This document shows positions 1-64,000 of a stretch of 64,000 nt of DNA, piece after piece (position 1 is the stretch's first letter; every line of letters begins with the position of its first letter). This DNA is from an uncultured virus (IMG/VR IMGVR_UViG_3300023179_000075) (Duplodnaviria > Heunggongvirae > Uroviricota > Caudoviricetes). The notes beneath the pieces are model-generated. The model searched no databases. It worked only from the letters and a program-made list of their open reading frames with translations, and was not told the DNA's origin. Position numbers and translations under genes: made by a program. Where the stretch lies: the IMG/VR virus record IMGVR_UViG_3300023179_000075, one strand, 5' to 3'.

Positions 1-269
1 TCTGTATCCATTGCTTCATAGTCAGTATATAACTGAATGCGAAGTGTTTGGTAGTTCATCGTTGGATTATACGGCATATTAGCTCCGTAGCGATGTAACT
101 TAGTAAATCTATCTATTAGGGCATTTGTCTTTACGTTACCGTAGGCTTGTATTCTATCTACGTCTACAACTTTCAATTGGTTTCCACCTACGTTACGAAT
201 GATTACATCCGTGGAAAATAGGCGCTTTAGTTTACCAAATAAGCCGGGATCGTTTTGTTGTTCTGCCAT
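1..269 (-). CDS. Portal protein (T4 gp20-like), N-terminal part, runs off window
   Basis: Not in the ORF track; manual translation from ATG 269 gives MAEQQNDPGLFGKLKRLFSTDVIIRNVGGNQLKVVD...RIQLYTDYEAMDT, open to the edge. Directly downstream of terminase; the R..Y..YE.M motif resembles gp20-type portals. Confidence 0.75.
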   Translation of the reverse strand, partial: MAEQQNDPGLFGKLKRLFSTDVIIRNVGGNQLKVVDVDRIQAYGNVKTNALIDRFTKLHRYGANMPYNPTMNYQTLRIQLYTDYEAMDT

Positions 270-300
270 TATGTGTTTTTATTATATCAATAAATATTTA

Positions 301-1890
301 TTAACCTAACAACCACGTCATATCCTCAACACCATATTGTGTTTCCATTTGGTATGGGTTAGGTGTGCCGTTAGGCATTGTTGGTCCTAAACTTGCTCCA
401 CCGCCTGTACTAGATATTCCAGCTAGTGCGGCACGGGCTGAGTCTAAACCTTGCATATGGTATTTAACTCCAGTATCGCGAGTAAATAATCCCATTCCTA
501 AAGCCATTACTAAGTCATCATTGTATCCGTTTTGTGCTTGTGCTTTACCATTTATCCAAACAAATACACGTAATTCTTCTAATAATCTTTTAGAATGGAA
601 TATAAAATGCTTATCTCGAATGTATGACTCCATCTTTGAAATAACAAGTGGTCTTGTTTTTACTGATGTAGTAAATCCAGGAACTGTTTGTTCAGCTTCT
701 ATTTTAGATATCCATTTATCAGCACTAATATCACCATGTATTTTAGGAGAATAATGTAGGTTTTGGTATCCTTTTTCAATGATAGTGTTTATAACATCCC
801 ATCCTATGTTTGCATTTTCTACTACTAGTAAAGCATTATTGTATTCAGCTGCTACTGACACTAACATATTACCAAATGTACGAGTATCTACTTGCGATTT
901 ATATTCAGCAACTTGCTCACAGCTTTCCACATCAATGATATGAAATGCAGAGAAATCACTACTGTCACCGCGAGCAACGTCAGCACATACGATATAAGAC
1001 TTAGCATAATCAGAATACTTCCAAATCCAAAAGTCACCACCCATAAAACGACGTTCAATAGGGTCTTGTATAAAATTTTGCTCATAGAATGTTAATGTGT
1101 CTGGTTCAACTAATGAATTACCTGATCCTAAAAAGTCACAATCATACTCTTGAGCAAATTCACGTGCAGACATGTTTGCTCGTTCTGTTGCTTCCCAATC
1201 TCCTACTCTATCAGGATGTAAATCCCACTTTAATTTTATTGCTTTAAAATCACCTTTACCTTGCTCGGATTCAGTATACATTCTATGAAACCAATTACCA
1301 ACGCCATTTGGTGATGATAATGCAATAATACCACCTCCGGTGGCAATCGTTGGTTTAATACTGGTGTATATTTTATCTATACCCTCAATAAACGCAGCCT
1401 CATCTATAAGTAATAAAGATACAGCATACGATCTACCTGCATCTGATGCGGCGGATGTTGCTACAATTTGAGAGTTATTTGCTAGTCTTAGTGATAATTT
1501 ATTATCGGAAAGTGGTTTAACATTTCCTTTTAACCAGCTAGGTAAGTTATTGTACATAAACTGTACTTTTTCGACCATACCTTTGGCTGTTTCCTGTTTA
1601 GTTGCTATACATAACACAGTTTTATCCTTATTAAACATCATTATCCATAAGGAAAATCCAGCTGTTAATGTTGATATGCCTAGCTGTCTGGATTTATTGA
1701 TGATAGTGAATCTGTTATTTCTAAAATCATTTAATACACCTTCCTGGAATGGGTATAAATGGAATAATACACGACCTTTAACCGGATGGGATATATAACA
1801 ATATTTGCGGAAGAAATATACAGGGTCAGTAGCGCATTTAATGTATTCCTGCTTTATTATGTCTTTTATATTAGCTTGTTGAGTGCTCAT
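301..1890 (-). CDS. terL: Terminase large subunit (T4 gp17-like)
   Basis: LYPFQ adenine-binding motif, KSRQLGIST Walker A, LLLIDEAAF Walker B, SSPNG motif, RNase H-like domain ADVARG..DFSA and DDLVMA. Start moved to MSTQQ (1890) behind an ATATTTAT motif. Confidence 0.95.
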   Translation of the reverse strand: MSTQQANIKDIIKQEYIKCATDPVYFFRKYCYISHPVKGRVLFHLYPFQEGVLNDFRNNRFTIINKSRQLGISTLTAGFSLWIMMFNKDKTVLCIATKQETAKGMVEKVQFMYNNLPSWLKGNVKPLSDNKLSLRLANNSQIVATSAASDAGRSYAVSLLLIDEAAFIEGIDKIYTSIKPTIATGGGIIALSSPNGVGNWFHRMYTESEQGKGDFKAIKLKWDLHPDRVGDWEATERANMSAREFAQEYDCDFLGSGNSLVEPDTLTFYEQNFIQDPIERRFMGGDFWIWKYSDYAKSYIVCADVARGDSSDFSAFHIIDVESCEQVAEYKSQVDTRTFGNMLVSVAAEYNNALLVVENANIGWDVINTIIEKGYQNLHYSPKIHGDISADKWISKIEAEQTVPGFTTSVKTRPLVISKMESYIRDKHFIFHSKRLLEELRVFVWINGKAQAQNGYNDDLVMALGMGLFTRDTGVKYHMQGLDSARAALAGISSTGGGASLGPTMPNGTPNPYQMETQYGVEDMTWLLG

Positions 1891-1910
1891 GTATATAAAT
1901 ATATAAAAGA

Positions 1911-1933
1911 AGTCCAACCTTATGGGTTGGACT
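1911..1933 (-). terminator. Intrinsic terminator-like hairpin
   Basis: AGUCCAACC-CAUAA-GGUUGGACU followed by UCUUUU on the minus strand. Confidence 0.65.
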
Positions 1934-2020
1934 CAGAACTATAATACTGAGATTATAGCGGGGCATGTTTCGCATTGGTCTAGAAATGCTTAACGGTTGT
2001 GTTCCTAAAGGTAGCACACT
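1911..2020 (-). ncRNA. Candidate structured RNA upstream of terminase
   Basis: Four consecutive hairpins and a loop-tail pseudoknot pairing in an intergenic gap; no known family recognised. Confidence 0.35.
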
Positions 2021-2063
2021 TATTTTAAATTTAAATCTTTTTGATTTAATTTATATGTTAGGG

Positions 2064-2258
2064 TTAGAGAGATTCAATATCAAATTGATCTAAAATTTCT
2101 TCTAATTGTTGTGTTGCAATTTGTAAAGCTTCTGCTTCAGTTGCTGCTCCAAAAGCAGGACCTATCTTAATTATTCCCGTTACTTTAAATTCATAAGTAT
2201 CCATTAAAGCACCTTCATTAATTCCTGCTAATTGCTGCATTCTTTTAGTTTCGTTCAT
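2064..2258 (-). CDS. Small protein with KRMQQLAGINE motif, putative head-packaged protein
   Basis: 64 aa; motif shared with 6578..7159 and 8804..9463. Confidence 0.6.
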   Translation of the reverse strand: MNETKRMQQLAGINEGALMDTYEFKVTGIIKIGPAFGAATEAEALQIATQQLEEILDQFDIESL

Positions 2259-2264
2259 TTTATT

Positions 2265-2939
2265 TTATTTTACTAATGTCAAATATCCTAAACCACCAAT
2301 GATGATAAAGCTAGCGATACGTTGGAATTTAGATTTTACTTTTAGTTTTGTATTTTCTATTTTTAAAACATTATATTGTTTCTGCCAACCTTTGATTTGA
2401 ACATCTTGGTTGCCAATAATAGCTTTAAAATTTACTTCTTTAGATTGATATTTAGATATTACACTATCTTTAACTACTAGTCTAGAACTATCTAATCCTA
2501 TAATAGTATCTTTAATCTTTATTAATTCTTTAGCGCCATCTAATTCTACTAAATCCTTTGCGGATGCTACTAATACTGGTTTAGCCACTACTAGTGGAGT
2601 TGATGTTGTATCAGCTGGGTAGCGGTTATTATAGAAATGTACTACTTCATTATCATGCATTAAATCAATAATATTTTTCTTTGATTCAACGTATTTAATA
2701 ACAGTTGTTACTTTAGTTTTTTGATGTAATACTTGATCATTCAATTCAGCATCAAGAATATTTAAATCGTTAATTACTGAATCATCTTTAGCAATAGCTA
2801 CTTTTAATGAATCATTTGCATGGTTTAAGCTATCCATCTGTGCGTTGAATGCTTTGTCGCTAACTGTATCGCTACATTTTTCAAATACAACAAAACAAAT
2901 TAGTACTAATGTTAGGATAGGGAATATTAATTTTTTCAT
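2265..2939 (-). CDS. Membrane-anchored coiled-coil protein (possibly spanin-like)
   Basis: N-terminal signal/TM segment, coiled-coil body, C-terminal hydrophobic helix. Confidence 0.45.
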   Translation of the reverse strand: MKKLIFPILTLVLICFVVFEKCSDTVSDKAFNAQMDSLNHANDSLKVAIAKDDSVINDLNILDAELNDQVLHQKTKVTTVIKYVESKKNIIDLMHDNEVVHFYNNRYPADTTSTPLVVAKPVLVASAKDLVELDGAKELIKIKDTIIGLDSSRLVVKDSVISKYQSKEVNFKAIIGNQDVQIKGWQKQYNVLKIENTKLKVKSKFQRIASFIIIGGLGYLTLVK

Positions 2940-2942
2940 ATA

Positions 2943-3911
2943 TTATTTTTTTATACCTGCGTAATATTGCATTTTACCAATTGTCCATTCGTCTAATGGC
3001 TCTACTTCTAAATCTTCAGGCTTAATTACTGGTGCTACTGGTTCTTCTTTCTTTAACTTAGCTTGTAAGTATGGAGATGTAGCTACTAAAGCTGCAATTC
3101 TTTCTTCTAATGATGCTTTTAAATCAAGTAGACGTTGTAGTTCAGTTGATGGTTTATCGGATATATCTCCCATCATTCCACCGCTTCTACCTTTTCTTAA
3201 TTTTGTAATATTGCTTTTAGTAGAATCTAAACGTTGTTTTAATTCACCATATTTCATCCAAGCTTCATAATCTTCGTCTGAGATACTACTAACAGGTGCA
3301 TCACTTTTTTCCATATCATCTACAGTTGGCTCTTCATCATCGTTAAAATCTTCTTCACCATTTGCATTTGGTTCATTATCAAAATACATTGATAATGGAT
3401 TTTCAGCGTTACCCATAAACATATCTTCTGGTTCAGTTGCTTGTACTGGTGCCGTTTCACCTGGTGCTACTGGTGCTTCTTCTTCACCCCCTGCTCCTAA
3501 TTTAACTAATATACCAGCATCTAATAAACCATTTACTAATGCGTTTGCTATTTGAGGACGAACAAAGCCAAATTGTGCTTGTAATGCTGTTTTTTCAGCA
3601 CCTGGATTAGCACGGAAAAATTCAATAACATCAGATAATGGAGTTCCGCTTACACGCTTAGTAGCGTATTGAGCTGAGTCAACATTTGGATCAGCCAATT
3701 TAAATCCTTTAGCGATACGAGCCATTTCATCCATTTCACCTTCAGGGATTGTATCTTTACCAGAAGAAATATTTGCTTTTTTAGCATTTAAAGCTACTAT
3801 TTGTTTATTAATAGCATTTAATTCTGCGTTTTTAGCATCATCTGCCACGTCTTCATTTAAAACGCTAGCAATAGCTTCTTGTACTAATCTCCTAAGTTGT
3901 TTGGCTTTCAT
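2943..3911 (-). CDS. Acidic hypothetical protein, putative head/internal protein
   Basis: MKAKQLRRLVQEAIASVLNE leader, D/E-rich middle, C-terminal KMQYYAGIKK variant of the RMQQLAG motif. Start 3911 preferred because ATG 3941 overlaps the ATATTTAT motif. Confidence 0.6.
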   Translation of the reverse strand: MKAKQLRRLVQEAIASVLNEDVADDAKNAELNAINKQIVALNAKKANISSGKDTIPEGEMDEMARIAKGFKLADPNVDSAQYATKRVSGTPLSDVIEFFRANPGAEKTALQAQFGFVRPQIANALVNGLLDAGILVKLGAGGEEEAPVAPGETAPVQATEPEDMFMGNAENPLSMYFDNEPNANGEEDFNDDEEPTVDDMEKSDAPVSSISDEDYEAWMKYGELKQRLDSTKSNITKLRKGRSGGMMGDISDKPSTELQRLLDLKASLEERIAALVATSPYLQAKLKKEEPVAPVIKPEDLEVEPLDEWTIGKMQYYAGIKK

Positions 3912-3947
3912 TGTCTTTAATTCAGTTATGTTTATGTCCATAAATAT

Positions 3948-4469
3948 TTAGCTTATGTGGGAGATTATAGTAGCGATACGTTCTTCGGTTGTACCTTTTA
4001 CTGTTAATAAATTTTTGTGTTTGTATTCGTTTAACATTTCACGTATTGTATGATCAATTTTATTGCGATAATCAGCATCAATAGTACGAACACCGTTATC
4101 TTCTATATCAACGCCTTCTGGCGATACATAAATTATTAAATCATATTCATCACGTAGCGACATTAATAATTCAGTAAAATATCGCTTATTAGTCCAACCA
4201 ATTGATTCAGCACTTAACGTAAATGCACATACATCATATACTGTTCTATCAGTAATAATATTTTCCTTCATCAATTCAATACTACGTTCAGCAGCGAATG
4301 TCAATTGACCTTTTAATGTAGAGTCTGTATTTAATGTAATGCCTTGATCACGTAAATATTTGCTACGTTCTACTGCTATTTCATAATCCTTAAATTGCTC
4401 TAATTCTTTTAGTGCATTTACTAATGTAGTTTTACCAACACTGATTGTTCCTGTTAATCCAATCTTCAT
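3948..4469 (-). CDS. NadR/Ttd14-like P-loop kinase (AAA_28 type)
   Basis: MKIGLTGTISVGKTTL Walker A, ITDRT motif, EDNGVR motif typical of NadR-C/nucleotide kinases. Confidence 0.75.
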   Translation of the reverse strand: MKIGLTGTISVGKTTLVNALKELEQFKDYEIAVERSKYLRDQGITLNTDSTLKGQLTFAAERSIELMKENIITDRTVYDVCAFTLSAESIGWTNKRYFTELLMSLRDEYDLIIYVSPEGVDIEDNGVRTIDADYRNKIDHTIREMLNEYKHKNLLTVKGTTEERIATIISHIS

Positions 4470-4729
4470 TATTTATTTGTTTTAAGTGCTTGTGCTTTAT
4501 TTATTTTACGCATACTACTTGCATAACGTTTTTGTTCCTTCTGCATTTTAGCCCAGTTTTTATCAGCTCCATTTTTATACTTAATGTCAACTGATATTGG
4601 TCCATTAGGATGTTTATCTAAATCATATACCCATGTTTCAGTTACATCTTCACGATCATATATTTTAGTGTATTTACGTGGTGATTCCTGTGGTGCTATT
4701 TCTGCTGGTCTGCCTCTTCTTTCTTCCAT
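4469..4729 (-). CDS. Hypothetical protein with N-terminal RRGRP motif
   Basis: 86 aa ORF in operon context. Confidence 0.6.
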   Translation of the reverse strand: MEERRGRPAEIAPQESPRKYTKIYDREDVTETWVYDLDKHPNGPISVDIKYKNGADKNWAKMQKEQKRYASSMRKINKAQALKTNK

Positions 4730-4778
4730 AACTTTTATTTAGATAAATGTAAAATAGGAGCCTTGCAGCTCCTATATT

Positions 4779-5024
4779 TTATGCTCTTGCGCCTGATGCT
4801 TTACCAGCAGATGTTTTGTGCCATGGTTGACCATGGACATCTTTTTTCTTTTCTTCCCACTCTATTTTAGAATGTTTAATACCAAACAAGTAATATTCGG
4901 CTTTACGTTTATTACCTTGTGGTAGGAAAGCTACTGAATCCCAGTTATGCATTTTATTTATTCCTCCTATATTTACATAATAAGCTATAGTTCCATCTTT
5001 TGCCTTAAGGCGTCTTGTTTCCAT
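4779..5024 (-). CDS. Hypothetical phage protein
   Basis: 81 aa; MHNWD..A...EYYLFG segment. Confidence 0.6.
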   Translation of the reverse strand: METRRLKAKDGTIAYYVNIGGINKMHNWDSVAFLPQGNKRKAEYYLFGIKHSKIEWEEKKKDVHGQPWHKTSAGKASGARA

Positions 5025-5034
5025 TTATTGTGTT

Positions 5035-6456
5035 TTATTTTGTTAAAAGATTTTCTGCAACATATAACCCATGTGCTCCTGATACTGTAATACCTCTAGC
5101 GCTTAATGCATCACCTACAAAGTGTACATTTGGGTATTCGTTTAATGATAAATCTGTATAGTTTACTAGTGGTTCTGGTGATAAGTATTTTACTTCAGGA
5201 ATATACATTCCCCAATCATTTTTAAATTTAAATACTTTATTCATATCAGCAATAAAGTTGATAATATATTCAGCATATTCACCCATAGCATCTTTAAAAA
5301 TATCCAAAGAATCTACTTTAAGTGCCATTACCCATTCATTTTCAGATGTTTTACTTACCATCTTATCTTTATTAGGAGAATAAAATATACCTGTTGGTCC
5401 TTTTGATGATTGTCCTCCCTGACATTTTTGTACTACATCTCTACTCCACTTAAATGGATCTTCAATACCCTTAATTTCCATTAAGATACCAAAGTTAGTC
5501 ATATCATTTCTAAATTCTTCACCCTTTTTAGCATGACCATTATAGCTAATATTACCATATGTTTCTTCTACTGCTACATAAGCAGCATTATTATTAGTAC
5601 AGAACGAGCGTATAGATACATCATCATATTTCTGATAGAGCTTAAAATCATAAGATACATCAATTAATTTTTGAAAATATTTTTGCGGTGCTTCAAATCT
5701 AACACCAATTTGTACTGCTTTAGCTTCGGTTGGTAATTTGTATTTGTCTGATAGTGCTTGAGCAAAATCAATACCTGATTTACCTACAGCAAATATTAAT
5801 TCATCATATTTTTCTCCAAATTCATTACTAATAATTGTTTGGTTTTCAAAATCAATATCAGTAATAGTATTATTCCAACTAAAGATAACACCTTTATCTA
5901 ACAAATATTGATACCAATTTTTAGCAATCTCATGTAAATAGTTTGAACCAATATGCCACACAAGCGACATACGTAAATCGAAATACGGTTTAATAAAGTC
6001 AGGTTCTTCTTTAGGATCAGAACATGAAATATCTTCTGGTTTAGGGTGAAAACGAGTAAAATTAGCTACTACTTCATTCATTAATGATGTAGCTTTTTCT
6101 TCACCACAATACTTAGATAGTTGTCCACCTTGTACTGTTGATACTACTAATTTACCATCTGACCATCCACCAGCACCTAACATGCCCGTCATTACTTCTT
6201 CAGGTAAACGATTAATTGGATCGTTGCCTTTGTCTATAATGGTTATATACTCACCTGGATAGCCGTTGTCTACTAATTTAGTAGCAGCATTAATACTGGC
6301 CACACCTGCTCCAACAATAACAATTTTTTTATATTGTTTAGTTGGTTCAGATACTGGCTCTGGCTGGGCTATAGGGGTTTTTACTATTGTTGATTGGTTT
6401 TTAGCTGTATTCAGCATATGCTGAATGTTTTGTGAATTTTGGAATGCTCTTTTCAT
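5035..6456 (-). CDS. FAD-dependent oxidoreductase (COG2509-like)
   Basis: IVIVGAGVA Rossmann motif, GMLGAGGWSDGKL, IGVRFE, RSFCTN, NGH, VGD and RGITVSG motifs. Confidence 0.85.
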   Translation of the reverse strand: MKRAFQNSQNIQHMLNTAKNQSTIVKTPIAQPEPVSEPTKQYKKIVIVGAGVASINAATKLVDNGYPGEYITIIDKGNDPINRLPEEVMTGMLGAGGWSDGKLVVSTVQGGQLSKYCGEEKATSLMNEVVANFTRFHPKPEDISCSDPKEEPDFIKPYFDLRMSLVWHIGSNYLHEIAKNWYQYLLDKGVIFSWNNTITDIDFENQTIISNEFGEKYDELIFAVGKSGIDFAQALSDKYKLPTEAKAVQIGVRFEAPQKYFQKLIDVSYDFKLYQKYDDVSIRSFCTNNNAAYVAVEETYGNISYNGHAKKGEEFRNDMTNFGILMEIKGIEDPFKWSRDVVQKCQGGQSSKGPTGIFYSPNKDKMVSKTSENEWVMALKVDSLDIFKDAMGEYAEYIINFIADMNKVFKFKNDWGMYIPEVKYLSPEPLVNYTDLSLNEYPNVHFVGDALSARGITVSGAHGLYVAENLLTK

Positions 6457-6500
6457 AGTGTAAATGTAATATTTTTATTTTGCCTTTTCAAATGAGAGAA

Positions 6501-6522
6501 GGCCCATCAATTAAGATGAGCC
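6501..6522 (-). terminator. Terminator-like hairpin
   Basis: GGCUCAUC-UUAAUU-GAUGGGCC then UUCUCUC on the minus strand. Confidence 0.5.
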
Positions 6523-6577
6523 ACTACTTCAATTATTTTATTTCGATGCGACTAGGCAATGAATCTAGTCTATATGT

Positions 6578-7159
6578 TTAGTACTCTACATCAGGAGGAA
6601 CAACAAATGAAATCATTATATTTGTTCCGTCACTTTTAAAAGTAATATTACCATATCCTTCTTCAGAATAGTCAAGAATAAATGGAGAAATTTTTAATTG
6701 TTCTATTGCTTTTTTAAATATATCTGCATCATCATAATACTCAGGATTTCCAAAGTCATCATTTTCCATTGTAAATGTATGAGTTTTTCCTGGCTCTTCT
6801 TCAAATGTATCTCCTCCTTCTAAGTATACTTCAAAATGATATTTTAAGTATTTTTCAACATCATTAGAAACATTTTCATTTAATTCAGTTTGACTATTAA
6901 TTTTATTTATAAATCCATTAGCCTCTTCTTTAATTTGAAGCATTAGTGAAAGAAAATAATCCTTTCTATCACTTTCAAAACGCCCAATAGATTTAGGTAT
7001 AATATTTTTAGAAATTTTACGAAATTCTTCCATTGTTTGAGCTATTTTATTAAATATAGCAATTTTTTCTTCTTTTGCTAATTTTTCATTTAATTGATTT
7101 TCATTAATTAATCCAGCTAATTGCTGCATTCTTTTGATTTCGTTAAGTTGTGTTTTCAT
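6578..7159 (-). CDS. Hypothetical protein with RMQQLAG leader, putative head-packaged protein
   Basis: MKTQLNEIKRMQQLAGLINENQLNE; repeated LNE/INE. Confidence 0.6.
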   Translation of the reverse strand: MKTQLNEIKRMQQLAGLINENQLNEKLAKEEKIAIFNKIAQTMEEFRKISKNIIPKSIGRFESDRKDYFLSLMLQIKEEANGFINKINSQTELNENVSNDVEKYLKYHFEVYLEGGDTFEEEPGKTHTFTMENDDFGNPEYYDDADIFKKAIEQLKISPFILDYSEEGYGNITFKSDGTNIMISFVVPPDVEY

Positions 7160-7177
7160 ATTATTTTATCTAATGGG

Positions 7178-8269
7178 TTAAATTGTGTCATCGTCTTCTG
7201 TTATTTTTTTGCTTTTTTTAGATTCAATACCAAGTAATCTATTGCCGTTTACAAATAAATTATTTCCTTTTATTTGTCCAAAAATTGGGGTTAATTGACC
7301 TTCTTTTGAACGTAATTTACTTACAACTATATCCGATGGTTCTAAATACAAATCATTTTTATATATAACAGCCCACCATTGTACTTTTTCAATTTTCTTA
7401 GCAATTAATTTATTAATACCCTCCTCGCCATCTATAAATTCATCAACTAATTTTTCAGTATCTCCATCAGGTAAATAGGGAGATATAACATTATATATAT
7501 TTTCTAATGCTTTAATATTTGTATCTTTTCCTATCTTAAGTAGCTCTTTTAGATCACTTTGAAATTCAGGGGTTTTTATAAAATCTAATAAACCTTGAAG
7601 ACTATCTCTACCTAAACCTGCTGTAAATTTAACATCAGTTAATATTATCAGTAAATTAGTTATTGTTTTAAATCTTTTTAATTCATCCGAGGGTAATGCT
7701 CCAAAATCTAAACTACTAATTTGTGAATAGTTTTTAATAGATACACCTGTATTATTATCAATTTTAACATCAGCTTCAGCATCATCTCCTTTTGCTACAC
7801 CACCTTTAGCTTTACCACTATACATTATAGCAAACCATAGTTCTGAGGGTTCACCATTTTTTATCTTAATAAAAGACATTATTAAATTAAATAATGTACC
7901 TTCAATACTTTGAATGGAAGATTTACCTGCTGTTAATGATCTATTGCCTGATGTTTTTATTATATTAAATAATTTATCTTTTTCAGGAGATTTTTGAATA
8001 GCATTGTATAATGAATCTAAACCGGTAATAATTTGTTTTTCAACTGCATATTTATTTAGAACAAACTTAGTAAATTCTTTAGGTGAATCAGTAAATGTAG
8101 TATCTGCTGGTTTAGCTTTAGGCTCAGTAATTTTATCCTGCTCTAAATCAACACCATTCTCTTCTAATATAGCATTTAATATTGCTACTTTAGTAGGATT
8201 ATTTAAATCTACAATCCCATCGCTACAGCGATAAGACCATTCACTTAATATTTTATCTATAACTGTCAT
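7178..8269 (-). CDS. Hypothetical protein, possible PD-(D/E)XK-fold nuclease
   Basis: GEPSE...ADVKI...VSIK spacing resembles the restriction-endonuclease fold. Confidence 0.4.
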   Translation of the reverse strand: MTVIDKILSEWSYRCSDGIVDLNNPTKVAILNAILEENGVDLEQDKITEPKAKPADTTFTDSPKEFTKFVLNKYAVEKQIITGLDSLYNAIQKSPEKDKLFNIIKTSGNRSLTAGKSSIQSIEGTLFNLIMSFIKIKNGEPSELWFAIMYSGKAKGGVAKGDDAEADVKIDNNTGVSIKNYSQISSLDFGALPSDELKRFKTITNLLIILTDVKFTAGLGRDSLQGLLDFIKTPEFQSDLKELLKIGKDTNIKALENIYNVISPYLPDGDTEKLVDEFIDGEEGINKLIAKKIEKVQWWAVIYKNDLYLEPSDIVVSKLRSKEGQLTPIFGQIKGNNLFVNGNRLLGIESKKSKKITEDDDTI

Positions 8270-8270
8270 A

Positions 8271-8795
8271 TTATGCTTCTGCTGGTGGGGTTTCTTCTTC
8301 TGCGGGTGCCGCTTCTGGAGGTGTTGGTTCAGTATTTGCTGCTGTTAAGTCAGGACCTAATTCAGCTGCTGATGTACCTGGTGCTTCTGGTTCAGCTCCT
8401 GTTTGTTCTTTACCTTCCGCTGGTGCGTAATTTAATTCTAACAAATCAGCTACTGATTGTGATGCACGCTCTAATTCACCTAAATTTATAGGATTGTATT
8501 GTTTGCCTGCTACCTTAACACTAAATTGGGTTTTACCAAGATATTTAATTGTAAAGTCTTGTCCATTAACCAAATCAACTTTAAATGTTGTTGGTTTAGG
8601 AGCGATGATATTGATTGCGTTAACGTAACTACCAAAAGCTGGTGACATTAAGTCCTCCATTACTTTTTTTAAACCAGGGAAGCGATACACTAGGTACATT
8701 GCTTTCTCGGCTTTTTGTGTTGCTACTTCTTGCTCTTTTAAAGCTTTCTTAACAGCAACTTTAATATATTTTTCTAATAATAATTGTTTATTCAT
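8271..8795 (-). CDS. Hypothetical protein with P/E/A-rich tail
   Basis: 174 aa ORF in operon. Confidence 0.65.
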   Translation of the reverse strand: MNKQLLLEKYIKVAVKKALKEQEVATQKAEKAMYLVYRFPGLKKVMEDLMSPAFGSYVNAINIIAPKPTTFKVDLVNGQDFTIKYLGKTQFSVKVAGKQYNPINLGELERASQSVADLLELNYAPAEGKEQTGAEPEAPGTSAAELGPDLTAANTEPTPPEAAPAEEETPPAEA

Positions 8796-8803
8796 TATTT
8801 AAA

Positions 8804-9463
8804 TTATCTTTCGGGATCAAACTGATCAGCCGCTGTTTCATCGTCTATATCTTGTTGAGTTGGTACTCCGTATTTCATTACTTGTTCCATGTATGATTTG
8901 GCATCTTCCATATCATCTCTATCCAGGTTAGCTTTAAGATATAAACGTAGTTCATTATCATTAAGTGGATCCATGCTATAGCGCTCACGAGGTGAGAAGG
9001 CTTGTTTAAAAGCAGGGTCTCTTCTATATTGTACTATCCAGTTAATATCTTCAGGATCACCCTCTTTAAAGCTATAGCCTCCAAATTCATTTAAGATACC
9101 AGCTAATTGCTGCATTCTTTTAGTTACGTTTTCATAAATTTCTCCTTCAACTGATTTTTCAGTCATGTATTCAGACACGCTATGAATATAATCTGATGCT
9201 AATGTAATGTACGATGATACCCAACCTGGTAAATTTTCACCTGGTTCAATCATTTGATATAATTTTGCTCCGTTCATAAGCATATCGCGTAATTCACTCT
9301 TAGCCATTGATGCTTCGTGGTCTTCAGTTTCATCTATATTAGCCGCTATTGCCTTACGACGATTAGCAAGATATTTATCTGTTTTATCATTGTCAATACC
9401 ATTATTATTAATATCGGCATCTTCCTGACCTACTTTATCTAATAATTCGGATAATTTTATCAT
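8804..9463 (-). CDS. Modular hypothetical protein (MIKL leader, D-x-N-N-x-G loop, internal RMQQLAG)
   Basis: EDADINNNGIDNDKTDKYLANRRKAI; LPGWVSSYITLASDYI; VTKRMQQLAGILNE. Confidence 0.65.
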   Translation of the reverse strand: MIKLSELLDKVGQEDADINNNGIDNDKTDKYLANRRKAIAANIDETEDHEASMAKSELRDMLMNGAKLYQMIEPGENLPGWVSSYITLASDYIHSVSEYMTEKSVEGEIYENVTKRMQQLAGILNEFGGYSFKEGDPEDINWIVQYRRDPAFKQAFSPRERYSMDPLNDNELRLYLKANLDRDDMEDAKSYMEQVMKYGVPTQQDIDDETAADQFDPER

Positions 9464-9837
9464 TTTAAAAAGCGTAATTTATAAAGTGTAGAAGTAATTA
9501 AAGCAACAACTTCGTCAATTTGATTTTGAATATATGTGTCTTGTGGGAGCATTTGTCTACTTTTTTCAACATATGTATAAAGTACTTCAAAGTATGCAAT
9601 TACACCTTCACAGTTTTGAAATTCTTGTAAAGCTATATTACCATATCCTTTAATAATACCGTATTTTCCTTGGTATGATTCTACAATGCCATCAGTAATA
9701 CCTACTATTTCATCATAATATACATTCAATGCTGAATGTTCAGCAAATGAATCTGTTTGAAGGTGAAATACATGGGCTTGTGTACGTGATGCAAACAGAG
9801 TTGATATGAATTGCCCTATGATTGAATTACTTTCCAT
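9460..9837 (-). CDS. Ferritin/Dps-like four-helix protein (DUF5856-like)
   Basis: HVFHLQT..FAEH..L..YY...D...E..QGKYG; ends LYKLRFLK. Confidence 0.7.
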   Translation of the reverse strand: MESNSIIGQFISTLFASRTQAHVFHLQTDSFAEHSALNVYYDEIVGITDGIVESYQGKYGIIKGYGNIALQEFQNCEGVIAYFEVLYTYVEKSRQMLPQDTYIQNQIDEVVALITSTLYKLRFLK

Positions 9838-9871
9838 TTTTATTTTATAATTTTATCATTGTATTATTTTT

Positions 9872-10888
9872 TTAATCACCGTGATATCCTGTGGAACTGT
9901 AACCTGGATCCCAAGGACCACTTTTAAATTCTGGTTGTGCACTAACAGCACCTAAATATTCCTTTCCAAAGTTTTTATATGGCCAATATGGTCTCCAACT
10001 ACCGTAACTGCGGTTTCCCCAAGAGTAATCTATTCCACCTCTTTCATCTTCTTTTCTAGTTCCTTCTGTTGAAGTCATTTTTGGAAATCTTGCTTTCATG
10101 GTATTTTCCCATTCTTCAAAATTATTAGTATAATCAAAATCTCCACCCTTTGCTAATTCTTCTTTTAGTTTAGCTTTTTTTTTAACTACTTTTTTAAGTA
10201 TAGCGCCTGCTACTTTCTTACCAGCTTCTTCTGAACCATATTGTTTAGCAGCAGATTTAGCAATTTTTTCAAATCCTTTACCTGGTTTGCCTATGTCAGT
10301 ACCTTTTTTAAAGCGAGCTTCTTCCATATTTCCAATACCCATTCCAAAATCCTCACCTTGTTTTATTTTACCTGCTTTTCCAGCAGCTTCAATTTTATCA
10401 AAATCTGGTTGTGTAGATACTCTCTGTCCTTTTTTAAAGTCTTTACCATCTAATGTAAAATCCTTTTTAATGACTATAACCTGTCCTTCTTCAAGATCAG
10501 CTTTTTCTTTTTTTTCATCTACCATTTTCTCTTGACCTGGAGCTGGAGTCATACCGATCATTTCTTTGATCTTATTCTTTTGAGTTTCAATTTTGCCTTT
10601 AAGTTCTTCGATTTTAGCGTCGATGCTTGCTTCTAATGCAACACCACCAGCTTTAATTTTATCTAATTCTTTAGCGAATTTAGATAAGTTAGCAAATTCA
10701 ACTTCAGTTTCAGCTGTTTTTTCAGCGAATTTAGCAGCTTGAATTTCTTCTTTCATTTGCTCTAAGGCAGCTAATTCTTTTTTAAGATCCATTAATTTAC
10801 CAGAACTTTTTGGTAATTTAGCGGCTTTTTCTGCTTTAGCTTCTGTTATAAGTGTGCGTACAAATAGACGCATTGCTGATTGATTCAT
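9872..10888 (-). CDS. Lys/Glu-rich coiled-coil protein, putative head/internal protein
   Basis: Modules separated by ITE, LEE, MEE and LKE. Confidence 0.6.
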   Translation of the reverse strand: MNQSAMRLFVRTLITEAKAEKAAKLPKSSGKLMDLKKELAALEQMKEEIQAAKFAEKTAETEVEFANLSKFAKELDKIKAGGVALEASIDAKIEELKGKIETQKNKIKEMIGMTPAPGQEKMVDEKKEKADLEEGQVIVIKKDFTLDGKDFKKGQRVSTQPDFDKIEAAGKAGKIKQGEDFGMGIGNMEEARFKKGTDIGKPGKGFEKIAKSAAKQYGSEEAGKKVAGAILKKVVKKKAKLKEELAKGGDFDYTNNFEEWENTMKARFPKMTSTEGTRKEDERGGIDYSWGNRSYGSWRPYWPYKNFGKEYLGAVSAQPEFKSGPWDPGYSSTGYHGD

Positions 10889-10917
10889 GTTTATAGTTTG
10901 TTTTATATGTATAAATA

Positions 10918-13518
10918 TTAAATATTTTTGGTTTCATTAATGTGCTGTTGTATCATACTACGTACCTCATCTAAATGACGTGGATGTTGAGTTACATATT
11001 CACGTACAATATACGAACGGACTTCTGCCAAATTGCGATTTTGCAATGCTGACATTAATTCGGATGGTGAATTTATTGGGATCATTGTATTTCCATTAGC
11101 ATTACCTAATAATATATAGTTTCTATTTCCTGGTTGTACATTGATAGATGCTATTATTTGTTGGTTAGCTAATCTAATTATATATATTTTACTATCTCCT
11201 ACAGCTATTACTCTACCTACACGACCTGCCGCTCCTAATTGATTATTACGGCGAGCCGCACCTCTATCACCATTTGGATCAACACGTACACCATTAGTAA
11301 CATTTAATCTTCTAAGATCAGCTCTTGGTAAACGTAAAAATGCTACATCCAATCCTATTTCATCCATTGTATTAGCAATATTGATATCACCAGCTGCTGC
11401 CGGTTGAGCTACACGTGGTGTATTAGGTTGACCTGCTGGTCTACCTCTTCTGCCAGTTGCTGTAGTAGCTTGTGTTGCAGGTAATGCTCCGCCTAATATA
11501 ATTGAAGCGGTATATGATGTTAAATTAGCTTTTACTAGTTTGCCTGTATCGGATAGTTTAAGGCTTTCTCTAGGATTTGTTCTATTGACTAGATATGCAT
11601 TTTCATTATATATTTTAGGGACATATCTACTAGTTGAAGATATTGGTGGTTCAAGACGTACAACTTCTTTTTTAATATTGAAAGATATGCCTGATTTTAA
11701 TATAAGTAATAATGTTTCTTCAGTAAGAGATTTACCTTCACTTCTTAAATAATCAAAATATGATTGAAAGTAAGGTACTGTTGGAGAAGCATAGACATTA
11801 AATATTCTCCAATCACCATTTCTTCCAAAGGCCTCTATAGGTTTATATGAATAACGGTCGGGGTTATTTGGAGTTTCAGAAGCCCAAAAGAAATTATTAT
11901 CACCTTCGCTTGATGTTAATAGTACTGCGGCTCCTCCACCAATATATTTCATTCTGCCACTATATGGGGTTGCATTTACAATAGATAGTAATGCATCTTT
12001 ATCTACAGAAGTAGGTATATCTTTAGGTTCTGATAGTAAATTTATTGCGCTTTCTTGAAAGCCTTTATTATCTTCCATTCCAGCAAATACTTTCTGTACT
12101 TCTTCACTATCAAATGGTATTTGTGTTATTTTATCTCCTTCTATTTTATATGAAGCGAATGAATTTGAATCTAATAAAATATCAACACCGTCTACATTCT
12201 TAACTACCATAGCAGAATCAGAATCGGTTTTAGCGTTTTTAATAACATTATTAATAACTTCTTTATCAATAATTTCGTCTGATACTAGTTTTACTAGACT
12301 TTTAAAAGGTATTTTATCTAATTCAGTATAATCAAGTAAGAATCTTGATGTACGCTTGTTTAATTTAACGTTAGGGAAATCATCATCAGCTTGATATAAA
12401 CTAATTTTAATATCATCTCCTAATGTTAATTTAACAATAGTGGAACCATCTTTAGTAACATATAATCTTTCATCATTATTAAGATCCCATTTATTAAATT
12501 TAACTAATAGTTTTTTAACATCAAATGGAATAGTGTCTGCACTTAGATATTTTAAATTAATTGTATCTCTCATATTTGCTATGATCGATTTAACATCTTG
12601 ATTTGAAAACTTATCTAAATATGATACTAATGTTTTACTGCTTATAATACCAGCATTAGTAGAAATAAATGTAGCAACTTGAGGGTATTTCGGTAAATAT
12701 TTTTCTACAAATTCATCATTAGTGATATCTTTAAATAAGTCTTTACCTTTTCTAACAACTAAATATTGTTCTTTTACAGTATATGGAAAATTAGACCATT
12801 CTCTAATTGTTACTGGGTTGGTTTTATATGTTTGGTTTATTTTTTCACTAGACGATAATGGAATATATTTAAATATGTTACGTAATCCTCTAATTGAAGG
12901 GAAATTTTGTTCAACAAAGCTAAATGGTTCCCATTTATCCCATTCGGTACCTCTACCACCAACGTCGTTATTTGATCTGTCTGATGCTTTATAAGTATCA
13001 TCCTTACCAACAACAACAACGAAGAAACTCTTACGATCGCTATCAGGTAAATTTGTATCTTTAACTAAATAAAATGTTGGATTCTTTCTATTGTCATCGT
13101 AACGATAGTTACCAAATGATCCTCGGGTAATACACCACTTTTCACCAGCACCAAAAGTTAAACAGTTATTTTCTTTAGAACCATTATATATAATTAAACC
13201 ATTTTCATTGTAAACAATATCTGGTGTGGTATCAATAGCGTCTTCTGGTTCTGCTACACCTTTAGATGATGTAACTAATTTGATTAATTTAGATAAAGAG
13301 TATTTACGTAAATCTTTTTCAGTTACTTTAGGTGAGTTTTTTAAAGAATCAAAACGTTCAATATATGCTTTTAATTGAGCATCCGTAATTTGAATATTTA
13401 AATCGTCAGCTTCATCTTTAAATTGAGCCATTAAACGATTTATTTCGCCCTCAGAATATTCATTCAAAGGGAATAAATTGTGTGTTACGTGGATTATAAA
13501 TTTATCTATTGCTCTCAT
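10918..13518 (-). CDS. Large hypothetical protein (866 aa); N-terminal G..WCI domain, internal GRRGRP
   Basis: CLTFGAGEKWCIT...TFYLV segment resembles PcfJ-like domains of large phages (tentative). Confidence 0.55.
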   Translation of the reverse strand: MRAIDKFIIHVTHNLFPLNEYSEGEINRLMAQFKDEADDLNIQITDAQLKAYIERFDSLKNSPKVTEKDLRKYSLSKLIKLVTSSKGVAEPEDAIDTTPDIVYNENGLIIYNGSKENNCLTFGAGEKWCITRGSFGNYRYDDNRKNPTFYLVKDTNLPDSDRKSFFVVVVGKDDTYKASDRSNNDVGGRGTEWDKWEPFSFVEQNFPSIRGLRNIFKYIPLSSSEKINQTYKTNPVTIREWSNFPYTVKEQYLVVRKGKDLFKDITNDEFVEKYLPKYPQVATFISTNAGIISSKTLVSYLDKFSNQDVKSIIANMRDTINLKYLSADTIPFDVKKLLVKFNKWDLNNDERLYVTKDGSTIVKLTLGDDIKISLYQADDDFPNVKLNKRTSRFLLDYTELDKIPFKSLVKLVSDEIIDKEVINNVIKNAKTDSDSAMVVKNVDGVDILLDSNSFASYKIEGDKITQIPFDSEEVQKVFAGMEDNKGFQESAINLLSEPKDIPTSVDKDALLSIVNATPYSGRMKYIGGGAAVLLTSSEGDNNFFWASETPNNPDRYSYKPIEAFGRNGDWRIFNVYASPTVPYFQSYFDYLRSEGKSLTEETLLLILKSGISFNIKKEVVRLEPPISSTSRYVPKIYNENAYLVNRTNPRESLKLSDTGKLVKANLTSYTASIILGGALPATQATTATGRRGRPAGQPNTPRVAQPAAAGDINIANTMDEIGLDVAFLRLPRADLRRLNVTNGVRVDPNGDRGAARRNNQLGAAGRVGRVIAVGDSKIYIIRLANQQIIASINVQPGNRNYILLGNANGNTMIPINSPSELMSALQNRNLAEVRSYIVREYVTQHPRHLDEVRSMIQQHINETKNI

Positions 13519-13527
13519 AATTATATT

Positions 13528-14058
13528 TTACCATTTGCGACATGACCAATAATTTGCTTTAGTGCGTGGACCTGGATTGTCACAATGGTGTCTTGCTCTA
13601 TATGCTTTGCGGCGTGTAGGATTATTCTTTTTAATATTCATCCCATGAGCGCCAAAATTTACTTTAACAACTCTTCCTGATTTAGGGTCTTTAACATATA
13701 CCTTAAACTTTTTAATATCGCCTTGCATTGGTTTGCCTAATTGTACTGAGTGGCCATGGTATTCGGCTTCATAAACACAACTGCAATTAGCTTCTGCTAA
13801 TCTTTTATTGTGTTCTTTTATAAATTGAAGGAATTCTACTACGTCTTGTTTATTTTCAACGTCATATTCATCTAAATCGTCATTGTAGTGATAGCTATTA
13901 TCAAATCCACATTTGTGGCACATATATTTATCTCTTCCACCGTCTTCTGATTTCCATCTCCAACCACATTTTTCACATTCAATAGTTTTATCTTCGCCTA
14001 TGAAAAATGCTTCACTTAATATGTTGCGAATAAATTGTTTTAATTCTGTAGGTTTCAT
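13528..14058 (-). CDS. Conserved phage protein with Zn ribbon and basic C-terminal domain
   Basis: CEKC..CHKC ribbon; KKFKVYVK..VKVNFG..RARH.C..YWSCRKW. Start MKPTELK preferred. Confidence 0.65.
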   Translation of the reverse strand: MKPTELKQFIRNILSEAFFIGEDKTIECEKCGWRWKSEDGGRDKYMCHKCGFDNSYHYNDDLDEYDVENKQDVVEFLQFIKEHNKRLAEANCSCVYEAEYHGHSVQLGKPMQGDIKKFKVYVKDPKSGRVVKVNFGAHGMNIKKNNPTRRKAYRARHHCDNPGPRTKANYWSCRKW

Positions 14059-14062
14059 ATTT

Positions 14063-14467
14063 TTATTTATTATGTACTTTTGCTTTTTTAGTGTTAGGTA
14101 CAAACTGTTTATCAGATGCTACTTTTTTCTTTGCTGTAGCAGCGCGTTCAGCTTTAGTTAAACTATTTGCTTTAGCACGAGGTAAACAACGAGTTGTTTT
14201 ATGTCCTTTTTTCATTGTACCACAAGGACCAGTTATATTGCCTGCTGTATCAATACGAACCCAATCTTCTGTTTTAAACCAATCATGTAATGATTCATCT
14301 AAATCGTCTTCTTCCATTAATCCTTTACACACTTTAACAGCACGACCAGAAAGATAAGCTGATGGTTTTTCACCAGCAGCTCTACGGCGGTTATAATAAG
14401 CTTTACCTTTAGGGCATAGCTTCTTCTCAGCTAAGATGTCTTGTAATATTTCTGTTAATTTAACCAT
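14063..14467 (-). CDS. Basic conserved phage protein (DUF5872-like)
   Basis: PSAYLSG..VK.CKG; LHDWF..EDWVRI; RCLP..KA. Confidence 0.6.
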   Translation of the reverse strand: MVKLTEILQDILAEKKLCPKGKAYYNRRRAAGEKPSAYLSGRAVKVCKGLMEEDDLDESLHDWFKTEDWVRIDTAGNITGPCGTMKKGHKTTRCLPRAKANSLTKAERAATAKKKVASDKQFVPNTKKAKVHNK

Positions 14468-14698
14468 TTATTTATTTTTAGGAACCCACCAAATACAAAC
14501 ATACTTAGTTGGTTCAGTTGGTATTTTTCCGTCTCCGTTCCAATTAATATAATATTGACCTTCACACAATTGTGTTTCAGAATTCCATTTAGCACAATTA
14601 GCACACATTGCCCCACCTTCCGGTACTTTTTTAGCCGGTTTGAATCCATCTGGGAATTCTAGTGGTTTTGGTTCTACTATTTCGGATAATTTAATCAT
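14468..14698 (-). CDS. Small four-Cys protein, HiPIP-like spacing
   Basis: MIKLSEIVE leader; CANC..W...C...YVCIWW. Confidence 0.45.
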   Translation of the reverse strand: MIKLSEIVEPKPLEFPDGFKPAKKVPEGGAMCANCAKWNSETQLCEGQYYINWNGDGKIPTEPTKYVCIWWVPKNK

Positions 14699-14699
14699 G

Positions 14700-14993
14700 T
14701 TATATTCTTTGTCCTTGGTAAGCATTAATATCTGAATCATCACCAGCGTATGAGTTACTTATACCTGAGTTAACAAATGTAGGTGTACCCGCTTTAGCGT
14801 ATGTTGCTTCATGTTTATCACTCGCTGCATCTGCATGTCCTATTATAGCAGAGACTTGAGAAGCAATAACTTCAGGGTCATTGCTAGATAATGCTGTTTC
14901 AGCACATTTTATAATGGCGTTAAAATGATCACGCCAGTGTGTATAGCTAGATGTATCTACATCTTCGTTAAGTAAATCTATTAGCTTAATCAT
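14700..14993 (-). CDS. Hypothetical protein with MIKLIDLLNE leader
   Basis: 97 aa ORF. Confidence 0.6.
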   Translation of the reverse strand: MIKLIDLLNEDVDTSSYTHWRDHFNAIIKCAETALSSNDPEVIASQVSAIIGHADAASDKHEATYAKAGTPTFVNSGISNSYAGDDSDINAYQGQRI

Positions 14994-15277
14994 TTAGCTA
15001 ATTTTTTATTTTCAGTAGTTAAAAACTCCACTTTAATGCGTAGTTCAGCTACTTCAGAAGTTAGTTTTAAGACTAAACTACGTAAGTCATCTTTTTCTTT
15101 TCCAGCGGCTTCTAGTAATGCTTCTAACTTAGATATACGATCTTTACAATCGTTACGAATAAAATCGTCATCTCTTTCTCTATGCATGGCTCTTTTTTCA
15201 TAATAACGAAAAGCTTGTGTACCACCTAAAACCGTTATTGCCGTGATCAATACTGACCATATACTGTTGTTATCCAT
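14990..15277 (-). CDS. Single-TM coiled-coil protein
   Basis: WSVLITAITVLGG hydrophobic segment followed by heptad repeats. Confidence 0.6.
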   Translation of the reverse strand: MDNNSIWSVLITAITVLGGTQAFRYYEKRAMHRERDDDFIRNDCKDRISKLEALLEAAGKEKDDLRSLVLKLTSEVAELRIKVEFLTTENKKLAK

Positions 15278-15319
15278 GTTAGGTTAAAGAAAATATTAGT
15301 GAATTATTGCTAATAAATA

Positions 15320-15904
15320 TTATACTTTTATAGCATCCTTGAGCTTCTGTATGTATTCTTGTATTTCCTGTGTAGTTCTATTCATATCTATACCTTTACC
15401 TTTCCAGGTTTCAATATCACCCGCTTCTGTAACGAAAGATTCATCATGTTGGTCTATTAATAATTCTAACAATACACCTTCCATTTCCTTAATGTGAACT
15501 GCTACACCTTGATTAATTATATCACGTTCATATTGTTCGTATTCACCTGTAAATTTTAGTTTAGTTTCGTGTTTAATAACACAATCAAAACATATCTGAT
15601 GGATAGAATACATTAAGCGATTCAAACGGATATCTTGCATTGGTGCTTTACATTTAGGACAGCATAATGGCATTACCACTAATCGTTTAAGTTCGTCAAA
15701 GCGAGTAACGGTTTGTTTTAAACCATTTTTAATGGTCCATACTTTACCACTATTTTCCCAAACGTCACCTTCTTGATAGTCGGATTGTATTTTAGTATAC
15801 CCTATTTGAGTAGAGGTTTTGGCGCCATAGTCTTTAGTGATTATGTTGCGCATTCTTTGCACATCGCGCCCCTTAAAGTCCTTTATAAGCTTAGATTCAG
15901 CCAT
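15320..15904 (-). CDS. Hypothetical protein with CPKC/CFDC Zn-binding pair
   Basis: 194 aa ORF. Confidence 0.65.
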   Translation of the reverse strand: MAESKLIKDFKGRDVQRMRNIITKDYGAKTSTQIGYTKIQSDYQEGDVWENSGKVWTIKNGLKQTVTRFDELKRLVVMPLCCPKCKAPMQDIRLNRLMYSIHQICFDCVIKHETKLKFTGEYEQYERDIINQGVAVHIKEMEGVLLELLIDQHDESFVTEAGDIETWKGKGIDMNRTTQEIQEYIQKLKDAIKV

Positions 15905-15906
15905 AA

Positions 15907-18663
15907 CTATTTTTTATTTTCGTAGATATTTTCGTTGTTTTTACCGAATTTCCTTAATAATATACCGGCTTGGGCATTTGCTTCATTCTCAATTTCTGAG
16001 CCTGTATCGCCACTATTATAATCAATACGTCCATCTTCATCTTGTTTACGATGAACTAATTCGTGTGCTAATGTACGTAATACATCAGCCATATTTCTAT
16101 TTTTAACATATAACCATATTTTACCATCATTTGGATCAAATGTGCCAAATGTATGGTGAGATTTAGCAGTATTGGTATTGTATGATAATGTTAATCCCTT
16201 TGGCATTTTTGTTATTCCTAGTTCCTTAACAGCAAATTTAATAAATTCTTTTATTATGTTTGAATTTATTTTTTTATCTAAACCTTCGTTTATATTATCT
16301 TGTTGTTTTGATATTATTATATAAGGTTGATCTATTTCATCTTTTACTTGAATATTAAAATCGTTTTTAGATAATTTATTGTTTATTAATGCTCTAAATA
16401 ATCTATATCTAGTATATCCAGCCGGTTGAATTAATATTTTGTTATGATTTGGTAATACTTCATTTAAGAATATTTTAAATACAGTATTCATAACTTTAGG
16501 GTTATAATGTTTTACATTATTGAATCCTAACATTTTACCATTTTCATCTACATTATAAAATTTAAATTCAGTTAAATCGCCTTGTTGTTTTGTTTTTGCA
16601 ATAACTTTAAAATTATCTATATCATCATGAAAAATAAAAAAATTATTATTTCTAGAATAATCATAAACATTATCTAAATTTATTTGATATTCGGAAATCA
16701 TTCCATAATGTGCTATATCAGATTTAATATCTTCTTGTATTTTTTTTGAATAAAAATTTTCCTTTACTACTACAGGATATTCAACTGGTACATTAGTTTT
16801 TAAATTTAGTGTGCCTTGTATTACTGAAGGAATTGAGCCTAAAGCTCTATATAACGATAATACTACTTCTCCACCAACTAAATAATATTTGTCTTGAGCG
16901 TAGCATAATACAAGTGGTAATGGCATTTCCTTACCCGCTTTAATAAAATCAATGTATGGTTTAGGATTAATACCTAATTTTAAAGAGTGTTGAATAGCGT
17001 CATCTAATGTTTTCATTTTATATGACTTACTATTTTCTAATTTAGACCATATATCATCATTTAATACTACTTCTCTACCAGCATCAAATGCATACTCCAT
17101 ATCACTAATAGGTAAATTAAAGAAATACGAGGCTTTCTCTATTTTATTTCTATTTTGTAATATATAATCTTGATAGTCGTCTTGTTCAAACTCAAGTGGA
17201 GGTGATTCTTGTAGTGGTGCTTCAGGGGATGGAGCAGTAGGAACGGGTTCAGATGGTGTTTCTGGGGTAGGAGCGGGTTCCGCTGGTTTACCTAGAGCTG
17301 CCATAAATTCTTCTACAGTAATGCCTTCAGGTAAATATCCTTGAATTTCTTCATCATTGTTATCTTTTAATAACGCCATTCTTAATCCAGTAGCATTTAC
17401 ACCTTCTATTTCACCTGCATCAAATATAGTTACGTTTGGATATTCATTCATTGTTTTATACCTATCTATTTCTCCTTTACCAAATGCCACTAAAAAATTA
17501 GTACTAGGATTTTCTTTAACAACATCATACGTTTCTTTAATAGGTGTAATTTCTGATATTTTTATTTCAACTGAGCCATCTAATTTAGTCTTATATAAAT
17601 TCCATATAGCAACACTTTCATCGGCTGTAATACCTTCACGTGTTTTAGGTGATATTAATATTACTACTTCATCTGCTCGTTGTAATAATTGTTTTACTAC
17701 ATCGAAATGACCTTTATGAGGTGGTTTAAACGCTCCGGGAAATAGAGCAATTGTTGTTTGATCTGCTTCAAGTAGTGTAGAAGCTAAATATTTTCCTAAA
17801 TTAGTTTCAGCTAATGTAGAATTTACTTTATCTAATGCTTTTTGTTTGTTGTCGCCTTTAGGCGTGCCAACTTCACCGCTTTTAATAGATACCATAGAGT
17901 TAAATATTCCTTTTATACGGTTTTTAGAGCGTAGATTTTGTAATTTAGATGATAAATCATTTAATAAATCTTCCCAGCTACCGTCTATATTGTAATTTGT
18001 AAATAGTTTTTTAATACTAGACCAATTGCTAGTTTTCCATACGTCTGTTTTGTCTGTTTCTTTAAAATTATCTAGTGTTACTATACGTAATGTTAAACCG
18101 GCACTTGATAAATTAAATTCATACTCTTGATTGGGCTCAAGTGCCGGAATATTTTTAATCCCCATGCGAGCAAATATACTCTTAGGATCTTCCTCTAAAC
18201 ATATGGTTTTAGCTAATCCTAGCATTAAACCTTGTATCTCAGCAGGATAGTCTAAAAATTCTTTTTTAAATTCAGCTTCTTCATTACTAATAGAAATAAT
18301 ATTATCTATTTGAACGTATTCGTCAGGTTGTCCTACTATAGGATATAATATTGTAATTATTTCGCCTGTGTTAAGATATTTTTTACCTTTATATTTATCG
18401 CTTTTAAAAGGAACAATAACATCATCTGGTAGTGATGATATATATTTTGCTAATTCTGCTTTAATGTTTTTCTTATCGGTTGCGGTTAAATTAACTACTA
18501 AATCAATATCGCCAAAATCATTTTTAGTACCAGTATTATATGAACCGGATGGCTTTGCACCTTTAAATCCAGGAAATTTACTCAATACTTTATTAATGTA
18601 TTCTTCAACTGTCTTAGCAACAGATGGCCTAATTATTCTATTTCCTCCTGCTGACCCAGACAT
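15907..18663 (-). CDS. Multidomain protein: Pol-beta-like nucleotidyltransferase + HxGH nucleotidyltransferase + HExxH metallopeptidase-like domain
   Basis: SGSYN..DFGDIDLVV..VQID; ALFPGAFKPPHKGH..NATGLR; RTLAHELVHRKQ..ENEANA. Confidence 0.7.
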   Translation of the reverse strand: MSGSAGGNRIIRPSVAKTVEEYINKVLSKFPGFKGAKPSGSYNTGTKNDFGDIDLVVNLTATDKKNIKAELAKYISSLPDDVIVPFKSDKYKGKKYLNTGEIITILYPIVGQPDEYVQIDNIISISNEEAEFKKEFLDYPAEIQGLMLGLAKTICLEEDPKSIFARMGIKNIPALEPNQEYEFNLSSAGLTLRIVTLDNFKETDKTDVWKTSNWSSIKKLFTNYNIDGSWEDLLNDLSSKLQNLRSKNRIKGIFNSMVSIKSGEVGTPKGDNKQKALDKVNSTLAETNLGKYLASTLLEADQTTIALFPGAFKPPHKGHFDVVKQLLQRADEVVILISPKTREGITADESVAIWNLYKTKLDGSVEIKISEITPIKETYDVVKENPSTNFLVAFGKGEIDRYKTMNEYPNVTIFDAGEIEGVNATGLRMALLKDNNDEEIQGYLPEGITVEEFMAALGKPAEPAPTPETPSEPVPTAPSPEAPLQESPPLEFEQDDYQDYILQNRNKIEKASYFFNLPISDMEYAFDAGREVVLNDDIWSKLENSKSYKMKTLDDAIQHSLKLGINPKPYIDFIKAGKEMPLPLVLCYAQDKYYLVGGEVVLSLYRALGSIPSVIQGTLNLKTNVPVEYPVVVKENFYSKKIQEDIKSDIAHYGMISEYQINLDNVYDYSRNNNFFIFHDDIDNFKVIAKTKQQGDLTEFKFYNVDENGKMLGFNNVKHYNPKVMNTVFKIFLNEVLPNHNKILIQPAGYTRYRLFRALINNKLSKNDFNIQVKDEIDQPYIIISKQQDNINEGLDKKINSNIIKEFIKFAVKELGITKMPKGLTLSYNTNTAKSHHTFGTFDPNDGKIWLYVKNRNMADVLRTLAHELVHRKQDEDGRIDYNSGDTGSEIENEANAQAGILLRKFGKNNENIYENKK

Positions 18664-19637
18664 TATGCTTTTTCTTTTTGGTGAGGTATTAAATTAGATA
18701 CGTCAGGTAAAAATTTACCTTTTAATCCTAATCTTTCTTGATTATCAATCCAATATTGTTGTAAATTTTCAGGTATATCAGTTCTAGTTGAGTCTAATAT
18801 TTTAAGATATCTATCTATAATAGAATTATATTCTTCTTTAGATAGATTTTTCTTCATATAATCTTCTAATTTAAAATAATCATCTAGAATATCTTGAGTT
18901 AAATGAAAATCATATAACGTATTTAATAATTTAATTGCTTCTTGTGGTGTTTTTGCTTCTTGTGCGCCTGTCTCTTTATCTGTAACACCTGTTGAATGGC
19001 CGAATGTTCTACCTTTATTTGAAAATAAAGCTAACATAAGTTGAGTACGATGTAATCCCTTAACATTGCCTGAGTAGGTATTAGAATAGTAACTAAAGCG
19101 CAACCATTCCGGATTACCTATATTGATATCGGTTTGAACTGCTTTGCCTATTTTTTTATTACCGGCTCCGTATTGTGGTATAGCGCAGAATATAGATCCA
19201 GAACCTGATGCTTTGGTGTCTATTTCAACATCGGCTAAAGCGTCATTAATTCTATCTCCAATTAGTACAATCATAGCTCTCAACTGAATTTTCTCAGGTG
19301 ATGCTGTTCTAGAACTCTTAGTAAATTTTGCTACTAAATCATTGTATTTTGCTTCATCCACACCCCAACCTTTAAAATCTGGTGTTTTACCATCAGGAAA
19401 TAAATTTTTAATGTTGTATGATAAATCAATATCACCCGATACATCTTTTTTACCAGCTGAACCTAATTTATCCATTGATTGGAATGTTGAGGCTTTAGCA
19501 GGAAATACACGTGATAGATCAGAAATAAATTTATCTATGGTTGGTTGGATATTTGCTTTATCAATTGAATCGGTAGTTCCAAATACATTACCACCTTCGG
19601 TTAATATGCGTTTAACTATGTCTAGTAATCTAATCAT
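18663..19637 (-). CDS. Pol-beta superfamily nucleotidyltransferase
   Basis: LGSAGKK..SGDIDLS and VQTD third carboxylate; ILTE then GGNVF leader. Confidence 0.7.
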   Translation of the reverse strand: MIRLLDIVKRILTEGGNVFGTTDSIDKANIQPTIDKFISDLSRVFPAKASTFQSMDKLGSAGKKDVSGDIDLSYNIKNLFPDGKTPDFKGWGVDEAKYNDLVAKFTKSSRTASPEKIQLRAMIVLIGDRINDALADVEIDTKASGSGSIFCAIPQYGAGNKKIGKAVQTDINIGNPEWLRFSYYSNTYSGNVKGLHRTQLMLALFSNKGRTFGHSTGVTDKETGAQEAKTPQEAIKLLNTLYDFHLTQDILDDYFKLEDYMKKNLSKEEYNSIIDRYLKILDSTRTDIPENLQQYWIDNQERLGLKGKFLPDVSNLIPHQKEKA

Positions 19638-19661
19638 TAGTATAATAAATATAATATAAAA

Positions 19662-19688
19662 AGGTGGCTCAACTTAGTCAAGCCACCT
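19662..19688 (-). terminator. Intrinsic terminator
   Basis: AGGUGGCU...AGCCACCU followed by UUUUA. Confidence 0.7.
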
Positions 19689-19698
19689 ATAAATATTA

Positions 19699-20487
19699 TT
19701 ACTCTGCTATTTTAATCGAAATAGGTAATATTTCAGTGTGTGGCTTAGAGTCTGGATTTTCAAGTTTATATATTTCGTATATATTTTTAAACATTTGAAA
19801 ACTTGCCGCTATATTACCGTACGAACGTAGCTCCCATCCTTTACCTTGAATTTTACCATCTTTACCAGCTGTGCGAGTAGCTGCTTTTAACCACAATACA
19901 CCTGTTTCTTCAATTGGAGTATTATGTGTTTCACTCCACGCCATAGCGTATGCTGCTAACTGTAGGCTAAAGGATGTGTGTAGTGAGTTTGATGTTTTAA
20001 TATCAAGTAACCATAACTTACCATTAATCTTACAAATTAAATCTGCTGTTCCAGCATACTCATGATTGTCTGAAAATACATGATATTCAGCTGCAATTAA
20101 TTCTGGTTTGTGTGTGTTCCAGAAATCAGCAAATTTTAAAATCATCTTCCAAACATCTAGATTGTACTGGGCTTTACCAAATTCATCAATCCATTGAATT
20201 TCTTCTCCACCAATAAATCTTTCAATAGCGTTGTGAACTTGTGTACCTTCACCAGCTGCTTTTTGAGCAATGATATCAGCATTGTGTCCAACGTCTTTTA
20301 ACCAAGAATGAAAAAATTTGTTTTTAGGAAAGTAATTAAGTACTGATGTTACAGAAGGGTAGTATTTACCATCTCGATTGTAAAATCTACTGTCTAAAAC
20401 ATTAACTTGTTTATCCCCTTCCTTATATTCTACAAGGCGTTTAATTTTGGGATCCTTAATAATGTTTGCATGTCTTTCAATAATCAT
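19699..20487 (-). CDS. PD-(D/E)XK exonuclease (Cas4/RecB-like)
   Basis: YPSVTSVL, GTQVH, E...YAGTADL..LLDIKTS..QLAAY. Confidence 0.85.
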   Translation of the reverse strand: MIIERHANIIKDPKIKRLVEYKEGDKQVNVLDSRFYNRDGKYYPSVTSVLNYFPKNKFFHSWLKDVGHNADIIAQKAAGEGTQVHNAIERFIGGEEIQWIDEFGKAQYNLDVWKMILKFADFWNTHKPELIAAEYHVFSDNHEYAGTADLICKINGKLWLLDIKTSNSLHTSFSLQLAAYAMAWSETHNTPIEETGVLWLKAATRTAGKDGKIQGKGWELRSYGNIAASFQMFKNIYEIYKLENPDSKPHTEILPISIKIAE

Positions 20488-21422
20488 AATTGTAGTTTTT
20501 TAAGCAATAAGCTTTGAAAGTCTAAAGGTTGGGCTTGTTCGATGCAATTTAAAAATCGTTCAAATCCAATTTCACTAGCATCTTTACCATCTAATTCTAC
20601 TAAGTAAACATCCTTACCATATGTCATTAATTCTTGAGCATATTTTAAAGCATTCTTAATAGCATCTGGATCTAGAGCAATGTAAATTCTGTTGACAGAG
20701 GAACTTACTAACTTTTTCATTAATTTTTCGTGAATAATTTTCCCAAATAACGGGATTACGTTGCGTTTTACTGTTAATGCATCAAACATACCTTCGATAA
20801 GGATAATAGGAGCGTCCCAGTTTATGTATAGTTCTAAACCTATTGCTGATTTAGCATCGGTAGGGGGATTTTTATATTTTTGCATTCCTTCTTTATAAGC
20901 ACGAGCTATGAAATAATTTACTATTCCATTTTCATCGTACGATGGTATTATAACTCTATCTTTATATGAACCTTCATTACAAAAACCAATATTATATTTT
21001 ATTATATCTTCTTGTGTTATACCTCTTGTTCTTAAAAATTTAAGAGCATGTTTAGAATCTATCTGTGTTAATCTATTTAAGTCAGTTATATCAATTAACG
21101 AAATAAATTCCTTAGGTAATGATAATGCTGTAATATCCTGTTTATATTCAACACCACTAGGAACAATAATCATGTTTAGTTCAGCTAATTTATTAGCAGG
21201 AACTTTAGCGTTTTTAAGGAGAGATCTAATGGTTTTACCTTTAGCCTCACACACCCAACAATGCCATGGATTCTCTTTTTTTGCGTTTGTTACGCAATTG
21301 ATTTCCATTTTATTCTTATGGTGGTTACAAAACGGACATTTAAATGCATAATTACCTCTACTAGTCTTAGCACCAGTACCTAGTATGGATTCCAATAAAA
21401 TTATAAGTGCAGCATTTTCCAT
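20484..21422 (-). CDS. DNA primase (Zn finger + TOPRIM)
   Basis: CPFC/H..WHCWVC Zn finger; LIEGMFDA and ALDPDA TOPRIM motifs; KDAS. Confidence 0.9.
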   Translation of the reverse strand: MENAALIILLESILGTGAKTSRGNYAFKCPFCNHHKNKMEINCVTNAKKENPWHCWVCEAKGKTIRSLLKNAKVPANKLAELNMIIVPSGVEYKQDITALSLPKEFISLIDITDLNRLTQIDSKHALKFLRTRGITQEDIIKYNIGFCNEGSYKDRVIIPSYDENGIVNYFIARAYKEGMQKYKNPPTDAKSAIGLELYINWDAPIILIEGMFDALTVKRNVIPLFGKIIHEKLMKKLVSSSVNRIYIALDPDAIKNALKYAQELMTYGKDVYLVELDGKDASEIGFERFLNCIEQAQPLDFQSLLLKKLQL

Positions 21423-21448
21423 AATCTCAATATATGAAATTATTTTGC

Positions 21449-21898
21449 CTATACAAAGTCTTTCCTATAAAACTTAGCTAGTATATTATCATTATAGCTG
21501 TCAATGAATAATACATTATCTATAATTTGTTGTTGCATCTCGAGGAATGTAAGTTGTTTTTTGGTATTAGCCTCTCTTAATATGACTCTTTCAAATTTAT
21601 CTTCACCTAATAATTTAATATCAGCAAGTAATTCTTTAGACGAGCCCCAATACGTTTTCCAACCACTATCAACTTGTTCAGTTTTAGTTGTTGGTTTGCG
21701 GCCACGGCTAGTAGGTAATGCCGCTATTTCTTTCTTACCTAATTTCTTCTTTTTGTTGTGGATGTATGATTTTTTACCAATGTAAAATTTACCTGTTTCT
21801 AGGTTAGTAATTCTATATATAAAACCATAACTGTCTGTAGTGTAATTTTCATCCATATGGATATTAACTCCATCTAGATTGTATAACCAATTGCTCAT
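21449..21898 (-). CDS. GIY-YIG (Seg-like) nuclease
   Basis: GFIYRITNLETGKFYIGKK..YWGSS..FERVIL..E..YN. Confidence 0.8.
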   Translation of the reverse strand: MSNWLYNLDGVNIHMDENYTTDSYGFIYRITNLETGKFYIGKKSYIHNKKKKLGKKEIAALPTSRGRKPTTKTEQVDSGWKTYWGSSKELLADIKLLGEDKFERVILREANTKKQLTFLEMQQQIIDNVLFIDSYNDNILAKFYRKDFV

Positions 21899-21908
21899 GA
21901 ACTATATT

Positions 21909-22220
21909 TTATGTGTCGTATTTAACTATAAATGTCATATCCGTATCAGGTGACATCATTATCGGCTTAGCCACTTTAGCTACCATTAACAGCTCGTTAT
22001 CATCGTTATACAGCCCGATAGCAGTAGCATACGGGCGAAATGTGGATCCCGTTGTAAATGCAAGTAATGAGCCGCTTGCGTAGCTGCCTGTTACCAATGT
22101 GGGGTTGTATGATAAATTGAATTCACTTTCCTTTACGATACAACGCACCTCATTTTCGTAGATGTTGTGTTCGTTCTGGAACGATAGGTTGAATGATCCT
22201 GTATGTACTATTGCTGGCAT
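21909..22220 (-). CDS. Virion structural protein, stand-alone C-terminal domain (split from 25279..26808)
   Basis: VKESEFNLSYNP..YATAIGLYNDDNELLMVAKVAKP..VKYD aligns by eye with the C-terminus of 26812..27801. Confidence 0.7.
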   Translation of the reverse strand: MPAIVHTGSFNLSFQNEHNIYENEVRCIVKESEFNLSYNPTLVTGSYASGSLLAFTTGSTFRPYATAIGLYNDDNELLMVAKVAKPIMMSPDTDMTFIVKYDT

Positions 22221-22241
22221 GAATATAAATATGGGTTATTT

Positions 22242-23558
22242 TTAGATTTTATATTCATAATTTCTATTATATCCTAATTCATCTTTAATTTGGCGTAATA
22301 ATTCAACATTTACTAGATGTGGTGGAACTGTTTGAGGGTGTTCATTTACAAACAATTCAATAAAAAATGCTATTCCTGTTAAATGATTACAAAGTTCTTT
22401 AGAATTATTTACCCGTTTACAATATTCTTTAAATACTAAAGCATCAGTATTATGCTTAATTTCTAATATTTCTTTATTTTTTAATGTAGAGATAGCATTA
22501 TTAATTATAGATACTAGTGGTTCAAATTCTAAATTATTGTAATTCATTCTATCATAATATAAAGTACTAACATAATCTACGGATGAACATAATGGTTGAT
22601 CTAACCATCCAGGAAATATCCAATCTTCATGTGGGTAATCTTCTATTTTAATATTAGGTCTTATAGTATTAGTTTGAGTATGTTCCATATAACCTAGATT
22701 AATAGTAACTGCTCCTTCCTTAATAAAAGGCATATATACTATTCCTGTACCAGGTCCACTAATGTATATGTCAGTATCTTCTAATTCTTTCATTTGATCA
22801 GCAAATATATGATCATAATGTCTAGCCCAATCAACATATTTTATATCAGCCGTAGGTTGAAAATGATTTATAACTTGATCAATTATTGATTTTTCATAAT
22901 CAATATATCTTTTATTATCAATAATAATAATTTTTGGTCTTTCGTTTATAGGTTTATTAATTTGAAGATTATAAGCGTTTAACATTCTTTCTTTATACAA
23001 ACGTATAGCATTATATTTTTTACCATACATTGAATATTCTTGATTTACAACAGTACATCCAGTGTTACCTGTTCCTGATATAAGAGTTTTAAAATGTATT
23101 AAGGTTGATTTATCCAAATTAGGATATTCCATTAGTAGATTACCTGAAAATTTAGTAACTACATCATATGACATTGTTTGTTTATTAGACCAATCACTTA
23201 CTAACCAAACAAAAGGGCTATCTTTATATCCAAATTTAATTAAAGCTAGATATACTGGGTATAGACTATCAAATAAGGAATGTCCTATATTTCCATACCA
23301 AAGATTATCTCCAATAACACTTAATTCTATTTCTTGTTTATTTTTAAAAGTAGTAAGATATTCTTGTATTTGTTCTTCAGTATTAAAAAATTTAATTTCT
23401 GGTCTCCAATGGTACATGTTCATAAACTTAGTAACATATGGAGGGTTTATATTTTTATTCGTTGTTAAATAAGTTATAGTACCATTTATAGCATATAGAT
23501 TTTTATACTTTATACTTAAATGTTCTTGGTCATCTGCTGTAGTATAACTTGATATCAT
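22242..23558 (-). CDS. Glycosyltransferase, GT61 (DUF563/EOGT-like)
   Basis: NIGHSLFDSLYP; IIIDNKR; DQMKELEDTDIYISGPGTG..MPF pattern. Confidence 0.65.
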   Translation of the reverse strand: MISSYTTADDQEHLSIKYKNLYAINGTITYLTTNKNINPPYVTKFMNMYHWRPEIKFFNTEEQIQEYLTTFKNKQEIELSVIGDNLWYGNIGHSLFDSLYPVYLALIKFGYKDSPFVWLVSDWSNKQTMSYDVVTKFSGNLLMEYPNLDKSTLIHFKTLISGTGNTGCTVVNQEYSMYGKKYNAIRLYKERMLNAYNLQINKPINERPKIIIIDNKRYIDYEKSIIDQVINHFQPTADIKYVDWARHYDHIFADQMKELEDTDIYISGPGTGIVYMPFIKEGAVTINLGYMEHTQTNTIRPNIKIEDYPHEDWIFPGWLDQPLCSSVDYVSTLYYDRMNYNNLEFEPLVSIINNAISTLKNKEILEIKHNTDALVFKEYCKRVNNSKELCNHLTGIAFFIELFVNEHPQTVPPHLVNVELLRQIKDELGYNRNYEYKI

Positions 23559-24310
23559 AATAGTATAATTTTATTATTTTGTATATTAAATAATACATCT
23601 TTATTTTCTAATAATTGTCTTTTAAGATCTTCTACATCTAAAGTAGGATATCTAGTATCACCTATACCGCCTTTATCGCTAATATCGAATGCAAATTTTT
23701 CAGTAGGTACTGTGTATGGTGGATTAAAATGAAAATAAGTATTTATATAACTTTCATCATTGCATCCTGGTTCATATGGTATTTTATTATCTTCAATTTG
23801 CCATTCTCTTAACGTTTTACAAAAGTTAATTACTTTATCTTTTTTACCTCCAAAGAAAGCACCATAATGGTATGTATATGGTAACGGACTATCTAAAGGA
23901 ACGTATGCTTTAGATGCTGGAGTTCTATCAAAGCCAGCTCCGTTCTTTAACCAGTCTCTATTTCCAAAGTGTTCACCTCCAACTAAATCATTTAAAAACC
24001 ACTCTTCAGTAAAATCTCGAGATACATTAGTATCTGCATCAAAATAATATAAATAGTTACTTTTACAATTTTCTAGACTGATTATATCTTTAAATTTTGA
24101 ATTGGTAGCTTCTACCCAATTAGTATGTTGTTCATAATGATGTTCTACATCAACATTATCTTGTAGATAGGGTTTTGGATCTAAGTCTGAAAAGAAATAG
24201 AATGTAATATTTTTATCACCTTTATAATGGTGCATAAATTTTTTAATAAATCTAATTCCTAAGACAAAATATGAATTCGTTGCTAGTATTACTATTCCTA
24301 TATTAGACAT
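23555..24310 (-). CDS. Glycosyltransferase, GT6 (ABO/alpha-1,3-Gal(NAc)T-like)
   Basis: IGIVILATNSY, YFFSD, YLYYFDAD (DxD), KAYVP, YHYGAFFGG, NDESYIN. Confidence 0.85.
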   Translation of the reverse strand: MSNIGIVILATNSYFVLGIRFIKKFMHHYKGDKNITFYFFSDLDPKPYLQDNVDVEHHYEQHTNWVEATNSKFKDIISLENCKSNYLYYFDADTNVSRDFTEEWFLNDLVGGEHFGNRDWLKNGAGFDRTPASKAYVPLDSPLPYTYHYGAFFGGKKDKVINFCKTLREWQIEDNKIPYEPGCNDESYINTYFHFNPPYTVPTEKFAFDISDKGGIGDTRYPTLDVEDLKRQLLENKDVLFNIQNNKIILL

Positions 24311-25257
24311 GATTTATTTGCAGTTTTAATAATTTCTTTAACATAATTGTAACAATTTTTATTTTCATCAAAATCTTCTATTTTAATATCATATGGCAAT
24401 GAATTTATATACATTCCTTTATAAAATTGTTTGTTACAAGCACAAGTTATTCCTGCATTATGGTAAATTATTGATTGATTCCATCCATCTACTCCATCAG
24501 TTCCCCAACTAAAATTTAACTCAGGAACCACTTTTGTTTCGTTTCCACGTAACCAACCTCCCCATAATACGGCCCACATGTCAGCACACCATATTTGAAG
24601 TTCATGATATGTAGGATCAGCAGCTTTCTTTTCATTGTTTAACTGTGTAATTTGATAATGTAATTGCTCACTATCTGTTTCAACTTTTTCCCAAAACGCT
24701 TCGTCAATATTTTTCATAATATATTGAGCGCCACCTGAATTAGAATTCATTAGTTGCGGGATAAGAGGATCAATGTTTACTATTTCACACATCTTATTAT
24801 ACACATCTTGTCCTTTAGATCTGATATAATCATAATTGATATAGCTATTTGTGTTGCTTAAATACCAGATTTTATCATTTAAAAAAGCGCTAAAGTCAGG
24901 TTTCTTAGTAAATACGATATCACAATCATGATAGAAAATTGCCTCGTTAGATAGCTCAGGATGTGCCTTAAAATGCTGTTTTAATATATTAGGGCGTATC
25001 GATGAAATATAATAGATTGGTTGTTGTCTTGTGTCTTGATAAAAGAAGAAGCGGACATTATTGTAATGGCTTGCTAATTTATCCCAAGGTTCTTTGTTTT
25101 CTGAATCAGATGTTTTGTCGTTTGGATTCCAAGCAACTAAAATATCGATATTGTTTGGGTTGATTCCTTGTTCAATGAAGTTATTGATCATAACTTCTAC
25201 CTGCCACGCATAGTAAATTAGGCGAGGTTGAATACAAATATAACGTAAATTTTTCAT
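24298..25257 (-). CDS. GT-A glycosyltransferase, HPAT/SRGT (GT95/GT96)-like
   Basis: YYAWQ, Y.SSIRP, FYHDCDIVF (DxD), GGAQYIM, W..V, WCADMWA, IYH match the order of motifs in plant peptidyl O-glycosyltransferases. Confidence 0.6.
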   Translation of the reverse strand: MKNLRYICIQPRLIYYAWQVEVMINNFIEQGINPNNIDILVAWNPNDKTSDSENKEPWDKLASHYNNVRFFFYQDTRQQPIYYISSIRPNILKQHFKAHPELSNEAIFYHDCDIVFTKKPDFSAFLNDKIWYLSNTNSYINYDYIRSKGQDVYNKMCEIVNIDPLIPQLMNSNSGGAQYIMKNIDEAFWEKVETDSEQLHYQITQLNNEKKAADPTYHELQIWCADMWAVLWGGWLRGNETKVVPELNFSWGTDGVDGWNQSIIYHNAGITCACNKQFYKGMYINSLPYDIKIEDFDENKNCYNYVKEIIKTANKSCLI

Positions 25258-25278
25258 AACTTTATTTTTATTTACTTT

Positions 25279-26808
25279 TTATACTGTAAAGCACCTTGCA
25301 AAGCCCCCACCACTAAAACTTACTTGTATTGTATATTTATGACTATTTACTATTATATCTTGCGGACTTGAAGTAATATTTTGACCATTTACTGATAATG
25401 TTAGTATTTTTGCACTATCTCCGTCACTACTAAATCCTAATGTATTATTTACTGATGATTGACCTGCATTCTGAGTGAGAGTAACTCCACCACTTGAAAG
25501 TGGTGTACTACAAGCATTATCTACAAATCCTTGAGCTGTTACAACCCAAACTAATTGATCCTGTGTAGGAGTAGCTGGGTTAACATATGTAATTGCATTC
25601 CAAGATGAATAAGGAGGGAACTGTAAGTCAATATATGCTGTAGCAATAAATGGTATAGTTGTTGTACTAGTTGTAGTACTAGTTGTTGTTGTTGGTGCAG
25701 TCGTTGTACTAGTTGTAGTCGACGTAGTTGTTGTTGGTGCAGTAGTTGTAGTAGTTGTTGTACTAGTTGTTGTTGTTGGTGCTGTAGTCGTTGTTGTTGT
25801 TGTACTAGTTGTTGTTGGTGCTGTAGTCGTTGTTGTTGTTGTACTAGTTGTTGTTGGTGCTAATACATCTACTATAACTTTAGCTTGATTACTAGTCATT
25901 GAACATCCACTATTACATAAGCCATTTACAGTATAATAAATATTATATGAACCTACTGTTGTAGTATTTAATGTTAAAGTACCATTTGCGTTTACTGTGT
26001 AATATGGTGAGTTACTACCTGATATTACTACTGAGCCTGTATCTATAGCACATGATCTTGCAACATCATTTGCTAATATAGTTATTGTTTTTGGGCTATC
26101 TGTATCTAAAAATGAAGCTGAATCATTATATGCTAATGGAGGTAATGGAAACATTAACTGATAGTCAGGTTCCGTAATAGTTGCTAACCCATGAGCATAG
26201 AATATATTTCCAACATGAGTATTCCAAGCTGGGTCATATGTTAAGAAATATGATTCTGCATTAAAGTAAGATCCTGAAATATAGCCTGATGTTAGATTTT
26301 TTGATACATCATATAAATTACCATTACCATCATCCACAATAAAATAAACAGATGATGTTAATTTAAAACTATAAGGTAATACTTTAGAGCCATATATATC
26401 TTGTTCTATAGATAATAATCTAATTCCCGCTCCGGGACCAGTAGGAAAATTCTTTATTAAACGAGGATTAACGTTATAATCAAAGTATGATTGAGTAGGG
26501 CGTTGTTGAGAAGCAGATTCATAAGTATTAACGTTAAACATTAATGAACCTGTATTTAATGCTCTTCCATTATATGATTGATAAAACATATGATTCATGG
26601 AATCATAAATTAATCTTTCGTATTCACCATTAGTAACAGGATCAACAGATGCATCATCCGATACAAAAGTACCTGTTATATAGGTACCTTTATAAATATT
26701 AAAATAAGGATTATTGGAAAAGCAGGTGTATGGTAAATCCCACTGCTTGTTAGCAGAGTATAAAACAGTTGTGACGTCAGCCTTGCTTAATTTTTTGAAT
26801 ACAGACAT
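25279..26808 (-). CDS. Virion structural protein with Ig/cadherin-like domain and mucin-like Thr repeat
   Basis: IVDDGNGNL..VGNIFYAHGL core; PLAYND..ILAND..YTV Ig-like segment; APTTTSTTTTTTT repeats. Confidence 0.7.
   Translation of the reverse strand: MSVFKKLSKADVTTVLYSANKQWDLPYTCFSNNPYFNIYKGTYITGTFVSDDASVDPVTNGEYERLIYDSMNHMFYQSYNGRALNTGSLMFNVNTYESASQQRPTQSYFDYNVNPRLIKNFPTGPGAGIRLLSIEQDIYGSKVLPYSFKLTSSVYFIVDDGNGNLYDVSKNLTSGYISGSYFNAESYFLTYDPAWNTHVGNIFYAHGLATITEPDYQLMFPLPPLAYNDSASFLDTDSPKTITILANDVARSCAIDTGSVVISGSNSPYYTVNANGTLTLNTTTVGSYNIYYTVNGLCNSGCSMTSNQAKVIVDVLAPTTTSTTTTTTTAPTTTSTTTTTTTAPTTTTSTTTTTTTAPTTTTSTTTSTTTAPTTTTSTTTSTTTIPFIATAYIDLQFPPYSSWNAITYVNPATPTQDQLVWVVTAQGFVDNACSTPLSSGGVTLTQNAGQSSVNNTLGFSSDGDSAKILTLSVNGQNITSSPQDIIVNSHKYTIQVSFSGGGFARCFTV
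25657..25860 (-). repeat. Five tandem 39-42 bp coding repeats, (A)PTTT(T)STTT(T/S)TTT
   Basis: Recurrent gtactagttgttgttggtgc units on the plus strand. Confidence 0.95.
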
Positions 26809-26811
26809 GCA

Positions 26812-27801
26812 TTAATAATCTAATTTGATTCTAATTAAAGCTTCTTTGGTAAAATCTTTTACCAATGGTTTACTTAATTTAGCTACAGCTAATAACTCAT
26901 TATTATCATTATACATACCTACTGTTGTAACGTATGTTTGTGGATTATTAATTAATGTAGTATATAATAAATTACCATTATCATCTATAATAGATGGATT
27001 AGTAGTATAATTAAATTCACTATTCTTAACGCGTGTGAAGAAATAACGTGATGAAATAACTTCTTGAGATTGTGCTTGAAATCCTGTACCTCCAGCTGTT
27101 GCTGATGCGGAGATTGAAGTAAATAATTTTAAATGGTTATTTACTGCTACTGTATTTCCTTGAGATGGGGTTGTGATATAAGGGCTTAATGAACCAGAAG
27201 CATTTAGAATAACTATTCCTAAATCAGGTAACATCATACCGTAGTAAGTATTAACCGCGCTGCTAGTATATGCATTACCATTACTACCACTAATAATATA
27301 ATAAACTCTATTTTCACCTAAAAAACGTGTTAAACCTGTTGTATTACTATCATCTGTTAATTTAATAGTATTAGCACCATTTTTTAATGATAAATTAAAT
27401 GTACCCTGTTGAATTGATTGCTTATAGCGGGTTCTAGAAATATTAATTGCGTAAATGTCAGTTGCTGTTGTAGTACCACCATCAAAACTAAAGTTTGTTG
27501 TTTCAGTACCGTATACTAAGTTTCTATACTGTCCATAAACAATACGTGATGGAGAATACCCTGCTACAGTAGAGTTAATAGGAGCTGAACCAGATCCGTA
27601 AATATTACCATATTGAATATCAAATTGTACTTCTGAGCCAGATGCTGCTGATCCTGTTTGATATACATCTAAGTAGTATTCTGTGTAGGTACTAGCTGTA
27701 AAGAATGTAGATAGAGTATATGCGTCTCCAGTCCACATTGGGCGAACTACGGTTTCGGCACTTATTACTGAATCATCGGTATTATATCTTGAAAATGACA
27801 T
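26812..27801 (-). CDS. Virion structural protein
   Basis: S/T/G-rich; C-terminal VGMYNDNNELLAVAKLSKP; in the structural operon. Confidence 0.7.
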   Translation of the reverse strand: MSFSRYNTDDSVISAETVVRPMWTGDAYTLSTFFTASTYTEYYLDVYQTGSAASGSEVQFDIQYGNIYGSGSAPINSTVAGYSPSRIVYGQYRNLVYGTETTNFSFDGGTTTATDIYAINISRTRYKQSIQQGTFNLSLKNGANTIKLTDDSNTTGLTRFLGENRVYYIISGSNGNAYTSSAVNTYYGMMLPDLGIVILNASGSLSPYITTPSQGNTVAVNNHLKLFTSISASATAGGTGFQAQSQEVISSRYFFTRVKNSEFNYTTNPSIIDDNGNLLYTTLINNPQTYVTTVGMYNDNNELLAVAKLSKPLVKDFTKEALIRIKLDY

Positions 27802-27816
27802 GTTTATATTTATTTA

Positions 27817-28485
27817 TTAGGTTGTACTTACTTTTTGAATATTAATAGGAATAGTAATTCTTGCACCACTATCTCTACCAATTACAGTTAATGTAGTAGT
27901 TAAGGTAGTTAATGTAGTACCATATAATGTATTAACAGTTGTTCCAGTTAATGTGAATGAAGTACCTAGATCAGATTTAGATAATACAGCTCCTGTAGTT
28001 GTATTTAGTGTACTATTTCCAACAGCTGCAGTTACTGTAACTCCAGTACCTGTAAATGATGATAATAATCTAATATCAGAGATTGTAGCTATATATCCAT
28101 TAGCTTCAAATGTACTTGTAGCACCTAAGTAATTAAGTGTTTGTGGAGTAATCGTGATTGAAGCACCTTGTTTAAGTGTAATGGTATTGTAACCTAAGCT
28201 AACAACAGGCAGACGAGAAGTACCACGTGGAAGTGTTACTAATTTGTAACGCATAATCTGTGTGTCGTTAGGAAATGCTTGAATAATAGGCATTGCCTCA
28301 ATTGCTTCACCATAGAACGCTGAGCCAGATGGTTGATTTGGATTATATAATGTATAATCAATTTCATCATCAGCCAATGAAAATTGTGTAATTTGGAATG
28401 AACCATCGTTACGAGCCAATAATTCGCGACCTTTAGTGGTTAGAATTGCATCTACGGTTACTGTTGTAGGATTTAATATTGCCAT
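27817..28485 (-). CDS. Virion structural protein
   Basis: VDAILTTKGRELLA..FSLADDEIDY; Thr-rich beta C-terminus; ATATTTAT upstream. Confidence 0.65.
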   Translation of the reverse strand: MAILNPTTVTVDAILTTKGRELLARNDGSFQITQFSLADDEIDYTLYNPNQPSGSAFYGEAIEAMPIIQAFPNDTQIMRYKLVTLPRGTSRLPVVSLGYNTITLKQGASITITPQTLNYLGATSTFEANGYIATISDIRLLSSFTGTGVTVTAAVGNSTLNTTTGAVLSKSDLGTSFTLTGTTVNTLYGTTLTTLTTTLTVIGRDSGARITIPINIQKVSTT

Positions 28486-28539
28486 GTTTTATGTTTGTAT
28501 ATACTAATAAATATATTAAAATTCGATTTTGGTTATAAA

Positions 28540-29463
28540 TTATGCAAGATCTGATGATGCCGTCACAGAATATACTCTACTTGATGATGCATTAAATGTA
28601 AATGACTGTAAGTTTGTATAACTAGTTACTACCGATGTAAGTGTATTATCATATAATGTTATAGAATCGGTTTCATTTTTTATTTTAAGTCTAAAGCTAC
28701 CAGTTTGTCCGGATGTTGTTCGGCAGTTTTGGTTAACATATATAGATGAACTTGGTGCAAAAATTAATGAACCAGAGGTACCTGTATATCCACCTGCTAA
28801 TAGAACGTAATCTATGTAAAGATCATTATCAATCCAAGGAGATGGATGATATTCATATTGAGCCCAATTTATTATAGGAGATGTAGAAGATTTAATATCT
28901 GCTGATATTTGGTAGTAATTTGAGCTTGTTGGATTTAATGTATAACTTGCGCTAATAGAAGATGTAACACGAGATATTAAGTTACTACCACTATATATAT
29001 AAAGTTCATTAACATAACTATTTCCAGAATACAATGTTACATTATATTTACTAGATGAAGAAAAAGATACAGTACCATTATTTATATTCCAATCCATTCC
29101 TATGTTTAATATTTCTTCTAAAGAAGAAGAGTTTACTATTTTAAAATAATAATTAGGATTTATATTTATACCTATTAATTCTGTAGTAAAATTTATAGAG
29201 CCATTATATAAAGAGGAAGTAGCATATGCTAATGTATAATCTGTATAAAAATCTGTTTGAGAATATGGAAAATTAGCGATTATATTGCTTCCACTATAAA
29301 CAAATATTCTAATATCTCCTAAAGTAGCATCAAATTCAGATCCAGTAGTATTATATGCACTAGCTGATATTACTAGGCTAACTCCTGTAAATACCTGTTG
29401 GATAGCATTACTATCTGTGGTAGCTACTACAGTACTAGTTAAAGGGTAATGAGTTACTTGCAT
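28540..29463 (-). CDS. Ser/Thr/Tyr-rich beta protein, probable tail fibre or decoration protein
   Basis: Composition and position. Confidence 0.5.
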   Translation of the reverse strand: MQVTHYPLTSTVVATTDSNAIQQVFTGVSLVISASAYNTTGSEFDATLGDIRIFVYSGSNIIANFPYSQTDFYTDYTLAYATSSLYNGSINFTTELIGININPNYYFKIVNSSSLEEILNIGMDWNINNGTVSFSSSSKYNVTLYSGNSYVNELYIYSGSNLISRVTSSISASYTLNPTSSNYYQISADIKSSTSPIINWAQYEYHPSPWIDNDLYIDYVLLAGGYTGTSGSLIFAPSSSIYVNQNCRTTSGQTGSFRLKIKNETDSITLYDNTLTSVVTSYTNLQSFTFNASSSRVYSVTASSDLA

Positions 29464-29464
29464 A

Positions 29465-32400
29465 TTATATAGTTGTATTTAATGATTTTACAATACTACC
29501 TATATTACTCTTTAGTGTAGTAGAAGCATCATAAGGTATTAATAAAGATTGAGGTATTAATTGAGTTCCTATTGCCTTTCTTCCTTCTAATATAACTGAG
29601 GTTTCATCTAGTTTAGGTCTAAAAATAGCAAAATTATTAGCAGCTGATGTTGCTGATGATATTATTGAGTCTGTTACTACTACTTTATAACTATGACTTC
29701 CTCCGGTACCAATATCTGTTACTTCCTTTACTTCATAATATGGTTCTGGTGCTTCAAATTGTCCAAATTTAATTAGATCAAGAGATTGAACAGACATTTT
29801 ATTAACAATAGGAGAATAATTTACTGATGTATTAGTAAAAGATGAACTATAAAAATAAGCAGAAGATACAGTATTAAAGATTAAAGTATCATTAGTTTTG
29901 TATGTAGTTGATAAAGTAAAGAAAGGGGTAGTAGAAGTATAACTGTCGGTGTATATATATTTAATACTAGTATTAACAGTATCCTTTACACTCCAAAACA
30001 TATTTCTCCATCTCATTGTACCTGCATTTGACACTGTTGCCATATTTGCAATATCTATAAGATAAAATGATATTCTTAAATAGTCTCCAGCAACTAAATT
30101 ATTAGTATAATTTAATATCATTCTATTCGTTAGACTAGCCTCCGTATTACTTGGTGGATCAATTCTAAATGTATTAGTTGCTGGGTCAAATAATCCCCGT
30201 CCAGTATTTTCTGCATTAATAACTATAGAGTCTGCTGTTGTTAAAGCAGTCCATGTATCTGTACTGTATCCATCTAATGTTGCTTTTTCTAATACTAATA
30301 CTGCTTTAAAAATATGCCATCCTGCAGCTAAATCTTGAAGTCTTATATAAAATTCAACTCCAGCAGATATATTATAAGTTCCATTTCTAGATATTTTATA
30401 AATAGTATTATTAAAAGAGGTAGAAGCAGGTTCATTAAAAAATCCATCGATTTTTCCCGATGTAGTTTGTTGAGGAGTGGTAAAATTATTTATATTAAAC
30501 ATGCTAAATCTATATGATGGACCAGGAATACCTCCTCCACTATTCCAATTTGGAGGGTAAGAAGTATAATTTAATTTAGGGGTATTATTATATGGCCAAT
30601 TAGAAGCAGGAATTACTTTATCTACTATTACCTCACCTGTTAAAGAAGGAACTCCATTTATTTTGTAAAAATTTGTTCCGGGTTTATTTTGAACAGGAGT
30701 ATTAGGTGGATATTGCCCACCATTAAAACTATATTCAAGAGTATTTGGATCGGTTCCTAAAAATCCTAAGGGTAAAGAAGTTGTATATAAATAATTGTCA
30801 TAAGTAAAATTTAATATCTCTCCATTTTCTCTATATATTATAGGACTAAATGAATATCCACCTTTCCATATTAATTTATTTCCATCTAATTTGTTTTGAC
30901 CTGGTTCGGTTATGGAAAATATAGTTGGGGTACCTGATTTAAATATATTTTGAATCTCACATATATTATTGTTATATGAGTTTAATTCTGTTACTTGATT
31001 AGCAGAATCAATTAAATATTTTAAACTAAGAGATGTTTTATCATAAAAATTTAAACTTTGAGTTGGAATTGACTTTAACCAAGCTAGTTTATATGAATTA
31101 TGATCAATAGCGGCTGTTTTACCAAACGAATCATCTCCAGCATATGTTAAAGAAGCACTAGTATATGTGTTGTAAAGTAAGCTTGTTGTCTTAGATCCTT
31201 CGTAGCGTGATATGTTATATGAACGAAGTGATAAATATGAATCTTGTAATTCAGCACTACTAGTAATACTGCCAGTTGTACCCCAAATATATTCTATTTT
31301 TTTTCTAACATTTGATGCTACACTTTTAGAAACATTATTTAATAATACATTCCAATCTGAATGGGCAAATGTATTTTGATTAATACTTTGTGTTATATTA
31401 TGTTGTGCATTATATACATTCCAATCACCTAAATATGGATTATTATTATCTGTAAAGTATTGATATACATTTACTACACTACCGCTTAATTCACCTGTAT
31501 AAAATTGTTTTTTATCGTTTGATAAATCATTATATAGTTTACCATATTGAGCTGAGATTCCAGGAGCTGAGTATTTTGCATCGTATACTGTTTGTTGAGT
31601 TGCTGTAGGGACAGAATACACTGATTTATTTCTTTCTAATACTGGGGAGTTAATTGTAATTCCTGTTGATAGACTAGCGCGCTCAGGAACGAAATCTGAA
31701 AGCATTTTAAATAATGAATTATCAAAAAATTCTATTAGTCTAATAAATCCATTATAATCTAGTAATGAAGCAGTAAATGGATTAAATCCAGGTACACCTG
31801 TTTCAAAATATAGTTTGCGTTGATTATCTAAATCAGAATAAGAAGAACTATATTGTTGTCTAGGATCACCTATATAATTATCTAAAATCCATGTTGGGTT
31901 ATTAGATGCTATAGCTCCTGATATGTAAGTATCTATTTGTGTTTGTGGTGAAAATGATATATCAACATAGTGCATATCATTATCTCTAAATTGATTAGAC
32001 GCAGTAGGGAATGTTTGTAAACTAAGTTCATTTGATAAAACACTAGATGTTGTGTATATATCTATAGCTCTATTTTCAATGGTATTAGGTACAATTCTTA
32101 CTTTATCAGTATTATATCCTTTTACTAAATTAGATTTAATGCTACCACCAAATTCACTAACATTTAATATACTACTTGTAATACCAAATATTGTATCAAG
32201 ATATTTTAAACCAGTAACTGTACCTTTAGTTTTAACTAATAGTGGTAAATTATGGTATAAACGTTTATATAATTCAGATACTAAATCTTTACGTGGTATA
32301 TTATTTAAATAACTACCTGTAATAGTAAAGTTATTATTAAATATGCTACTACCGGTATTAGCACCTATTAAGTATTGATCAACGCCTTCACCGGCTTGAC

Positions 32401-33928
32401 TGTTATATAACTTAATACCTAGCGATTTTAATCGATCATATACTAAGTCTTTGGATATGCCTTGTTCTAGGTTGTTATTCGCTAGATTAACGTCCGTTAT
32501 TGCTTTTATATATACCCAAATGTTGTCAAAATAATGACCTACCATGTTTAAGAATAATAGATATGGTTGGTTTGTATCATCATCTTTTACAAATGTTGGA
32601 ATAGCATATTCTAAATTATCATAATTATTATAATCATAGGTTTGTGCAGATGATGTTTGATTAGTATACCAACTTTTAACAGTTGCTGAACCAGTAGATA
32701 ATAAACTAAATGGTCTAGTAGAGTTAGTTTTAGGCCAAGCATACGAACTAGATTCAAAATATAAATAATATTCATACCCATCAAACTGAGATACAAGTGT
32801 ATTGATATTAGAAGCGTATTGATTTATTTCAGTTATTAAACTAGGAATAGATGATGTTTGAGGAGTATATGTACTAATTAAAGTATTATAATCTTCAATT
32901 TGTTTAGCCTTAGTATAAAAGTTAGATAAACGTTGATATGCAGATCCAAAAAATACAAAATCCGTATAATTTGTATAATCTATATTTATGTCTACACTTT
33001 GTGTAGCCATTAAATTTAATATCTGACGATAAGATGTTTGTTGTAATGATTGTAAACTGGTTATTAAACCAGAATAATTATTGTATGCTGTAGATATTGT
33101 ATTTTGATTAGCTATAGCTATGTCAAAATTAGGGCCTCTTAGTTTTGGTCCTGGTGCTAATGTAATTAGCTTATCTAAATTTATGTCGAATAAGTATGGG
33201 CTTGCTTGTTCTTGTACAACCCATAACGTTGATTTTTCTTGTACTTCTAAAGGTAAAGGATTATATAATTTAAATAATACTTCATATCCAGTAGTAGCTT
33301 TATTTAATGCAACGTTAACGGCTACATATTGTTGATTATCACCAAAATTCAATAAATAATCTACATAATATGTTGGAGTACTATTTATTTCACTTATAAG
33401 CGCATTTGTTGCTGTTTCAATATCATCATCCATTAATGTTGTAGAAGCTAATCTTATCTCTGTTCTATCTTGAGATATTTCTTTAACATATAATGCTTTT
33501 TCAGTGGGATTAGATATTTTATTTTGAAATAAATTATATCTAACTTTAAATTCACCTGATGAGTATCCAAAACTCTGTACATCCTTTATAGGATCTATTT
33601 CAATAATAGGGTATATAGCTCCACTTCCAGTATCTAGTGTAGATACAATACCTACATTTTCTGTTTGTATATTTCCTGCAATATTAGGATCGGGAACTGT
33701 ATTTGGTTTTAAACCAGTAGTAGTAGGTAATTTGTAGTCTAGGTAATTGTAGTTTGTATTTAATAAATTATTACCAGCATCATATATATAATATTCAATA
33801 TAGTTATCCATCCCACCAAAATATTCTTTCAATGTGGTGATTGGAATTAAATTAATATCATTAGCATCATAACGTGAAACTGTTGATGTATTTAAAATAG
33901 TACCTATTATCTTAATATTATCGGCCAT
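29465..33928 (-). CDS. Large baseplate/tail-associated protein (1487 aa)
   Basis: EISQDRTEIRL; FLNMVGHYFD; LLVKTKGTVTGL baseplate-wedge-like segment; beta-rich C-terminus. Confidence 0.65.
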   Translation of the reverse strand: MADNIKIIGTILNTSTVSRYDANDINLIPITTLKEYFGGMDNYIEYYIYDAGNNLLNTNYNYLDYKLPTTTGLKPNTVPDPNIAGNIQTENVGIVSTLDTGSGAIYPIIEIDPIKDVQSFGYSSGEFKVRYNLFQNKISNPTEKALYVKEISQDRTEIRLASTTLMDDDIETATNALISEINSTPTYYVDYLLNFGDNQQYVAVNVALNKATTGYEVLFKLYNPLPLEVQEKSTLWVVQEQASPYLFDINLDKLITLAPGPKLRGPNFDIAIANQNTISTAYNNYSGLITSLQSLQQTSYRQILNLMATQSVDINIDYTNYTDFVFFGSAYQRLSNFYTKAKQIEDYNTLISTYTPQTSSIPSLITEINQYASNINTLVSQFDGYEYYLYFESSSYAWPKTNSTRPFSLLSTGSATVKSWYTNQTSSAQTYDYNNYDNLEYAIPTFVKDDDTNQPYLLFLNMVGHYFDNIWVYIKAITDVNLANNNLEQGISKDLVYDRLKSLGIKLYNSQAGEGVDQYLIGANTGSSIFNNNFTITGSYLNNIPRKDLVSELYKRLYHNLPLLVKTKGTVTGLKYLDTIFGITSSILNVSEFGGSIKSNLVKGYNTDKVRIVPNTIENRAIDIYTTSSVLSNELSLQTFPTASNQFRDNDMHYVDISFSPQTQIDTYISGAIASNNPTWILDNYIGDPRQQYSSSYSDLDNQRKLYFETGVPGFNPFTASLLDYNGFIRLIEFFDNSLFKMLSDFVPERASLSTGITINSPVLERNKSVYSVPTATQQTVYDAKYSAPGISAQYGKLYNDLSNDKKQFYTGELSGSVVNVYQYFTDNNNPYLGDWNVYNAQHNITQSINQNTFAHSDWNVLLNNVSKSVASNVRKKIEYIWGTTGSITSSAELQDSYLSLRSYNISRYEGSKTTSLLYNTYTSASLTYAGDDSFGKTAAIDHNSYKLAWLKSIPTQSLNFYDKTSLSLKYLIDSANQVTELNSYNNNICEIQNIFKSGTPTIFSITEPGQNKLDGNKLIWKGGYSFSPIIYRENGEILNFTYDNYLYTTSLPLGFLGTDPNTLEYSFNGGQYPPNTPVQNKPGTNFYKINGVPSLTGEVIVDKVIPASNWPYNNTPKLNYTSYPPNWNSGGGIPGPSYRFSMFNINNFTTPQQTTSGKIDGFFNEPASTSFNNTIYKISRNGTYNISAGVEFYIRLQDLAAGWHIFKAVLVLEKATLDGYSTDTWTALTTADSIVINAENTGRGLFDPATNTFRIDPPSNTEASLTNRMILNYTNNLVAGDYLRISFYLIDIANMATVSNAGTMRWRNMFWSVKDTVNTSIKYIYTDSYTSTTPFFTLSTTYKTNDTLIFNTVSSAYFYSSSFTNTSVNYSPIVNKMSVQSLDLIKFGQFEAPEPYYEVKEVTDIGTGGSHSYKVVVTDSIISSATSAANNFAIFRPKLDETSVILEGRKAIGTQLIPQSLLIPYDASTTLKSNIGSIVKSLNTTI

Positions 33929-33931
33929 TTA

Positions 33932-34255
33932 TTATCCTTTTAAAGCGGTTTGTGTATCTAAAACGGTCTGTCTTAGAGTTGTTATTTCATCTAATAGAGC
34001 TTGAATATCGTCATTATTTAAGTTTATACCTAAATATTCAGCTTCTTTTTCAAGGATATATCTATGTGAATTTATATCTCCTTCTTTTGGTATTTGATAA
34101 AATATTTCTTCGTATAATTTAAAAAATTCATCTACCGTTAAGGGTGCTGCTACATTAGAGGTTTGTTGGTTAATTAATTGACTAAATTGAGTATTAACTA
34201 CCTTCTCGAATGTATTCTTATCAAATACTTGTTTTTGTATAAAAATTTGAGACAT
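33932..34255 (-). CDS. Hypothetical virion-region protein
   Basis: 107 aa ORF in operon. Confidence 0.65.
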   Translation of the reverse strand: MSQIFIQKQVFDKNTFEKVVNTQFSQLINQQTSNVAAPLTVDEFFKLYEEIFYQIPKEGDINSHRYILEKEAEYLGINLNNDDIQALLDEITTLRQTVLDTQTALKG

Positions 34256-35370
34256 TATCTTGTAACTTTAAAATAGTAATTTTCATCAAATACTACTGTT
34301 TCACCATTAGATAATACAGATTTAAATAATACTTTGTAATATCGCTCTGGTTCTAAACCGTTCATATAAACATCAAAATAACTACCACTTGTATTGCAAC
34401 TAATTTTTGTATAGTTTGTATCATAATCTACGACAATTTCGTCGGTATCCAAATCTTTTATTGACCAATATGAAGATAAAGGTAAAGCGTAATTTACTAA
34501 AGAAAATGAAAATGAAGAGGTTTGATAAACTCTTGGTGGGTATTTTGTTCTAACTTTAACATTAAAACGTTGGATTGAGTCTTGTTGATATATATTTTTA
34601 TTATTACCTAAACTAGTAACATATAAATCTGAATCCATTACCGCTTGGGAGCCTGTATTATAATATGAATCATCCCATCTAATTTCTAAACATGGAGGAT
34701 AGATAGTATGTGTGTTACCTGAAAAATATTTAGTTTCAAATTTAGATGCTGTAGTAAATTCAATTGACCCACTATGCTTAATGATAAATCCGTAATTTGA
34801 TATTATATTAGTATAACTTGCACTTACTGCGTTTGTTACTCTTAATTCAATATCATTATCTGTTGTAGACGTATAAGTAAATGACTGAGTAGCTACATAA
34901 CTAGAGGCAGTATACCATAATCCACCACCTATATTACTACCGGATCTATATGATCCTGTTTGACCATTAGGAAATGATGATGGATTAAACCATGCACTTC
35001 CACTCAATTGATTTGTATATGCCCAACTAACACCATCTGTAGTAATTGGGGAATTAGCTAATCTACCCGTACCCATATTCCAATCGCTAGCTAAAGGATG
35101 AGAATAAATTGTATAACTTAAAGGAATTTGGGAAACATTTGCTGTAAATAATTTTAAATAGCAGTCAAAACTAGATGTTTTTACATTATTATTAAATACA
35201 TTATTTATATCCGAAGTTGGAAATTTTAATAATATACGAGATACCTCATTAGTACTATTAATAGAAGAAAAAGTGCTAAGCTCTAGTATCTCATCAAGTC
35301 CCGTATTTAGGGTTGGATAATACGAATAGAGTGTAGCACTTTTTTCAGGAAATATTTTATAAATTGCCAT
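34255..35370 (-). CDS. Virion protein with DNRLRE/TGF-beta-propeptide-like beta-sandwich
   Basis: ATLYS..NTG..SRILLKF..W..G..NYGFIIK..P.LEIRW. Confidence 0.55.
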   Translation of the reverse strand: MAIYKIFPEKSATLYSYYPTLNTGLDEILELSTFSSINSTNEVSRILLKFPTSDINNVFNNNVKTSSFDCYLKLFTANVSQIPLSYTIYSHPLASDWNMGTGRLANSPITTDGVSWAYTNQLSGSAWFNPSSFPNGQTGSYRSGSNIGGGLWYTASSYVATQSFTYTSTTDNDIELRVTNAVSASYTNIISNYGFIIKHSGSIEFTTASKFETKYFSGNTHTIYPPCLEIRWDDSYYNTGSQAVMDSDLYVTSLGNNKNIYQQDSIQRFNVKVRTKYPPRVYQTSSFSFSLVNYALPLSSYWSIKDLDTDEIVVDYDTNYTKISCNTSGSYFDVYMNGLEPERYYKVLFKSVLSNGETVVFDENYYFKVTR

Positions 35371-35413
35371 AATTGCATGATTATTACATATAAATATGAC
35401 AGATTATTGCTTT

Positions 35414-36010
35414 TTAAGCTAATAATGCGTGGTATTCGTTAAAATGTTTAATACGATCAGCAAGACCAATCGTACCGCCATTAACGCGTTTAGTAATAGT
35501 TGTTACTACTGCTTCAGTAGCACCACCATCAGCTAATTTATGTAAGTTATTTTTATAAAAAAACCAAGCTGCTGATAATAATGGATATTTAGTTGCAACT
35601 AGATCTGGTTGTTCAATTAGATTTTCTTCTACTACTTTATCAAATGCACTATAATTATCTTTACCAGTTAATTGAATATATCCACGGCCACGAAATTTAT
35701 ATCCATCTCCTGATGCCTTATCTCCGTTACCCATTCTACTAGCATATACTAAATTTGCAATTTTTTCAGGCTTGCGTTCATATAAAGCAGCTGTGTCAGG
35801 TGTAAAGTATTTTGCAAAGGTACCTAATAAACCTTTAGCGCCGTAGTTTAAATTTTCATTTACTACTTTAAATCCACCCGATTCATGGCCAGCTTGGGCT
35901 AAAAAGTGTGCTAAGCGCAATGATGTGTTTAATTCAAATTTTTCAATTGTTTCTGGTAGCATAGCGATTACACTATCAGGGATGTGTCCTTTTAATTTGT
36001 CTAGATTCAT
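35414..36010 (-). CDS. Glycoside hydrolase family 19 lysin
   Basis: LAHFLAQAGHESGGF, ENLNY, GDGYKFRGRGYIQLTGKDNY, ITKRVNGG..GL.DR. Start MNLDKL. Confidence 0.92.
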   Translation of the reverse strand: MNLDKLKGHIPDSVIAMLPETIEKFELNTSLRLAHFLAQAGHESGGFKVVNENLNYGAKGLLGTFAKYFTPDTAALYERKPEKIANLVYASRMGNGDKASGDGYKFRGRGYIQLTGKDNYSAFDKVVEENLIEQPDLVATKYPLLSAAWFFYKNNLHKLADGGATEAVVTTITKRVNGGTIGLADRIKHFNEYHALLA

Positions 36011-36026
36011 AATGGGGTTTTTAATT

Positions 36027-37847
36027 TTAAGATGATATAACTCGACCTTGTATATCAATGTCAGGATATCTAACTTCAAATATACTTGGATCTAACGATG
36101 GATAAATATTACCTTGTCTAGTGGCTCCTGAAATATCATATCCGTATTGTGAATAATTTCCTCCTTGTTTATTTACTATTTCAAGTTTAATTAATGATTG
36201 TACTCCTTTAATACTACTACCATTTAATATATTTGATATATCGGATAATATAATTGGTTGATTTATAGTCCAATTATCAATATTAAAATAATTTTTTAAT
36301 GCTACTATACAATTAGTAATTACATCATTATTATTATACCCACTTTGTACTTTAATATCAAAATTAATACCTATATTGATATAAAATGCATCTTTAATAT
36401 TAATAGCATCAGTAACCATTCTATATTGGTTAATATAAGTAGCTAAATTTTGTTTTAATGTAGTATTAGCCGTTACTAATTTTTTACTATTATCAAACGC
36501 TAATATGTACATATCTAATGATAATGGATTACGCATCTCAGTAGTTGCTACTGTTGATGTAGGAATCATTTCTTGAATTACATCTTGTGTAACATATACT
36601 TTAGCTATACTACCATAATCAGCAGGTAAAGATAATGCTCTAACAATATAATCTTCTCTAGTTACAGCACGTAATTGAGATTGATATGCATATAATGCAT
36701 TATTGCGCATTTCTTCAATTTCATCTCCATTTCTACCACCCGTTGCTGGTAATGGATTAGTTGATGCTATACTAGCTTTAATTTGATCAGCTAATGCCCC
36801 TGTTACTCCACTAGGGAATGTTGCTGTTGTTTTATCAATAGTAGTTAAATCATTTGATGGGACATTTGATGTTATACCACCACCTACAAGATAACGTACT
36901 GTTATATTACTACTTGGAGCTAAACCATATTCTTGCGTAAAGAATACAGATGCTTTATTATAACCATTTGTTAAAGTAGATATACCAGGTACTAATCCTA
37001 AACCTATATTATCTGGGGATGGGAGAATTGTTGAATCAGATGCATTAGCTATTCCTGCTCCAAATTCTAATTGTAGTGTATTATCTGATAAAAATCTAGA
37101 TACATAGCGGCGAGGTACTCTACTATAATTGACTAAGTATGGTACACCGTCACTTCCAGATGTTGGATTTGTTGTTGTACTTAATATTGTTGATTGGGCT
37201 AAATACGGTACTTCATACCATTTATTACTACTAGCATCCGTTGCATCTAATATTTGTAATATATTATTATCACTAATATTAGCTACTTGGAATTTTTGTG
37301 GTGTAGAAAAAGGTAATGTTGTTGATTTAATTTCAGCAGATATAGCTTTAACTGATTTTTTAAGTAGAAAAAAACTTGCATCTACATATGTTATTTCAGT
37401 ATTTGTAGTATCAGTAAAATCTACTTTATCAGTAGTTAAAAATTTAGTACCAGTACTAGCGGATGTTAAAACGGTATTTTCAGGTATACTTAAAGCATAT
37501 TGAGGATTAGGTATACTTATGCTACCAGATGATGGAATTAATTGATATACGTCTATTACAACGTTAGCTGCATATGATACTTTTGGGCGGTAACCTAAAG
37601 CATAAGATAAAGCTAATAAGTTTTCTTTTTCCTTAGCATATAATAAAAATGTTTCTTGAATTTGAGTATCAGTATAGAATGATGTAACATCACCTATATA
37701 TGATGACATTTCAATAAACATAGCTCCAGGATTTGCATCTGAGAAGTCGTTATATGTGTTAGGGAAATACGTTTTAGCAAAGTTAAAAAGACTATCTTTA
37801 TAATCACTAAAAGTTTTATTTAAATATGATACTTTATTATCTGCCAT
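36027..37847 (-). CDS. Baseplate wedge subunit (T4 gp6-like)
   Basis: YNDFSDANPGAMFIEM..YIGD, LGY.P, LEFGAG, ATGG..DE, QLRAVTREDY. Confidence 0.85.
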   Translation of the reverse strand: MADNKVSYLNKTFSDYKDSLFNFAKTYFPNTYNDFSDANPGAMFIEMSSYIGDVTSFYTDTQIQETFLLYAKEKENLLALSYALGYRPKVSYAANVVIDVYQLIPSSGSISIPNPQYALSIPENTVLTSASTGTKFLTTDKVDFTDTTNTEITYVDASFFLLKKSVKAISAEIKSTTLPFSTPQKFQVANISDNNILQILDATDASSNKWYEVPYLAQSTILSTTTNPTSGSDGVPYLVNYSRVPRRYVSRFLSDNTLQLEFGAGIANASDSTILPSPDNIGLGLVPGISTLTNGYNKASVFFTQEYGLAPSSNITVRYLVGGGITSNVPSNDLTTIDKTTATFPSGVTGALADQIKASIASTNPLPATGGRNGDEIEEMRNNALYAYQSQLRAVTREDYIVRALSLPADYGSIAKVYVTQDVIQEMIPTSTVATTEMRNPLSLDMYILAFDNSKKLVTANTTLKQNLATYINQYRMVTDAINIKDAFYINIGINFDIKVQSGYNNNDVITNCIVALKNYFNIDNWTINQPIILSDISNILNGSSIKGVQSLIKLEIVNKQGGNYSQYGYDISGATRQGNIYPSLDPSIFEVRYPDIDIQGRVISS

Positions 37848-37848
37848 T

Positions 37849-38262
37849 TTATATAAATTGTACTGTAATTTGATCTGATGTTCCTGATATAACTAGATTA
37901 TATTTTACTACTATATTATAAGAATTATTATCTTCATTAGGATCTACTACTACATCAACTACATTTATCTCAGGGATAAAATAATTAACATTAGTAGTAA
38001 TTAAATTTTGTATTAATGCTGATGTATCTTCTGTTATATCTTCAAATAATACTTTTTTTATATCTGCACCAAATTCGGGATTGAATACTCGTTCTCCTTT
38101 ATTAGTAAGTAATAAATTAATTAAATTAGATTTAATTTGTTCTTTAGTACTATACGTTTTATTAAATGGACCAGAAGGACCATTAAAAGGAAGCGATACC
38201 CCTATTGCAATATTTTTTTGCAAGTCTAAGGGATTAACCCTGGTAGTTTGTGGTATTGGCAT
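37849..38262 (-). CDS. Baseplate gp25-like protein
   Basis: QIKSNLINLLLTNKGERVFNPEFGA..LFE. Confidence 0.9.
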   Translation of the reverse strand: MPIPQTTRVNPLDLQKNIAIGVSLPFNGPSGPFNKTYSTKEQIKSNLINLLLTNKGERVFNPEFGADIKKVLFEDITEDTSALIQNLITTNVNYFIPEINVVDVVVDPNEDNNSYNIVVKYNLVISGTSDQITVQFI

Positions 38263-38263
38263 A

Positions 38264-38632
38264 TTAGTCTAAATTTCTTAGTCCTGTTTTATCTGCATGA
38301 CTCATATTACTAGCCGCATCATTAATAAAAGCTAAATACGGATTTACTCGTTCTCCGGTAGATTCATCTATAGCATCTATTACTGTTAATTTATTAGCTT
38401 GTGGTTGTGAGTATCCAAACGATTCTCCCATTTGTGCCATTAATGAACTACGAACATCTTGTGGTAATCCATTAGCAGGTACATTACCGCTATTAAAATT
38501 GAATGTTTTATTTTCGCTAATCTGTTGTTTGTTTTGTTTAGCTAAGGCTTCATTAATAATGCTAGGTAATTCAGTGTGAATAGCCTCGGTTACTGCGTCT
38601 TTGATTAATTTTTTAAATAATGTAACGTTCAT
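38264..38632 (-). CDS. Hypothetical protein
   Basis: FKKLIKDAVTEAIHTE leader; ATATTTAT upstream. Confidence 0.6.
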   Translation of the reverse strand: MNVTLFKKLIKDAVTEAIHTELPSIINEALAKQNKQQISENKTFNFNSGNVPANGLPQDVRSSLMAQMGESFGYSQPQANKLTVIDAIDESTGERVNPYLAFINDAASNMSHADKTGLRNLD

Positions 38633-38644
38633 GTAAATAAATAT

Positions 38645-39529
38645 TTAAGCTTGTAAATTTTGTTGATCTATTATTAATTTTAGTTGTTCTATTAAGTCGT
38701 TAGGATCTAATGTGAATGAATAATCACTTTGTAATACTTCCACACCGTCACGATCAATTGCTACTGCAAATTTACGTTTAAGTTTTCCAGCAACAATTTT
38801 TTGATGGGCGCCTAAATTTTCTTCAGCCTTAATAGCAAAATTAAATCCTTTATATTGTTCAAATCCAGTATTATTACCTATATTTGCTAATAATATAGCT
38901 ACTTGTTCTTTATTTAAACTATTAGCCACTATACTATCTAATATATCTCCTATTTGTTTAAGTTGAGCTTTTAGTTTTTCTAAATAATTAATTTCTTTTT
39001 GTAGTAAAGGGTTAATTATTGCTAATACTATAGTTAATTGTATAATTATTTCTTTATATTTTGCTATTCTATCTTTAACTGGAGGAGGTATTATAGGGAG
39101 AGCCTCTAATATGGAAATTATAATAGTTAATATTATTAATACAGTCTGTATAGTATCTACTATTTTCTTTATTTGTATTAATTTAGCTTCGCTTCTTTCT
39201 AATGTTCTAACAGCATCTGCTCTTTTAACTTTTGCATTAGTAAGATAAGTTAGATTATTTGATTTATTAGCTAAAGTTATATATGCATTAGTTTGGTTTA
39301 CTAATCTTTCTAATTTTTTATTATTAATAACTAATGCTATTATTCCTTTTCCTAGTAAATATCCCATTACTGGAACTAAAGTCTTTGAAATCTTTTTAAT
39401 TATTTCTTTTTGAGCCGCGGCAGCATTAGCTTTATTTTCTAAGGTTGCTAAAGATAATTTTGCATCAGTCTGTATTTTTAATGCTTTTTGAGCAGCAAAA
39501 GGATCATTTATATTATTAATACTAGCCAT
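38645..39529 (-). CDS. Helical hypothetical protein with hydrophobic segments
   Basis: 294 aa ORF. Confidence 0.6.
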   Translation of the reverse strand: MASINNINDPFAAQKALKIQTDAKLSLATLENKANAAAAQKEIIKKISKTLVPVMGYLLGKGIIALVINNKKLERLVNQTNAYITLANKSNNLTYLTNAKVKRADAVRTLERSEAKLIQIKKIVDTIQTVLIILTIIISILEALPIIPPPVKDRIAKYKEIIIQLTIVLAIINPLLQKEINYLEKLKAQLKQIGDILDSIVANSLNKEQVAILLANIGNNTGFEQYKGFNFAIKAEENLGAHQKIVAGKLKRKFAVAIDRDGVEVLQSDYSFTLDPNDLIEQLKLIIDQQNLQA

Positions 39530-40710
39530 TAAGAAAGATAATTTATTTTGGAAGTTATATCCTTTATTTTAGGGATAATTTCATTTAATTTTTCACTAAG
39601 TGAAACTCCAGCCGCATTAATATCTACTAATGGAGCGCCAGGAGGTGCTGATATAGCTGATGTTAAAGATGCTGCTAATTTACTTAGTTCAAGTAATAAA
39701 TCTATTAATACTTCTTGTGTAAGACCTCCTAATAACATTGGTTGGTCTGAGTATTGGTATATAGTTCCTCCTTCTACTAGTTGTTGGGTTGGGCCTAATA
39801 TTATTTTAGGGGCATTAATGTGAACCCACCCATCAGCATTTAAATTTATTATATTTTTAGTATTTATTTCAATATTTGTTTTAGCAAATATCATTACTTC
39901 ATCTTTTTTAGAATTTAAAGTAACTCTATCACTATTTATAATGACTTGAGGAAATATATAATTATTAGGTAATAAAGGTTGTGTTATTGGATTTAATATA
40001 TCATTTTTACTTGGTAGTAAAGGTATTTTTTGTGTTGAAGTAAGATAAATAGAAGATAATTCTTTATTTATTTCTTCAATATTAGGATATAAAGAACCGG
40101 TATTTGTAGTTACATATCCATTAACTAATATAGTTATTGGATCTCCATTATTACCAAATTTACTCCACTCACTTATATCTGAATATTTTGTAACTGTACT
40201 ACCAAATCTAATTCCATTACCTTTTCTACCTTGATATATTCTATCTCCTTCAAATGATAATAAATTTCTAATATCTGATTTTTCTGAGAATGTTTTACCT
40301 AAATCTCCAGCTGATGGAGAATTTTGTTGATTATTATTCCATATATTAATAGTACCAGTATAGTATTTCTGGATTGAAGTATTGTTAGTTTGAGAAGTAG
40401 GAGCAGGTGAATCTATTAAGTGTACTAATTCTCCTATTAAAGGATAATTCTGATTACTAGCATGAAATGGTTTAGCAATTTTACATTTAGTTAAATCAGC
40501 AGTATCTATATCTTTAGCTTGATCATAGTCTAAGTAAAATATAGTTCCAACTCCTCCCCATCCACCACTTTTATCAAATAAATCTTTTGTAGGAGTATTT
40601 TCAGTAGTAATTACACCATATACCTTACCTATTTGAGGTTTAATAACGGGTGATGGGGTAGTACGACTAGATGCCGCTACCAAACTACCTAAATTTTCCC
40701 TTATCCTCAT
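39529..40710 (-). CDS. Baseplate hub/spike-associated protein (gp5-like)
   Basis: YPLIGELV OB-fold motif, EGDRIYQGRKGNGIRFGS, IINSDRVTLNSK beta-helix; position before gp25. Confidence 0.6.
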   Translation of the reverse strand: MRIRENLGSLVAASSRTTPSPVIKPQIGKVYGVITTENTPTKDLFDKSGGWGGVGTIFYLDYDQAKDIDTADLTKCKIAKPFHASNQNYPLIGELVHLIDSPAPTSQTNNTSIQKYYTGTINIWNNNQQNSPSAGDLGKTFSEKSDIRNLLSFEGDRIYQGRKGNGIRFGSTVTKYSDISEWSKFGNNGDPITILVNGYVTTNTGSLYPNIEEINKELSSIYLTSTQKIPLLPSKNDILNPITQPLLPNNYIFPQVIINSDRVTLNSKKDEVMIFAKTNIEINTKNIINLNADGWVHINAPKIILGPTQQLVEGGTIYQYSDQPMLLGGLTQEVLIDLLLELSKLAASLTSAISAPPGAPLVDINAAGVSLSEKLNEIIPKIKDITSKINYLS

Positions 40711-41099
40711 TTATTTTCTATTTTATGTTGGATAATTTCTGTTTGTTCTAATAATTTATTACCTTCAATCTGTACGGCACGTTGTTCATCTAATAATAAT
40801 TGTATTTCATCAGGATTAAAAAAGGATTCTATCCCAGTATTAGTATTAGAAGATGCCCGTTGAGCAATACCTGCCATTTTAATTAGCTGGTCGTTATTTC
40901 TTACATTAACATCGATTAAATCTTTAACAGTTGGCATTAACATTACTGCAGAGCCAGCGTTAGATGATGCAAGAGGTTTTAAAGCATCAATTAATTCATT
41001 AATTTGCTTATCAGTATCTTTATTGTTTCGGTGTATCTGTTTAAATATATCAGATAAAGACGTATTACCAAATAAGGTTACGTCATCAAAATTAGCCAT
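40707..41099 (-). CDS. Hypothetical helical protein
   Basis: 130 aa; ATATTTAT upstream. Confidence 0.6.
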   Translation of the reverse strand: MANFDDVTLFGNTSLSDIFKQIHRNNKDTDKQINELIDALKPLASSNAGSAVMLMPTVKDLIDVNVRNNDQLIKMAGIAQRASSNTNTGIESFFNPDEIQLLLDEQRAVQIEGNKLLEQTEIIQHKIENK

Positions 41100-41126
41100 A
41101 TTGCGTTTATTAATAAATATACGTAC

Positions 41127-41906
41127 TTAATTTTTTATATATCCGTGCTGGTAATATTCATTGTATAGTTTAGTACGTAATGTATCTAGTTTTTTAGTTA
41201 CTTTAGTAATTTGGGGAGTAGTAGTATCCGTTATTTCACGAATGTATATATATAATGCTTTTTTATTAAATATTTCTAACATTTCACGTTTACGAAATAA
41301 TTCCATAATAGCATCCGCCGTTTTAGCATCATTAGTTTTAGGGAATAACTGATAAAGATATTTATCCACGTACCGAATATATTGGTCTATAAAATTATTA
41401 GGATCCTCTTTCTCCTCAGCTGTTCTAATAGTATCATATAATATGACTTTATCTTCATCTATTTCTTCAACAGTAGCATGTTCCTGGAGTTTCTTATAGT
41501 TGTTATTATTATAGACGATTAAATATCGTTTAGCGATAGTGCCAAAGTAGGAAAATGCTTTACCTTTAGACTGGTCGTATAAGTGGAGTTTCTCAAGTAA
41601 AAATGTTACTACTTCATGTTTCAGTTCCTCTATGGTATCTGAATCAGTGTAGTAAAACTTAAATGTATGAATAATATTTTCCGCCAGTTTATAGAAAGCA
41701 TATTCAATACGCTCCCTATAAATCTGATTACGGAATATTTGGTCTGATGAGGCTAGATATTCGATAATAGCATTATCGGTATCCTCAGTAAAATAAATGC
41801 GAGGTTCTTTAGGTTTACGTCGACGAGGTTGTCCACGTTTATTTAAGGCTACTTCACTAAATTCGTTATCTAGAAATACATTTACGTCTTCTTCGTAATG
41901 TGACAT
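41127..41906 (-). CDS. Phage sigma factor (T4 gp55-like, late transcription)
   Basis: KLAENII..F.Y..ELKHE..LLEKLHLYDQSKGKAFSYFGTIAKRYL resembles sigma region 2 of gp55-type factors. Confidence 0.7.
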   Translation of the reverse strand: MSHYEEDVNVFLDNEFSEVALNKRGQPRRRKPKEPRIYFTEDTDNAIIEYLASSDQIFRNQIYRERIEYAFYKLAENIIHTFKFYYTDSDTIEELKHEVVTFLLEKLHLYDQSKGKAFSYFGTIAKRYLIVYNNNNYKKLQEHATVEEIDEDKVILYDTIRTAEEKEDPNNFIDQYIRYVDKYLYQLFPKTNDAKTADAIMELFRKREMLEIFNKKALYIYIREITDTTTPQITKVTKKLDTLRTKLYNEYYQHGYIKN

Positions 41907-41957
41907 ATTATTTATTGTTTAATAGACAATATAATAACAGAAAATAACGTAACCAAA

Positions 41958-42233
41958 TTAGTTTTTAGTATTGAATTGATTTAATACAGTTTGTATTTCT
42001 TTTATATTTTTAAAGAATGTACCTACTTCATCATCCGCTTCAAATGCACCTCTATTATCTAGTTCTTGAATAGTATTATTTGAATCTTCAATAATGATAC
42101 TAATAGCATCTATATATTGTTGTTGATTAACTAATGCTTTTTCAAGTTTATTATTCTTATTAATCAATAAATACCCCGCTATTAGAACTAATTCTATAAC
42201 ATGGATCAAAATTACCCATAACAATATTTCCAT
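41958..42233 (-). CDS. Single-TM protein
   Basis: Hydrophobic N-terminus; FEADDEVGTFF. Confidence 0.6.
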   Translation of the reverse strand: MEILLWVILIHVIELVLIAGYLLINKNNKLEKALVNQQQYIDAISIIIEDSNNTIQELDNRGAFEADDEVGTFFKNIKEIQTVLNQFNTKN

Positions 42234-42235
42234 AA

Positions 42236-42433
42236 TTATCCTCTAAATTGTTGTTCAAAATCATCCGGTTCAACCGAAATTATTTCTCTAATACTCTCAA
42301 GTGATTCTTTTAATGCATCAATAGAATCTTGAATTTCATTTTGACTTATATTTCTATTCACTTGAAGTTGAATACGATTAACAGCAGTATCTACCGTAAC
42401 TAATTTGTCTAAAACATTGTTTTTGTATCTCAT
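42236..42433 (-). CDS. Hypothetical protein
   Basis: 65 aa; ATATTTAT upstream. Confidence 0.55.
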   Translation of the reverse strand: MRYKNNVLDKLVTVDTAVNRIQLQVNRNISQNEIQDSIDALKESLESIREIISVEPDDFEQQFRG

Positions 42434-42566
42434 AATATATATTTACATATAAATATACGATTCTTCATGTTCCAATTTCCTCATCTCTCTTTTCCCCCAT
42501 TTCAAACATTTTATTCAACCGCTTGTATTTTGAATCTACGAAAGAAATCTTAGCTTTCCAAAGAAA

Positions 42567-42592
42567 TAGGGCAACTCTTTCGAGCTGCCCTA
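42567..42592 (-). terminator. Intrinsic terminator with GAAA loop
   Basis: UAGGGCAGCUC-GAAA-GAGUUGCCCUA then UUUCUUU. Confidence 0.75.
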
Positions 42593-42613
42593 AATTCAAA
42601 TTATTTATATAAA

Positions 42614-43162
42614 TTATTTATTACCACCAATACCTTGTCCTGGAGTATTTGCTCCTGTAGCGGCATCTGCAGCTCCTAATACTTTACCTGCGGCTTTAGA
42701 AACTAATGTTTTAAAGTTAGCATCTGGATTTTCTGCTTTAGCAGCTTTAAATTGAGAAGCAATAGCAGCACCTACAGCACTACCAGTAATTCCAATCAAA
42801 GTACCCAATGTAGATAATACTTGACCATTTGCAGATATCCACTGCATAATTTCAGATCCAGCTTCATCCATTTCTGGTTTAGCAGCTGGTTTAGTTTTCA
42901 TTTTGCCCATTTCTTCGCGAATGATTTCTGCTAATTGAGCTTTAGTTATTTTTTGTTTCATTTCTTTTACTGTGTTTATTTTTGGGGATGATTTTAGGAT
43001 TGATTTTATAATAGTATTAGCTTGTTCATCAGTAACATCAATTTCAAAATAGCCTTTTAATTTATTGTCGGTAATATCATAGCTATCCACACGGACATCT
43101 TGTTTCTCCAAACGATTTAAAAAAGCGGCTTTATCGTCTAATTTGATTTTATAATGACTCAT
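42614..43162 (-). CDS. Hypothetical protein with Gly/Ala-rich hydrophobic C-terminus
   Basis: 182 aa; ATATTTAT at 43171-43178. Confidence 0.6.
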   Translation of the reverse strand: MSHYKIKLDDKAAFLNRLEKQDVRVDSYDITDNKLKGYFEIDVTDEQANTIIKSILKSSPKINTVKEMKQKITKAQLAEIIREEMGKMKTKPAAKPEMDEAGSEIMQWISANGQVLSTLGTLIGITGSAVGAAIASQFKAAKAENPDANFKTLVSKAAGKVLGAADAATGANTPGQGIGGNK

Positions 43163-43195
43163 TGCTAATGATAAATATACTAAAAATATAAGAGC

Positions 43196-43408
43196 CTAAG
43201 TACCATTATCCATCTTCCTCCTACTTCTCTCCGTATATACATCCCACCCATTAAACCACATAAAATGTAGTAGCATAAAACAAAAGAAAACATCCCACTC
43301 CCAACCATTAACTCTATTCAAATATTGTTGGATAAAAAACAAAATCAACGTACCTGCAAATTTAGTCAAAAGTTGTATTTTAGTCATTATTTTCGGTTTT
43401 AAAATCAT
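43196..43408 (-). CDS. Small membrane protein
   Basis: Two hydrophobic segments; start uncertain. Confidence 0.4.
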   Translation of the reverse strand: MILKPKIMTKIQLLTKFAGTLILFFIQQYLNRVNGWEWDVFFCFMLLHFMWFNGWDVYTERSRRKMDNGT

Positions 43409-43886
43409 TAATTACCATACTATCCGCGTGCAAAACGCTAGAATATATAAATCCCAATTGCTCAATAACACGAGCAGCAGTAATAGAATCAACAGCAAAC
43501 ATCTCACGATGCGTATTGACACGTTGAGCAGCAAAATAATCATGCACATCAGCCTCAAGTAAATCAGAACGATAACATTGAAACGAATAAACAGGAATCC
43601 AAGGAGTAGGTACACCCGTACCCGCTGATATTTGTCTTGCTCTCTCATCCGGTGTAGAAGTAGTCATTCCAATCTTTACCATATTAGGTACCGATTTATT
43701 AACTAATACGTACACGTATTCGGGTTTGCGAACACCACCTGATGAATCCATAAATGCTGATGCTAGGTAAATGACTTCATCCCAACCATCACCACATGGG
43801 ATGAGGGTAAATGCTTCGGCTTTGCGAAATTTACTTTGGGGTAGCTGGATATAATATTGTGCTTCTTCGGGGGTAACTCGTTTCAT
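43380..43886 (-). CDS. T5orf172/GIY-YIG-like domain protein
   Basis: YVYVLVN....MVKIGMT...ERA.QIS..TGVP...E..VH..F....REMF. Confidence 0.85.
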   Translation of the reverse strand: MKRVTPEEAQYYIQLPQSKFRKAEAFTLIPCGDGWDEVIYLASAFMDSSGGVRKPEYVYVLVNKSVPNMVKIGMTTSTPDERARQISAGTGVPTPWIPVYSFQCYRSDLLEADVHDYFAAQRVNTHREMFAVDSITAARVIEQLGFIYSSVLHADSMVINDFKTENND

Positions 43887-43892
43887 CGCGTA

Positions 43893-44060
43893 TTAGGGTT
43901 TAGGGTTTATGGGTGTGAGGACGGAGCCGCTAACAATAGCTTGTTCGTATTGCTCCAGTGATAAGCCGTATTCGGCGGCTTGTTTTTCCCTAATATTTTT
44001 GACGTGTAGTAGCATAGCTTCTTTGGTTAGAAACATGTCTGTGATTACTTGTTTATTCAT
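43893..44060 (-). CDS. Small hypothetical protein (55 aa)
   Basis: Manual translation MNKQVITDMFLTKEAMLL...; promoter motif directly upstream. Confidence 0.55.
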   Translation of the reverse strand: MNKQVITDMFLTKEAMLLHVKNIREKQAAEYGLSLEQYEQAIVSGSVLTPINPKP

Positions 44061-44411
44061 AACTTATTTTTTATATAATAAATGTAACGTATATATCTTG
44101 CCTTACCCCAAAAAATCGTTGTAGAGGAGATTTTACGGCTTTATGAGTTGTGGGCGAAAGGGTTATTTTGGAATTTATAGTTGCGTTGTGGGGGATATGC
44201 GTATATACTGTCGATGGTGAAAGGGTGTGTGCGTGCCGGGAATTAATATACCTTTTTTTGCCGCGCCATCACCCCGTCGATGGACCGCGATTGGCGTGGG
44301 AGTATTCCGCCACCATCCCGCTACCACACCGCTATCGGCCGCGCGCGTCCCGATCCCGAGGAAGATCCTGAGGATCTACATCCACATTCCCTCACCCACG
44401 AGGATTATCCT

Positions 44412-44880
44412 CACACGGAGTAAGATAACCGATGAATTTTCATCACCGGCTATTTAATCAGTCATCTTATATTATTACATATAATAAGCATCATAGTGTT
44501 CTTTTCTACTATTATAATCATCATCAGTTAATAATGATTTTAATTCAGCTAAACTAGTAATATAAGATGTTCGTTGTTCTTCTCTATATTGATTATATTG
44601 TTCTTCACTTACAACTGTAATATTATTTTTATTCACACGAACTGTATAAGCATTTACTTGTGCGTCTGGTAATTCTCTTACTGTTACTGTCTTATTACTT
44701 ACTTTAATAATTCTAAACATTACATTTTTGTATTGTTCATTATTATTTAATTTAATTACGTCATTAATATTCATATATTTTATTTATTTGGTTAACGTAA
44801 ATGTACGCTATATATTTTGACTTACACGGGAGTAAGATAACCGATGAATTTCTTCACCGGCCACTTAATCACTCATTTAT
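44412..44880 (-). repeat. Imperfect ~55-bp direct repeat with hairpin (44412-44468, 44824-44878)
   Basis: ggagtaagataaccgatgaattt...tcaccggc...ttaatca in both copies, flanking ORF 44475..44774. Confidence 0.9.
44475..44774 (-). CDS. Early hypothetical protein (SH3-like beta N-terminus)
   Basis: Motif-led ORF. Confidence 0.6.
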   Translation of the reverse strand: MNINDVIKLNNNEQYKNVMFRIIKVSNKTVTVRELPDAQVNAYTVRVNKNNITVVSEEQYNQYREEQRTSYITSLAELKSLLTDDDYNSRKEHYDAYYM

Positions 44881-44888
44881 CTGGTTAC

Positions 44889-45170
44889 TTAATTGCCTAT
44901 CTTATCATTATATTTACTTAGGCATCCTGGACATCCAATGTACTCTACCTTCTCAATCATAGCCCAGTTATTACTTAAGGCAGGTGTACCACATAAGTTA
45001 CCATCACTTGAATCATAGATGTGGGCTGTATCACTCCATACGTTACCCTTGTTCCCGAATACACGGTATCCTTCTTTCAGGTCAGCCACTTTTAAACGGT
45101 TCTTTACTGCAGCAGCTGCCTCGATTACATCCGCTTGTCTTTCTAATTCTTTCATTTGTCTTGGTGTCAT
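44889..45170 (-). CDS. Early hypothetical protein (H..C..CxxC)
   Basis: True start MTPRQ follows the leader motif. Confidence 0.6.
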   Translation of the reverse strand: MTPRQMKELERQADVIEAAAAVKNRLKVADLKEGYRVFGNKGNVWSDTAHIYDSSDGNLCGTPALSNNWAMIEKVEYIGCPGCLSKYNDKIGN

Positions 45171-45229
45171 ATTTTTATTTATTTGGTTAACGTGAATATA
45201 TGAGCGGGGCTCTGCCCCGCCCAATTTAA

Positions 45230-45319
45230 TTAATTACTGATAATATACAGCCATAAGTAAATGGCAGACATCATCGTTGCTAATACACCCATCACTCTAA
45301 TTTTTAATTCGTTTGTCAT
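45230..45319 (-). CDS. 29-aa hydrophobic peptide
   Basis: MTNELKIRVMGVLATMMSAIYLWLYIISN behind a full motif copy. Confidence 0.5.
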   Translation of the reverse strand: MTNELKIRVMGVLATMMSAIYLWLYIISN

Positions 45320-45434
45320 GTTTTATTTATTTGGTTAACGTGAATGTACGCTGGTAATAGTGCCAGGCATAAGGGAGGGGCTGGTGTAGAAACACCGCCC
45401 CGTTAACCATTAAAAATTAAAAGTATGAACCGAT

Positions 45435-45638
45435 TTAAAAATATATTCGTTGATCTACTTTATGTAGACTGCCCACTCGAAATTCCTTACACCACCTAAA
45501 TTCATCCACCTGTTGTTTCGGGTGAGTGGTTCTGAACGTGGGTTTCTCTAATCGCTCGCCCCGTAATGGTATTCCATAAATGGCGGTTGGTATTCTGCTG
45601 GTAATGAACTCATCTAGTGCCGTAATAATTCTTTCCAT
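45435..45638 (-). CDS. Early hypothetical protein
   Basis: Partial motif upstream. Confidence 0.5.
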   Translation of the reverse strand: MERIITALDEFITSRIPTAIYGIPLRGERLEKPTFRTTHPKQQVDEFRWCKEFRVGSLHKVDQRIYF

Positions 45639-45673
45639 GTGATTAATGTTTTTGGTTGATGTGAATGTAATGA

Positions 45674-46036
45674 TTATGCTTGTACCTCCTCAACAGCATC
45701 TTCCTCCATGTCGCTCATACGCTCAATATACCCAGCAATCAGATCAGTTAATCCATAACATGCTCTACTAGCTATTTCACGTGAATCAATCTTTACATCA
45801 TCCAGTGATACCTCATTATAATTCAAACTGAACTCAGCTGAGCTAAAATCAATGGCATCTTCACTATCCATTTCATCGATATTCTCCTCAAGATGTACCT
45901 TAATTTCTTTATACAAACCATCCACATCAATAACACTTCCCACCTCAATACCTTTTATTAATTCAATCACTTGATCCAGTGAATAAAAAGACGGCATTTG
46001 TTTTTCTAATAATTCTAGCGTTTGTTTCTTAGTCAT
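45674..46036 (-). CDS. Acidic early protein
   Basis: D/E-rich, 120 aa, motif-led. Confidence 0.6.
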   Translation of the reverse strand: MTKKQTLELLEKQMPSFYSLDQVIELIKGIEVGSVIDVDGLYKEIKVHLEENIDEMDSEDAIDFSSAEFSLNYNEVSLDDVKIDSREIASRACYGLTDLIAGYIERMSDMEEDAVEEVQA

Positions 46037-46102
46037 AAAAAATAATTTTTTGGTTTTGAATAAATGTACGGGATCAGCTTTGCCAATCCCGTACTTAAAA
46101 AA

Positions 46103-46399
46103 TTACGCTTCTACTGCCTCAACAACTTCCGTTGTTACAACAGCCTTACTACCTTTTGGGCGACCTACTTTAATATCGATCCCACGAGATACCCTTTCCG
46201 CCTGTGCTGCTAAACGAGCCTGACGAGCGCTGTTTGGGTTTGATGGGCGACCTCTTTCTACCGAACCACCTGCTGCTACTCTAGCCGCACGAGCTGCTAG
46301 TTTCGCTTGACGAGCTGATCCCTCAACTGCCGGACGACCACGTTTTTCACTTTTAACTACTGTTGTTTCTACTGTGTTTACTGTTTTTTTACTTGGCAT
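46103..46399 (-). CDS. AT-hook-like DNA-binding protein
   Basis: KRGRP..SARQAKLAA / ERGRP..SARQARLAA / VGRPK internal repeat. Confidence 0.65.
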   Translation of the reverse strand: MPSKKTVNTVETTVVKSEKRGRPAVEGSARQAKLAARAARVAAGGSVERGRPSNPNSARQARLAAQAERVSRGIDIKVGRPKGSKAVVTTEVVEAVEA

Positions 46400-46458
46400 A
46401 ACCTTTATTTTTTTTGTTTTTAATATTTGTGTGATGTAAATGTAACGATTTGTTTTGC

Positions 46459-46572
46459 CTAAACCAATTTAACTTTATTATTTACGTGTTTTAATATTTG
46501 ACTATATGTTAGACCTTTAGTGTGTATACCTAACTTATGAGCCATCTTAATTAAATCTTTATACAATATCAT
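46459..46572 (-). CDS. 37-aa basic peptide
   Basis: MILYKDLIKMAHKLGIHTKGLTYSQILKHVNNKVKLV behind a full motif copy. Confidence 0.5.
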   Translation of the reverse strand: MILYKDLIKMAHKLGIHTKGLTYSQILKHVNNKVKLV

Positions 46573-46617
46573 ATTTTATATTTTTTGGTTAACGTGAATG
46601 TACAACAACAATTTTGC

Positions 46618-46827
46618 CTAACCTTGTTTTGTTTGAGCTTTACTCATAGTATCTAACCCATAACTAACCCCAGCGTGAAAAATATTCATCACATCAAGAG
46701 CGTTGTTTATTTCTAGTGTTACGTTTATTAAATCATCTCCTCTATCTAATACATCAGTTAATTTATAACCCATTGTATTTATTAAAAATGGAAGGCGATC
46801 GGTGTGTGTAATAATTGTTACTATCAT
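46618..46827 (-). CDS. Early hypothetical protein
   Basis: Start MIVTII after the leader motif. Confidence 0.55.
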   Translation of the reverse strand: MIVTIITHTDRLPFLINTMGYKLTDVLDRGDDLINVTLEINNALDVMNIFHAGVSYGLDTMSKAQTKQG

Positions 46828-46885
46828 TATTTTTAATTTTTGGTTAACGTGAATATACAATACTAGTCGTGACAAAACAAAAACA

Positions 46886-47083
46886 CTATATTTCTATAGT
46901 GTTTATTTCTTCAGATATATCAGATGATATACTATACAAACGCTCACATGCTATGTGATTTATAGTATCAAATACTGAATCATAATTATTATCTTCAATA
47001 ACTGAATCTAATAAATCATCACATTCTTTTCTAACATCATCAATTTTTTGTTTAATTAATTTTAATAGTTCAATGTTTGTCAT
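46886..47083 (-). CDS. Acidic early protein
   Basis: Motif-led ORF. Confidence 0.55.
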   Translation of the reverse strand: MTNIELLKLIKQKIDDVRKECDDLLDSVIEDNNYDSVFDTINHIACERLYSISSDISEEINTIEI

Positions 47084-47139
47084 ATTTTATATTTTTGGTT
47101 CGATGTAAATGTAAGTGGTGAGTTTTGACTCACCACATT

Positions 47140-47433
47140 CTATTCTATTATTGTTATTATATCTTCTATTAACATTCTGCCGATCTTCTGTTTAACTGCA
47201 CTTTTAACATCATGAATATAATCTTCATCACATTCACTTTTTCCTGTATTTAAACACCAACTATCTAGTTGTGTAAATGAATTATCAACATAAGCATTAT
47301 TAACATACATTCCGGCATCACAAACTAGTGATTCTCGTTCAGTTAATAGTTCATAAAACGCTTCTTCATCTAAAAATCGCTTGTTAATTACTTTCAGCTC
47401 TTGTTTAGCTGTTTTTGTCAATTGTATTTTCAT
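47140..47433 (-). CDS. Early hypothetical protein
   Basis: Motif-led ORF. Confidence 0.55.
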   Translation of the reverse strand: MKIQLTKTAKQELKVINKRFLDEEAFYELLTERESLVCDAGMYVNNAYVDNSFTQLDSWCLNTGKSECDEDYIHDVKSAVKQKIGRMLIEDIITIIE

Positions 47434-47495
47434 ATCTTAATTTTTGGTTCGATGTGAATGTATAACAGTAGTTGTGACAAAACACAGACAACAAA

Positions 47496-47514
47496 AGCGC
47501 TCATTACGAGCGCT
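47496..47514 (-). terminator. Intrinsic terminator
   Basis: AGCGCUC-GUAAU-GAGCGCU then UUUGUU. Confidence 0.7.
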
Positions 47515-47524
47515 GTGTTGTATT

Positions 47525-48160
47525 CTATTTATGTTTCGACGGTCGACCTCGTTTACCGCCTGATCGGCTAACTCGAAGCGCCTTATCTGCGCTTTTAAGC
47601 GCGATAGCTGCCTCGGTCATTTTAGGTCGTCCACGCCCAGCGCCTGACGGCGCTTTCGCTGGTTTCGGTCCACCCACTCGAGCCGGCCGTCCTCGTTTTC
47701 CGTTTGACGAAAAAGACTTCGCTAGTTCGGCTAAAAGCTTCTCACGTTTAGCTTCCTCACTCAAACCAGGACGCCCACGTTTGCCACTAGTGATCTTTAC
47801 TGGTTTGGGCTCGCCGGATTTACGCCCACGAGTTGGAGCATTTTCATCGGCTGGAGCCATTGCGTCGATCACTCGTTTCTGTGCTTTGGTTTCTGGATAC
47901 AATATTACGGCGTCCAGATCATAACTTCTCGTCTCACCCCCTTCGCCACGTACCTCGTAGCCGCCGGCAGGAAACGATTTATTTTCGCCCGGCAACCATC
48001 GTTTCTTGAGTGTAAAAAATGAGCGTTGCGAAAAAAAAGCCGCTGGTAAAACACGTACACCAGGATCCATTGGTACAAAAGCGGGGTCTATGTCGGCGTA
48101 AGCTTGGTATACACCTATCTTGTGGCCGCCGACGACAAAATCTTTATCGATAATTTTCAT
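47525..48160 (-). CDS. Multi-AT-hook (HMGA-like) DNA-binding protein
   Basis: Four RGRP and one RGRK motifs in a basic C-terminal half; the gene is visibly GC/CpG-rich. Confidence 0.7.
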   Translation of the reverse strand: MKIIDKDFVVGGHKIGVYQAYADIDPAFVPMDPGVRVLPAAFFSQRSFFTLKKRWLPGENKSFPAGGYEVRGEGGETRSYDLDAVILYPETKAQKRVIDAMAPADENAPTRGRKSGEPKPVKITSGKRGRPGLSEEAKREKLLAELAKSFSSNGKRGRPARVGGPKPAKAPSGAGRGRPKMTEAAIALKSADKALRVSRSGGKRGRPSKHK

Positions 48161-48208
48161 AACTAATTATTTGGTTAACATGAATTTACGCCCACGATTT
48201 TGCCTAGC

Positions 48209-48427
48209 CTAATCCTTTTCCCACCACGCTTTAATACTCTTTTTAGCAAAATTGGCAGTTAGTGTTAGTAATAACATACCAATAAACCATTTAAAACACC
48301 ACCATATACTACTAAATGGAAATATACTACGGAAAATATAGGAAACAATAATTACTACGATAAAAAACCAATTGTATACTTCCCAATATAATAGTGAAAG
48401 CGAATTGTCAACCCAGATAATTTTCAT
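48209..48427 (-). CDS. Small two-TM membrane protein
   Basis: Trp/Phe-rich hydrophobic ORF, motif-led. Confidence 0.55.
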   Translation of the reverse strand: MKIIWVDNSLSLLYWEVYNWFFIVVIIVSYIFRSIFPFSSIWWCFKWFIGMLLLTLTANFAKKSIKAWWEKD

Positions 48428-48884
48428 AACCTTTATTTTTATTTAAATAAATTTACGCCCACGATTTTGCCAAACAAAATTGGTTTTGTACGTAAAAAGT
48501 ATTAACTTTTGTTAAGACTTGCTCCAAAAAAAGCATTGGTTGAAATTTACGCCCACGATCTTGCATTTCCAAACAAAAAGTGTATGTGGTTTAACAAAAA
48601 ATTGTGCGTATATATCTTTTTAGTACGAGAAATGTTTGGAGTGGCGAAATGAAGCGTACCTAATCACATCAGCATATCACACATCACAACACATCATACC
48701 ACATATTATATACCAAAAACGTCATTTGGTTTATATTATAAACCACACTATATTATAAACGTATTTATTGCTTAGCATACGTTACGTACTAATACACTAC
48801 TAGCGTTACACAAAAAAATGCGCGTTACTGCTACATATTAGCGCAGAACAGCATGCATGCTGTTTTAAAAAAACGCATATACCA

Positions 48885-49172
48885 CTACACATTAGCTAAT
48901 GCATCAACTAACTTATCGACTTTACTTTCAATTCTATTTAGCGTTTCCATAATACGACTAATTGTCACATCAGTGTTTCGTTCGTTATGCTGAGATACCA
49001 TATATTCCTCTCTCACTATCTCCATTTCATCAGCTATTCTATCTATCATCTTCTCATCATATCGCTTGCCGTTAATTTTAGTTATTCCGTCTAACGTTTC
49101 TTTATCATACATCTCATTCATTTTATTACACATCTCTACATTCGGATCAGTTTCATTATTATATATTGCCAT
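48885..49172 (-). CDS. Hypothetical protein with coiled-coil tail
   Basis: Start MAIYNN preferred. Confidence 0.5.
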   Translation of the reverse strand: MAIYNNETDPNVEMCNKMNEMYDKETLDGITKINGKRYDEKMIDRIADEMEIVREEYMVSQHNERNTDVTISRIMETLNRIESKVDKLVDALANV

Positions 49173-49227
49173 TTTATTACGTTTTATTTTATTTACAAAA
49201 TATTGTGTTAAAAAATAGTTCATTCTA

Positions 49228-49401
49228 TTACGCTCTATCTAATTCATTCAGTTTATTTTCGATTGCTAACTCTATTGTACGTGCTCCTACCCATACATCA
49301 TCAATCAGATATGTGTTTGGATGAAATTCATCCATTAACATTCTAAATTGTTTAATAAATTCTTTTAATTGCTCGGGGTTGTTTTCTTCGAATTTTGTCA
49401 T
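49228..49401 (-). CDS. Early hypothetical protein
   Basis: Start MTKFEE after the leader motif. Confidence 0.55.
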   Translation of the reverse strand: MTKFEENNPEQLKEFIKQFRMLMDEFHPNTYLIDDVWVGARTIELAIENKLNELDRA

Positions 49402-49446
49402 ATCTTTATTTATTTGGTTAATGTCAATATACAATATTAATTCTGC

Positions 49447-49740
49447 CTAAGCTGTTTCTAATTTAAAGCTTAATTTACCTACATATCTTATTCCTGCTTT
49501 AGTCCATATCGAGTGTTGCATTTTAAAACCAACAGCATATGGTTTGTGTTTAAAATCATCACTAACTACAAATTTGCTGATTTTATTTCTACTATCTCTA
49601 CTTAATCCCCAAAACATGGTTTGACATTCTCCATCTTTAGTTTTACGTGTATATACACGTTTGTACTTTAAATCGGGAATTGCTTGTTTAATTTGTTCTC
49701 GGTAACTAATTGCGGTTTGTAATTTTTGTTTATACGACAT
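49447..49740 (-). CDS. Basic early protein
   Basis: Motif-led ORF. Confidence 0.55.
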   Translation of the reverse strand: MSYKQKLQTAISYREQIKQAIPDLKYKRVYTRKTKDGECQTMFWGLSRDSRNKISKFVVSDDFKHKPYAVGFKMQHSIWTKAGIRYVGKLSFKLETA

Positions 49741-49792
49741 ATCTTAATTTTTGGTTAATGTGAATGTACGATCATTACTTTGCCTACCTTTA

Positions 49793-50197
49793 TTATAGTT
49801 CGAATTTATCAAGTCCTACTACTTTTTCAATAGCTAAAATGCATTTCCATACTTGGTCGGGGGTAGATTCCATTAATCTATTTTCATCTAAATAATCAAC
49901 AAGATCGCTAATATTAGATTTAACTATCTCTAGTTTCATTTTTAATTCGTTTATTTCGTCGGTCATATCTTTATTTATTTGGTTGTTGTGTATAGGTATT
50001 ATTACATTACCCAATATATCAAGTGCGCTTTCTCTAGTATACCCATACTGACCTAACGTTACTATAAATTCAAATGGCGTATTACATTTCCTTATATCAT
50101 AAGCGAATAGTGGTGCGTCGTTATATTCACTGTTACTACCATCATACAAATGTCCTATTTGATTTATTACTCCGTCTTGTATTTCTTTAATTTTCAT
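49793..50197 (-). CDS. Early protein, apparent fusion of two cassettes
   Basis: Internal leader motif and in-frame ATG at 49966. Confidence 0.55.
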   Translation of the reverse strand: MKIKEIQDGVINQIGHLYDGSNSEYNDAPLFAYDIRKCNTPFEFIVTLGQYGYTRESALDILGNVIIPIHNNQINKDMTDEINELKMKLEIVKSNISDLVDYLDENRLMESTPDQVWKCILAIEKVVGLDKFEL

Positions 50198-50242
50198 AAC
50201 TTTATTTATTTGGTTTGAATGAATGTACGCTCGTTACTTTGC

Positions 50243-50443
50243 CTAGTCGAAATTATAATTTTGTTGTTCCCATTTACCCCTATCATTTAATGTTTCTACT
50301 GTGTAGTCGCCATTATATGCTCTGTTTTCTCTATTTGTAAGCCATACTCTAGTTTCACCATCATCAATTTTTAATTCGTCTCCATCCCAAGCTTGTTCAA
50401 TTGTGTCTAAGTACTGTAAATCGCGTTTTGAGTAATTATTCAT
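50243..50443 (-). CDS. Early hypothetical protein
   Basis: Start MNNYSK after the leader motif. Confidence 0.55.
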   Translation of the reverse strand: MNNYSKRDLQYLDTIEQAWDGDELKIDDGETRVWLTNRENRAYNGDYTVETLNDRGKWEQQNYNFD

Positions 50444-50498
50444 ATCTTTATATTTTTGGTTAATGTGAATGTACAACTATTACTTTGCCTAGTTTAAA

Positions 50499-50714
50499 TT
50501 ATCTATATAATGTAACAAATTCGCCGAAGTGTTTATCAAATACACTTACTAAATGCTCATAATCACCACTCATCATCTCTTTTTGAATAGCGTCTTTATC
50601 TAATCCTAATTGTTTAGCTAAGTTACTAGCTTTACCAATTAATACAAATGCATTACCATCTGGTCCTGTTAAATCGATTTCAATGCCTGATTTTTGTTTT
50701 TTACTCTTTATCAT
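50499..50714 (-). CDS. Conserved small phage protein
   Basis: IDLTGPDGNAFVLIG..MMSGDYEHL. Confidence 0.65.
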   Translation of the reverse strand: MIKSKKQKSGIEIDLTGPDGNAFVLIGKASNLAKQLGLDKDAIQKEMMSGDYEHLVSVFDKHFGEFVTLYR

Positions 50715-50750
50715 AACTTTAATTATTTGGTTTGAATGAATGTACAAACA

Positions 50751-51209
50751 TTATTTTGCCATTCTAATTATGTTGTTGTATATACTTATTCTGTTGGTGT
50801 TTAAGTGGTAATAAAATTCTATTAGTGTGCCGTCAAATTCTAACATTGCATCTTCTAGTTCTATCTCGCCTAATTTAAATTCTATTCTAAACGCTTTATA
50901 CATTTCTGATTTGATTTTTGCTTCGTCTTTTTCAAAATCATTTGCTAATCGTCGTTTGCGTTCGCCATATAATCCTCTTAGCTCATGTTGTTTATCTACA
51001 TTACGTTCTTTGGATATGGCTTCTTGTTCTAATTGACATTCGTACAACATCCACCAATGATAATCGCTTACTTCAAAGTCGCCGTTTTCAATTCGTGTTT
51101 GTAGTATTGTGTATGGGTGTTTTGTGTCACGCGACTTGAAGCGTCGCCACCAATAGTAGGGGTTATATTTCGTTGGTGTGTATTGTTTAATTCGTTCTTT
51201 TAATTCCAT
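50751..51209 (-). CDS. Hypothetical protein
   Basis: 152 aa, motif-led. Confidence 0.6.
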   Translation of the reverse strand: MELKERIKQYTPTKYNPYYWWRRFKSRDTKHPYTILQTRIENGDFEVSDYHWWMLYECQLEQEAISKERNVDKQHELRGLYGERKRRLANDFEKDEAKIKSEMYKAFRIEFKLGEIELEDAMLEFDGTLIEFYYHLNTNRISIYNNIIRMAK

Positions 51210-51289
51210 AACGTGAATATATGAATGTTATTTTGCCTTACAATGAATGGTGGCCGATGCATTTCTGCACCAGCCAACCAATAATAATT

Positions 51290-52078
51290 TTAAGCTAATT
51301 CATATTCCTTACCATCATATACACGCTTCATTTCATCTGATGTGATATTATTAACATCATTAACATGAACTGTTTTGCCTATTTTACCTGTTCCTAAATC
51401 AACTAATGCTACTGCACCTGATTCAGTTGCTAGTATATAAGCTTCACCTAATTCGTCAAGGTATGTGTTACCTGCTTTATGTGTTTCAAATAAATCAGGA
51501 TACATTGCTTGCACTTGTGATTTAATACTTGGAACAGCTTCACATAATGCTTTAATTTGTTCTACGTCGGTAATTGCGATTGCGTTGATCATAACTTTTG
51601 GGTTTTTTGGTTTTAAATGGTTAATTATTTTTTCTTCAGTGTGAATATACGATGGTTGTTTTGCCATCACTAAATCTTCTGAATTGTAGGAATTATAACT
51701 TCCATTATCCCATTTAACATAGATACCTAAATAGATATCTAAATATCCCTCCTCCATTTTAGATATCACTCCTTCTGTATCTCTAGGATTTCCATTACTA
51801 TTATATTTATAAAAATCTGATGTAGTAGCAATTTTTACTCTATCTCCTACTTTAAATCCATCTGTTAATATAGGAGCAGGACATAGGTAGTGGTGTGCTG
51901 TTTCTTCTTTAAATATCATATCCATACCTCTACCACTTGCTCTTGTCATTACAATATCACCATTACTGTAAGCTTTTAATATAAATCTTTGACCTTTACG
52001 AGCACGATCACCCATATGATCAGTAAAACCTTTGTAGCATTCATATACTACGTCGTGTTTGAATTTTTTGTCTTGCAT
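51290..52078 (-). CDS. Early protein with SH3-like domain; apparent fusion
   Basis: FKVGDRVKI..GVI..VKWDNG..Y...DL; internal promoter motif at 51641-51665 and ATG at 51592. Confidence 0.6.
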   Translation of the reverse strand: MQDKKFKHDVVYECYKGFTDHMGDRARKGQRFILKAYSNGDIVMTRASGRGMDMIFKEETAHHYLCPAPILTDGFKVGDRVKIATTSDFYKYNSNGNPRDTEGVISKMEEGYLDIYLGIYVKWDNGSYNSYNSEDLVMAKQPSYIHTEEKIINHLKPKNPKVMINAIAITDVEQIKALCEAVPSIKSQVQAMYPDLFETHKAGNTYLDELGEAYILATESGAVALVDLGTGKIGKTVHVNDVNNITSDEMKRVYDGKEYELA

Positions 52079-52115
52079 ATTTTATATTTATTTGGTTAAC
52101 GTAAATGTACGATTG

Positions 52116-52943
52116 TTATTCTGCCTCTTCATTATCTTCTTCATCGTCTTTAACTATCTTACCATAATATATTGAATCAGCATTTAATTGGTAACTAAAT
52201 TTAATACCTGCGTTTCCGTTTCTATTCTTACTGAATGTAATGTAAGTAGCTCCGCCGTTTTTCTCGCTTTCTCTTCTCATTTCACCCATTGCGTCAAACA
52301 AGTGTTTTAATTTATTACTACCTACAAATTCGCCTGCTTTAGTTACTTGTTGTATTGCAAGAAACGAGGTATATTTAACACATTCGTTTTCTCCCTTATT
52401 ATGTTTAACGCATATATCAACAAACCATGCCTCAGCAGTTTTTCTATCCCATCCATTATCATCACGTACACCATCGATTATTTCAGCTGCGCTATCTATT
52501 AATACACAATCCCATCCCATATTTAATACTTGTTCAATAGTATCTTTAGTATTAAATTTCATGTAATCAGCCATAAACAACGTTTGTACAATACCGAACT
52601 GTTTGAATCGTTCTGTATATTTAAACATTTGTTTACGTCCCATTTCGCCGCTTATAAACAAACATTTGCGACCATTGTTTTGAACTGATGCTAATAAATC
52701 TAATAGTACTGTTGTTTTACCTACTCCAGGATCGCCTATCATCATATAATTTGATGCACAAGGTAAACCACCTTCTTCAGATAATAATTCATCTATAGGT
52801 AAACCACTTTTCATTACTTCTAACATCTTAGAATCAATGTCTAATTTGTTTAAGGGTGTAATGTTTGAAAAATCAATTAATGATGGAACGTAAGTAACGT
52901 TTTGAATTTTTGCCGGACGGCCGCGTTTTTTTTCTTTTGTCAT
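52116..52943 (-). CDS. RadA/Sms-like RecA-family ATPase with N-terminal KRGRP
   Basis: GDPGVGKTT, FISGE, VLIDS, QVTKAGEFVG..LKHLFD, KNRNG. Confidence 0.85.
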   Translation of the reverse strand: MTKEKKRGRPAKIQNVTYVPSLIDFSNITPLNKLDIDSKMLEVMKSGLPIDELLSEEGGLPCASNYMMIGDPGVGKTTVLLDLLASVQNNGRKCLFISGEMGRKQMFKYTERFKQFGIVQTLFMADYMKFNTKDTIEQVLNMGWDCVLIDSAAEIIDGVRDDNGWDRKTAEAWFVDICVKHNKGENECVKYTSFLAIQQVTKAGEFVGSNKLKHLFDAMGEMRRESEKNGGATYITFSKNRNGNAGIKFSYQLNADSIYYGKIVKDDEEDNEEAE

Positions 52944-52990
52944 AACTTATTATTTTTTGGTTAACGTGAATGTACAATCAGTACTTTGCC

Positions 52991-53179
52991 TTACAAATGC
53001 TCTTCTAAATAAGCAATAAGTATTGCTTCTAAATCTTCATCTACTAATTGACCTTGATCATCAAACACGTCATAGTTCGTATAACCTATAACACCATCTT
53101 CTAATATGGTAATGGAATATTCTTCTCCATCATACTCAACATGAAATGTTGTTTCAGTTTGCATTAATTTTACACTCAT
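52991..53179 (-). CDS. Acidic early protein
   Basis: Motif-led ORF. Confidence 0.55.
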   Translation of the reverse strand: MSVKLMQTETTFHVEYDGEEYSITILEDGVIGYTNYDVFDDQGQLVDEDLEAILIAYLEEHL

Positions 53180-53262
53180 AACTTATTTATTTGGTTAACA
53201 TAAAGATAGCTAGGTAATTTTGCCTAGCCACTTTAGTGTTTGTATGTTGAGTGCTTATGTGT

Positions 53263-53433
53263 TTACTTAACCCACTCGTCCATTGCGTATTGAAATGCTT
53301 GTGCTGGGGTGATTGCGTCGTCTTCTCTCATTAATTTAAGAGCTGAATATATTACTTCTACTTCCAATCCACTATCCATTGCTTCATCTAATAACACACT
53401 AATTACTTTCATTTCTACTTGTGCTGATGCCAT
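53263..53433 (-). CDS. Small hypothetical protein (56 aa)
   Basis: Manual translation MASAQVEMKVISVLLDEAMDSGLEVE...EWVK. Confidence 0.55.
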   Translation of the reverse strand: MASAQVEMKVISVLLDEAMDSGLEVEVIYSALKLMREDDAITPAQAFQYAMDEWVK

Positions 53434-53460
53434 TTGTTTTTATTTTTTATAAATATTATA

Positions 53461-53766
53461 TTATTTTATAGAACGCCAAAACTGATACCATTTGCGTTTT
53501 TTAGTTGGTTGGCAAGCGCTAAACGGATTATCACTAAATGATACTGTACCTATATATTTTGATGAAAACATATTCAAAAATACCTCTTGATATTTGGATG
53601 GTATTTTACTAAAATCAGCTTTTATCTCTATATTTAATTCAATAGCACCATCATCAATTGTAAACAATTTCAATGAATTAAATGTTTGAAGCGATTGAGA
53701 TGATTGAATATTTAGATGTTGTCCATCTCCCATAAAAATATCATTTTCTTTTTTCTTTGGTGCCAT
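53461..53766 (-). CDS. Hypothetical protein
   Basis: Ends KKRKWYQFW. Confidence 0.55.
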   Translation of the reverse strand: MAPKKKENDIFMGDGQHLNIQSSQSLQTFNSLKLFTIDDGAIELNIEIKADFSKIPSKYQEVFLNMFSSKYIGTVSFSDNPFSACQPTKKRKWYQFWRSIK

Positions 53767-53779
53767 ATTTATTTTTTAC

Positions 53780-54316
53780 TTATCTATAATATAATCTATC
53801 ATTGTTATATTTGCTGACTCCACTATTCTTAATGTAATACAACAGCTTTGTGTTAGCTTGTATATTTTTTGCTTCCATTAGTATAGATTGACCTACTATA
53901 TCTGCAAATAAATCATTGGATTGTTCTACTTCATCAATAAAGGTTGGTACTTCACAATATGATGCTTCGCTATATTCAGATATAAACATACCTGTATAAA
54001 ATCCTTTTAAATAATACATATTAACAAATCGATCTGCATTACACCAAATGTATATGTTATTTTTCTTACTACCTAATGCTGCAACCATACTATGATCAAT
54101 TATCATTGCACTAGAACCAAAATTACCACAACTAAATAAACCACTTGGTGAACCGTGTCCTAACATAATTACTTGATCATGTTGTTCAATTAATTCTCTT
54201 ACTTCATCTTTAGTTTTACCTCCTGTAAGAACAGTTGCATCATCAAGATGTTGATATATAGGTTTTAGGAAATCTGTACTACGGTCATCAGGATGGATGA
54301 CTAATGTTTTTATCAT
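53780..54316 (-). CDS. Hypothetical protein, possible caspase/gingipain-fold (clan CD) peptidase
   Basis: VIMLGHGSP and IYIWCNA motifs. Confidence 0.45.
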   Translation of the reverse strand: MIKTLVIHPDDRSTDFLKPIYQHLDDATVLTGGKTKDEVRELIEQHDQVIMLGHGSPSGLFSCGNFGSSAMIIDHSMVAALGSKKNNIYIWCNADRFVNMYYLKGFYTGMFISEYSEASYCEVPTFIDEVEQSNDLFADIVGQSILMEAKNIQANTKLLYYIKNSGVSKYNNDRLYYR

Positions 54317-54374
54317 AACTTATTTATTTGGTTAACGTGAATATAAGGGGGAGGTTGTGCCTCCCCCATTTTAC

Positions 54375-55166
54375 TTATAGGTAAGTATCCGCTAATTCAA
54401 ATAACTCTTCATTTAACTTAATATCTTGTTGGAAGTTCTTAATTGATCTTGCCTTACGACTCTTACGTCCGTAACCATATCCACCATTAATAATCTTCTC
54501 TTGAACACGATTAAACACTGACCATAAATCATCTCCATTATCAGCATCTCTATCAACTCGTAACACTTCCATTATGTTAACGGTTTCTTTATTTCTTAAT
54601 GCTATTGCTTTAGTAGCAAATTCAATCATTGCTGTTTCACTTAGCTGAGTTGATTTAAATAGATTAATCTTAGCAACTAAACCTGGTAACTTAGCAATTA
54701 CTTCTCCAATTTTGGTTTGTAATGTTTCGAATGTATAATTCATATGGCGAATAGATACATTACTAAAATCAGCATCGCTAATTACTAATCCATTACTACA
54801 TACTAATCTGAAAATACCTACTCTAAAATTAAATGCTGCTTTGCCATCATGACTATTTGTTAATAGGATTTGTGGAAATGCATCATCACCACCTTTACCC
54901 TTAATCATAATATCCGGGTTACGGAATACAACAAGATGTTTTTGGAATCCTTTACCTTTACGCGCTTTAACTTCTTGCGCTTTGGTTACTTCCCATCCTA
55001 ATGCCATTAAATCCTCTACAACACGTGATGTTGGGGTTTGAATGTACTTGTCTGTTAAATGGGCTGCTTTGGTTTCTGTAAATACAGATGGAGCTACTAT
55101 TTTAATTTGCTCTAATGAGTAACTAGTGTTAGTCATCATTGATGTTGTGCTTAATTCGTTTGTCAT
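54375..55166 (-). CDS. DUF932/DUF945 family protein
   Basis: APSVF..KY..T, KHLVVFR, ILLTNSHDG...FRLVCSNGL, DLWSVFNRVQE. Confidence 0.85.
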   Translation of the reverse strand: MTNELSTTSMMTNTSYSLEQIKIVAPSVFTETKAAHLTDKYIQTPTSRVVEDLMALGWEVTKAQEVKARKGKGFQKHLVVFRNPDIMIKGKGGDDAFPQILLTNSHDGKAAFNFRVGIFRLVCSNGLVISDADFSNVSIRHMNYTFETLQTKIGEVIAKLPGLVAKINLFKSTQLSETAMIEFATKAIALRNKETVNIMEVLRVDRDADNGDDLWSVFNRVQEKIINGGYGYGRKSRKARSIKNFQQDIKLNEELFELADTYL

Positions 55167-55233
55167 AACTTATTTATTTGGTTTTTTAATTATTTAATAC
55201 GTTGAATGTACGAGTATTATTTTGCCTCCCAAA

Positions 55234-55428
55234 TTAGTTTAAAACGCCTAATTTGCCGTATATAATAGCTTCGCTATACATTTCCATTTCAAACTCATTG
55301 GTTGGGTAATACTGTTCACTAACAGCATCTACTAGTTGTTGGTTGTTAGTAACACCACTCAGTACCATTGATCTAACTAAATCTTCAATTAGAAGACATT
55401 TCATATCTAATTCAATATTATTTGTCAT
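55234..55428 (-). CDS. Early hypothetical protein
   Basis: Motif-led ORF. Confidence 0.55.
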   Translation of the reverse strand: MTNNIELDMKCLLIEDLVRSMVLSGVTNNQQLVDAVSEQYYPTNEFEMEMYSEAIIYGKLGVLN

Positions 55429-55458
55429 ACGTTTTTAATTTAGATGAATGTACGAATA

Positions 55459-55644
55459 TTATTGTGCCGCGTTTTTATCTTTTATTCGTTGTTTACGCTT
55501 TAGCCATTCGAACTGTTCTGCTAATGTAGTTAAGTCGTTGAAGTTACGTTCCATCAATGGGACATACTTTTTTGGCTTATTTAAAACTCTATCTAACTTT
55601 TTATCTACTTTTCCTTGCGCTTGATCTTTCGTTTGAATAGCCAT
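55459..55644 (-). CDS. Basic early protein
   Basis: Motif-led ORF. Confidence 0.55.
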   Translation of the reverse strand: MAIQTKDQAQGKVDKKLDRVLNKPKKYVPLMERNFNDLTTLAEQFEWLKRKQRIKDKNAAQ

Positions 55645-55683
55645 ATTTTATTTATTTTTTGGTTCGTAGTAAATGTATGACTT

Positions 55684-56316
55684 TTATTTTGCCTTAAACT
55701 TGAAGCCTGTTAATTTCTCAATAATAGCAACGGTTACTTCGTGTGATTTAAGTCCAGTAGGTTTATCAGGTGTATTGGAGAATAAAAAGGCCATATATTC
55801 ATTTGTTTTCTTAAAGTATAATACTTTCCAACATTCTTTTGGTACTGAGGTTGTACCTATTTTTCTAGCTTCTCCTACTGAGCCACACCATATATGAATT
55901 GAATCATCTTTAAGTGCATATTCACGTGTCATTGATTCTAATGCTTTCCAATCACCTCTATTCAATGAAGGGTATTGAGCAGTCATATTTGAAAAGTAAA
56001 ATGACTCTACCATCGACGTCTGATCACAGGCACCATCAGCAGCATTAAAGTTATGCCCACGATCCAATCCATTACCATCATAATCGCTTTGTATATTTGT
56101 TTCGTTTGGTAGCTGAGGATCAGCTACGAATTTATCTGTACGTTTTATTTTAACTTCACAATCTAACATTGCTCTAGTTAACCACCATTCTACCTTAACT
56201 GGGTAATGTTTTGATTTACTGAATGTAGTTCTATATGATTTGTGTACTAATGTAATAGTATCTTGTGCATTTGTATTAATACAAAACAACAATAACAGTG
56301 GTAGTAGGTATTTCAT
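55684..56316 (-). CDS. DNA/RNA non-specific endonuclease (NucA/EndoG type) with signal peptide
   Basis: DY..GLDRGH..A.D..SFYFSNMTAQ..LNRGDWKALE; N-terminal Sec signal. Confidence 0.9.
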   Translation of the reverse strand: MKYLLPLLLLFCINTNAQDTITLVHKSYRTTFSKSKHYPVKVEWWLTRAMLDCEVKIKRTDKFVADPQLPNETNIQSDYDGNGLDRGHNFNAADGACDQTSMVESFYFSNMTAQYPSLNRGDWKALESMTREYALKDDSIHIWCGSVGEARKIGTTSVPKECWKVLYFKKTNEYMAFLFSNTPDKPTGLKSHEVTVAIIEKLTGFKFKAK

Positions 56317-56411
56317 ACCTATAAATATATTACGTCAACACACTGTACAAAGACGCTATAATCAAACCAATACCAATTATTAAAATAAGAGCATTAGTTA
56401 ATTTATCGTTA

Positions 56412-56660
56412 TTATAATCCGCCATTGGCTGATATTAAAATTGCGTGATAATATTCTTCTCTAATTCGTCTAACAGCTGCATCAGCAGAACCAACGCCTG
56501 CTCTAAACATGTTATCTTCTGTAACGCTGTTTCGCTCATTAATTGCTGCTAATATTTCTTCAAACAATTCAAATCCAAAGTATGTATCATTTACTGATGT
56601 GTACTTATTAGAATTAGATTCCATTTCGGGGAATAAACTAAGTTGTGTTGTCATAACCAA
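56412..56660 (-). CDS. Hypothetical protein
   Basis: QLSLF motif near the N-terminus. Confidence 0.5.
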   Translation of the reverse strand: MVMTTQLSLFPEMESNSNKYTSVNDTYFGFELFEEILAAINERNSVTEDNMFRAGVGSADAAVRRIREEYYHAILISANGGL

Positions 56661-56839
56661 TTGTATTTTTCTGATGATCGAGGTTTAGTTTCAATGCGAA
56701 CGGATTGTTTTGGTTTACGTCCACGTAGTGATATTTTATCTTCACAAGTATCCCATCTTGTATCTTTAACTAATTTACGAAAGCGTTCTAATACTTTCTC
56801 TCTATATTCAAGATTTTCCTTTGGGTAAACTGGAGTCAT
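56651..56839 (-). CDS. Basic hypothetical protein
   Basis: 62 aa ORF in operon. Confidence 0.5.
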   Translation of the reverse strand: MTPVYPKENLEYREKVLERFRKLVKDTRWDTCEDKISLRGRKPKQSVRIETKPRSSEKYNWL

Positions 56840-56849
56840 AACTTATTAT

Positions 56850-57056
56850 TTAAATGTAATCTAAGATTAGTTCATTGCCAAAACACATATTCTTTAATGT
56901 TACGAATTTGCGTTCGTCATCTAGTGGTTTTGCTTCTTTATAATCACTACACCAAACTATCTCTCCACCATACATTAACCCAGCAAAATATTCTAAATCG
57001 GAGTTCATTACAATAAACCATTCTCGTTTAACGTCTTTTTGCTTTACTTTTTTCAT
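56850..57056 (-). CDS. Hypothetical protein
   Basis: 68 aa ORF. Confidence 0.5.
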   Translation of the reverse strand: MKKVKQKDVKREWFIVMNSDLEYFAGLMYGGEIVWCSDYKEAKPLDDERKFVTLKNMCFGNELILDYI

Positions 57057-57468
57057 AACATTTATTTTTGAGTGGATAATACCATTCGTATTTTATAAAG
57101 TTACGGAATTTAAAGTGCTCTTCCACATCTGCCTCCCATCTTCTTATATATTCTATTAATTCTAATATTTCTTTTGCATTTGGTTCTTTAGCTACATAGT
57201 TCATATGTTCATAAGTGGCTACTCCATCTACAAACCCAGTGAATATATCACCAGAATGGTCTTTATTATAAAATACTTTTATCTCTTCTAAGACACTATA
57301 CATTCCTTTATCTTGTAATTCACCATATGTAAGTCGAAATGATGGCATATCACATATCTCAAATACTTGAGAACGTTTTAATTCATTAGTAGGCCATTTA
57401 TAGCTTAGGTCAATTGTTGCTGCCCAAAACGTATACCAAACGGATGTACCCCATCTTGAATAACTCAT
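57028..57468 (-). CDS. Hypothetical protein
   Basis: MSYSRW..WY.FW start. Confidence 0.55.
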   Translation of the reverse strand: MSYSRWGTSVWYTFWAATIDLSYKWPTNELKRSQVFEICDMPSFRLTYGELQDKGMYSVLEEIKVFYNKDHSGDIFTGFVDGVATYEHMNYVAKEPNAKEILELIEYIRRWEADVEEHFKFRNFIKYEWYYPLKNKCYEKSKAKRR

Positions 57469-57680
57469 AATACTATTCCTTTAACTATTGTTTTACCCTC
57501 TGCTAAATCACTAGCAGCATCCTCATGTGTACCATAATACCAATCGGTATGAACATCTAGTGCTATGTCTTTAATTTCAGATACATTGGCATCATTGTAG
57601 CCACCTTCGTACCCATCAACAAAGATCCTCATTTCAGGATCAATCTGTTGTAATTTCTCAATTAGTTGTTTTGCTGTCAT
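57465..57680 (-). CDS. Small phage protein
   Basis: MTAKQLIEKLQQIDPEM..VDGYEGG. Confidence 0.6.
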   Translation of the reverse strand: MTAKQLIEKLQQIDPEMRIFVDGYEGGYNDANVSEIKDIALDVHTDWYYGTHEDAASDLAEGKTIVKGIVL

Positions 57681-58059
57681 GTTCTATAGTATAAAGTTCG
57701 TATTCGCTATTTTTCGTTTTAAATTTAATATAAGTTGCTGTGCTTTCCAAAACCTCTGTTACTTGAGTTGTCATCCATTTGAAATTACCCATAAAAAAAT
57801 CCAATACCATACTGCGTCCAACAGCTATAGTATCAAATTTATCTTTAAATGAGCTATCTTCATTCCATTCAATCCATTTTATATCATTACCCCTCTTACT
57901 TAATCCATCGTGACGTGTTATATAGTACTTAAATCCTTTTTTCATCCCACCATGCTCTATACAATATAGATCATCAGTTAGTCCTATAGAAATTATTCTA
58001 TTACATTTATGGCATAATGTAGCTCCGTTGCCTCCATTAAATTTGTGTATTGGTTTCAT
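57658..58059 (-). CDS. Hypothetical protein with Zn-ribbon N-terminus
   Basis: KFNGGNGATLCHKC..YC; FKTKNSEYEL. Confidence 0.55.
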   Translation of the reverse strand: MKPIHKFNGGNGATLCHKCNRIISIGLTDDLYCIEHGGMKKGFKYYITRHDGLSKRGNDIKWIEWNEDSSFKDKFDTIAVGRSMVLDFFMGNFKWMTTQVTEVLESTATYIKFKTKNSEYELYTIEHDSKTTN

Positions 58060-58063
58060 ATTA

Positions 58064-58336
58064 TTATTTTTGATTAAAGTCAACTATATAAACACTCACC
58101 CTTTCTTCATCTGGTGTTTGATAGGTTATAGTTCCTTCTAGTTCATTACTATTAGGATACTTACTATAATGAGATTCGTATTTAATTCTTATTCCTGAAT
58201 TGTTGTATTTTTCACCTACACCCATATAATCATCTACTAATTCTAATAGTCCTTCAAGTGTATTTGATGCCCCTATTGAGGAGTGAAAGTAATTGGTTTT
58301 ATCACTTTCACGGCATGCGTAGTAAATATAGTTCAT
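58064..58336 (-). CDS. Hypothetical protein
   Basis: 90 aa ORF. Confidence 0.5.
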   Translation of the reverse strand: MNYIYYACRESDKTNYFHSSIGASNTLEGLLELVDDYMGVGEKYNNSGIRIKYESHYSKYPNSNELEGTITYQTPDEERVSVYIVDFNQK

Positions 58337-58339
58337 ATA

Positions 58340-58549
58340 TTATTTATTAAATGTTTCATTATAATATTCTTCTGCTGTTTTATCCCCACTATACCGACCT
58401 TCCTTATATGAGGCCCAATAAGTATTTTCAATCTGCTTTTTTTCCATCTCAATATAATTATCTTTAAACATTTGCCAATGTATACTATCTGGATTTATAT
58501 CCTTCATTAACTCTATTCTAGCTAACGCTAGTTCCATTGCTGTTTTCAT
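58340..58549 (-). CDS. MKTAM-family small protein
   Basis: Paralogous to 58795..59052. Confidence 0.6.
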   Translation of the reverse strand: MKTAMELALARIELMKDINPDSIHWQMFKDNYIEMEKKQIENTYWASYKEGRYSGDKTAEEYYNETFNK

Positions 58550-58556
58550 AATTTAT

Positions 58557-58790
58557 TTATTTAACCATATCTAAATTAACATTATGATCCGACATTAGCT
58601 CACGAAGTTCATCTCTGATTTCTTGATATGCATTATACTTATCTTCAGGTAAATCATCAGCAGCATATTTAGTTTTAGCTCTTAAGGACTGATCTAAGTC
58701 CCACAACACATGCCAAAAATTAAGTCCATTTGTTGCTACTGTAAAGTCCTGCTTATCTTCAGGTAAGTCAAATTCTAATAATGCTTTCAT
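58557..58790 (-). CDS. Conserved small phage protein
   Basis: MKALLEFDLPED..WDLDQ.LR..KY. Confidence 0.6.
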   Translation of the reverse strand: MKALLEFDLPEDKQDFTVATNGLNFWHVLWDLDQSLRAKTKYAADDLPEDKYNAYQEIRDELRELMSDHNVNLDMVK

Positions 58791-58794
58791 AATT

Positions 58795-59052
58795 TTATTT
58801 GTTTTGGTTATAGGTTTGGTTGTAGTATTCTTCAGGAAAATTCATCGATTCATCTACTTTACATTGATTATCAAGATAACCTGCTATATAAGAGTTTCTA
58901 GATGTTTCAATTATCTGCTCTTTTTCTTTTTTCCAGTATTTTCGTATAGCTGATGCTTTTAATATCCTTAGTACTTCTCTTACTTCTGGTGATTCGTGTA
59001 GATCTAAATACGCTGTCATTTCATCAATCAACTCTTGCATTGCTGTTTTCAT
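58795..59052 (-). CDS. MKTAM-family small protein
   Basis: KEKEQII..YYNQTY. Confidence 0.6.
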   Translation of the reverse strand: MKTAMQELIDEMTAYLDLHESPEVREVLRILKASAIRKYWKKEKEQIIETSRNSYIAGYLDNQCKVDESMNFPEEYYNQTYNQNK

Positions 59053-59058
59053 ATAGTT

Positions 59059-59391
59059 TTATTTAGTTGCATCCCATTCTTCAATAATGAATTCTAATCT
59101 AATTTGAGCTAATTTATAGTTTTTAGTTCTCCAAGCTGTTGCTTTTAATCCTCCACTAGCGCTAATCCATCCAATACCTTTATCTTCTGTATTTTTTGGA
59201 TTTAATGCTTGCTTAATAGCAGATTCAAGTCTCTCTTGTGCTGCTACTTTTAAATCTAGTGTAGTAGGTATACTTCCACCTTCACCTAAACCAGCCCATT
59301 TCCAATTCAATTCTTCCATTATTACTGCTACTTTATGCCAATTAAAGTTATCAATAATTTCATTTATCATTGTTTGGTTTCTCTTTTTCAT
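59059..59391 (-). CDS. Hypothetical protein
   Basis: EIIDNFNWHKV..M..LNWKW. Confidence 0.6.
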   Translation of the reverse strand: MKKRNQTMINEIIDNFNWHKVAVIMEELNWKWAGLGEGGSIPTTLDLKVAAQERLESAIKQALNPKNTEDKGIGWISASGGLKATAWRTKNYKLAQIRLEFIIEEWDATK

Positions 59392-59555
59392 AACTTATTT
59401 GTTTTATTCAACTTATATTCAATATCCGCCTTCTCATGTTCGTATTTTTTTATTTGATGCGACTTATACATCTTTCCAATCCAATTGGTAGCTGGATATT
59501 GTTGCCAATATACTATTTTTGCTTTGACCTCTTTTAATTGTTTTTTGAGTGCCAT
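59388..59555 (-). CDS. Small basic protein (55 aa)
   Basis: Manual translation MALKKQLKEVKAK...; ATGA overlap with the next gene. Confidence 0.5.
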   Translation of the reverse strand: MALKKQLKEVKAKIVYWQQYPATNWIGKMYKSHQIKKYEHEKADIEYKLNKTNKL

Positions 59556-59564
59556 TGATTTATT

Positions 59565-60317
59565 TTATATTATGAAATTACCACTTATTTCTCTGCCTGC
59601 CAAATCAATTTCAACCTCCCAAGGTGCATTTAATGGCTCGTACTGATGATTACAAATACTAGCATTAAAATAATGAGTATTTTCATCGTAATCATAGCCG
59701 TAACATTCATGAATATGTCCACTAATATGAATTAATGGTTTAATTGACTGTATTCGTTGTCTTAAATGCTCACATCCAGCATAATGTTGATCGTGTGCTA
59801 CATAATCTAATTTGTATGCTATAGGTCCGTGTGTTATAACAATGTCAGTATCCATTGGAATTTTATTCCATACTGCATCTATATCTTCACCTCTATGTTT
59901 ATTGAATGCCCATCTATCTCCATGAAACCAAGGTGTAACTGGGCTACCCCATATCTTGATTCCTTCTATAGTAACTGAGTTATTCTCTAAGTAGCGTACG
60001 TTAGATGGTAAATTAGCTAAAGCCTCTTGTAACCATAATGGTTTTTTTCTATCTCCTTCTTCAATATCATCATCACCAAACTTAGGGCCATCAAACGTCC
60101 TGTCATGATTACCAGCTATAAATACTATTCCATGGGTATAGCGAGGTGCTTGTTGCACTAACCATTTAAGTACGTCTTGTACTTCATGCTTCAATCCTTG
60201 TGCACTGAAGTCACCAGCATGAATAAGCAAATCACCATCCGGTAGTCTACTCCCCATAGCTACAGATGTTAAATGCTTATGTCTATTATGCGTATCGCTA
60301 ATAACTACTAGTTTCAT
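59565..60317 (-). CDS. Calcineurin-like metallophosphoesterase (MPPED/239FB type)
   Basis: ISDTH, HAGD, AGNHD, ITHGP, SGHIHE. Confidence 0.9.
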   Translation of the reverse strand: MKLVVISDTHNRHKHLTSVAMGSRLPDGDLLIHAGDFSAQGLKHEVQDVLKWLVQQAPRYTHGIVFIAGNHDRTFDGPKFGDDDIEEGDRKKPLWLQEALANLPSNVRYLENNSVTIEGIKIWGSPVTPWFHGDRWAFNKHRGEDIDAVWNKIPMDTDIVITHGPIAYKLDYVAHDQHYAGCEHLRQRIQSIKPLIHISGHIHECYGYDYDENTHYFNASICNHQYEPLNAPWEVEIDLAGREISGNFII

Positions 60318-61054
60318 AACTTAAAGATAGTAAATTTATTTTGATTATCCAACAAAACAGCTGTTAAATTTTCCACCCAATCTCCTGAGTTTAGGTAATG
60401 AGCTCCATCTATAATTCTATCTGCTGGTTGGTGTATATGTCCACATATTACTCCATAACAATTATGTTTGTGAGCCATCTTAATTGCTGTTATTTCAAAG
60501 TCATTAACGTAGCTAGTTGCTACTTTAACACCTTCTTTAATTTGTTGAGATATTGAATGATATGGTAATCCTCTCCATGTTCTGTATCTGTTATACCACC
60601 TATTAATCCATAAAGCCAAATCATATCCAATTGATCCTAATTTAGCTAACCACTTATATTTAGTAATAAACACATCAATTACATCGCCGTGAAATACAAA
60701 ATAATGTTTTGATGTCCATTTACTATCTACCCTTTCGTATAATTCTAATTTATAATTTTCTCGTATTTCTATTTTACCTACATTAGTATCTATAAAATCA
60801 TATAAGAATTCATCATGATTACCTCTAATCCATATAATCTTAGTTTTATGGGATAGTTTAAGTAATTTAGCTAGTACCTTTGTATGTGATTTTTTCCACT
60901 TAGATCCTCTCTTTAACGCCCACCCATCAACTATATCTCCGTTAAGTATTAGTAAATCTGTTGGATGATCATCCAAAAAATCAATAAATTCTTTGGCTTT
61001 TGAATCCATTGTACCCAAATGAAGATCGGATACTATAATGGCTTTATATCTCAT
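60314..61054 (-). CDS. Metallophosphoesterase, YbbF/LpxH-like
   Basis: VSDLHLG, LNGDIVDGW, RGNHDE, FHGD, CGHIHQP, YLNSGDWVE. Confidence 0.85.
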   Translation of the reverse strand: MRYKAIIVSDLHLGTMDSKAKEFIDFLDDHPTDLLILNGDIVDGWALKRGSKWKKSHTKVLAKLLKLSHKTKIIWIRGNHDEFLYDFIDTNVGKIEIRENYKLELYERVDSKWTSKHYFVFHGDVIDVFITKYKWLAKLGSIGYDLALWINRWYNRYRTWRGLPYHSISQQIKEGVKVATSYVNDFEITAIKMAHKHNCYGVICGHIHQPADRIIDGAHYLNSGDWVENLTAVLLDNQNKFTIFKL

Positions 61055-61147
61055 AAATAAAGACTTAGTTCAGCTATAAATATGAGGAATGCTAATGTGC
61101 CTATGATTAGCGTTTCGATATTATAAAATAGTTTCATATTATTTATT

Positions 61148-61486
61148 TTAATCTTTCCAAAATATCTGTAATGCAACTATCATAGATGCTAATAATAAAC
61201 ATGCCATTGTTTTTAATGTTGGATGTTCTTTAAGTATTAGCCAACTCATTATTGTAAATATTATAATACCAACACCAAATCCAATTAAACGGCCTGGCCA
61301 GTTTGCTCCATAATATTCGTTAAATAATTTAGTTGTTGTAATGTAAATAAGAGATATTGGTAAACCTAATAACATCATTATGTATGGATTTTCTCTAGGA
61401 AACCTCCAGGCTATTTGTCCTTGTAATTGAATAAAGGATACTATACCTCCTATTATACATAGTATAAATGCTATTGTTATTTTCAT
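61148..61486 (-). CDS. Four-TM small membrane protein (SMR/DMT-like)
   Basis: Four hydrophobic helices; LKEHPT motif. Confidence 0.55.
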   Translation of the reverse strand: MKITIAFILCIIGGIVSFIQLQGQIAWRFPRENPYIMMLLGLPISLIYITTTKLFNEYYGANWPGRLIGFGVGIIIFTIMSWLILKEHPTLKTMACLLLASMIVALQIFWKD

Positions 61487-61516
61487 AATATAAATATATG
61501 ATTTCTATTTTGCCGA

Positions 61517-61675
61517 TTAGTCTAGGTGATCATCCCAACCATCACGTCCTGCTGAGTTTAGGAAATCTTCACCCTTATAGTCTGGGTGTTTAGTTTTCAT
61601 ATTGTCAATTGATATTGACCAAATACAAGCTATTGGTAACACAATAACAAGTGTAATAATGATTAATCCCACCAT
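61517..61675 (-). CDS. Small membrane-anchored protein (52 aa)
   Basis: Manual translation MVGLIIITLVIVLPIACIW..HPDYKGEDF. Confidence 0.5.
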   Translation of the reverse strand: MVGLIIITLVIVLPIACIWSISIDNMKTKHPDYKGEDFLNSAGRDGWDDHLD

Positions 61676-62163
61676 CTTCTAATGTTTTGTTCTAGTATTG
61701 TAAATAATAATTTATGTGCTCGTTCTCCATTTATTCTAGCCATTTGAAATGCTATTTTTTCTTTAGGTGCTTGCAAATCAGGGACCATTCTATATATTAA
61801 TGGATATTTTTTAAAATAATCATCGTAGTGTTCTGATATTAGTTCCTCCTCCATTTCATAACTACCTGGGTGGGAAATACTAGGTACAAATTTAATATCT
61901 GATTTGTAGTAGTCTTGATATTCACAGCCGTAATATTCACTTTGGACTTTATCCATCAATCTAACACATAACATCATTATTTCAGCATCGCGTTTAGCAG
62001 ATAAATGACGGTCTTTCTTACCAATATATTCAGCTTGATTTTTAAGTTTAAATTTTAATATTTCAAAGATATAGTGGTCATCCCAATCCTTATCTTTCCA
62101 GATAATGGGAAACCAACGAATTAAATTATAAATTTGTTTGAAGAATTGCTGGATTTTATACAT
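61663..62163 (-). CDS. Hypothetical phage protein
   Basis: WFPIIWKDKDWD..ILKFKLK..ending RWWD. Confidence 0.65.
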   Translation of the reverse strand: MYKIQQFFKQIYNLIRWFPIIWKDKDWDDHYIFEILKFKLKNQAEYIGKKDRHLSAKRDAEIMMLCVRLMDKVQSEYYGCEYQDYYKSDIKFVPSISHPGSYEMEEELISEHYDDYFKKYPLIYRMVPDLQAPKEKIAFQMARINGERAHKLLFTILEQNIRRWWD

Positions 62164-62212
62164 AACCTGCTATTTTTAATAAATATACAAAACTATTTTG
62201 CCTTAACCAAAT

Positions 62213-63559
62213 CTATAACATCATTCTAGAACCTATTAGAAAGTAACTTAATATTGGAGTATTTGGTGTTGTTGATATACTTGTTTTATAATCAATATTA
62301 AACCCAAATCTTTTACTTAATTTAAAACTATATCCTGTACCTATTAAACCTGTTATATTGTAATTCCAGGTACTTCCTGTTTTATTATTAAAAGCATAAG
62401 GTGAAGCCATTAAGAATACTCCTGGAGATAGCACTGATTTTCTACTTATTGGATATGGTTTAGTCCAAAACGCTGTTGTTGACGTCATAGTTGAGTACGA
62501 GTACCCAACATCATCTTTTAATTTGATATTAATATAAGATAGATTATAACCGTATGTTCCGTATTTAGGATGTGGTTTAATGTATGTATAACCTCCAAAT
62601 GTTAAATTGGTACCCGCTACACGAGCAATGGTATATGAATATGATTTAATAGCGGTTAAATTGCCATTTTTAAGTATCATATCACTCTTGTTGATAGACA
62701 GAGCGAACGATTTTAAATCGCCCCAAATCATTGAACTAACACCCCAACTTGATTCACCGGTAGCCGATGATTGAGACATACTTAATGATATGATAGGTGT
62801 AAATCCACCTGTTGCGTTTTGACCTACGGTTAGATCAGAACCAATCATTACGGGGTTTATTATTACTTTTTTCTTTTCCTCTTTTTTAGTTTCCTTTTTA
62901 TCTTCTTTTTTTTCCTCTTTAGTTTCAGATTTTTCTTCTTTAGTTTCAGATTTACTTTCTTCTTTTGACTCGGTTTTTGATTCGCTTTTGCTTTCCGTTT
63001 TGGTTTCCGTTTTTGATTCGCTGCTTGTGCTGCTTCCTCCATTGCTGCTCTCTCCACTTGAGCTTGGCGAAGATGAAGAGCCCGATGACGATGATGACTG
63101 GGATGAAGAGGATGAAGGAGGTGGCGGTGGTGCACCACTCGATGCTGCTCCTGAAGCCGCGGAAGATGCTGCTCCAGAAGCGGCTCCACTTGCTGCTCCG
63201 GATGCTGCTGCACTCGCTGCTGATGACGCTGCTGAACTTGCTGCTTGTGACGCTGCTTGTGCTGCTGCTTGGGATACTGCTTGTTGTACTGCTGTTGTTA
63301 CTACTGGTGTTGTTACGGGGCATGGTTTAGATAACACTTGATTAACCCATACATATACTGCTCCTGATGCTGCCTCAGTATAGCTGAATGACTTATATTC
63401 ATTTCTGATTATTGCCATTACAGCTTGGGCTTGGACAGGAAATGTAATAGTATATGTTTTACTATCACATGGATCTATATAGGTTTGAGTAAGAACCTGT
63501 CCCTTAGTTATGAAACTAACTAACGTTAGTAATAACGTGTATATTATTTTTTTCAACAT
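62213..63559 (-). CDS. Secreted/outer-membrane protein with low-complexity linker and probable beta-barrel
   Basis: Signal peptide; A/S/G then S then E/K-rich linker; amphipathic strands ending YFLIGSRMML. Confidence 0.6.
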   Translation of the reverse strand: MLKKIIYTLLLTLVSFITKGQVLTQTYIDPCDSKTYTITFPVQAQAVMAIIRNEYKSFSYTEAASGAVYVWVNQVLSKPCPVTTPVVTTAVQQAVSQAAAQAASQAASSAASSAASAAASGAASGAASGAASSAASGAASSGAPPPPPSSSSSQSSSSSGSSSSPSSSGESSNGGSSTSSESKTETKTESKSESKTESKEESKSETKEEKSETKEEKKEDKKETKKEEKKKVIINPVMIGSDLTVGQNATGGFTPIISLSMSQSSATGESSWGVSSMIWGDLKSFALSINKSDMILKNGNLTAIKSYSYTIARVAGTNLTFGGYTYIKPHPKYGTYGYNLSYINIKLKDDVGYSYSTMTSTTAFWTKPYPISRKSVLSPGVFLMASPYAFNNKTGSTWNYNITGLIGTGYSFKLSKRFGFNIDYKTSISTTPNTPILSYFLIGSRMML

Positions 63560-63567
63560 TCATTAGA

Positions 63568-64000
63568 TTATTTCTTAAATATATTCTTCTTAATCATTCT
63601 TAGTAGTATTCTACTACAGGCTATATCTAATGCTTTTTTAGTTGTCGTTCCTATTGTTGATTGGTTAAATTTAATATCAGATAAAGTAGCATCACTCATT
63701 AAACTCATTTCACGAGTTGTTTTAGCTTCACCTAATCCACTTGCTGATAGTATTTCACCCGTTTCAGCGTCTGTAAAACGTACCTGTAAGCCTAAACGAG
63801 TTACAACTAAATTCTTAACTCCATCTTTTAAATTAACTGTTTCATCTTCACTTACTGAGAAATCATATACTTCAATTTCAACGAAGTAATGAGCAAGACG
63901 TATTTTACCACGTCCATCTAATTTATCTTGGCTAATTCCAGATTGTGACGCCTGAAATTGTTTTACCATTCTATTCTTTATTTCTGTTTTATCTTCAGTG
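63568..64000 (-). CDS. CsgG-like protein, C-terminal part
   Basis: Frame open to the window edge; EVYDF..LGLQVRFTDAETGEIL..G.A..IGTTTKKAL matches the CsgG/HfaB pattern. Confidence 0.7.
   Translation of the reverse strand, partial: TEDKTEIKNRMVKQFQASQSGISQDKLDGRGKIRLAHYFVEIEVYDFSVSEDETVNLKDGVKNLVVTRLGLQVRFTDAETGEILSASGLGEAKTTREMSLMSDATLSDIKFNQSTIGTTTKKALDIACSRILLRMIKKNIFKK

Follow-up and report, generated by a model that had tools for sequence, protein, structure and literature searches.

Why would a phage join several disparate enzymes in one chain, and place that chain directly behind a second nucleotidyltransferase? The question is raised by two genes, A and B, in a 64,000-nucleotide stretch of DNA from an uncultured virus (IMGVR_UViG_3300023179_000075; hereafter the window), a T4-like phage of the Flavobacterium type. 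The reading that we favor, and to which as a joint proposition we give slightly better than even chances, is that A and B belong to a cluster of cargo proteins which a T4-like myophage (Flavobacterium type, Immutovirus kind) targets to its capsid and processes with its prohead protease; that B is an enzyme polyprotein made of mini-PolX, HIGH-type nucleotidyltransferase, ParB/Srx-like, GNAT-like and zincin modules, with disordered linkers that each hold an [LIV]-x-E motif; and that A and the N-terminal domain of B (B_N) would act as a coupled pair of miniature family-X-polymerase-like enzymes with intact catalytic carboxylates. What we computed directly comprises folds, motifs, the modular shuffling of the proteins, the degree to which linker and leader motifs are conserved, and the head protease and gp23 encoded by relatives. 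The interpretation offered by a first-pass annotation of the locus stands in part.

Both open reading frames are present on the minus strand exactly as first described, with the stop codon of A and the start codon of B overlapping in TAATG (Table 1). They lie directly downstream of primase and exonuclease genes, in an order (primase–exonuclease–A–B) that the window has in common with Flavobacterium phage vB_FspM_immuto (immuto) and most related loci, and the cluster sits between tail/baseplate genes (about 25–42 kb) and the large terminase (301–1917). The terminator-like hairpin upstream of A combines 12 pairs (6 G-C) with a T-run and a loop of 3 nt, and AT-rich sequence lies between it and the ATG of A; the hairpin suggests that A and B begin a transcription unit separate from that of the primase and exonuclease. 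Some neighboring genes encode the same building blocks as B relatives. For example, residues 38–191 of the zinc-ribbon protein match residues 352–494 of the relative P0264 at 62% identity, and the zinc-ribbon segment matches seven further representatives (BLASTP). The N-terminus of the 866-aa protein, which had no match in family searches, corresponds to a variable insert between the mid1 and zincin domains of B relatives (P0123, P0155, P0164 and P0127; BLASTP E 3e-23 to 7e-11). More broadly, the modules are fused, split and permuted across thousands of metagenomic phage proteins (3168 representatives matching at E <= 1e-3), and among the partners of the other modules the zincin recurs most often. 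Of 29 related viral loci, 25 carry a B_N homologue after A, two of them with A and B_N fused; A–B_N fusions make up 11 of 150 cluster representatives, always with A first, and HxGH–A fusions occur in P0052, P0053 and P0119.

Table 1. Features of the A/B locus and its neighborhood, by position in the window.
Feature	Position	Strand	Description
219-aa protein gene	8804..9463	-	Starts MIKLSELLDK; fifth leader-type gene of the window
866-aa protein gene	10918..13518	-	N-terminal about 226 residues homologous to an insert in B relatives
Zinc-ribbon protein gene	13528..14103	-	Modules found fused within B relatives
Basic 134-aa protein gene	14063..14467	-	Leader MVKLTEILQDILAE; phrog_23735
Cys-rich 76-aa gene	14468..14698	-	ATG at 14698; leader MIKLSEIVE
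97-aa gene	14700..14993	-	Leader MIKLIDLLNE
Gene B	15907..18663	-	918-aa ORF
Zincin domain, B 794-918	15910..16284	-	Minimal zincin-like metallopeptidase domain; HExxH...ENEA
mid2, B 636-788	16300..16758	-	Alpha/beta domain between mid1 and zincin
mid1, B 487-622	16798..17205	-	ParB/sulfiredoxin-like fold (weak, fold-level)
Pro-rich linker, B 471-486	17206..17253	-	Disordered; ends PLQE|SPP
HxGH domain, B 288-470	17254..17802	-	HIGH-superfamily nucleotidyltransferase; PF01467, TIGR00125
B_N, B 1-287	17803..18663	-	Miniature family-X-polymerase-like nucleotidyltransferase
Gene A	18663..19637	-	324-aa ORF
Nucleotidyltransferase, A 15-324	18666..19595	-	Diverged Pol-beta-type
Leader, A 1-14	19596..19637	-	MIRLLDIVKRILTE; resembles a capsid-targeting sequence
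Hairpin	19662..19688	-	Terminator-like; between exonuclease gene and A

What connects these genes with the virion? A and four nearby genes have in common an N-terminal leader of the MIKLxDILxE type, and the L-x-E end of the leader of A directly precedes the invariant GGNVF, as does a leader ending in [LIVMF]xE in 107 of the 120 closest relatives of A. The other leader-bearing genes encode small proteins: the 97-aa product has no family match, the 76-aa product has a homologue in a relative (G001) that starts MIKLSELLE, the 134-aa product belongs to a PHROG without assigned function and has homologues in four related loci (L004, L005, L013, L014) that start MIKLTEIL..(I/L)L.E, and the N-terminus of the 219-aa product matches PHROG families without assigned function. 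The window has five genes starting M[IV][KR]L, all between 9.4 and 19.7 kb and none on the other strand, and a 159.6-kb relative has nine genes, in three clusters, that start MIKL and continue the leader pattern. The DNA upstream of the leader genes is not conserved, so the leader would be a peptide signal rather than a DNA repeat. Stand-alone mid1–zincin proteins have a different leader, FSKEWW..LxLxE|SPP. B itself starts MSGSAGG, without a leader, and A in 11 immuto-type loci starts M-GGNVF with the frame closed upstream; thus, targeting by leader cannot be universal. In T4, according to the part of PMC9026906 available to us, a 10-residue N-terminal capsid-targeting sequence sends internal proteins into the core and is removed by gp21, with residues 8 and 10 governing the processing.

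The second line of evidence is in the linkers. The first-pass annotation had listed [LIV]xE sites near domain boundaries, which fall at B 284, 297, 484, 633, 642 and 791, and a Pro-rich linker, which is located at about B 471–486. In B alone such sites are not convincing, since 21 [LIVM]xE occurrences compare with 16.1 +/- 3.4 in 2000 shuffles (fraction at or above the observed, 0.09) and four of the 21 fall inside the 62 linker residues (binomial p 0.049); it is only through conservation in homologues that the linker motifs become convincing. Counted over related sequences, which are not independent events, [LIVMF]xE is present where B_N ends in 78 of 84 representatives (background 0.17), in a 17-residue window before mid1 in 34 of 34 (background 0.27) and before the zincin in 54 of 58 (background 0.29), where the motif scores 0.93 with Glu vs 0.12 with Asp and 0.33 with Lys. 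The motifs lie in or beside stretches modeled with low pLDDT (below 50 for model residues 1–19, at the Pro-rich linker) and mark the points at which relatives split into separate genes, with stand-alone B_N proteins ending ...hxE and stand-alone HxGH proteins beginning MNLG. The proposed multi-module protein with Glu-ended motifs at its joints is borne out. A conserved hxE could also serve as a structural helix cap or as the site of B's own zincin.

T4 gp21 cuts after Glu, and hydrophobic-x-Glu with a small residue after it is the specificity of T4-type prohead proteases, as far as the available part of PMC9026906 goes. Because the linkers carry this cutting motif, the linker-joined enzymes are probably separated by cleavage and packaged in the capsid, and the processing need not fall to the HExxH domain of B. 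The T4 prohead protease family PF03420 (E 3.5e-32 to 6.9e-36) and a T4 gp23-type capsid protein (E 1.8e-76 to 1.6e-85) are found in three of three near-complete relatives, rather than in the 64-kb window, and the N-terminal region of the relatives' gp23 shows ...(I/L)V(S/T)E|A ahead of its conserved core. Of the suggestion of a protease-processed polyprotein of injected enzymes, then, the virion link is plausible and gains independent support from the leader common to neighboring genes and from the relatives' protease and gp23, whereas self-cutting is not needed.

Could A and B instead be an intracellular replication/repair module that works with the primase and exonuclease? Under this proposal, which we consider rather unlikely, PolX-like gap-filling and a cofactor-making HIGH transferase would be combined in a chain that works whole, and the leaders and hxE motifs would be structural or regulatory. 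The kept gene order and the lack of a leader in B and in immuto-type A would fit, as would the PolX-like fold described below, gap-filling repair being the best-known role of family X polymerases. However, the hairpin stands between the exonuclease gene and A, and the proposal would leave unexplained both the Glu-ended motifs kept in otherwise variable, disordered linkers and the occurrence of A's leader in unrelated small neighbors. Additionally, no DNA ligase family was found in the three relatives searched, so a self-contained repair kit is not evident.

Which enzymes, then, would the capsid cargo comprise? A is, on profile evidence, a diverged paralogue of B_N. The relationship is visible solely with profiles (hhalign probability 68%, E 4.7e-5, for A and B in small alignments; 91%, E 1e-6, over 144 columns for A and B_N with 47 + 125 rows), as pairwise BLASTP of A vs B is not significant (E 0.3), and A has no sequence match in Pfam, PHROG, NCBIfam or PDB. 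The motifs that had been reported as common to the two proteins are real and invariant among relatives, namely G15-G16-N17-V18-F19, G59-S60, D69-I70-D71 and D170 in 16 A sequences and S2-G3...G6, G40(-S41), D52, D54 and D120 in 17 B_N sequences; together with the profile match, they uphold the description of the pair as tandem Pol-beta-superfamily nucleotidyltransferase paralogues. B_N consists of a palm, a thumb-like subdomain and a C-terminal helical extension, ends ...STLAE, and was modeled confidently by AlphaFold (pLDDT 93.1, pTM 0.85). Its predicted fold is closest to family X DNA polymerases, with palm and thumb as in ASFV PolX: the best Foldseek matches in the PDB are Pol lambda and Pol beta (E 2.8e-7), giant-virus PolX proteins are among the viral matches, and the top nine VIA rows are all family X polymerases (Z 10.3–11.8, 163–180 residues aligned, spanning model residues 1–240), including pol beta (Z 11.8/180 aa), TdT (Z 11.8/172 aa) and ASFV PolX (5hr9; Z 10.6, 163 of 176 residues). 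By sequence, B_N reaches PF01909 at 21.2 bits (cut-off 21), and PF14792 (DNA_pol_B_palm) is matched at E <= 0.01 by six of 17 family members, the window's own B_N not among them. Likeness to the PolX fold does not by itself demonstrate polymerase activity.

The second module of B carries HKGH at B 316–319, within the family signature FKPPHKGH, and a second motif (S/N)ATxLR; K-P-P-H-x-G-H and T138 are invariant and R141 nearly so. It passes the cut-offs of PF01467 (25.1 bits vs 21) and TIGR00125 (31.5 vs 27.7), and its profile finds archaeal NMNAT 1f9a (E 2.6e-6) and PPATs (about 1e-5) in the PDB. An NMNAT/PPAT-like HKGH domain had been proposed; it is a HxGH (HIGH-superfamily) transferase, but an assignment as NMNAT or PPAT equivalog is rejected at 26–31 bits against cut-offs of 103–181. 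Neither a NadV-type phosphoribosyltransferase nor an NAD-dependent ligase was found in the three related genomes searched.

These folds also bear on whether the Pol-beta-type pair might be template-independent tailing, CCA-like, CD-NTase-like signaling or protein-NMPylating enzymes directed against host immunity, with the HxGH domain restoring NAD+. The same catalytic core is found in TUTases, poly(A) polymerases, CD-NTases, OAS and MenT-type toxins (Z 7–9), weak sequence matches extend to a minimal NTase, DrrA and CdnC (E 0.075–2), and immuto gp088 is annotated as NMNAT. Nonetheless, we regard such roles as improbable. The first-pass annotation had called for comparison with CCA-adding and CD-NTase classes; in the VIA comparison of B_N, TUTases, GLD-2 and CD-NTases come next after family X, with Z up to 9.2 over about 106 residues (Z 8–9 for CD-NTase, TUTase and poly(A)-polymerase enzymes), and these matches span only about 100–110 core residues, whereas family X polymerases also match the second subdomain. 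B_N is less similar to CD-NTase, TUTase or CCA-type enzymes. Against NAD+ restoration stand the equivalog scores and the missing NadV in the three relatives, given that every NadM-containing phage surveyed in the part of PMC9503650 available to us also has NadV.

The remaining modules of B are less distinct. mid1, which in relatives usually stands directly before the zincin domain, has a weak, fold-level resemblance to ParB/Srx-like proteins (VIA: Osa 4ovb, Z 6.7/87 aa, and sulfiredoxins 6ky4 and 1yzs, Z 6.3; Foldseek: PadC 6ryk, probability 0.94). mid2 is weakly GNAT-like in its model, the VIA matches (GNAT acetyltransferases, Z 5.6–6.7; the DNase-I-like domain of RNase E, Z 6.9) not being decisive; none of the 33 related viral loci has it, whereas a few metagenomic relatives do, including P0122, P0125, P0143 and P0188. 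The zincin-like HExxH domain noticed at the outset is confirmed. It follows the linker motif INE|G, holds HELVH at B 867–871 (H867-E868-x-x-H871) followed by ...E-N-E-A..., and keeps R, HExxH, Q, E417, E419 and A420 invariant in a 25-row alignment; its VIA matches are Wss1 5xbn (Z 9.6/104 aa), 1oz9 (Z 9.2), M1 aminopeptidases (Z 8.4–8.6), Spartan (8.0) and ArdC (6.3), and its Pfam matches are all below cut-off (DUF6782 in 12 of 25 members). Zincins usually choose their site by the residue following the cut, which counts against this domain as the enzyme that cuts at the linker motifs. That B is a classical polyvalent protein whose own C-terminal zincin cuts the linkers, before or after host delivery, as Iyer et al. 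2017 propose for such proteins (PMC5512222, in the part available), is quite improbable, for although the HExxH and the downstream Glu of the zincin fold are invariant, the zincin partners the other modules more often than any other domain does, and P1 DdrB (ParB-like domain plus zincin), which is processed and packaged (PMC5512222), offers a precedent, the conserved hydrophobic-x-Glu plus small residue is the specificity of T4-type prohead proteases (PMC9026906), relatives encode such a protease, and the same motif is kept in leader-bearing genes and zincin-free stand-alone modules.

For the processed-cargo reading, we infer cleavage, packaging, injection and every enzymatic activity as follows. 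Late in infection, the N-terminal leader would direct A into the prohead core, the small neighbors with MIKLxDILxE-type leaders would enter likewise, and B might enter through association with A or by some other signal. A T4-type prohead protease, cutting after Glu in L/I-x-E, would then remove the leaders and cut B at its joints into separate enzymes, which would stay in the capsid and pass into the host together with the DNA. Once inside, the delivered pieces may act on the incoming genome or on host defenses; the PolX-like pair would most likely fill or extend DNA (or RNA) 3' ends, and the zincin and its ParB-like partner may act on DNA-bound proteins.

How does this system compare with known ones? 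With family X polymerases (Pol beta, Pol lambda, Pol mu, TdT, Thermus PolX and ASFV PolX, 5hr9), B_N has in common the Pol-beta-type palm, G-S and three acidic residues, and a thumb-like (nascent base-pair binding) subdomain after the palm; like ASFV PolX, it is without 8-kDa or helix-hairpin-helix DNA-binding subdomains. Identity is only 8–16%, and several traits set the present enzymes apart from family X: their N-terminal strand is Gly-rich and invariant (SGxxGG in B_N, GGNVF in A), the C-terminus of B_N is lengthened by a helical part of about 55 residues, and they occur as a coupled paralogue pair often fused with other enzymes. With archaeal/bacterial NMNAT and PPAT of the HIGH superfamily, the HxGH domain has in common the GxFxPxHxGH motif and an (S/T)xTxxR-like second motif, but its family has its own FKPPHKGH signature and, unlike in NadM phages, no NadV partner in three relatives.

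Phage "polyvalent proteins", for which injection has been proposed, bring a zincin together with unlike enzymes (Iyer, Burroughs, Anand, de Souza and Aravind 2017; PMC5512222). To judge from the part of that paper available to us, they resemble B in having disparate enzymatic domains in one chain, a zincin hub (e.g. P1 DdrB), a ParB/Srx-like fold adjoining the zincin, extreme module mosaicism and a place among virion genes. The window's B has no significant sequence match to P1 DdrB or the PolyVal Pfam models, and a relative, P0234, reaches the ART-PolyVal model at E 2.2e-5 (25.7 bits, below the cut-off of 31.2). Unlike polyvalent proteins, the nucleotidyltransferases here are PolX-like and phage-borne, and the processing motif fits a prohead protease; the part of the paper available also names no HIGH-type transferase.

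The T4 internal proteins IPI–III and Alt offer a further comparison. The leader MIKLxDILxE is unrelated in sequence to that of T4, the likeness being one of length, position and hxE end, and, unlike in T4, one putative cargo here comprises five modules in one polyprotein, each joint of which has an internal site. In both systems, a short N-terminal leader with a hydrophobic-x-Glu end (here mostly 10 residues long, but 14 in A) is common to several clustered, otherwise unrelated genes. T4 Alt is an enzyme cargo (PMC9026906, in the part available), and the putative cargo here is likewise enzyme-like.

Genes A and B belong to a large myophage of low GC content (~31% in the window), and all genes of the window lie on the minus strand. 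PHROG scans, which covered 71 ORFs, place the A/B cluster between the baseplate/tail genes and the terminase (see table). The stop codon of A overlaps the start codon of B in the sequence TAATG, and a terminator-like hairpin of 12 pairs separates the exonuclease gene from A. The same order, i.e. primase, exonuclease, A relative (gp089) and B relative (gp088), recurs in the records for vB_FspM_immuto, a Flavobacterium phage (immuto hereafter), and among 50,697 phage records searched by tblastn, only the four immuto records hold full-length relatives of A and B. The portion of the literature available to us yielded no paper describing the A/B family. Within the window, neither TATAAATA, the motif of T4 late promoters (25 found, 27.5 expected), nor sigma-70-like promoters (79 against 75.9 in shuffles) rise above background, and no tRNA genes were found.

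Principal features of the window surrounding genes A and B
Feature	Coordinates	Strand	Basis or length
Large terminase	301-1917	-	PHROG scan
Gene B	15907..18663	-	918 aa
Gene A	18663..19637	-	324 aa
Exonuclease	19699-20487	-	PHROG scan
Primase	20484-21422	-	PHROG scan
Baseplate and tail genes with endolysin	~35-38 kb	-	PHROG scan

Several other parts of the window deserve mention. ORF 29465-33928 (minus strand, 1487 aa), in the tail/baseplate region, has no PHROG match at E <= 1e-4, and several of its neighbours (25279-29463, 33932-35370) likewise lack matches. Positions 42000-48000 have a GC content of 0.34-0.37, compared with ~0.30 elsewhere, and carry many short ORFs (90-210 aa) without family matches. 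Two adjoining genes at 59565-61054 (minus strand; 250 and 246 aa) are metallophosphoesterase-like, each of them with a match to phrog_1649.

The N-terminal module of B (residues 1-287; B_N) carries the motifs of a Pol-beta nucleotidyltransferase: hG[GS], then DxD, then one more acidic residue in a subsequent strand, with S2, G3, G6, G40 (followed by S41), D52, D54 and D120 invariant over 17 relatives. PF01909 (NTP_transf_2) gives the isolated module a borderline 21.2 bits against a cut-off of 21 and the whole B protein 17.1 bits, below that cut-off; a weak HMM match (E 0.075) to the nucleotidyltransferase 2rff brings its GS and DxD motifs into line with those of B_N. The predicted model of B_N is confident (pLDDT 93.1, pTM 0.85) and has 297 Foldseek matches in the PDB at E <= 0.001, led by Pol lambda and Pol beta (E from 2.8e-7 upward). 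In VIA, a Foldseek-independent structure search over 48,161 chains, the top nine rows are all family X enzymes (Z 10.3-11.8, rmsd 3.0-4.2 Å, 163-180 residues), including pol beta 3k75 (Z 11.8, 180 residues), TdT (11.8, 172), Pol lambda (11.4, 166), Thermus PolX (10.8, 167), ASFV PolX (10.6, 163 of 176) and Pol mu (10.3, 171). These alignments span model residues 1-240, i.e. palm and thumb, against pol beta 144-338, and both the palm and the thumb-like subdomain superpose on solved PolX enzymes. TUTases, GLD-2, poly(A) polymerases and CD-NTases align over the core only (Z 7-9.2, ~100-113 residues), and full-length alignments to CdnG and OAS1 have an rmsd of 8.6-9.9 Å. Giant-virus PolX proteins are among the viral structure matches. 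For PF14792 (DNA_pol_B_palm), the window's B_N has no match at E <= 0.01; 6 of 17 family members do match at that threshold, and three of 34 longer relatives just exceed the cut-off of 25 (25.5, 25.7 and 27.5 bits). The 8-kDa and helix-hairpin-helix DNA-binding subdomains are absent, B_N starting directly at the palm (residue 1 corresponds to pol beta 144), and ASFV PolX likewise lacks both. We conclude that B_N is a PolX-like nucleotidyltransferase in miniature, built to the ASFV PolX format.

What, then, is protein A? Sequence searches of PDB, Pfam, PHROGs and NCBIfam with A gave nothing, no Pfam nucleotidyltransferase match was obtained for any of 16 family members, and BLASTP found no significant similarity between A and B (E 0.3). 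An Atlas look-up returned unnamed viral clusters only, one of them with PF01909 on 33% of its members. Profile comparison, by contrast with BLASTP, links the two proteins: hhalign with small alignments gave 68% (E 4.7e-5), and with families of 47 and 125 rows 91% (E 1e-6) over 144 columns, with all motifs in register. Over 16 relatives of A, G15-F19, G59, S60, D69, D71 and D170 are invariant. By its catalytic motifs and its homology to B_N, A thus appears to be a member of the Pol-beta superfamily, and we conclude that it is probably a diverged paralogue of B_N. The first-pass annotation had proposed a pair of Pol-beta nucleotidyltransferases; the superfamily assignment stands, and the structure searches (VIA, Foldseek) revise it to PolX-like. 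We favour a putative role for the pair on nucleic-acid 3' ends, and this mini-PolX pair represents an uncharacterised branch of the family X/Pol-beta world.

The second module of B (residues 288-470; the HxGH domain) belongs to the HIGH nucleotidyltransferase superfamily, with both motifs present and family models above cut-off (PF01467, 25.1 bits against 21; TIGR00125, 31.5 against 27.7). FKPPHKGH marks its family, together with a conserved second motif, T..R; K-P-P-H-x-G-H and T138 show no variation, and R141 is conserved at 90% or more. The best solved relatives are the archaeal NMNAT 1f9a (E 2.6e-6) and then PPATs. Immuto gp088 is annotated 'nicotinamide mononucleotide adenylyltransferase', a label that covers one of at least four modules and that finds no support at the equivalog level: the NMNAT/PPAT equivalogs on NCBIfam fall far short (TIGR01510, 31.4 against 103.3; TIGR01527, 26.3 against 181.2; NF002243, 28.1 against 127), and their matches span just the first 33-44 residues of the domain. 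Two metabolic or repair roles were set aside on the gene content of three near-complete relatives. As to NAD+ salvage, none of the three has a NadV-type phosphoribosyltransferase (PF04095; control genomes were positive, and the window's own check covered its 64 kb) or an NAD-dependent ligase; as to a self-contained repair kit with its own ligase, neither NAD- nor ATP-dependent DNA ligase families were found in the three, one of which has an RNA ligase.

Two further ORFs bear NAD-related labels or matches. ORF 21449-21898 (minus strand, 149 aa) matches phrog_447 'NAD synthetase' (E 3.8e-30) and also two homing-endonuclease PHROGs (E 1.7e-11 and 3.9e-8), with no NCBIfam match; immuto gp100 is likewise labelled 'NAD synthetase', and the label looks doubtful. 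ORF 3948-4469 (minus strand) is a 173-aa P-loop kinase with a 'thymidylate kinase' PHROG match (E 2e-24) and weaker matches to NadR-type profiles within their kinase half (phrog_3462 positions 168-337; TIGR01526 far below cut-off).

The remainder of B was modelled as residues 476-918 (pLDDT 85.3, pTM 0.45), the low pTM indicating independent domains; model residues 1-19, 147-156 and 314-322 are disordered. Foldseek of this three-domain model returned nothing at E <= 0.001, and the three domains were told apart by the VIA search only. Mid1 (B 487-622) may have a ParB/sulfiredoxin-like fold, to judge by weak matches (Osa Z 6.7, sulfiredoxins Z 6.3), with the consensus YYLVGG...LSxYxAL and no arginine among its invariant columns. 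Mid2 (B 636-788) weakly resembles GNAT enzymes or the DNase-I-like domain of RNase E (Z 5.6-6.9). The last domain (B 794-918) is a clear minimal zincin (Wss1 Z 9.6, 1oz9 Z 9.2, M1 peptidases Z 8.4-8.6, Spartan 8.0, ArdC 6.3) of the gluzincin type, having the zincin fold, an HExxH motif on a helix and a downstream Glu. HExxH is invariant and E-x-E-A follows 21-23 residues downstream; in alignment numbering, all 25 rows keep H392, E393, H396, E417 and E419, and one of the downstream Glu residues, whichever binds metal, may be the third ligand. DUF6782 scores 15.4 bits on the window protein against a cut-off of 27 and matches 12 of 25 family members at E <= 0.05; M76, M78, DUF2268 and Tox-MPTase3 each match one or two of the 25. 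For the ParB-like and zincin domains together, we favour a putative action on DNA-bound proteins.

How might such an assemblage be used? A begins with MIRLLDIVKRILTE, followed at once by the invariant GGNVF, and a leader ending in hxE (hydrophobic-x-Glu) precedes GGNVF in 107 of 120 close relatives; of the others, ten are called from a later Met (ME-GGNVF) and three have an internal leader behind an HxGH domain. Eleven immuto-type loci begin directly at M-GGNVF, their frame being closed upstream, so that either route would yield a product that begins with GGNVF. Of 374 candidate Met starts on the window's coding strand, five fit M[IVLM][KRQ]L, and all five are gene starts within 9.4-19.7 kb (19637, 14993, 14698, 14467 and 9463); on the other strand, 0 of 38 do. 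The continuations are alike (MIKLIDLLNE, MIKLSEIVE, MVKLTEILQDILAE, MIKLSELLDK), related loci have up to six leader genes around A/B, and G001, a 159.6-kb relative genome, has nine genes, grouped in three clusters, that begin with MIKL and keep to the leader pattern. Stand-alone mid1-zincin proteins bear a leader of a second type, FSKEWW..LxLxE↓SPP (the arrow marks a putative cut). A DNA repeat or recombination element as the source of the shared leader is rejected, since the leaders use different codons and lack conserved DNA upstream; the likeness is at the peptide level. Clustered genes share a short hxE-ended leader, as T4 cargo genes would.

A protease that would suit such leaders is encoded by the relatives. 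The T4 prohead protease family PF03420 is above cut-off in all three near-complete relatives (E 3.5e-32 to 6.9e-36) and was not seen within the 64-kb window. A few kb beyond it in those relatives lies a capsid protein of the T4 gp23 type (E 1.8e-76 to 1.6e-85), in which (I/L)V(S/T)E↓A stands in the N-terminal part, ahead of the conserved core; T4 gp23 is cut at a comparable ...LTE↓A site. G001, the closest long relative, has two tandem gp23-type genes at 98-102 kb (L048/L049; frames of 565 and 567 aa), possibly a gp23/gp24-like pair or a duplication. According to PMC9026906, a 10-residue N-terminal sequence targets T4 internal proteins to the prohead core, gp21 cleaves it after Glu in a step that residues 8 and 10 control, and Alt is an enzyme trimmed at both ends.

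Similar sites occur at the joints of B. Taken alone, B contains hxE at chance level (21 motifs against 16.1 ± 3.4), with 4 of the 21 in linkers (p 0.049); chance is thus an adequate account for the single sequence but fails across homologues. Counted over 50%-identity cluster representatives, which are related so that the events are not independent, [LIVMF]xE is found at the end of B_N in 78 of 84 (16 of 100 anchored proteins end before the search window), before mid1 in 34 of 34, typically as PLQE↓SPP, and before the zincin in 54 of 58, against background rates of 0.17-0.29. At the third motif position Glu alone is enriched (0.93, against 0.12 for Asp and 0.33 for Lys), and it is mostly followed by S, G or N. 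The motifs lie in or beside low-confidence linkers of the models, at the exact points where relatives split into separate genes.

The modules occur in every combination. An exhaustive search gave 3168 cluster representatives at E <= 1e-3, and among the best 150, to which modules were mapped, occur B_N alone, B_N-HxGH, HxGH-mid1-zincin and mid1-zincin, along with the permuted architectures HxGH-x-A-B_N and zincin-A-B_N; 11 of the 150 join A to B_N, in every case with A first. Some relatives of A instead lie behind an HxGH domain within one fused protein. A B_N homologue follows A in 25 of 29 related viral loci, fused in two of these, and the protein downstream of A is about 480 to 1149 residues long where the locus is complete. 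ORF 13528-14103 belongs to the same module network, its counterpart being fused to the end of P0264, a metagenomic cluster representative, and the first 226 residues of ORF 10918-13518 match a variable insert of four relatives. The latter ORF (minus strand, 866 aa) has no family match and carries an Arg/Gly/Pro-rich segment near residue 660. Additionally, the slot after A takes other cargo-like genes: in two loci a gene intervenes before the B_N or HxGH gene, namely a P-loop protein with a MIKLLDILKE leader in the usual place of B_N (L014:6957-7793) and a 219-aa ORF (L022:6911-7570).

Judged from these sequence features, the simplest account is that the A/B region is a cluster of capsid-targeted cargo genes, whose leaders the prohead protease would remove and whose product B it would cut into five modules. 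Against this we count that B and immuto-type A lack a leader, that A and B come after primase and exonuclease, and that no DNA ligase was found in relatives. A protease-processed polyprotein of delivered enzymes had been suggested at the outset; leaders, conserved joints and the protease in relatives argue for that form, with the head protease a likelier cutter than the HExxH domain. A bolder proposal, which we consider unlikely, is that the phage packs and injects a heterodimeric minimal family X polymerase pair, a HIGH-type nucleotidyltransferase and a DNA-associated zincin along with heavily modified DNA, the head protease freeing all of them from the polyprotein. In immuto all G is replaced by a 7-deazaguanine derivative, as stated in PMC10516641. 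If this proposal were true, it would give tailed phages their first example of a DNA polymerase or end-modifying kit delivered by the virion, and genome ends, nicks or gaps would be treated in the first seconds of infection, before phage gene expression. Because immuto is cultured, the question of what the mini-PolX pair does is directly testable.

Confirmation of packaging and cutting would mean that the T4 targeting/gp21 system delivers enzyme sets as one precursor, beyond small internal proteins, in aquatic phages of a large group that is abundant in the environment (the same 3168 representatives), and that leader plus hxE joints form a sequence-readable rule for ejected proteins of uncultured T4-like phages. 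A known parallel is the phage polyvalent proteins (Iyer et al. 2017), for which the available portion of PMC5512222 lists Pol-beta nucleotidyltransferases only for conjugative elements, as minimal versions. The A/B network, with its shuffled modules in phage, follows the polyvalent-protein pattern, and B combines disparate catalytic domains, a zincin hub, mosaicism and a position among virion genes, as polyvalent proteins do.
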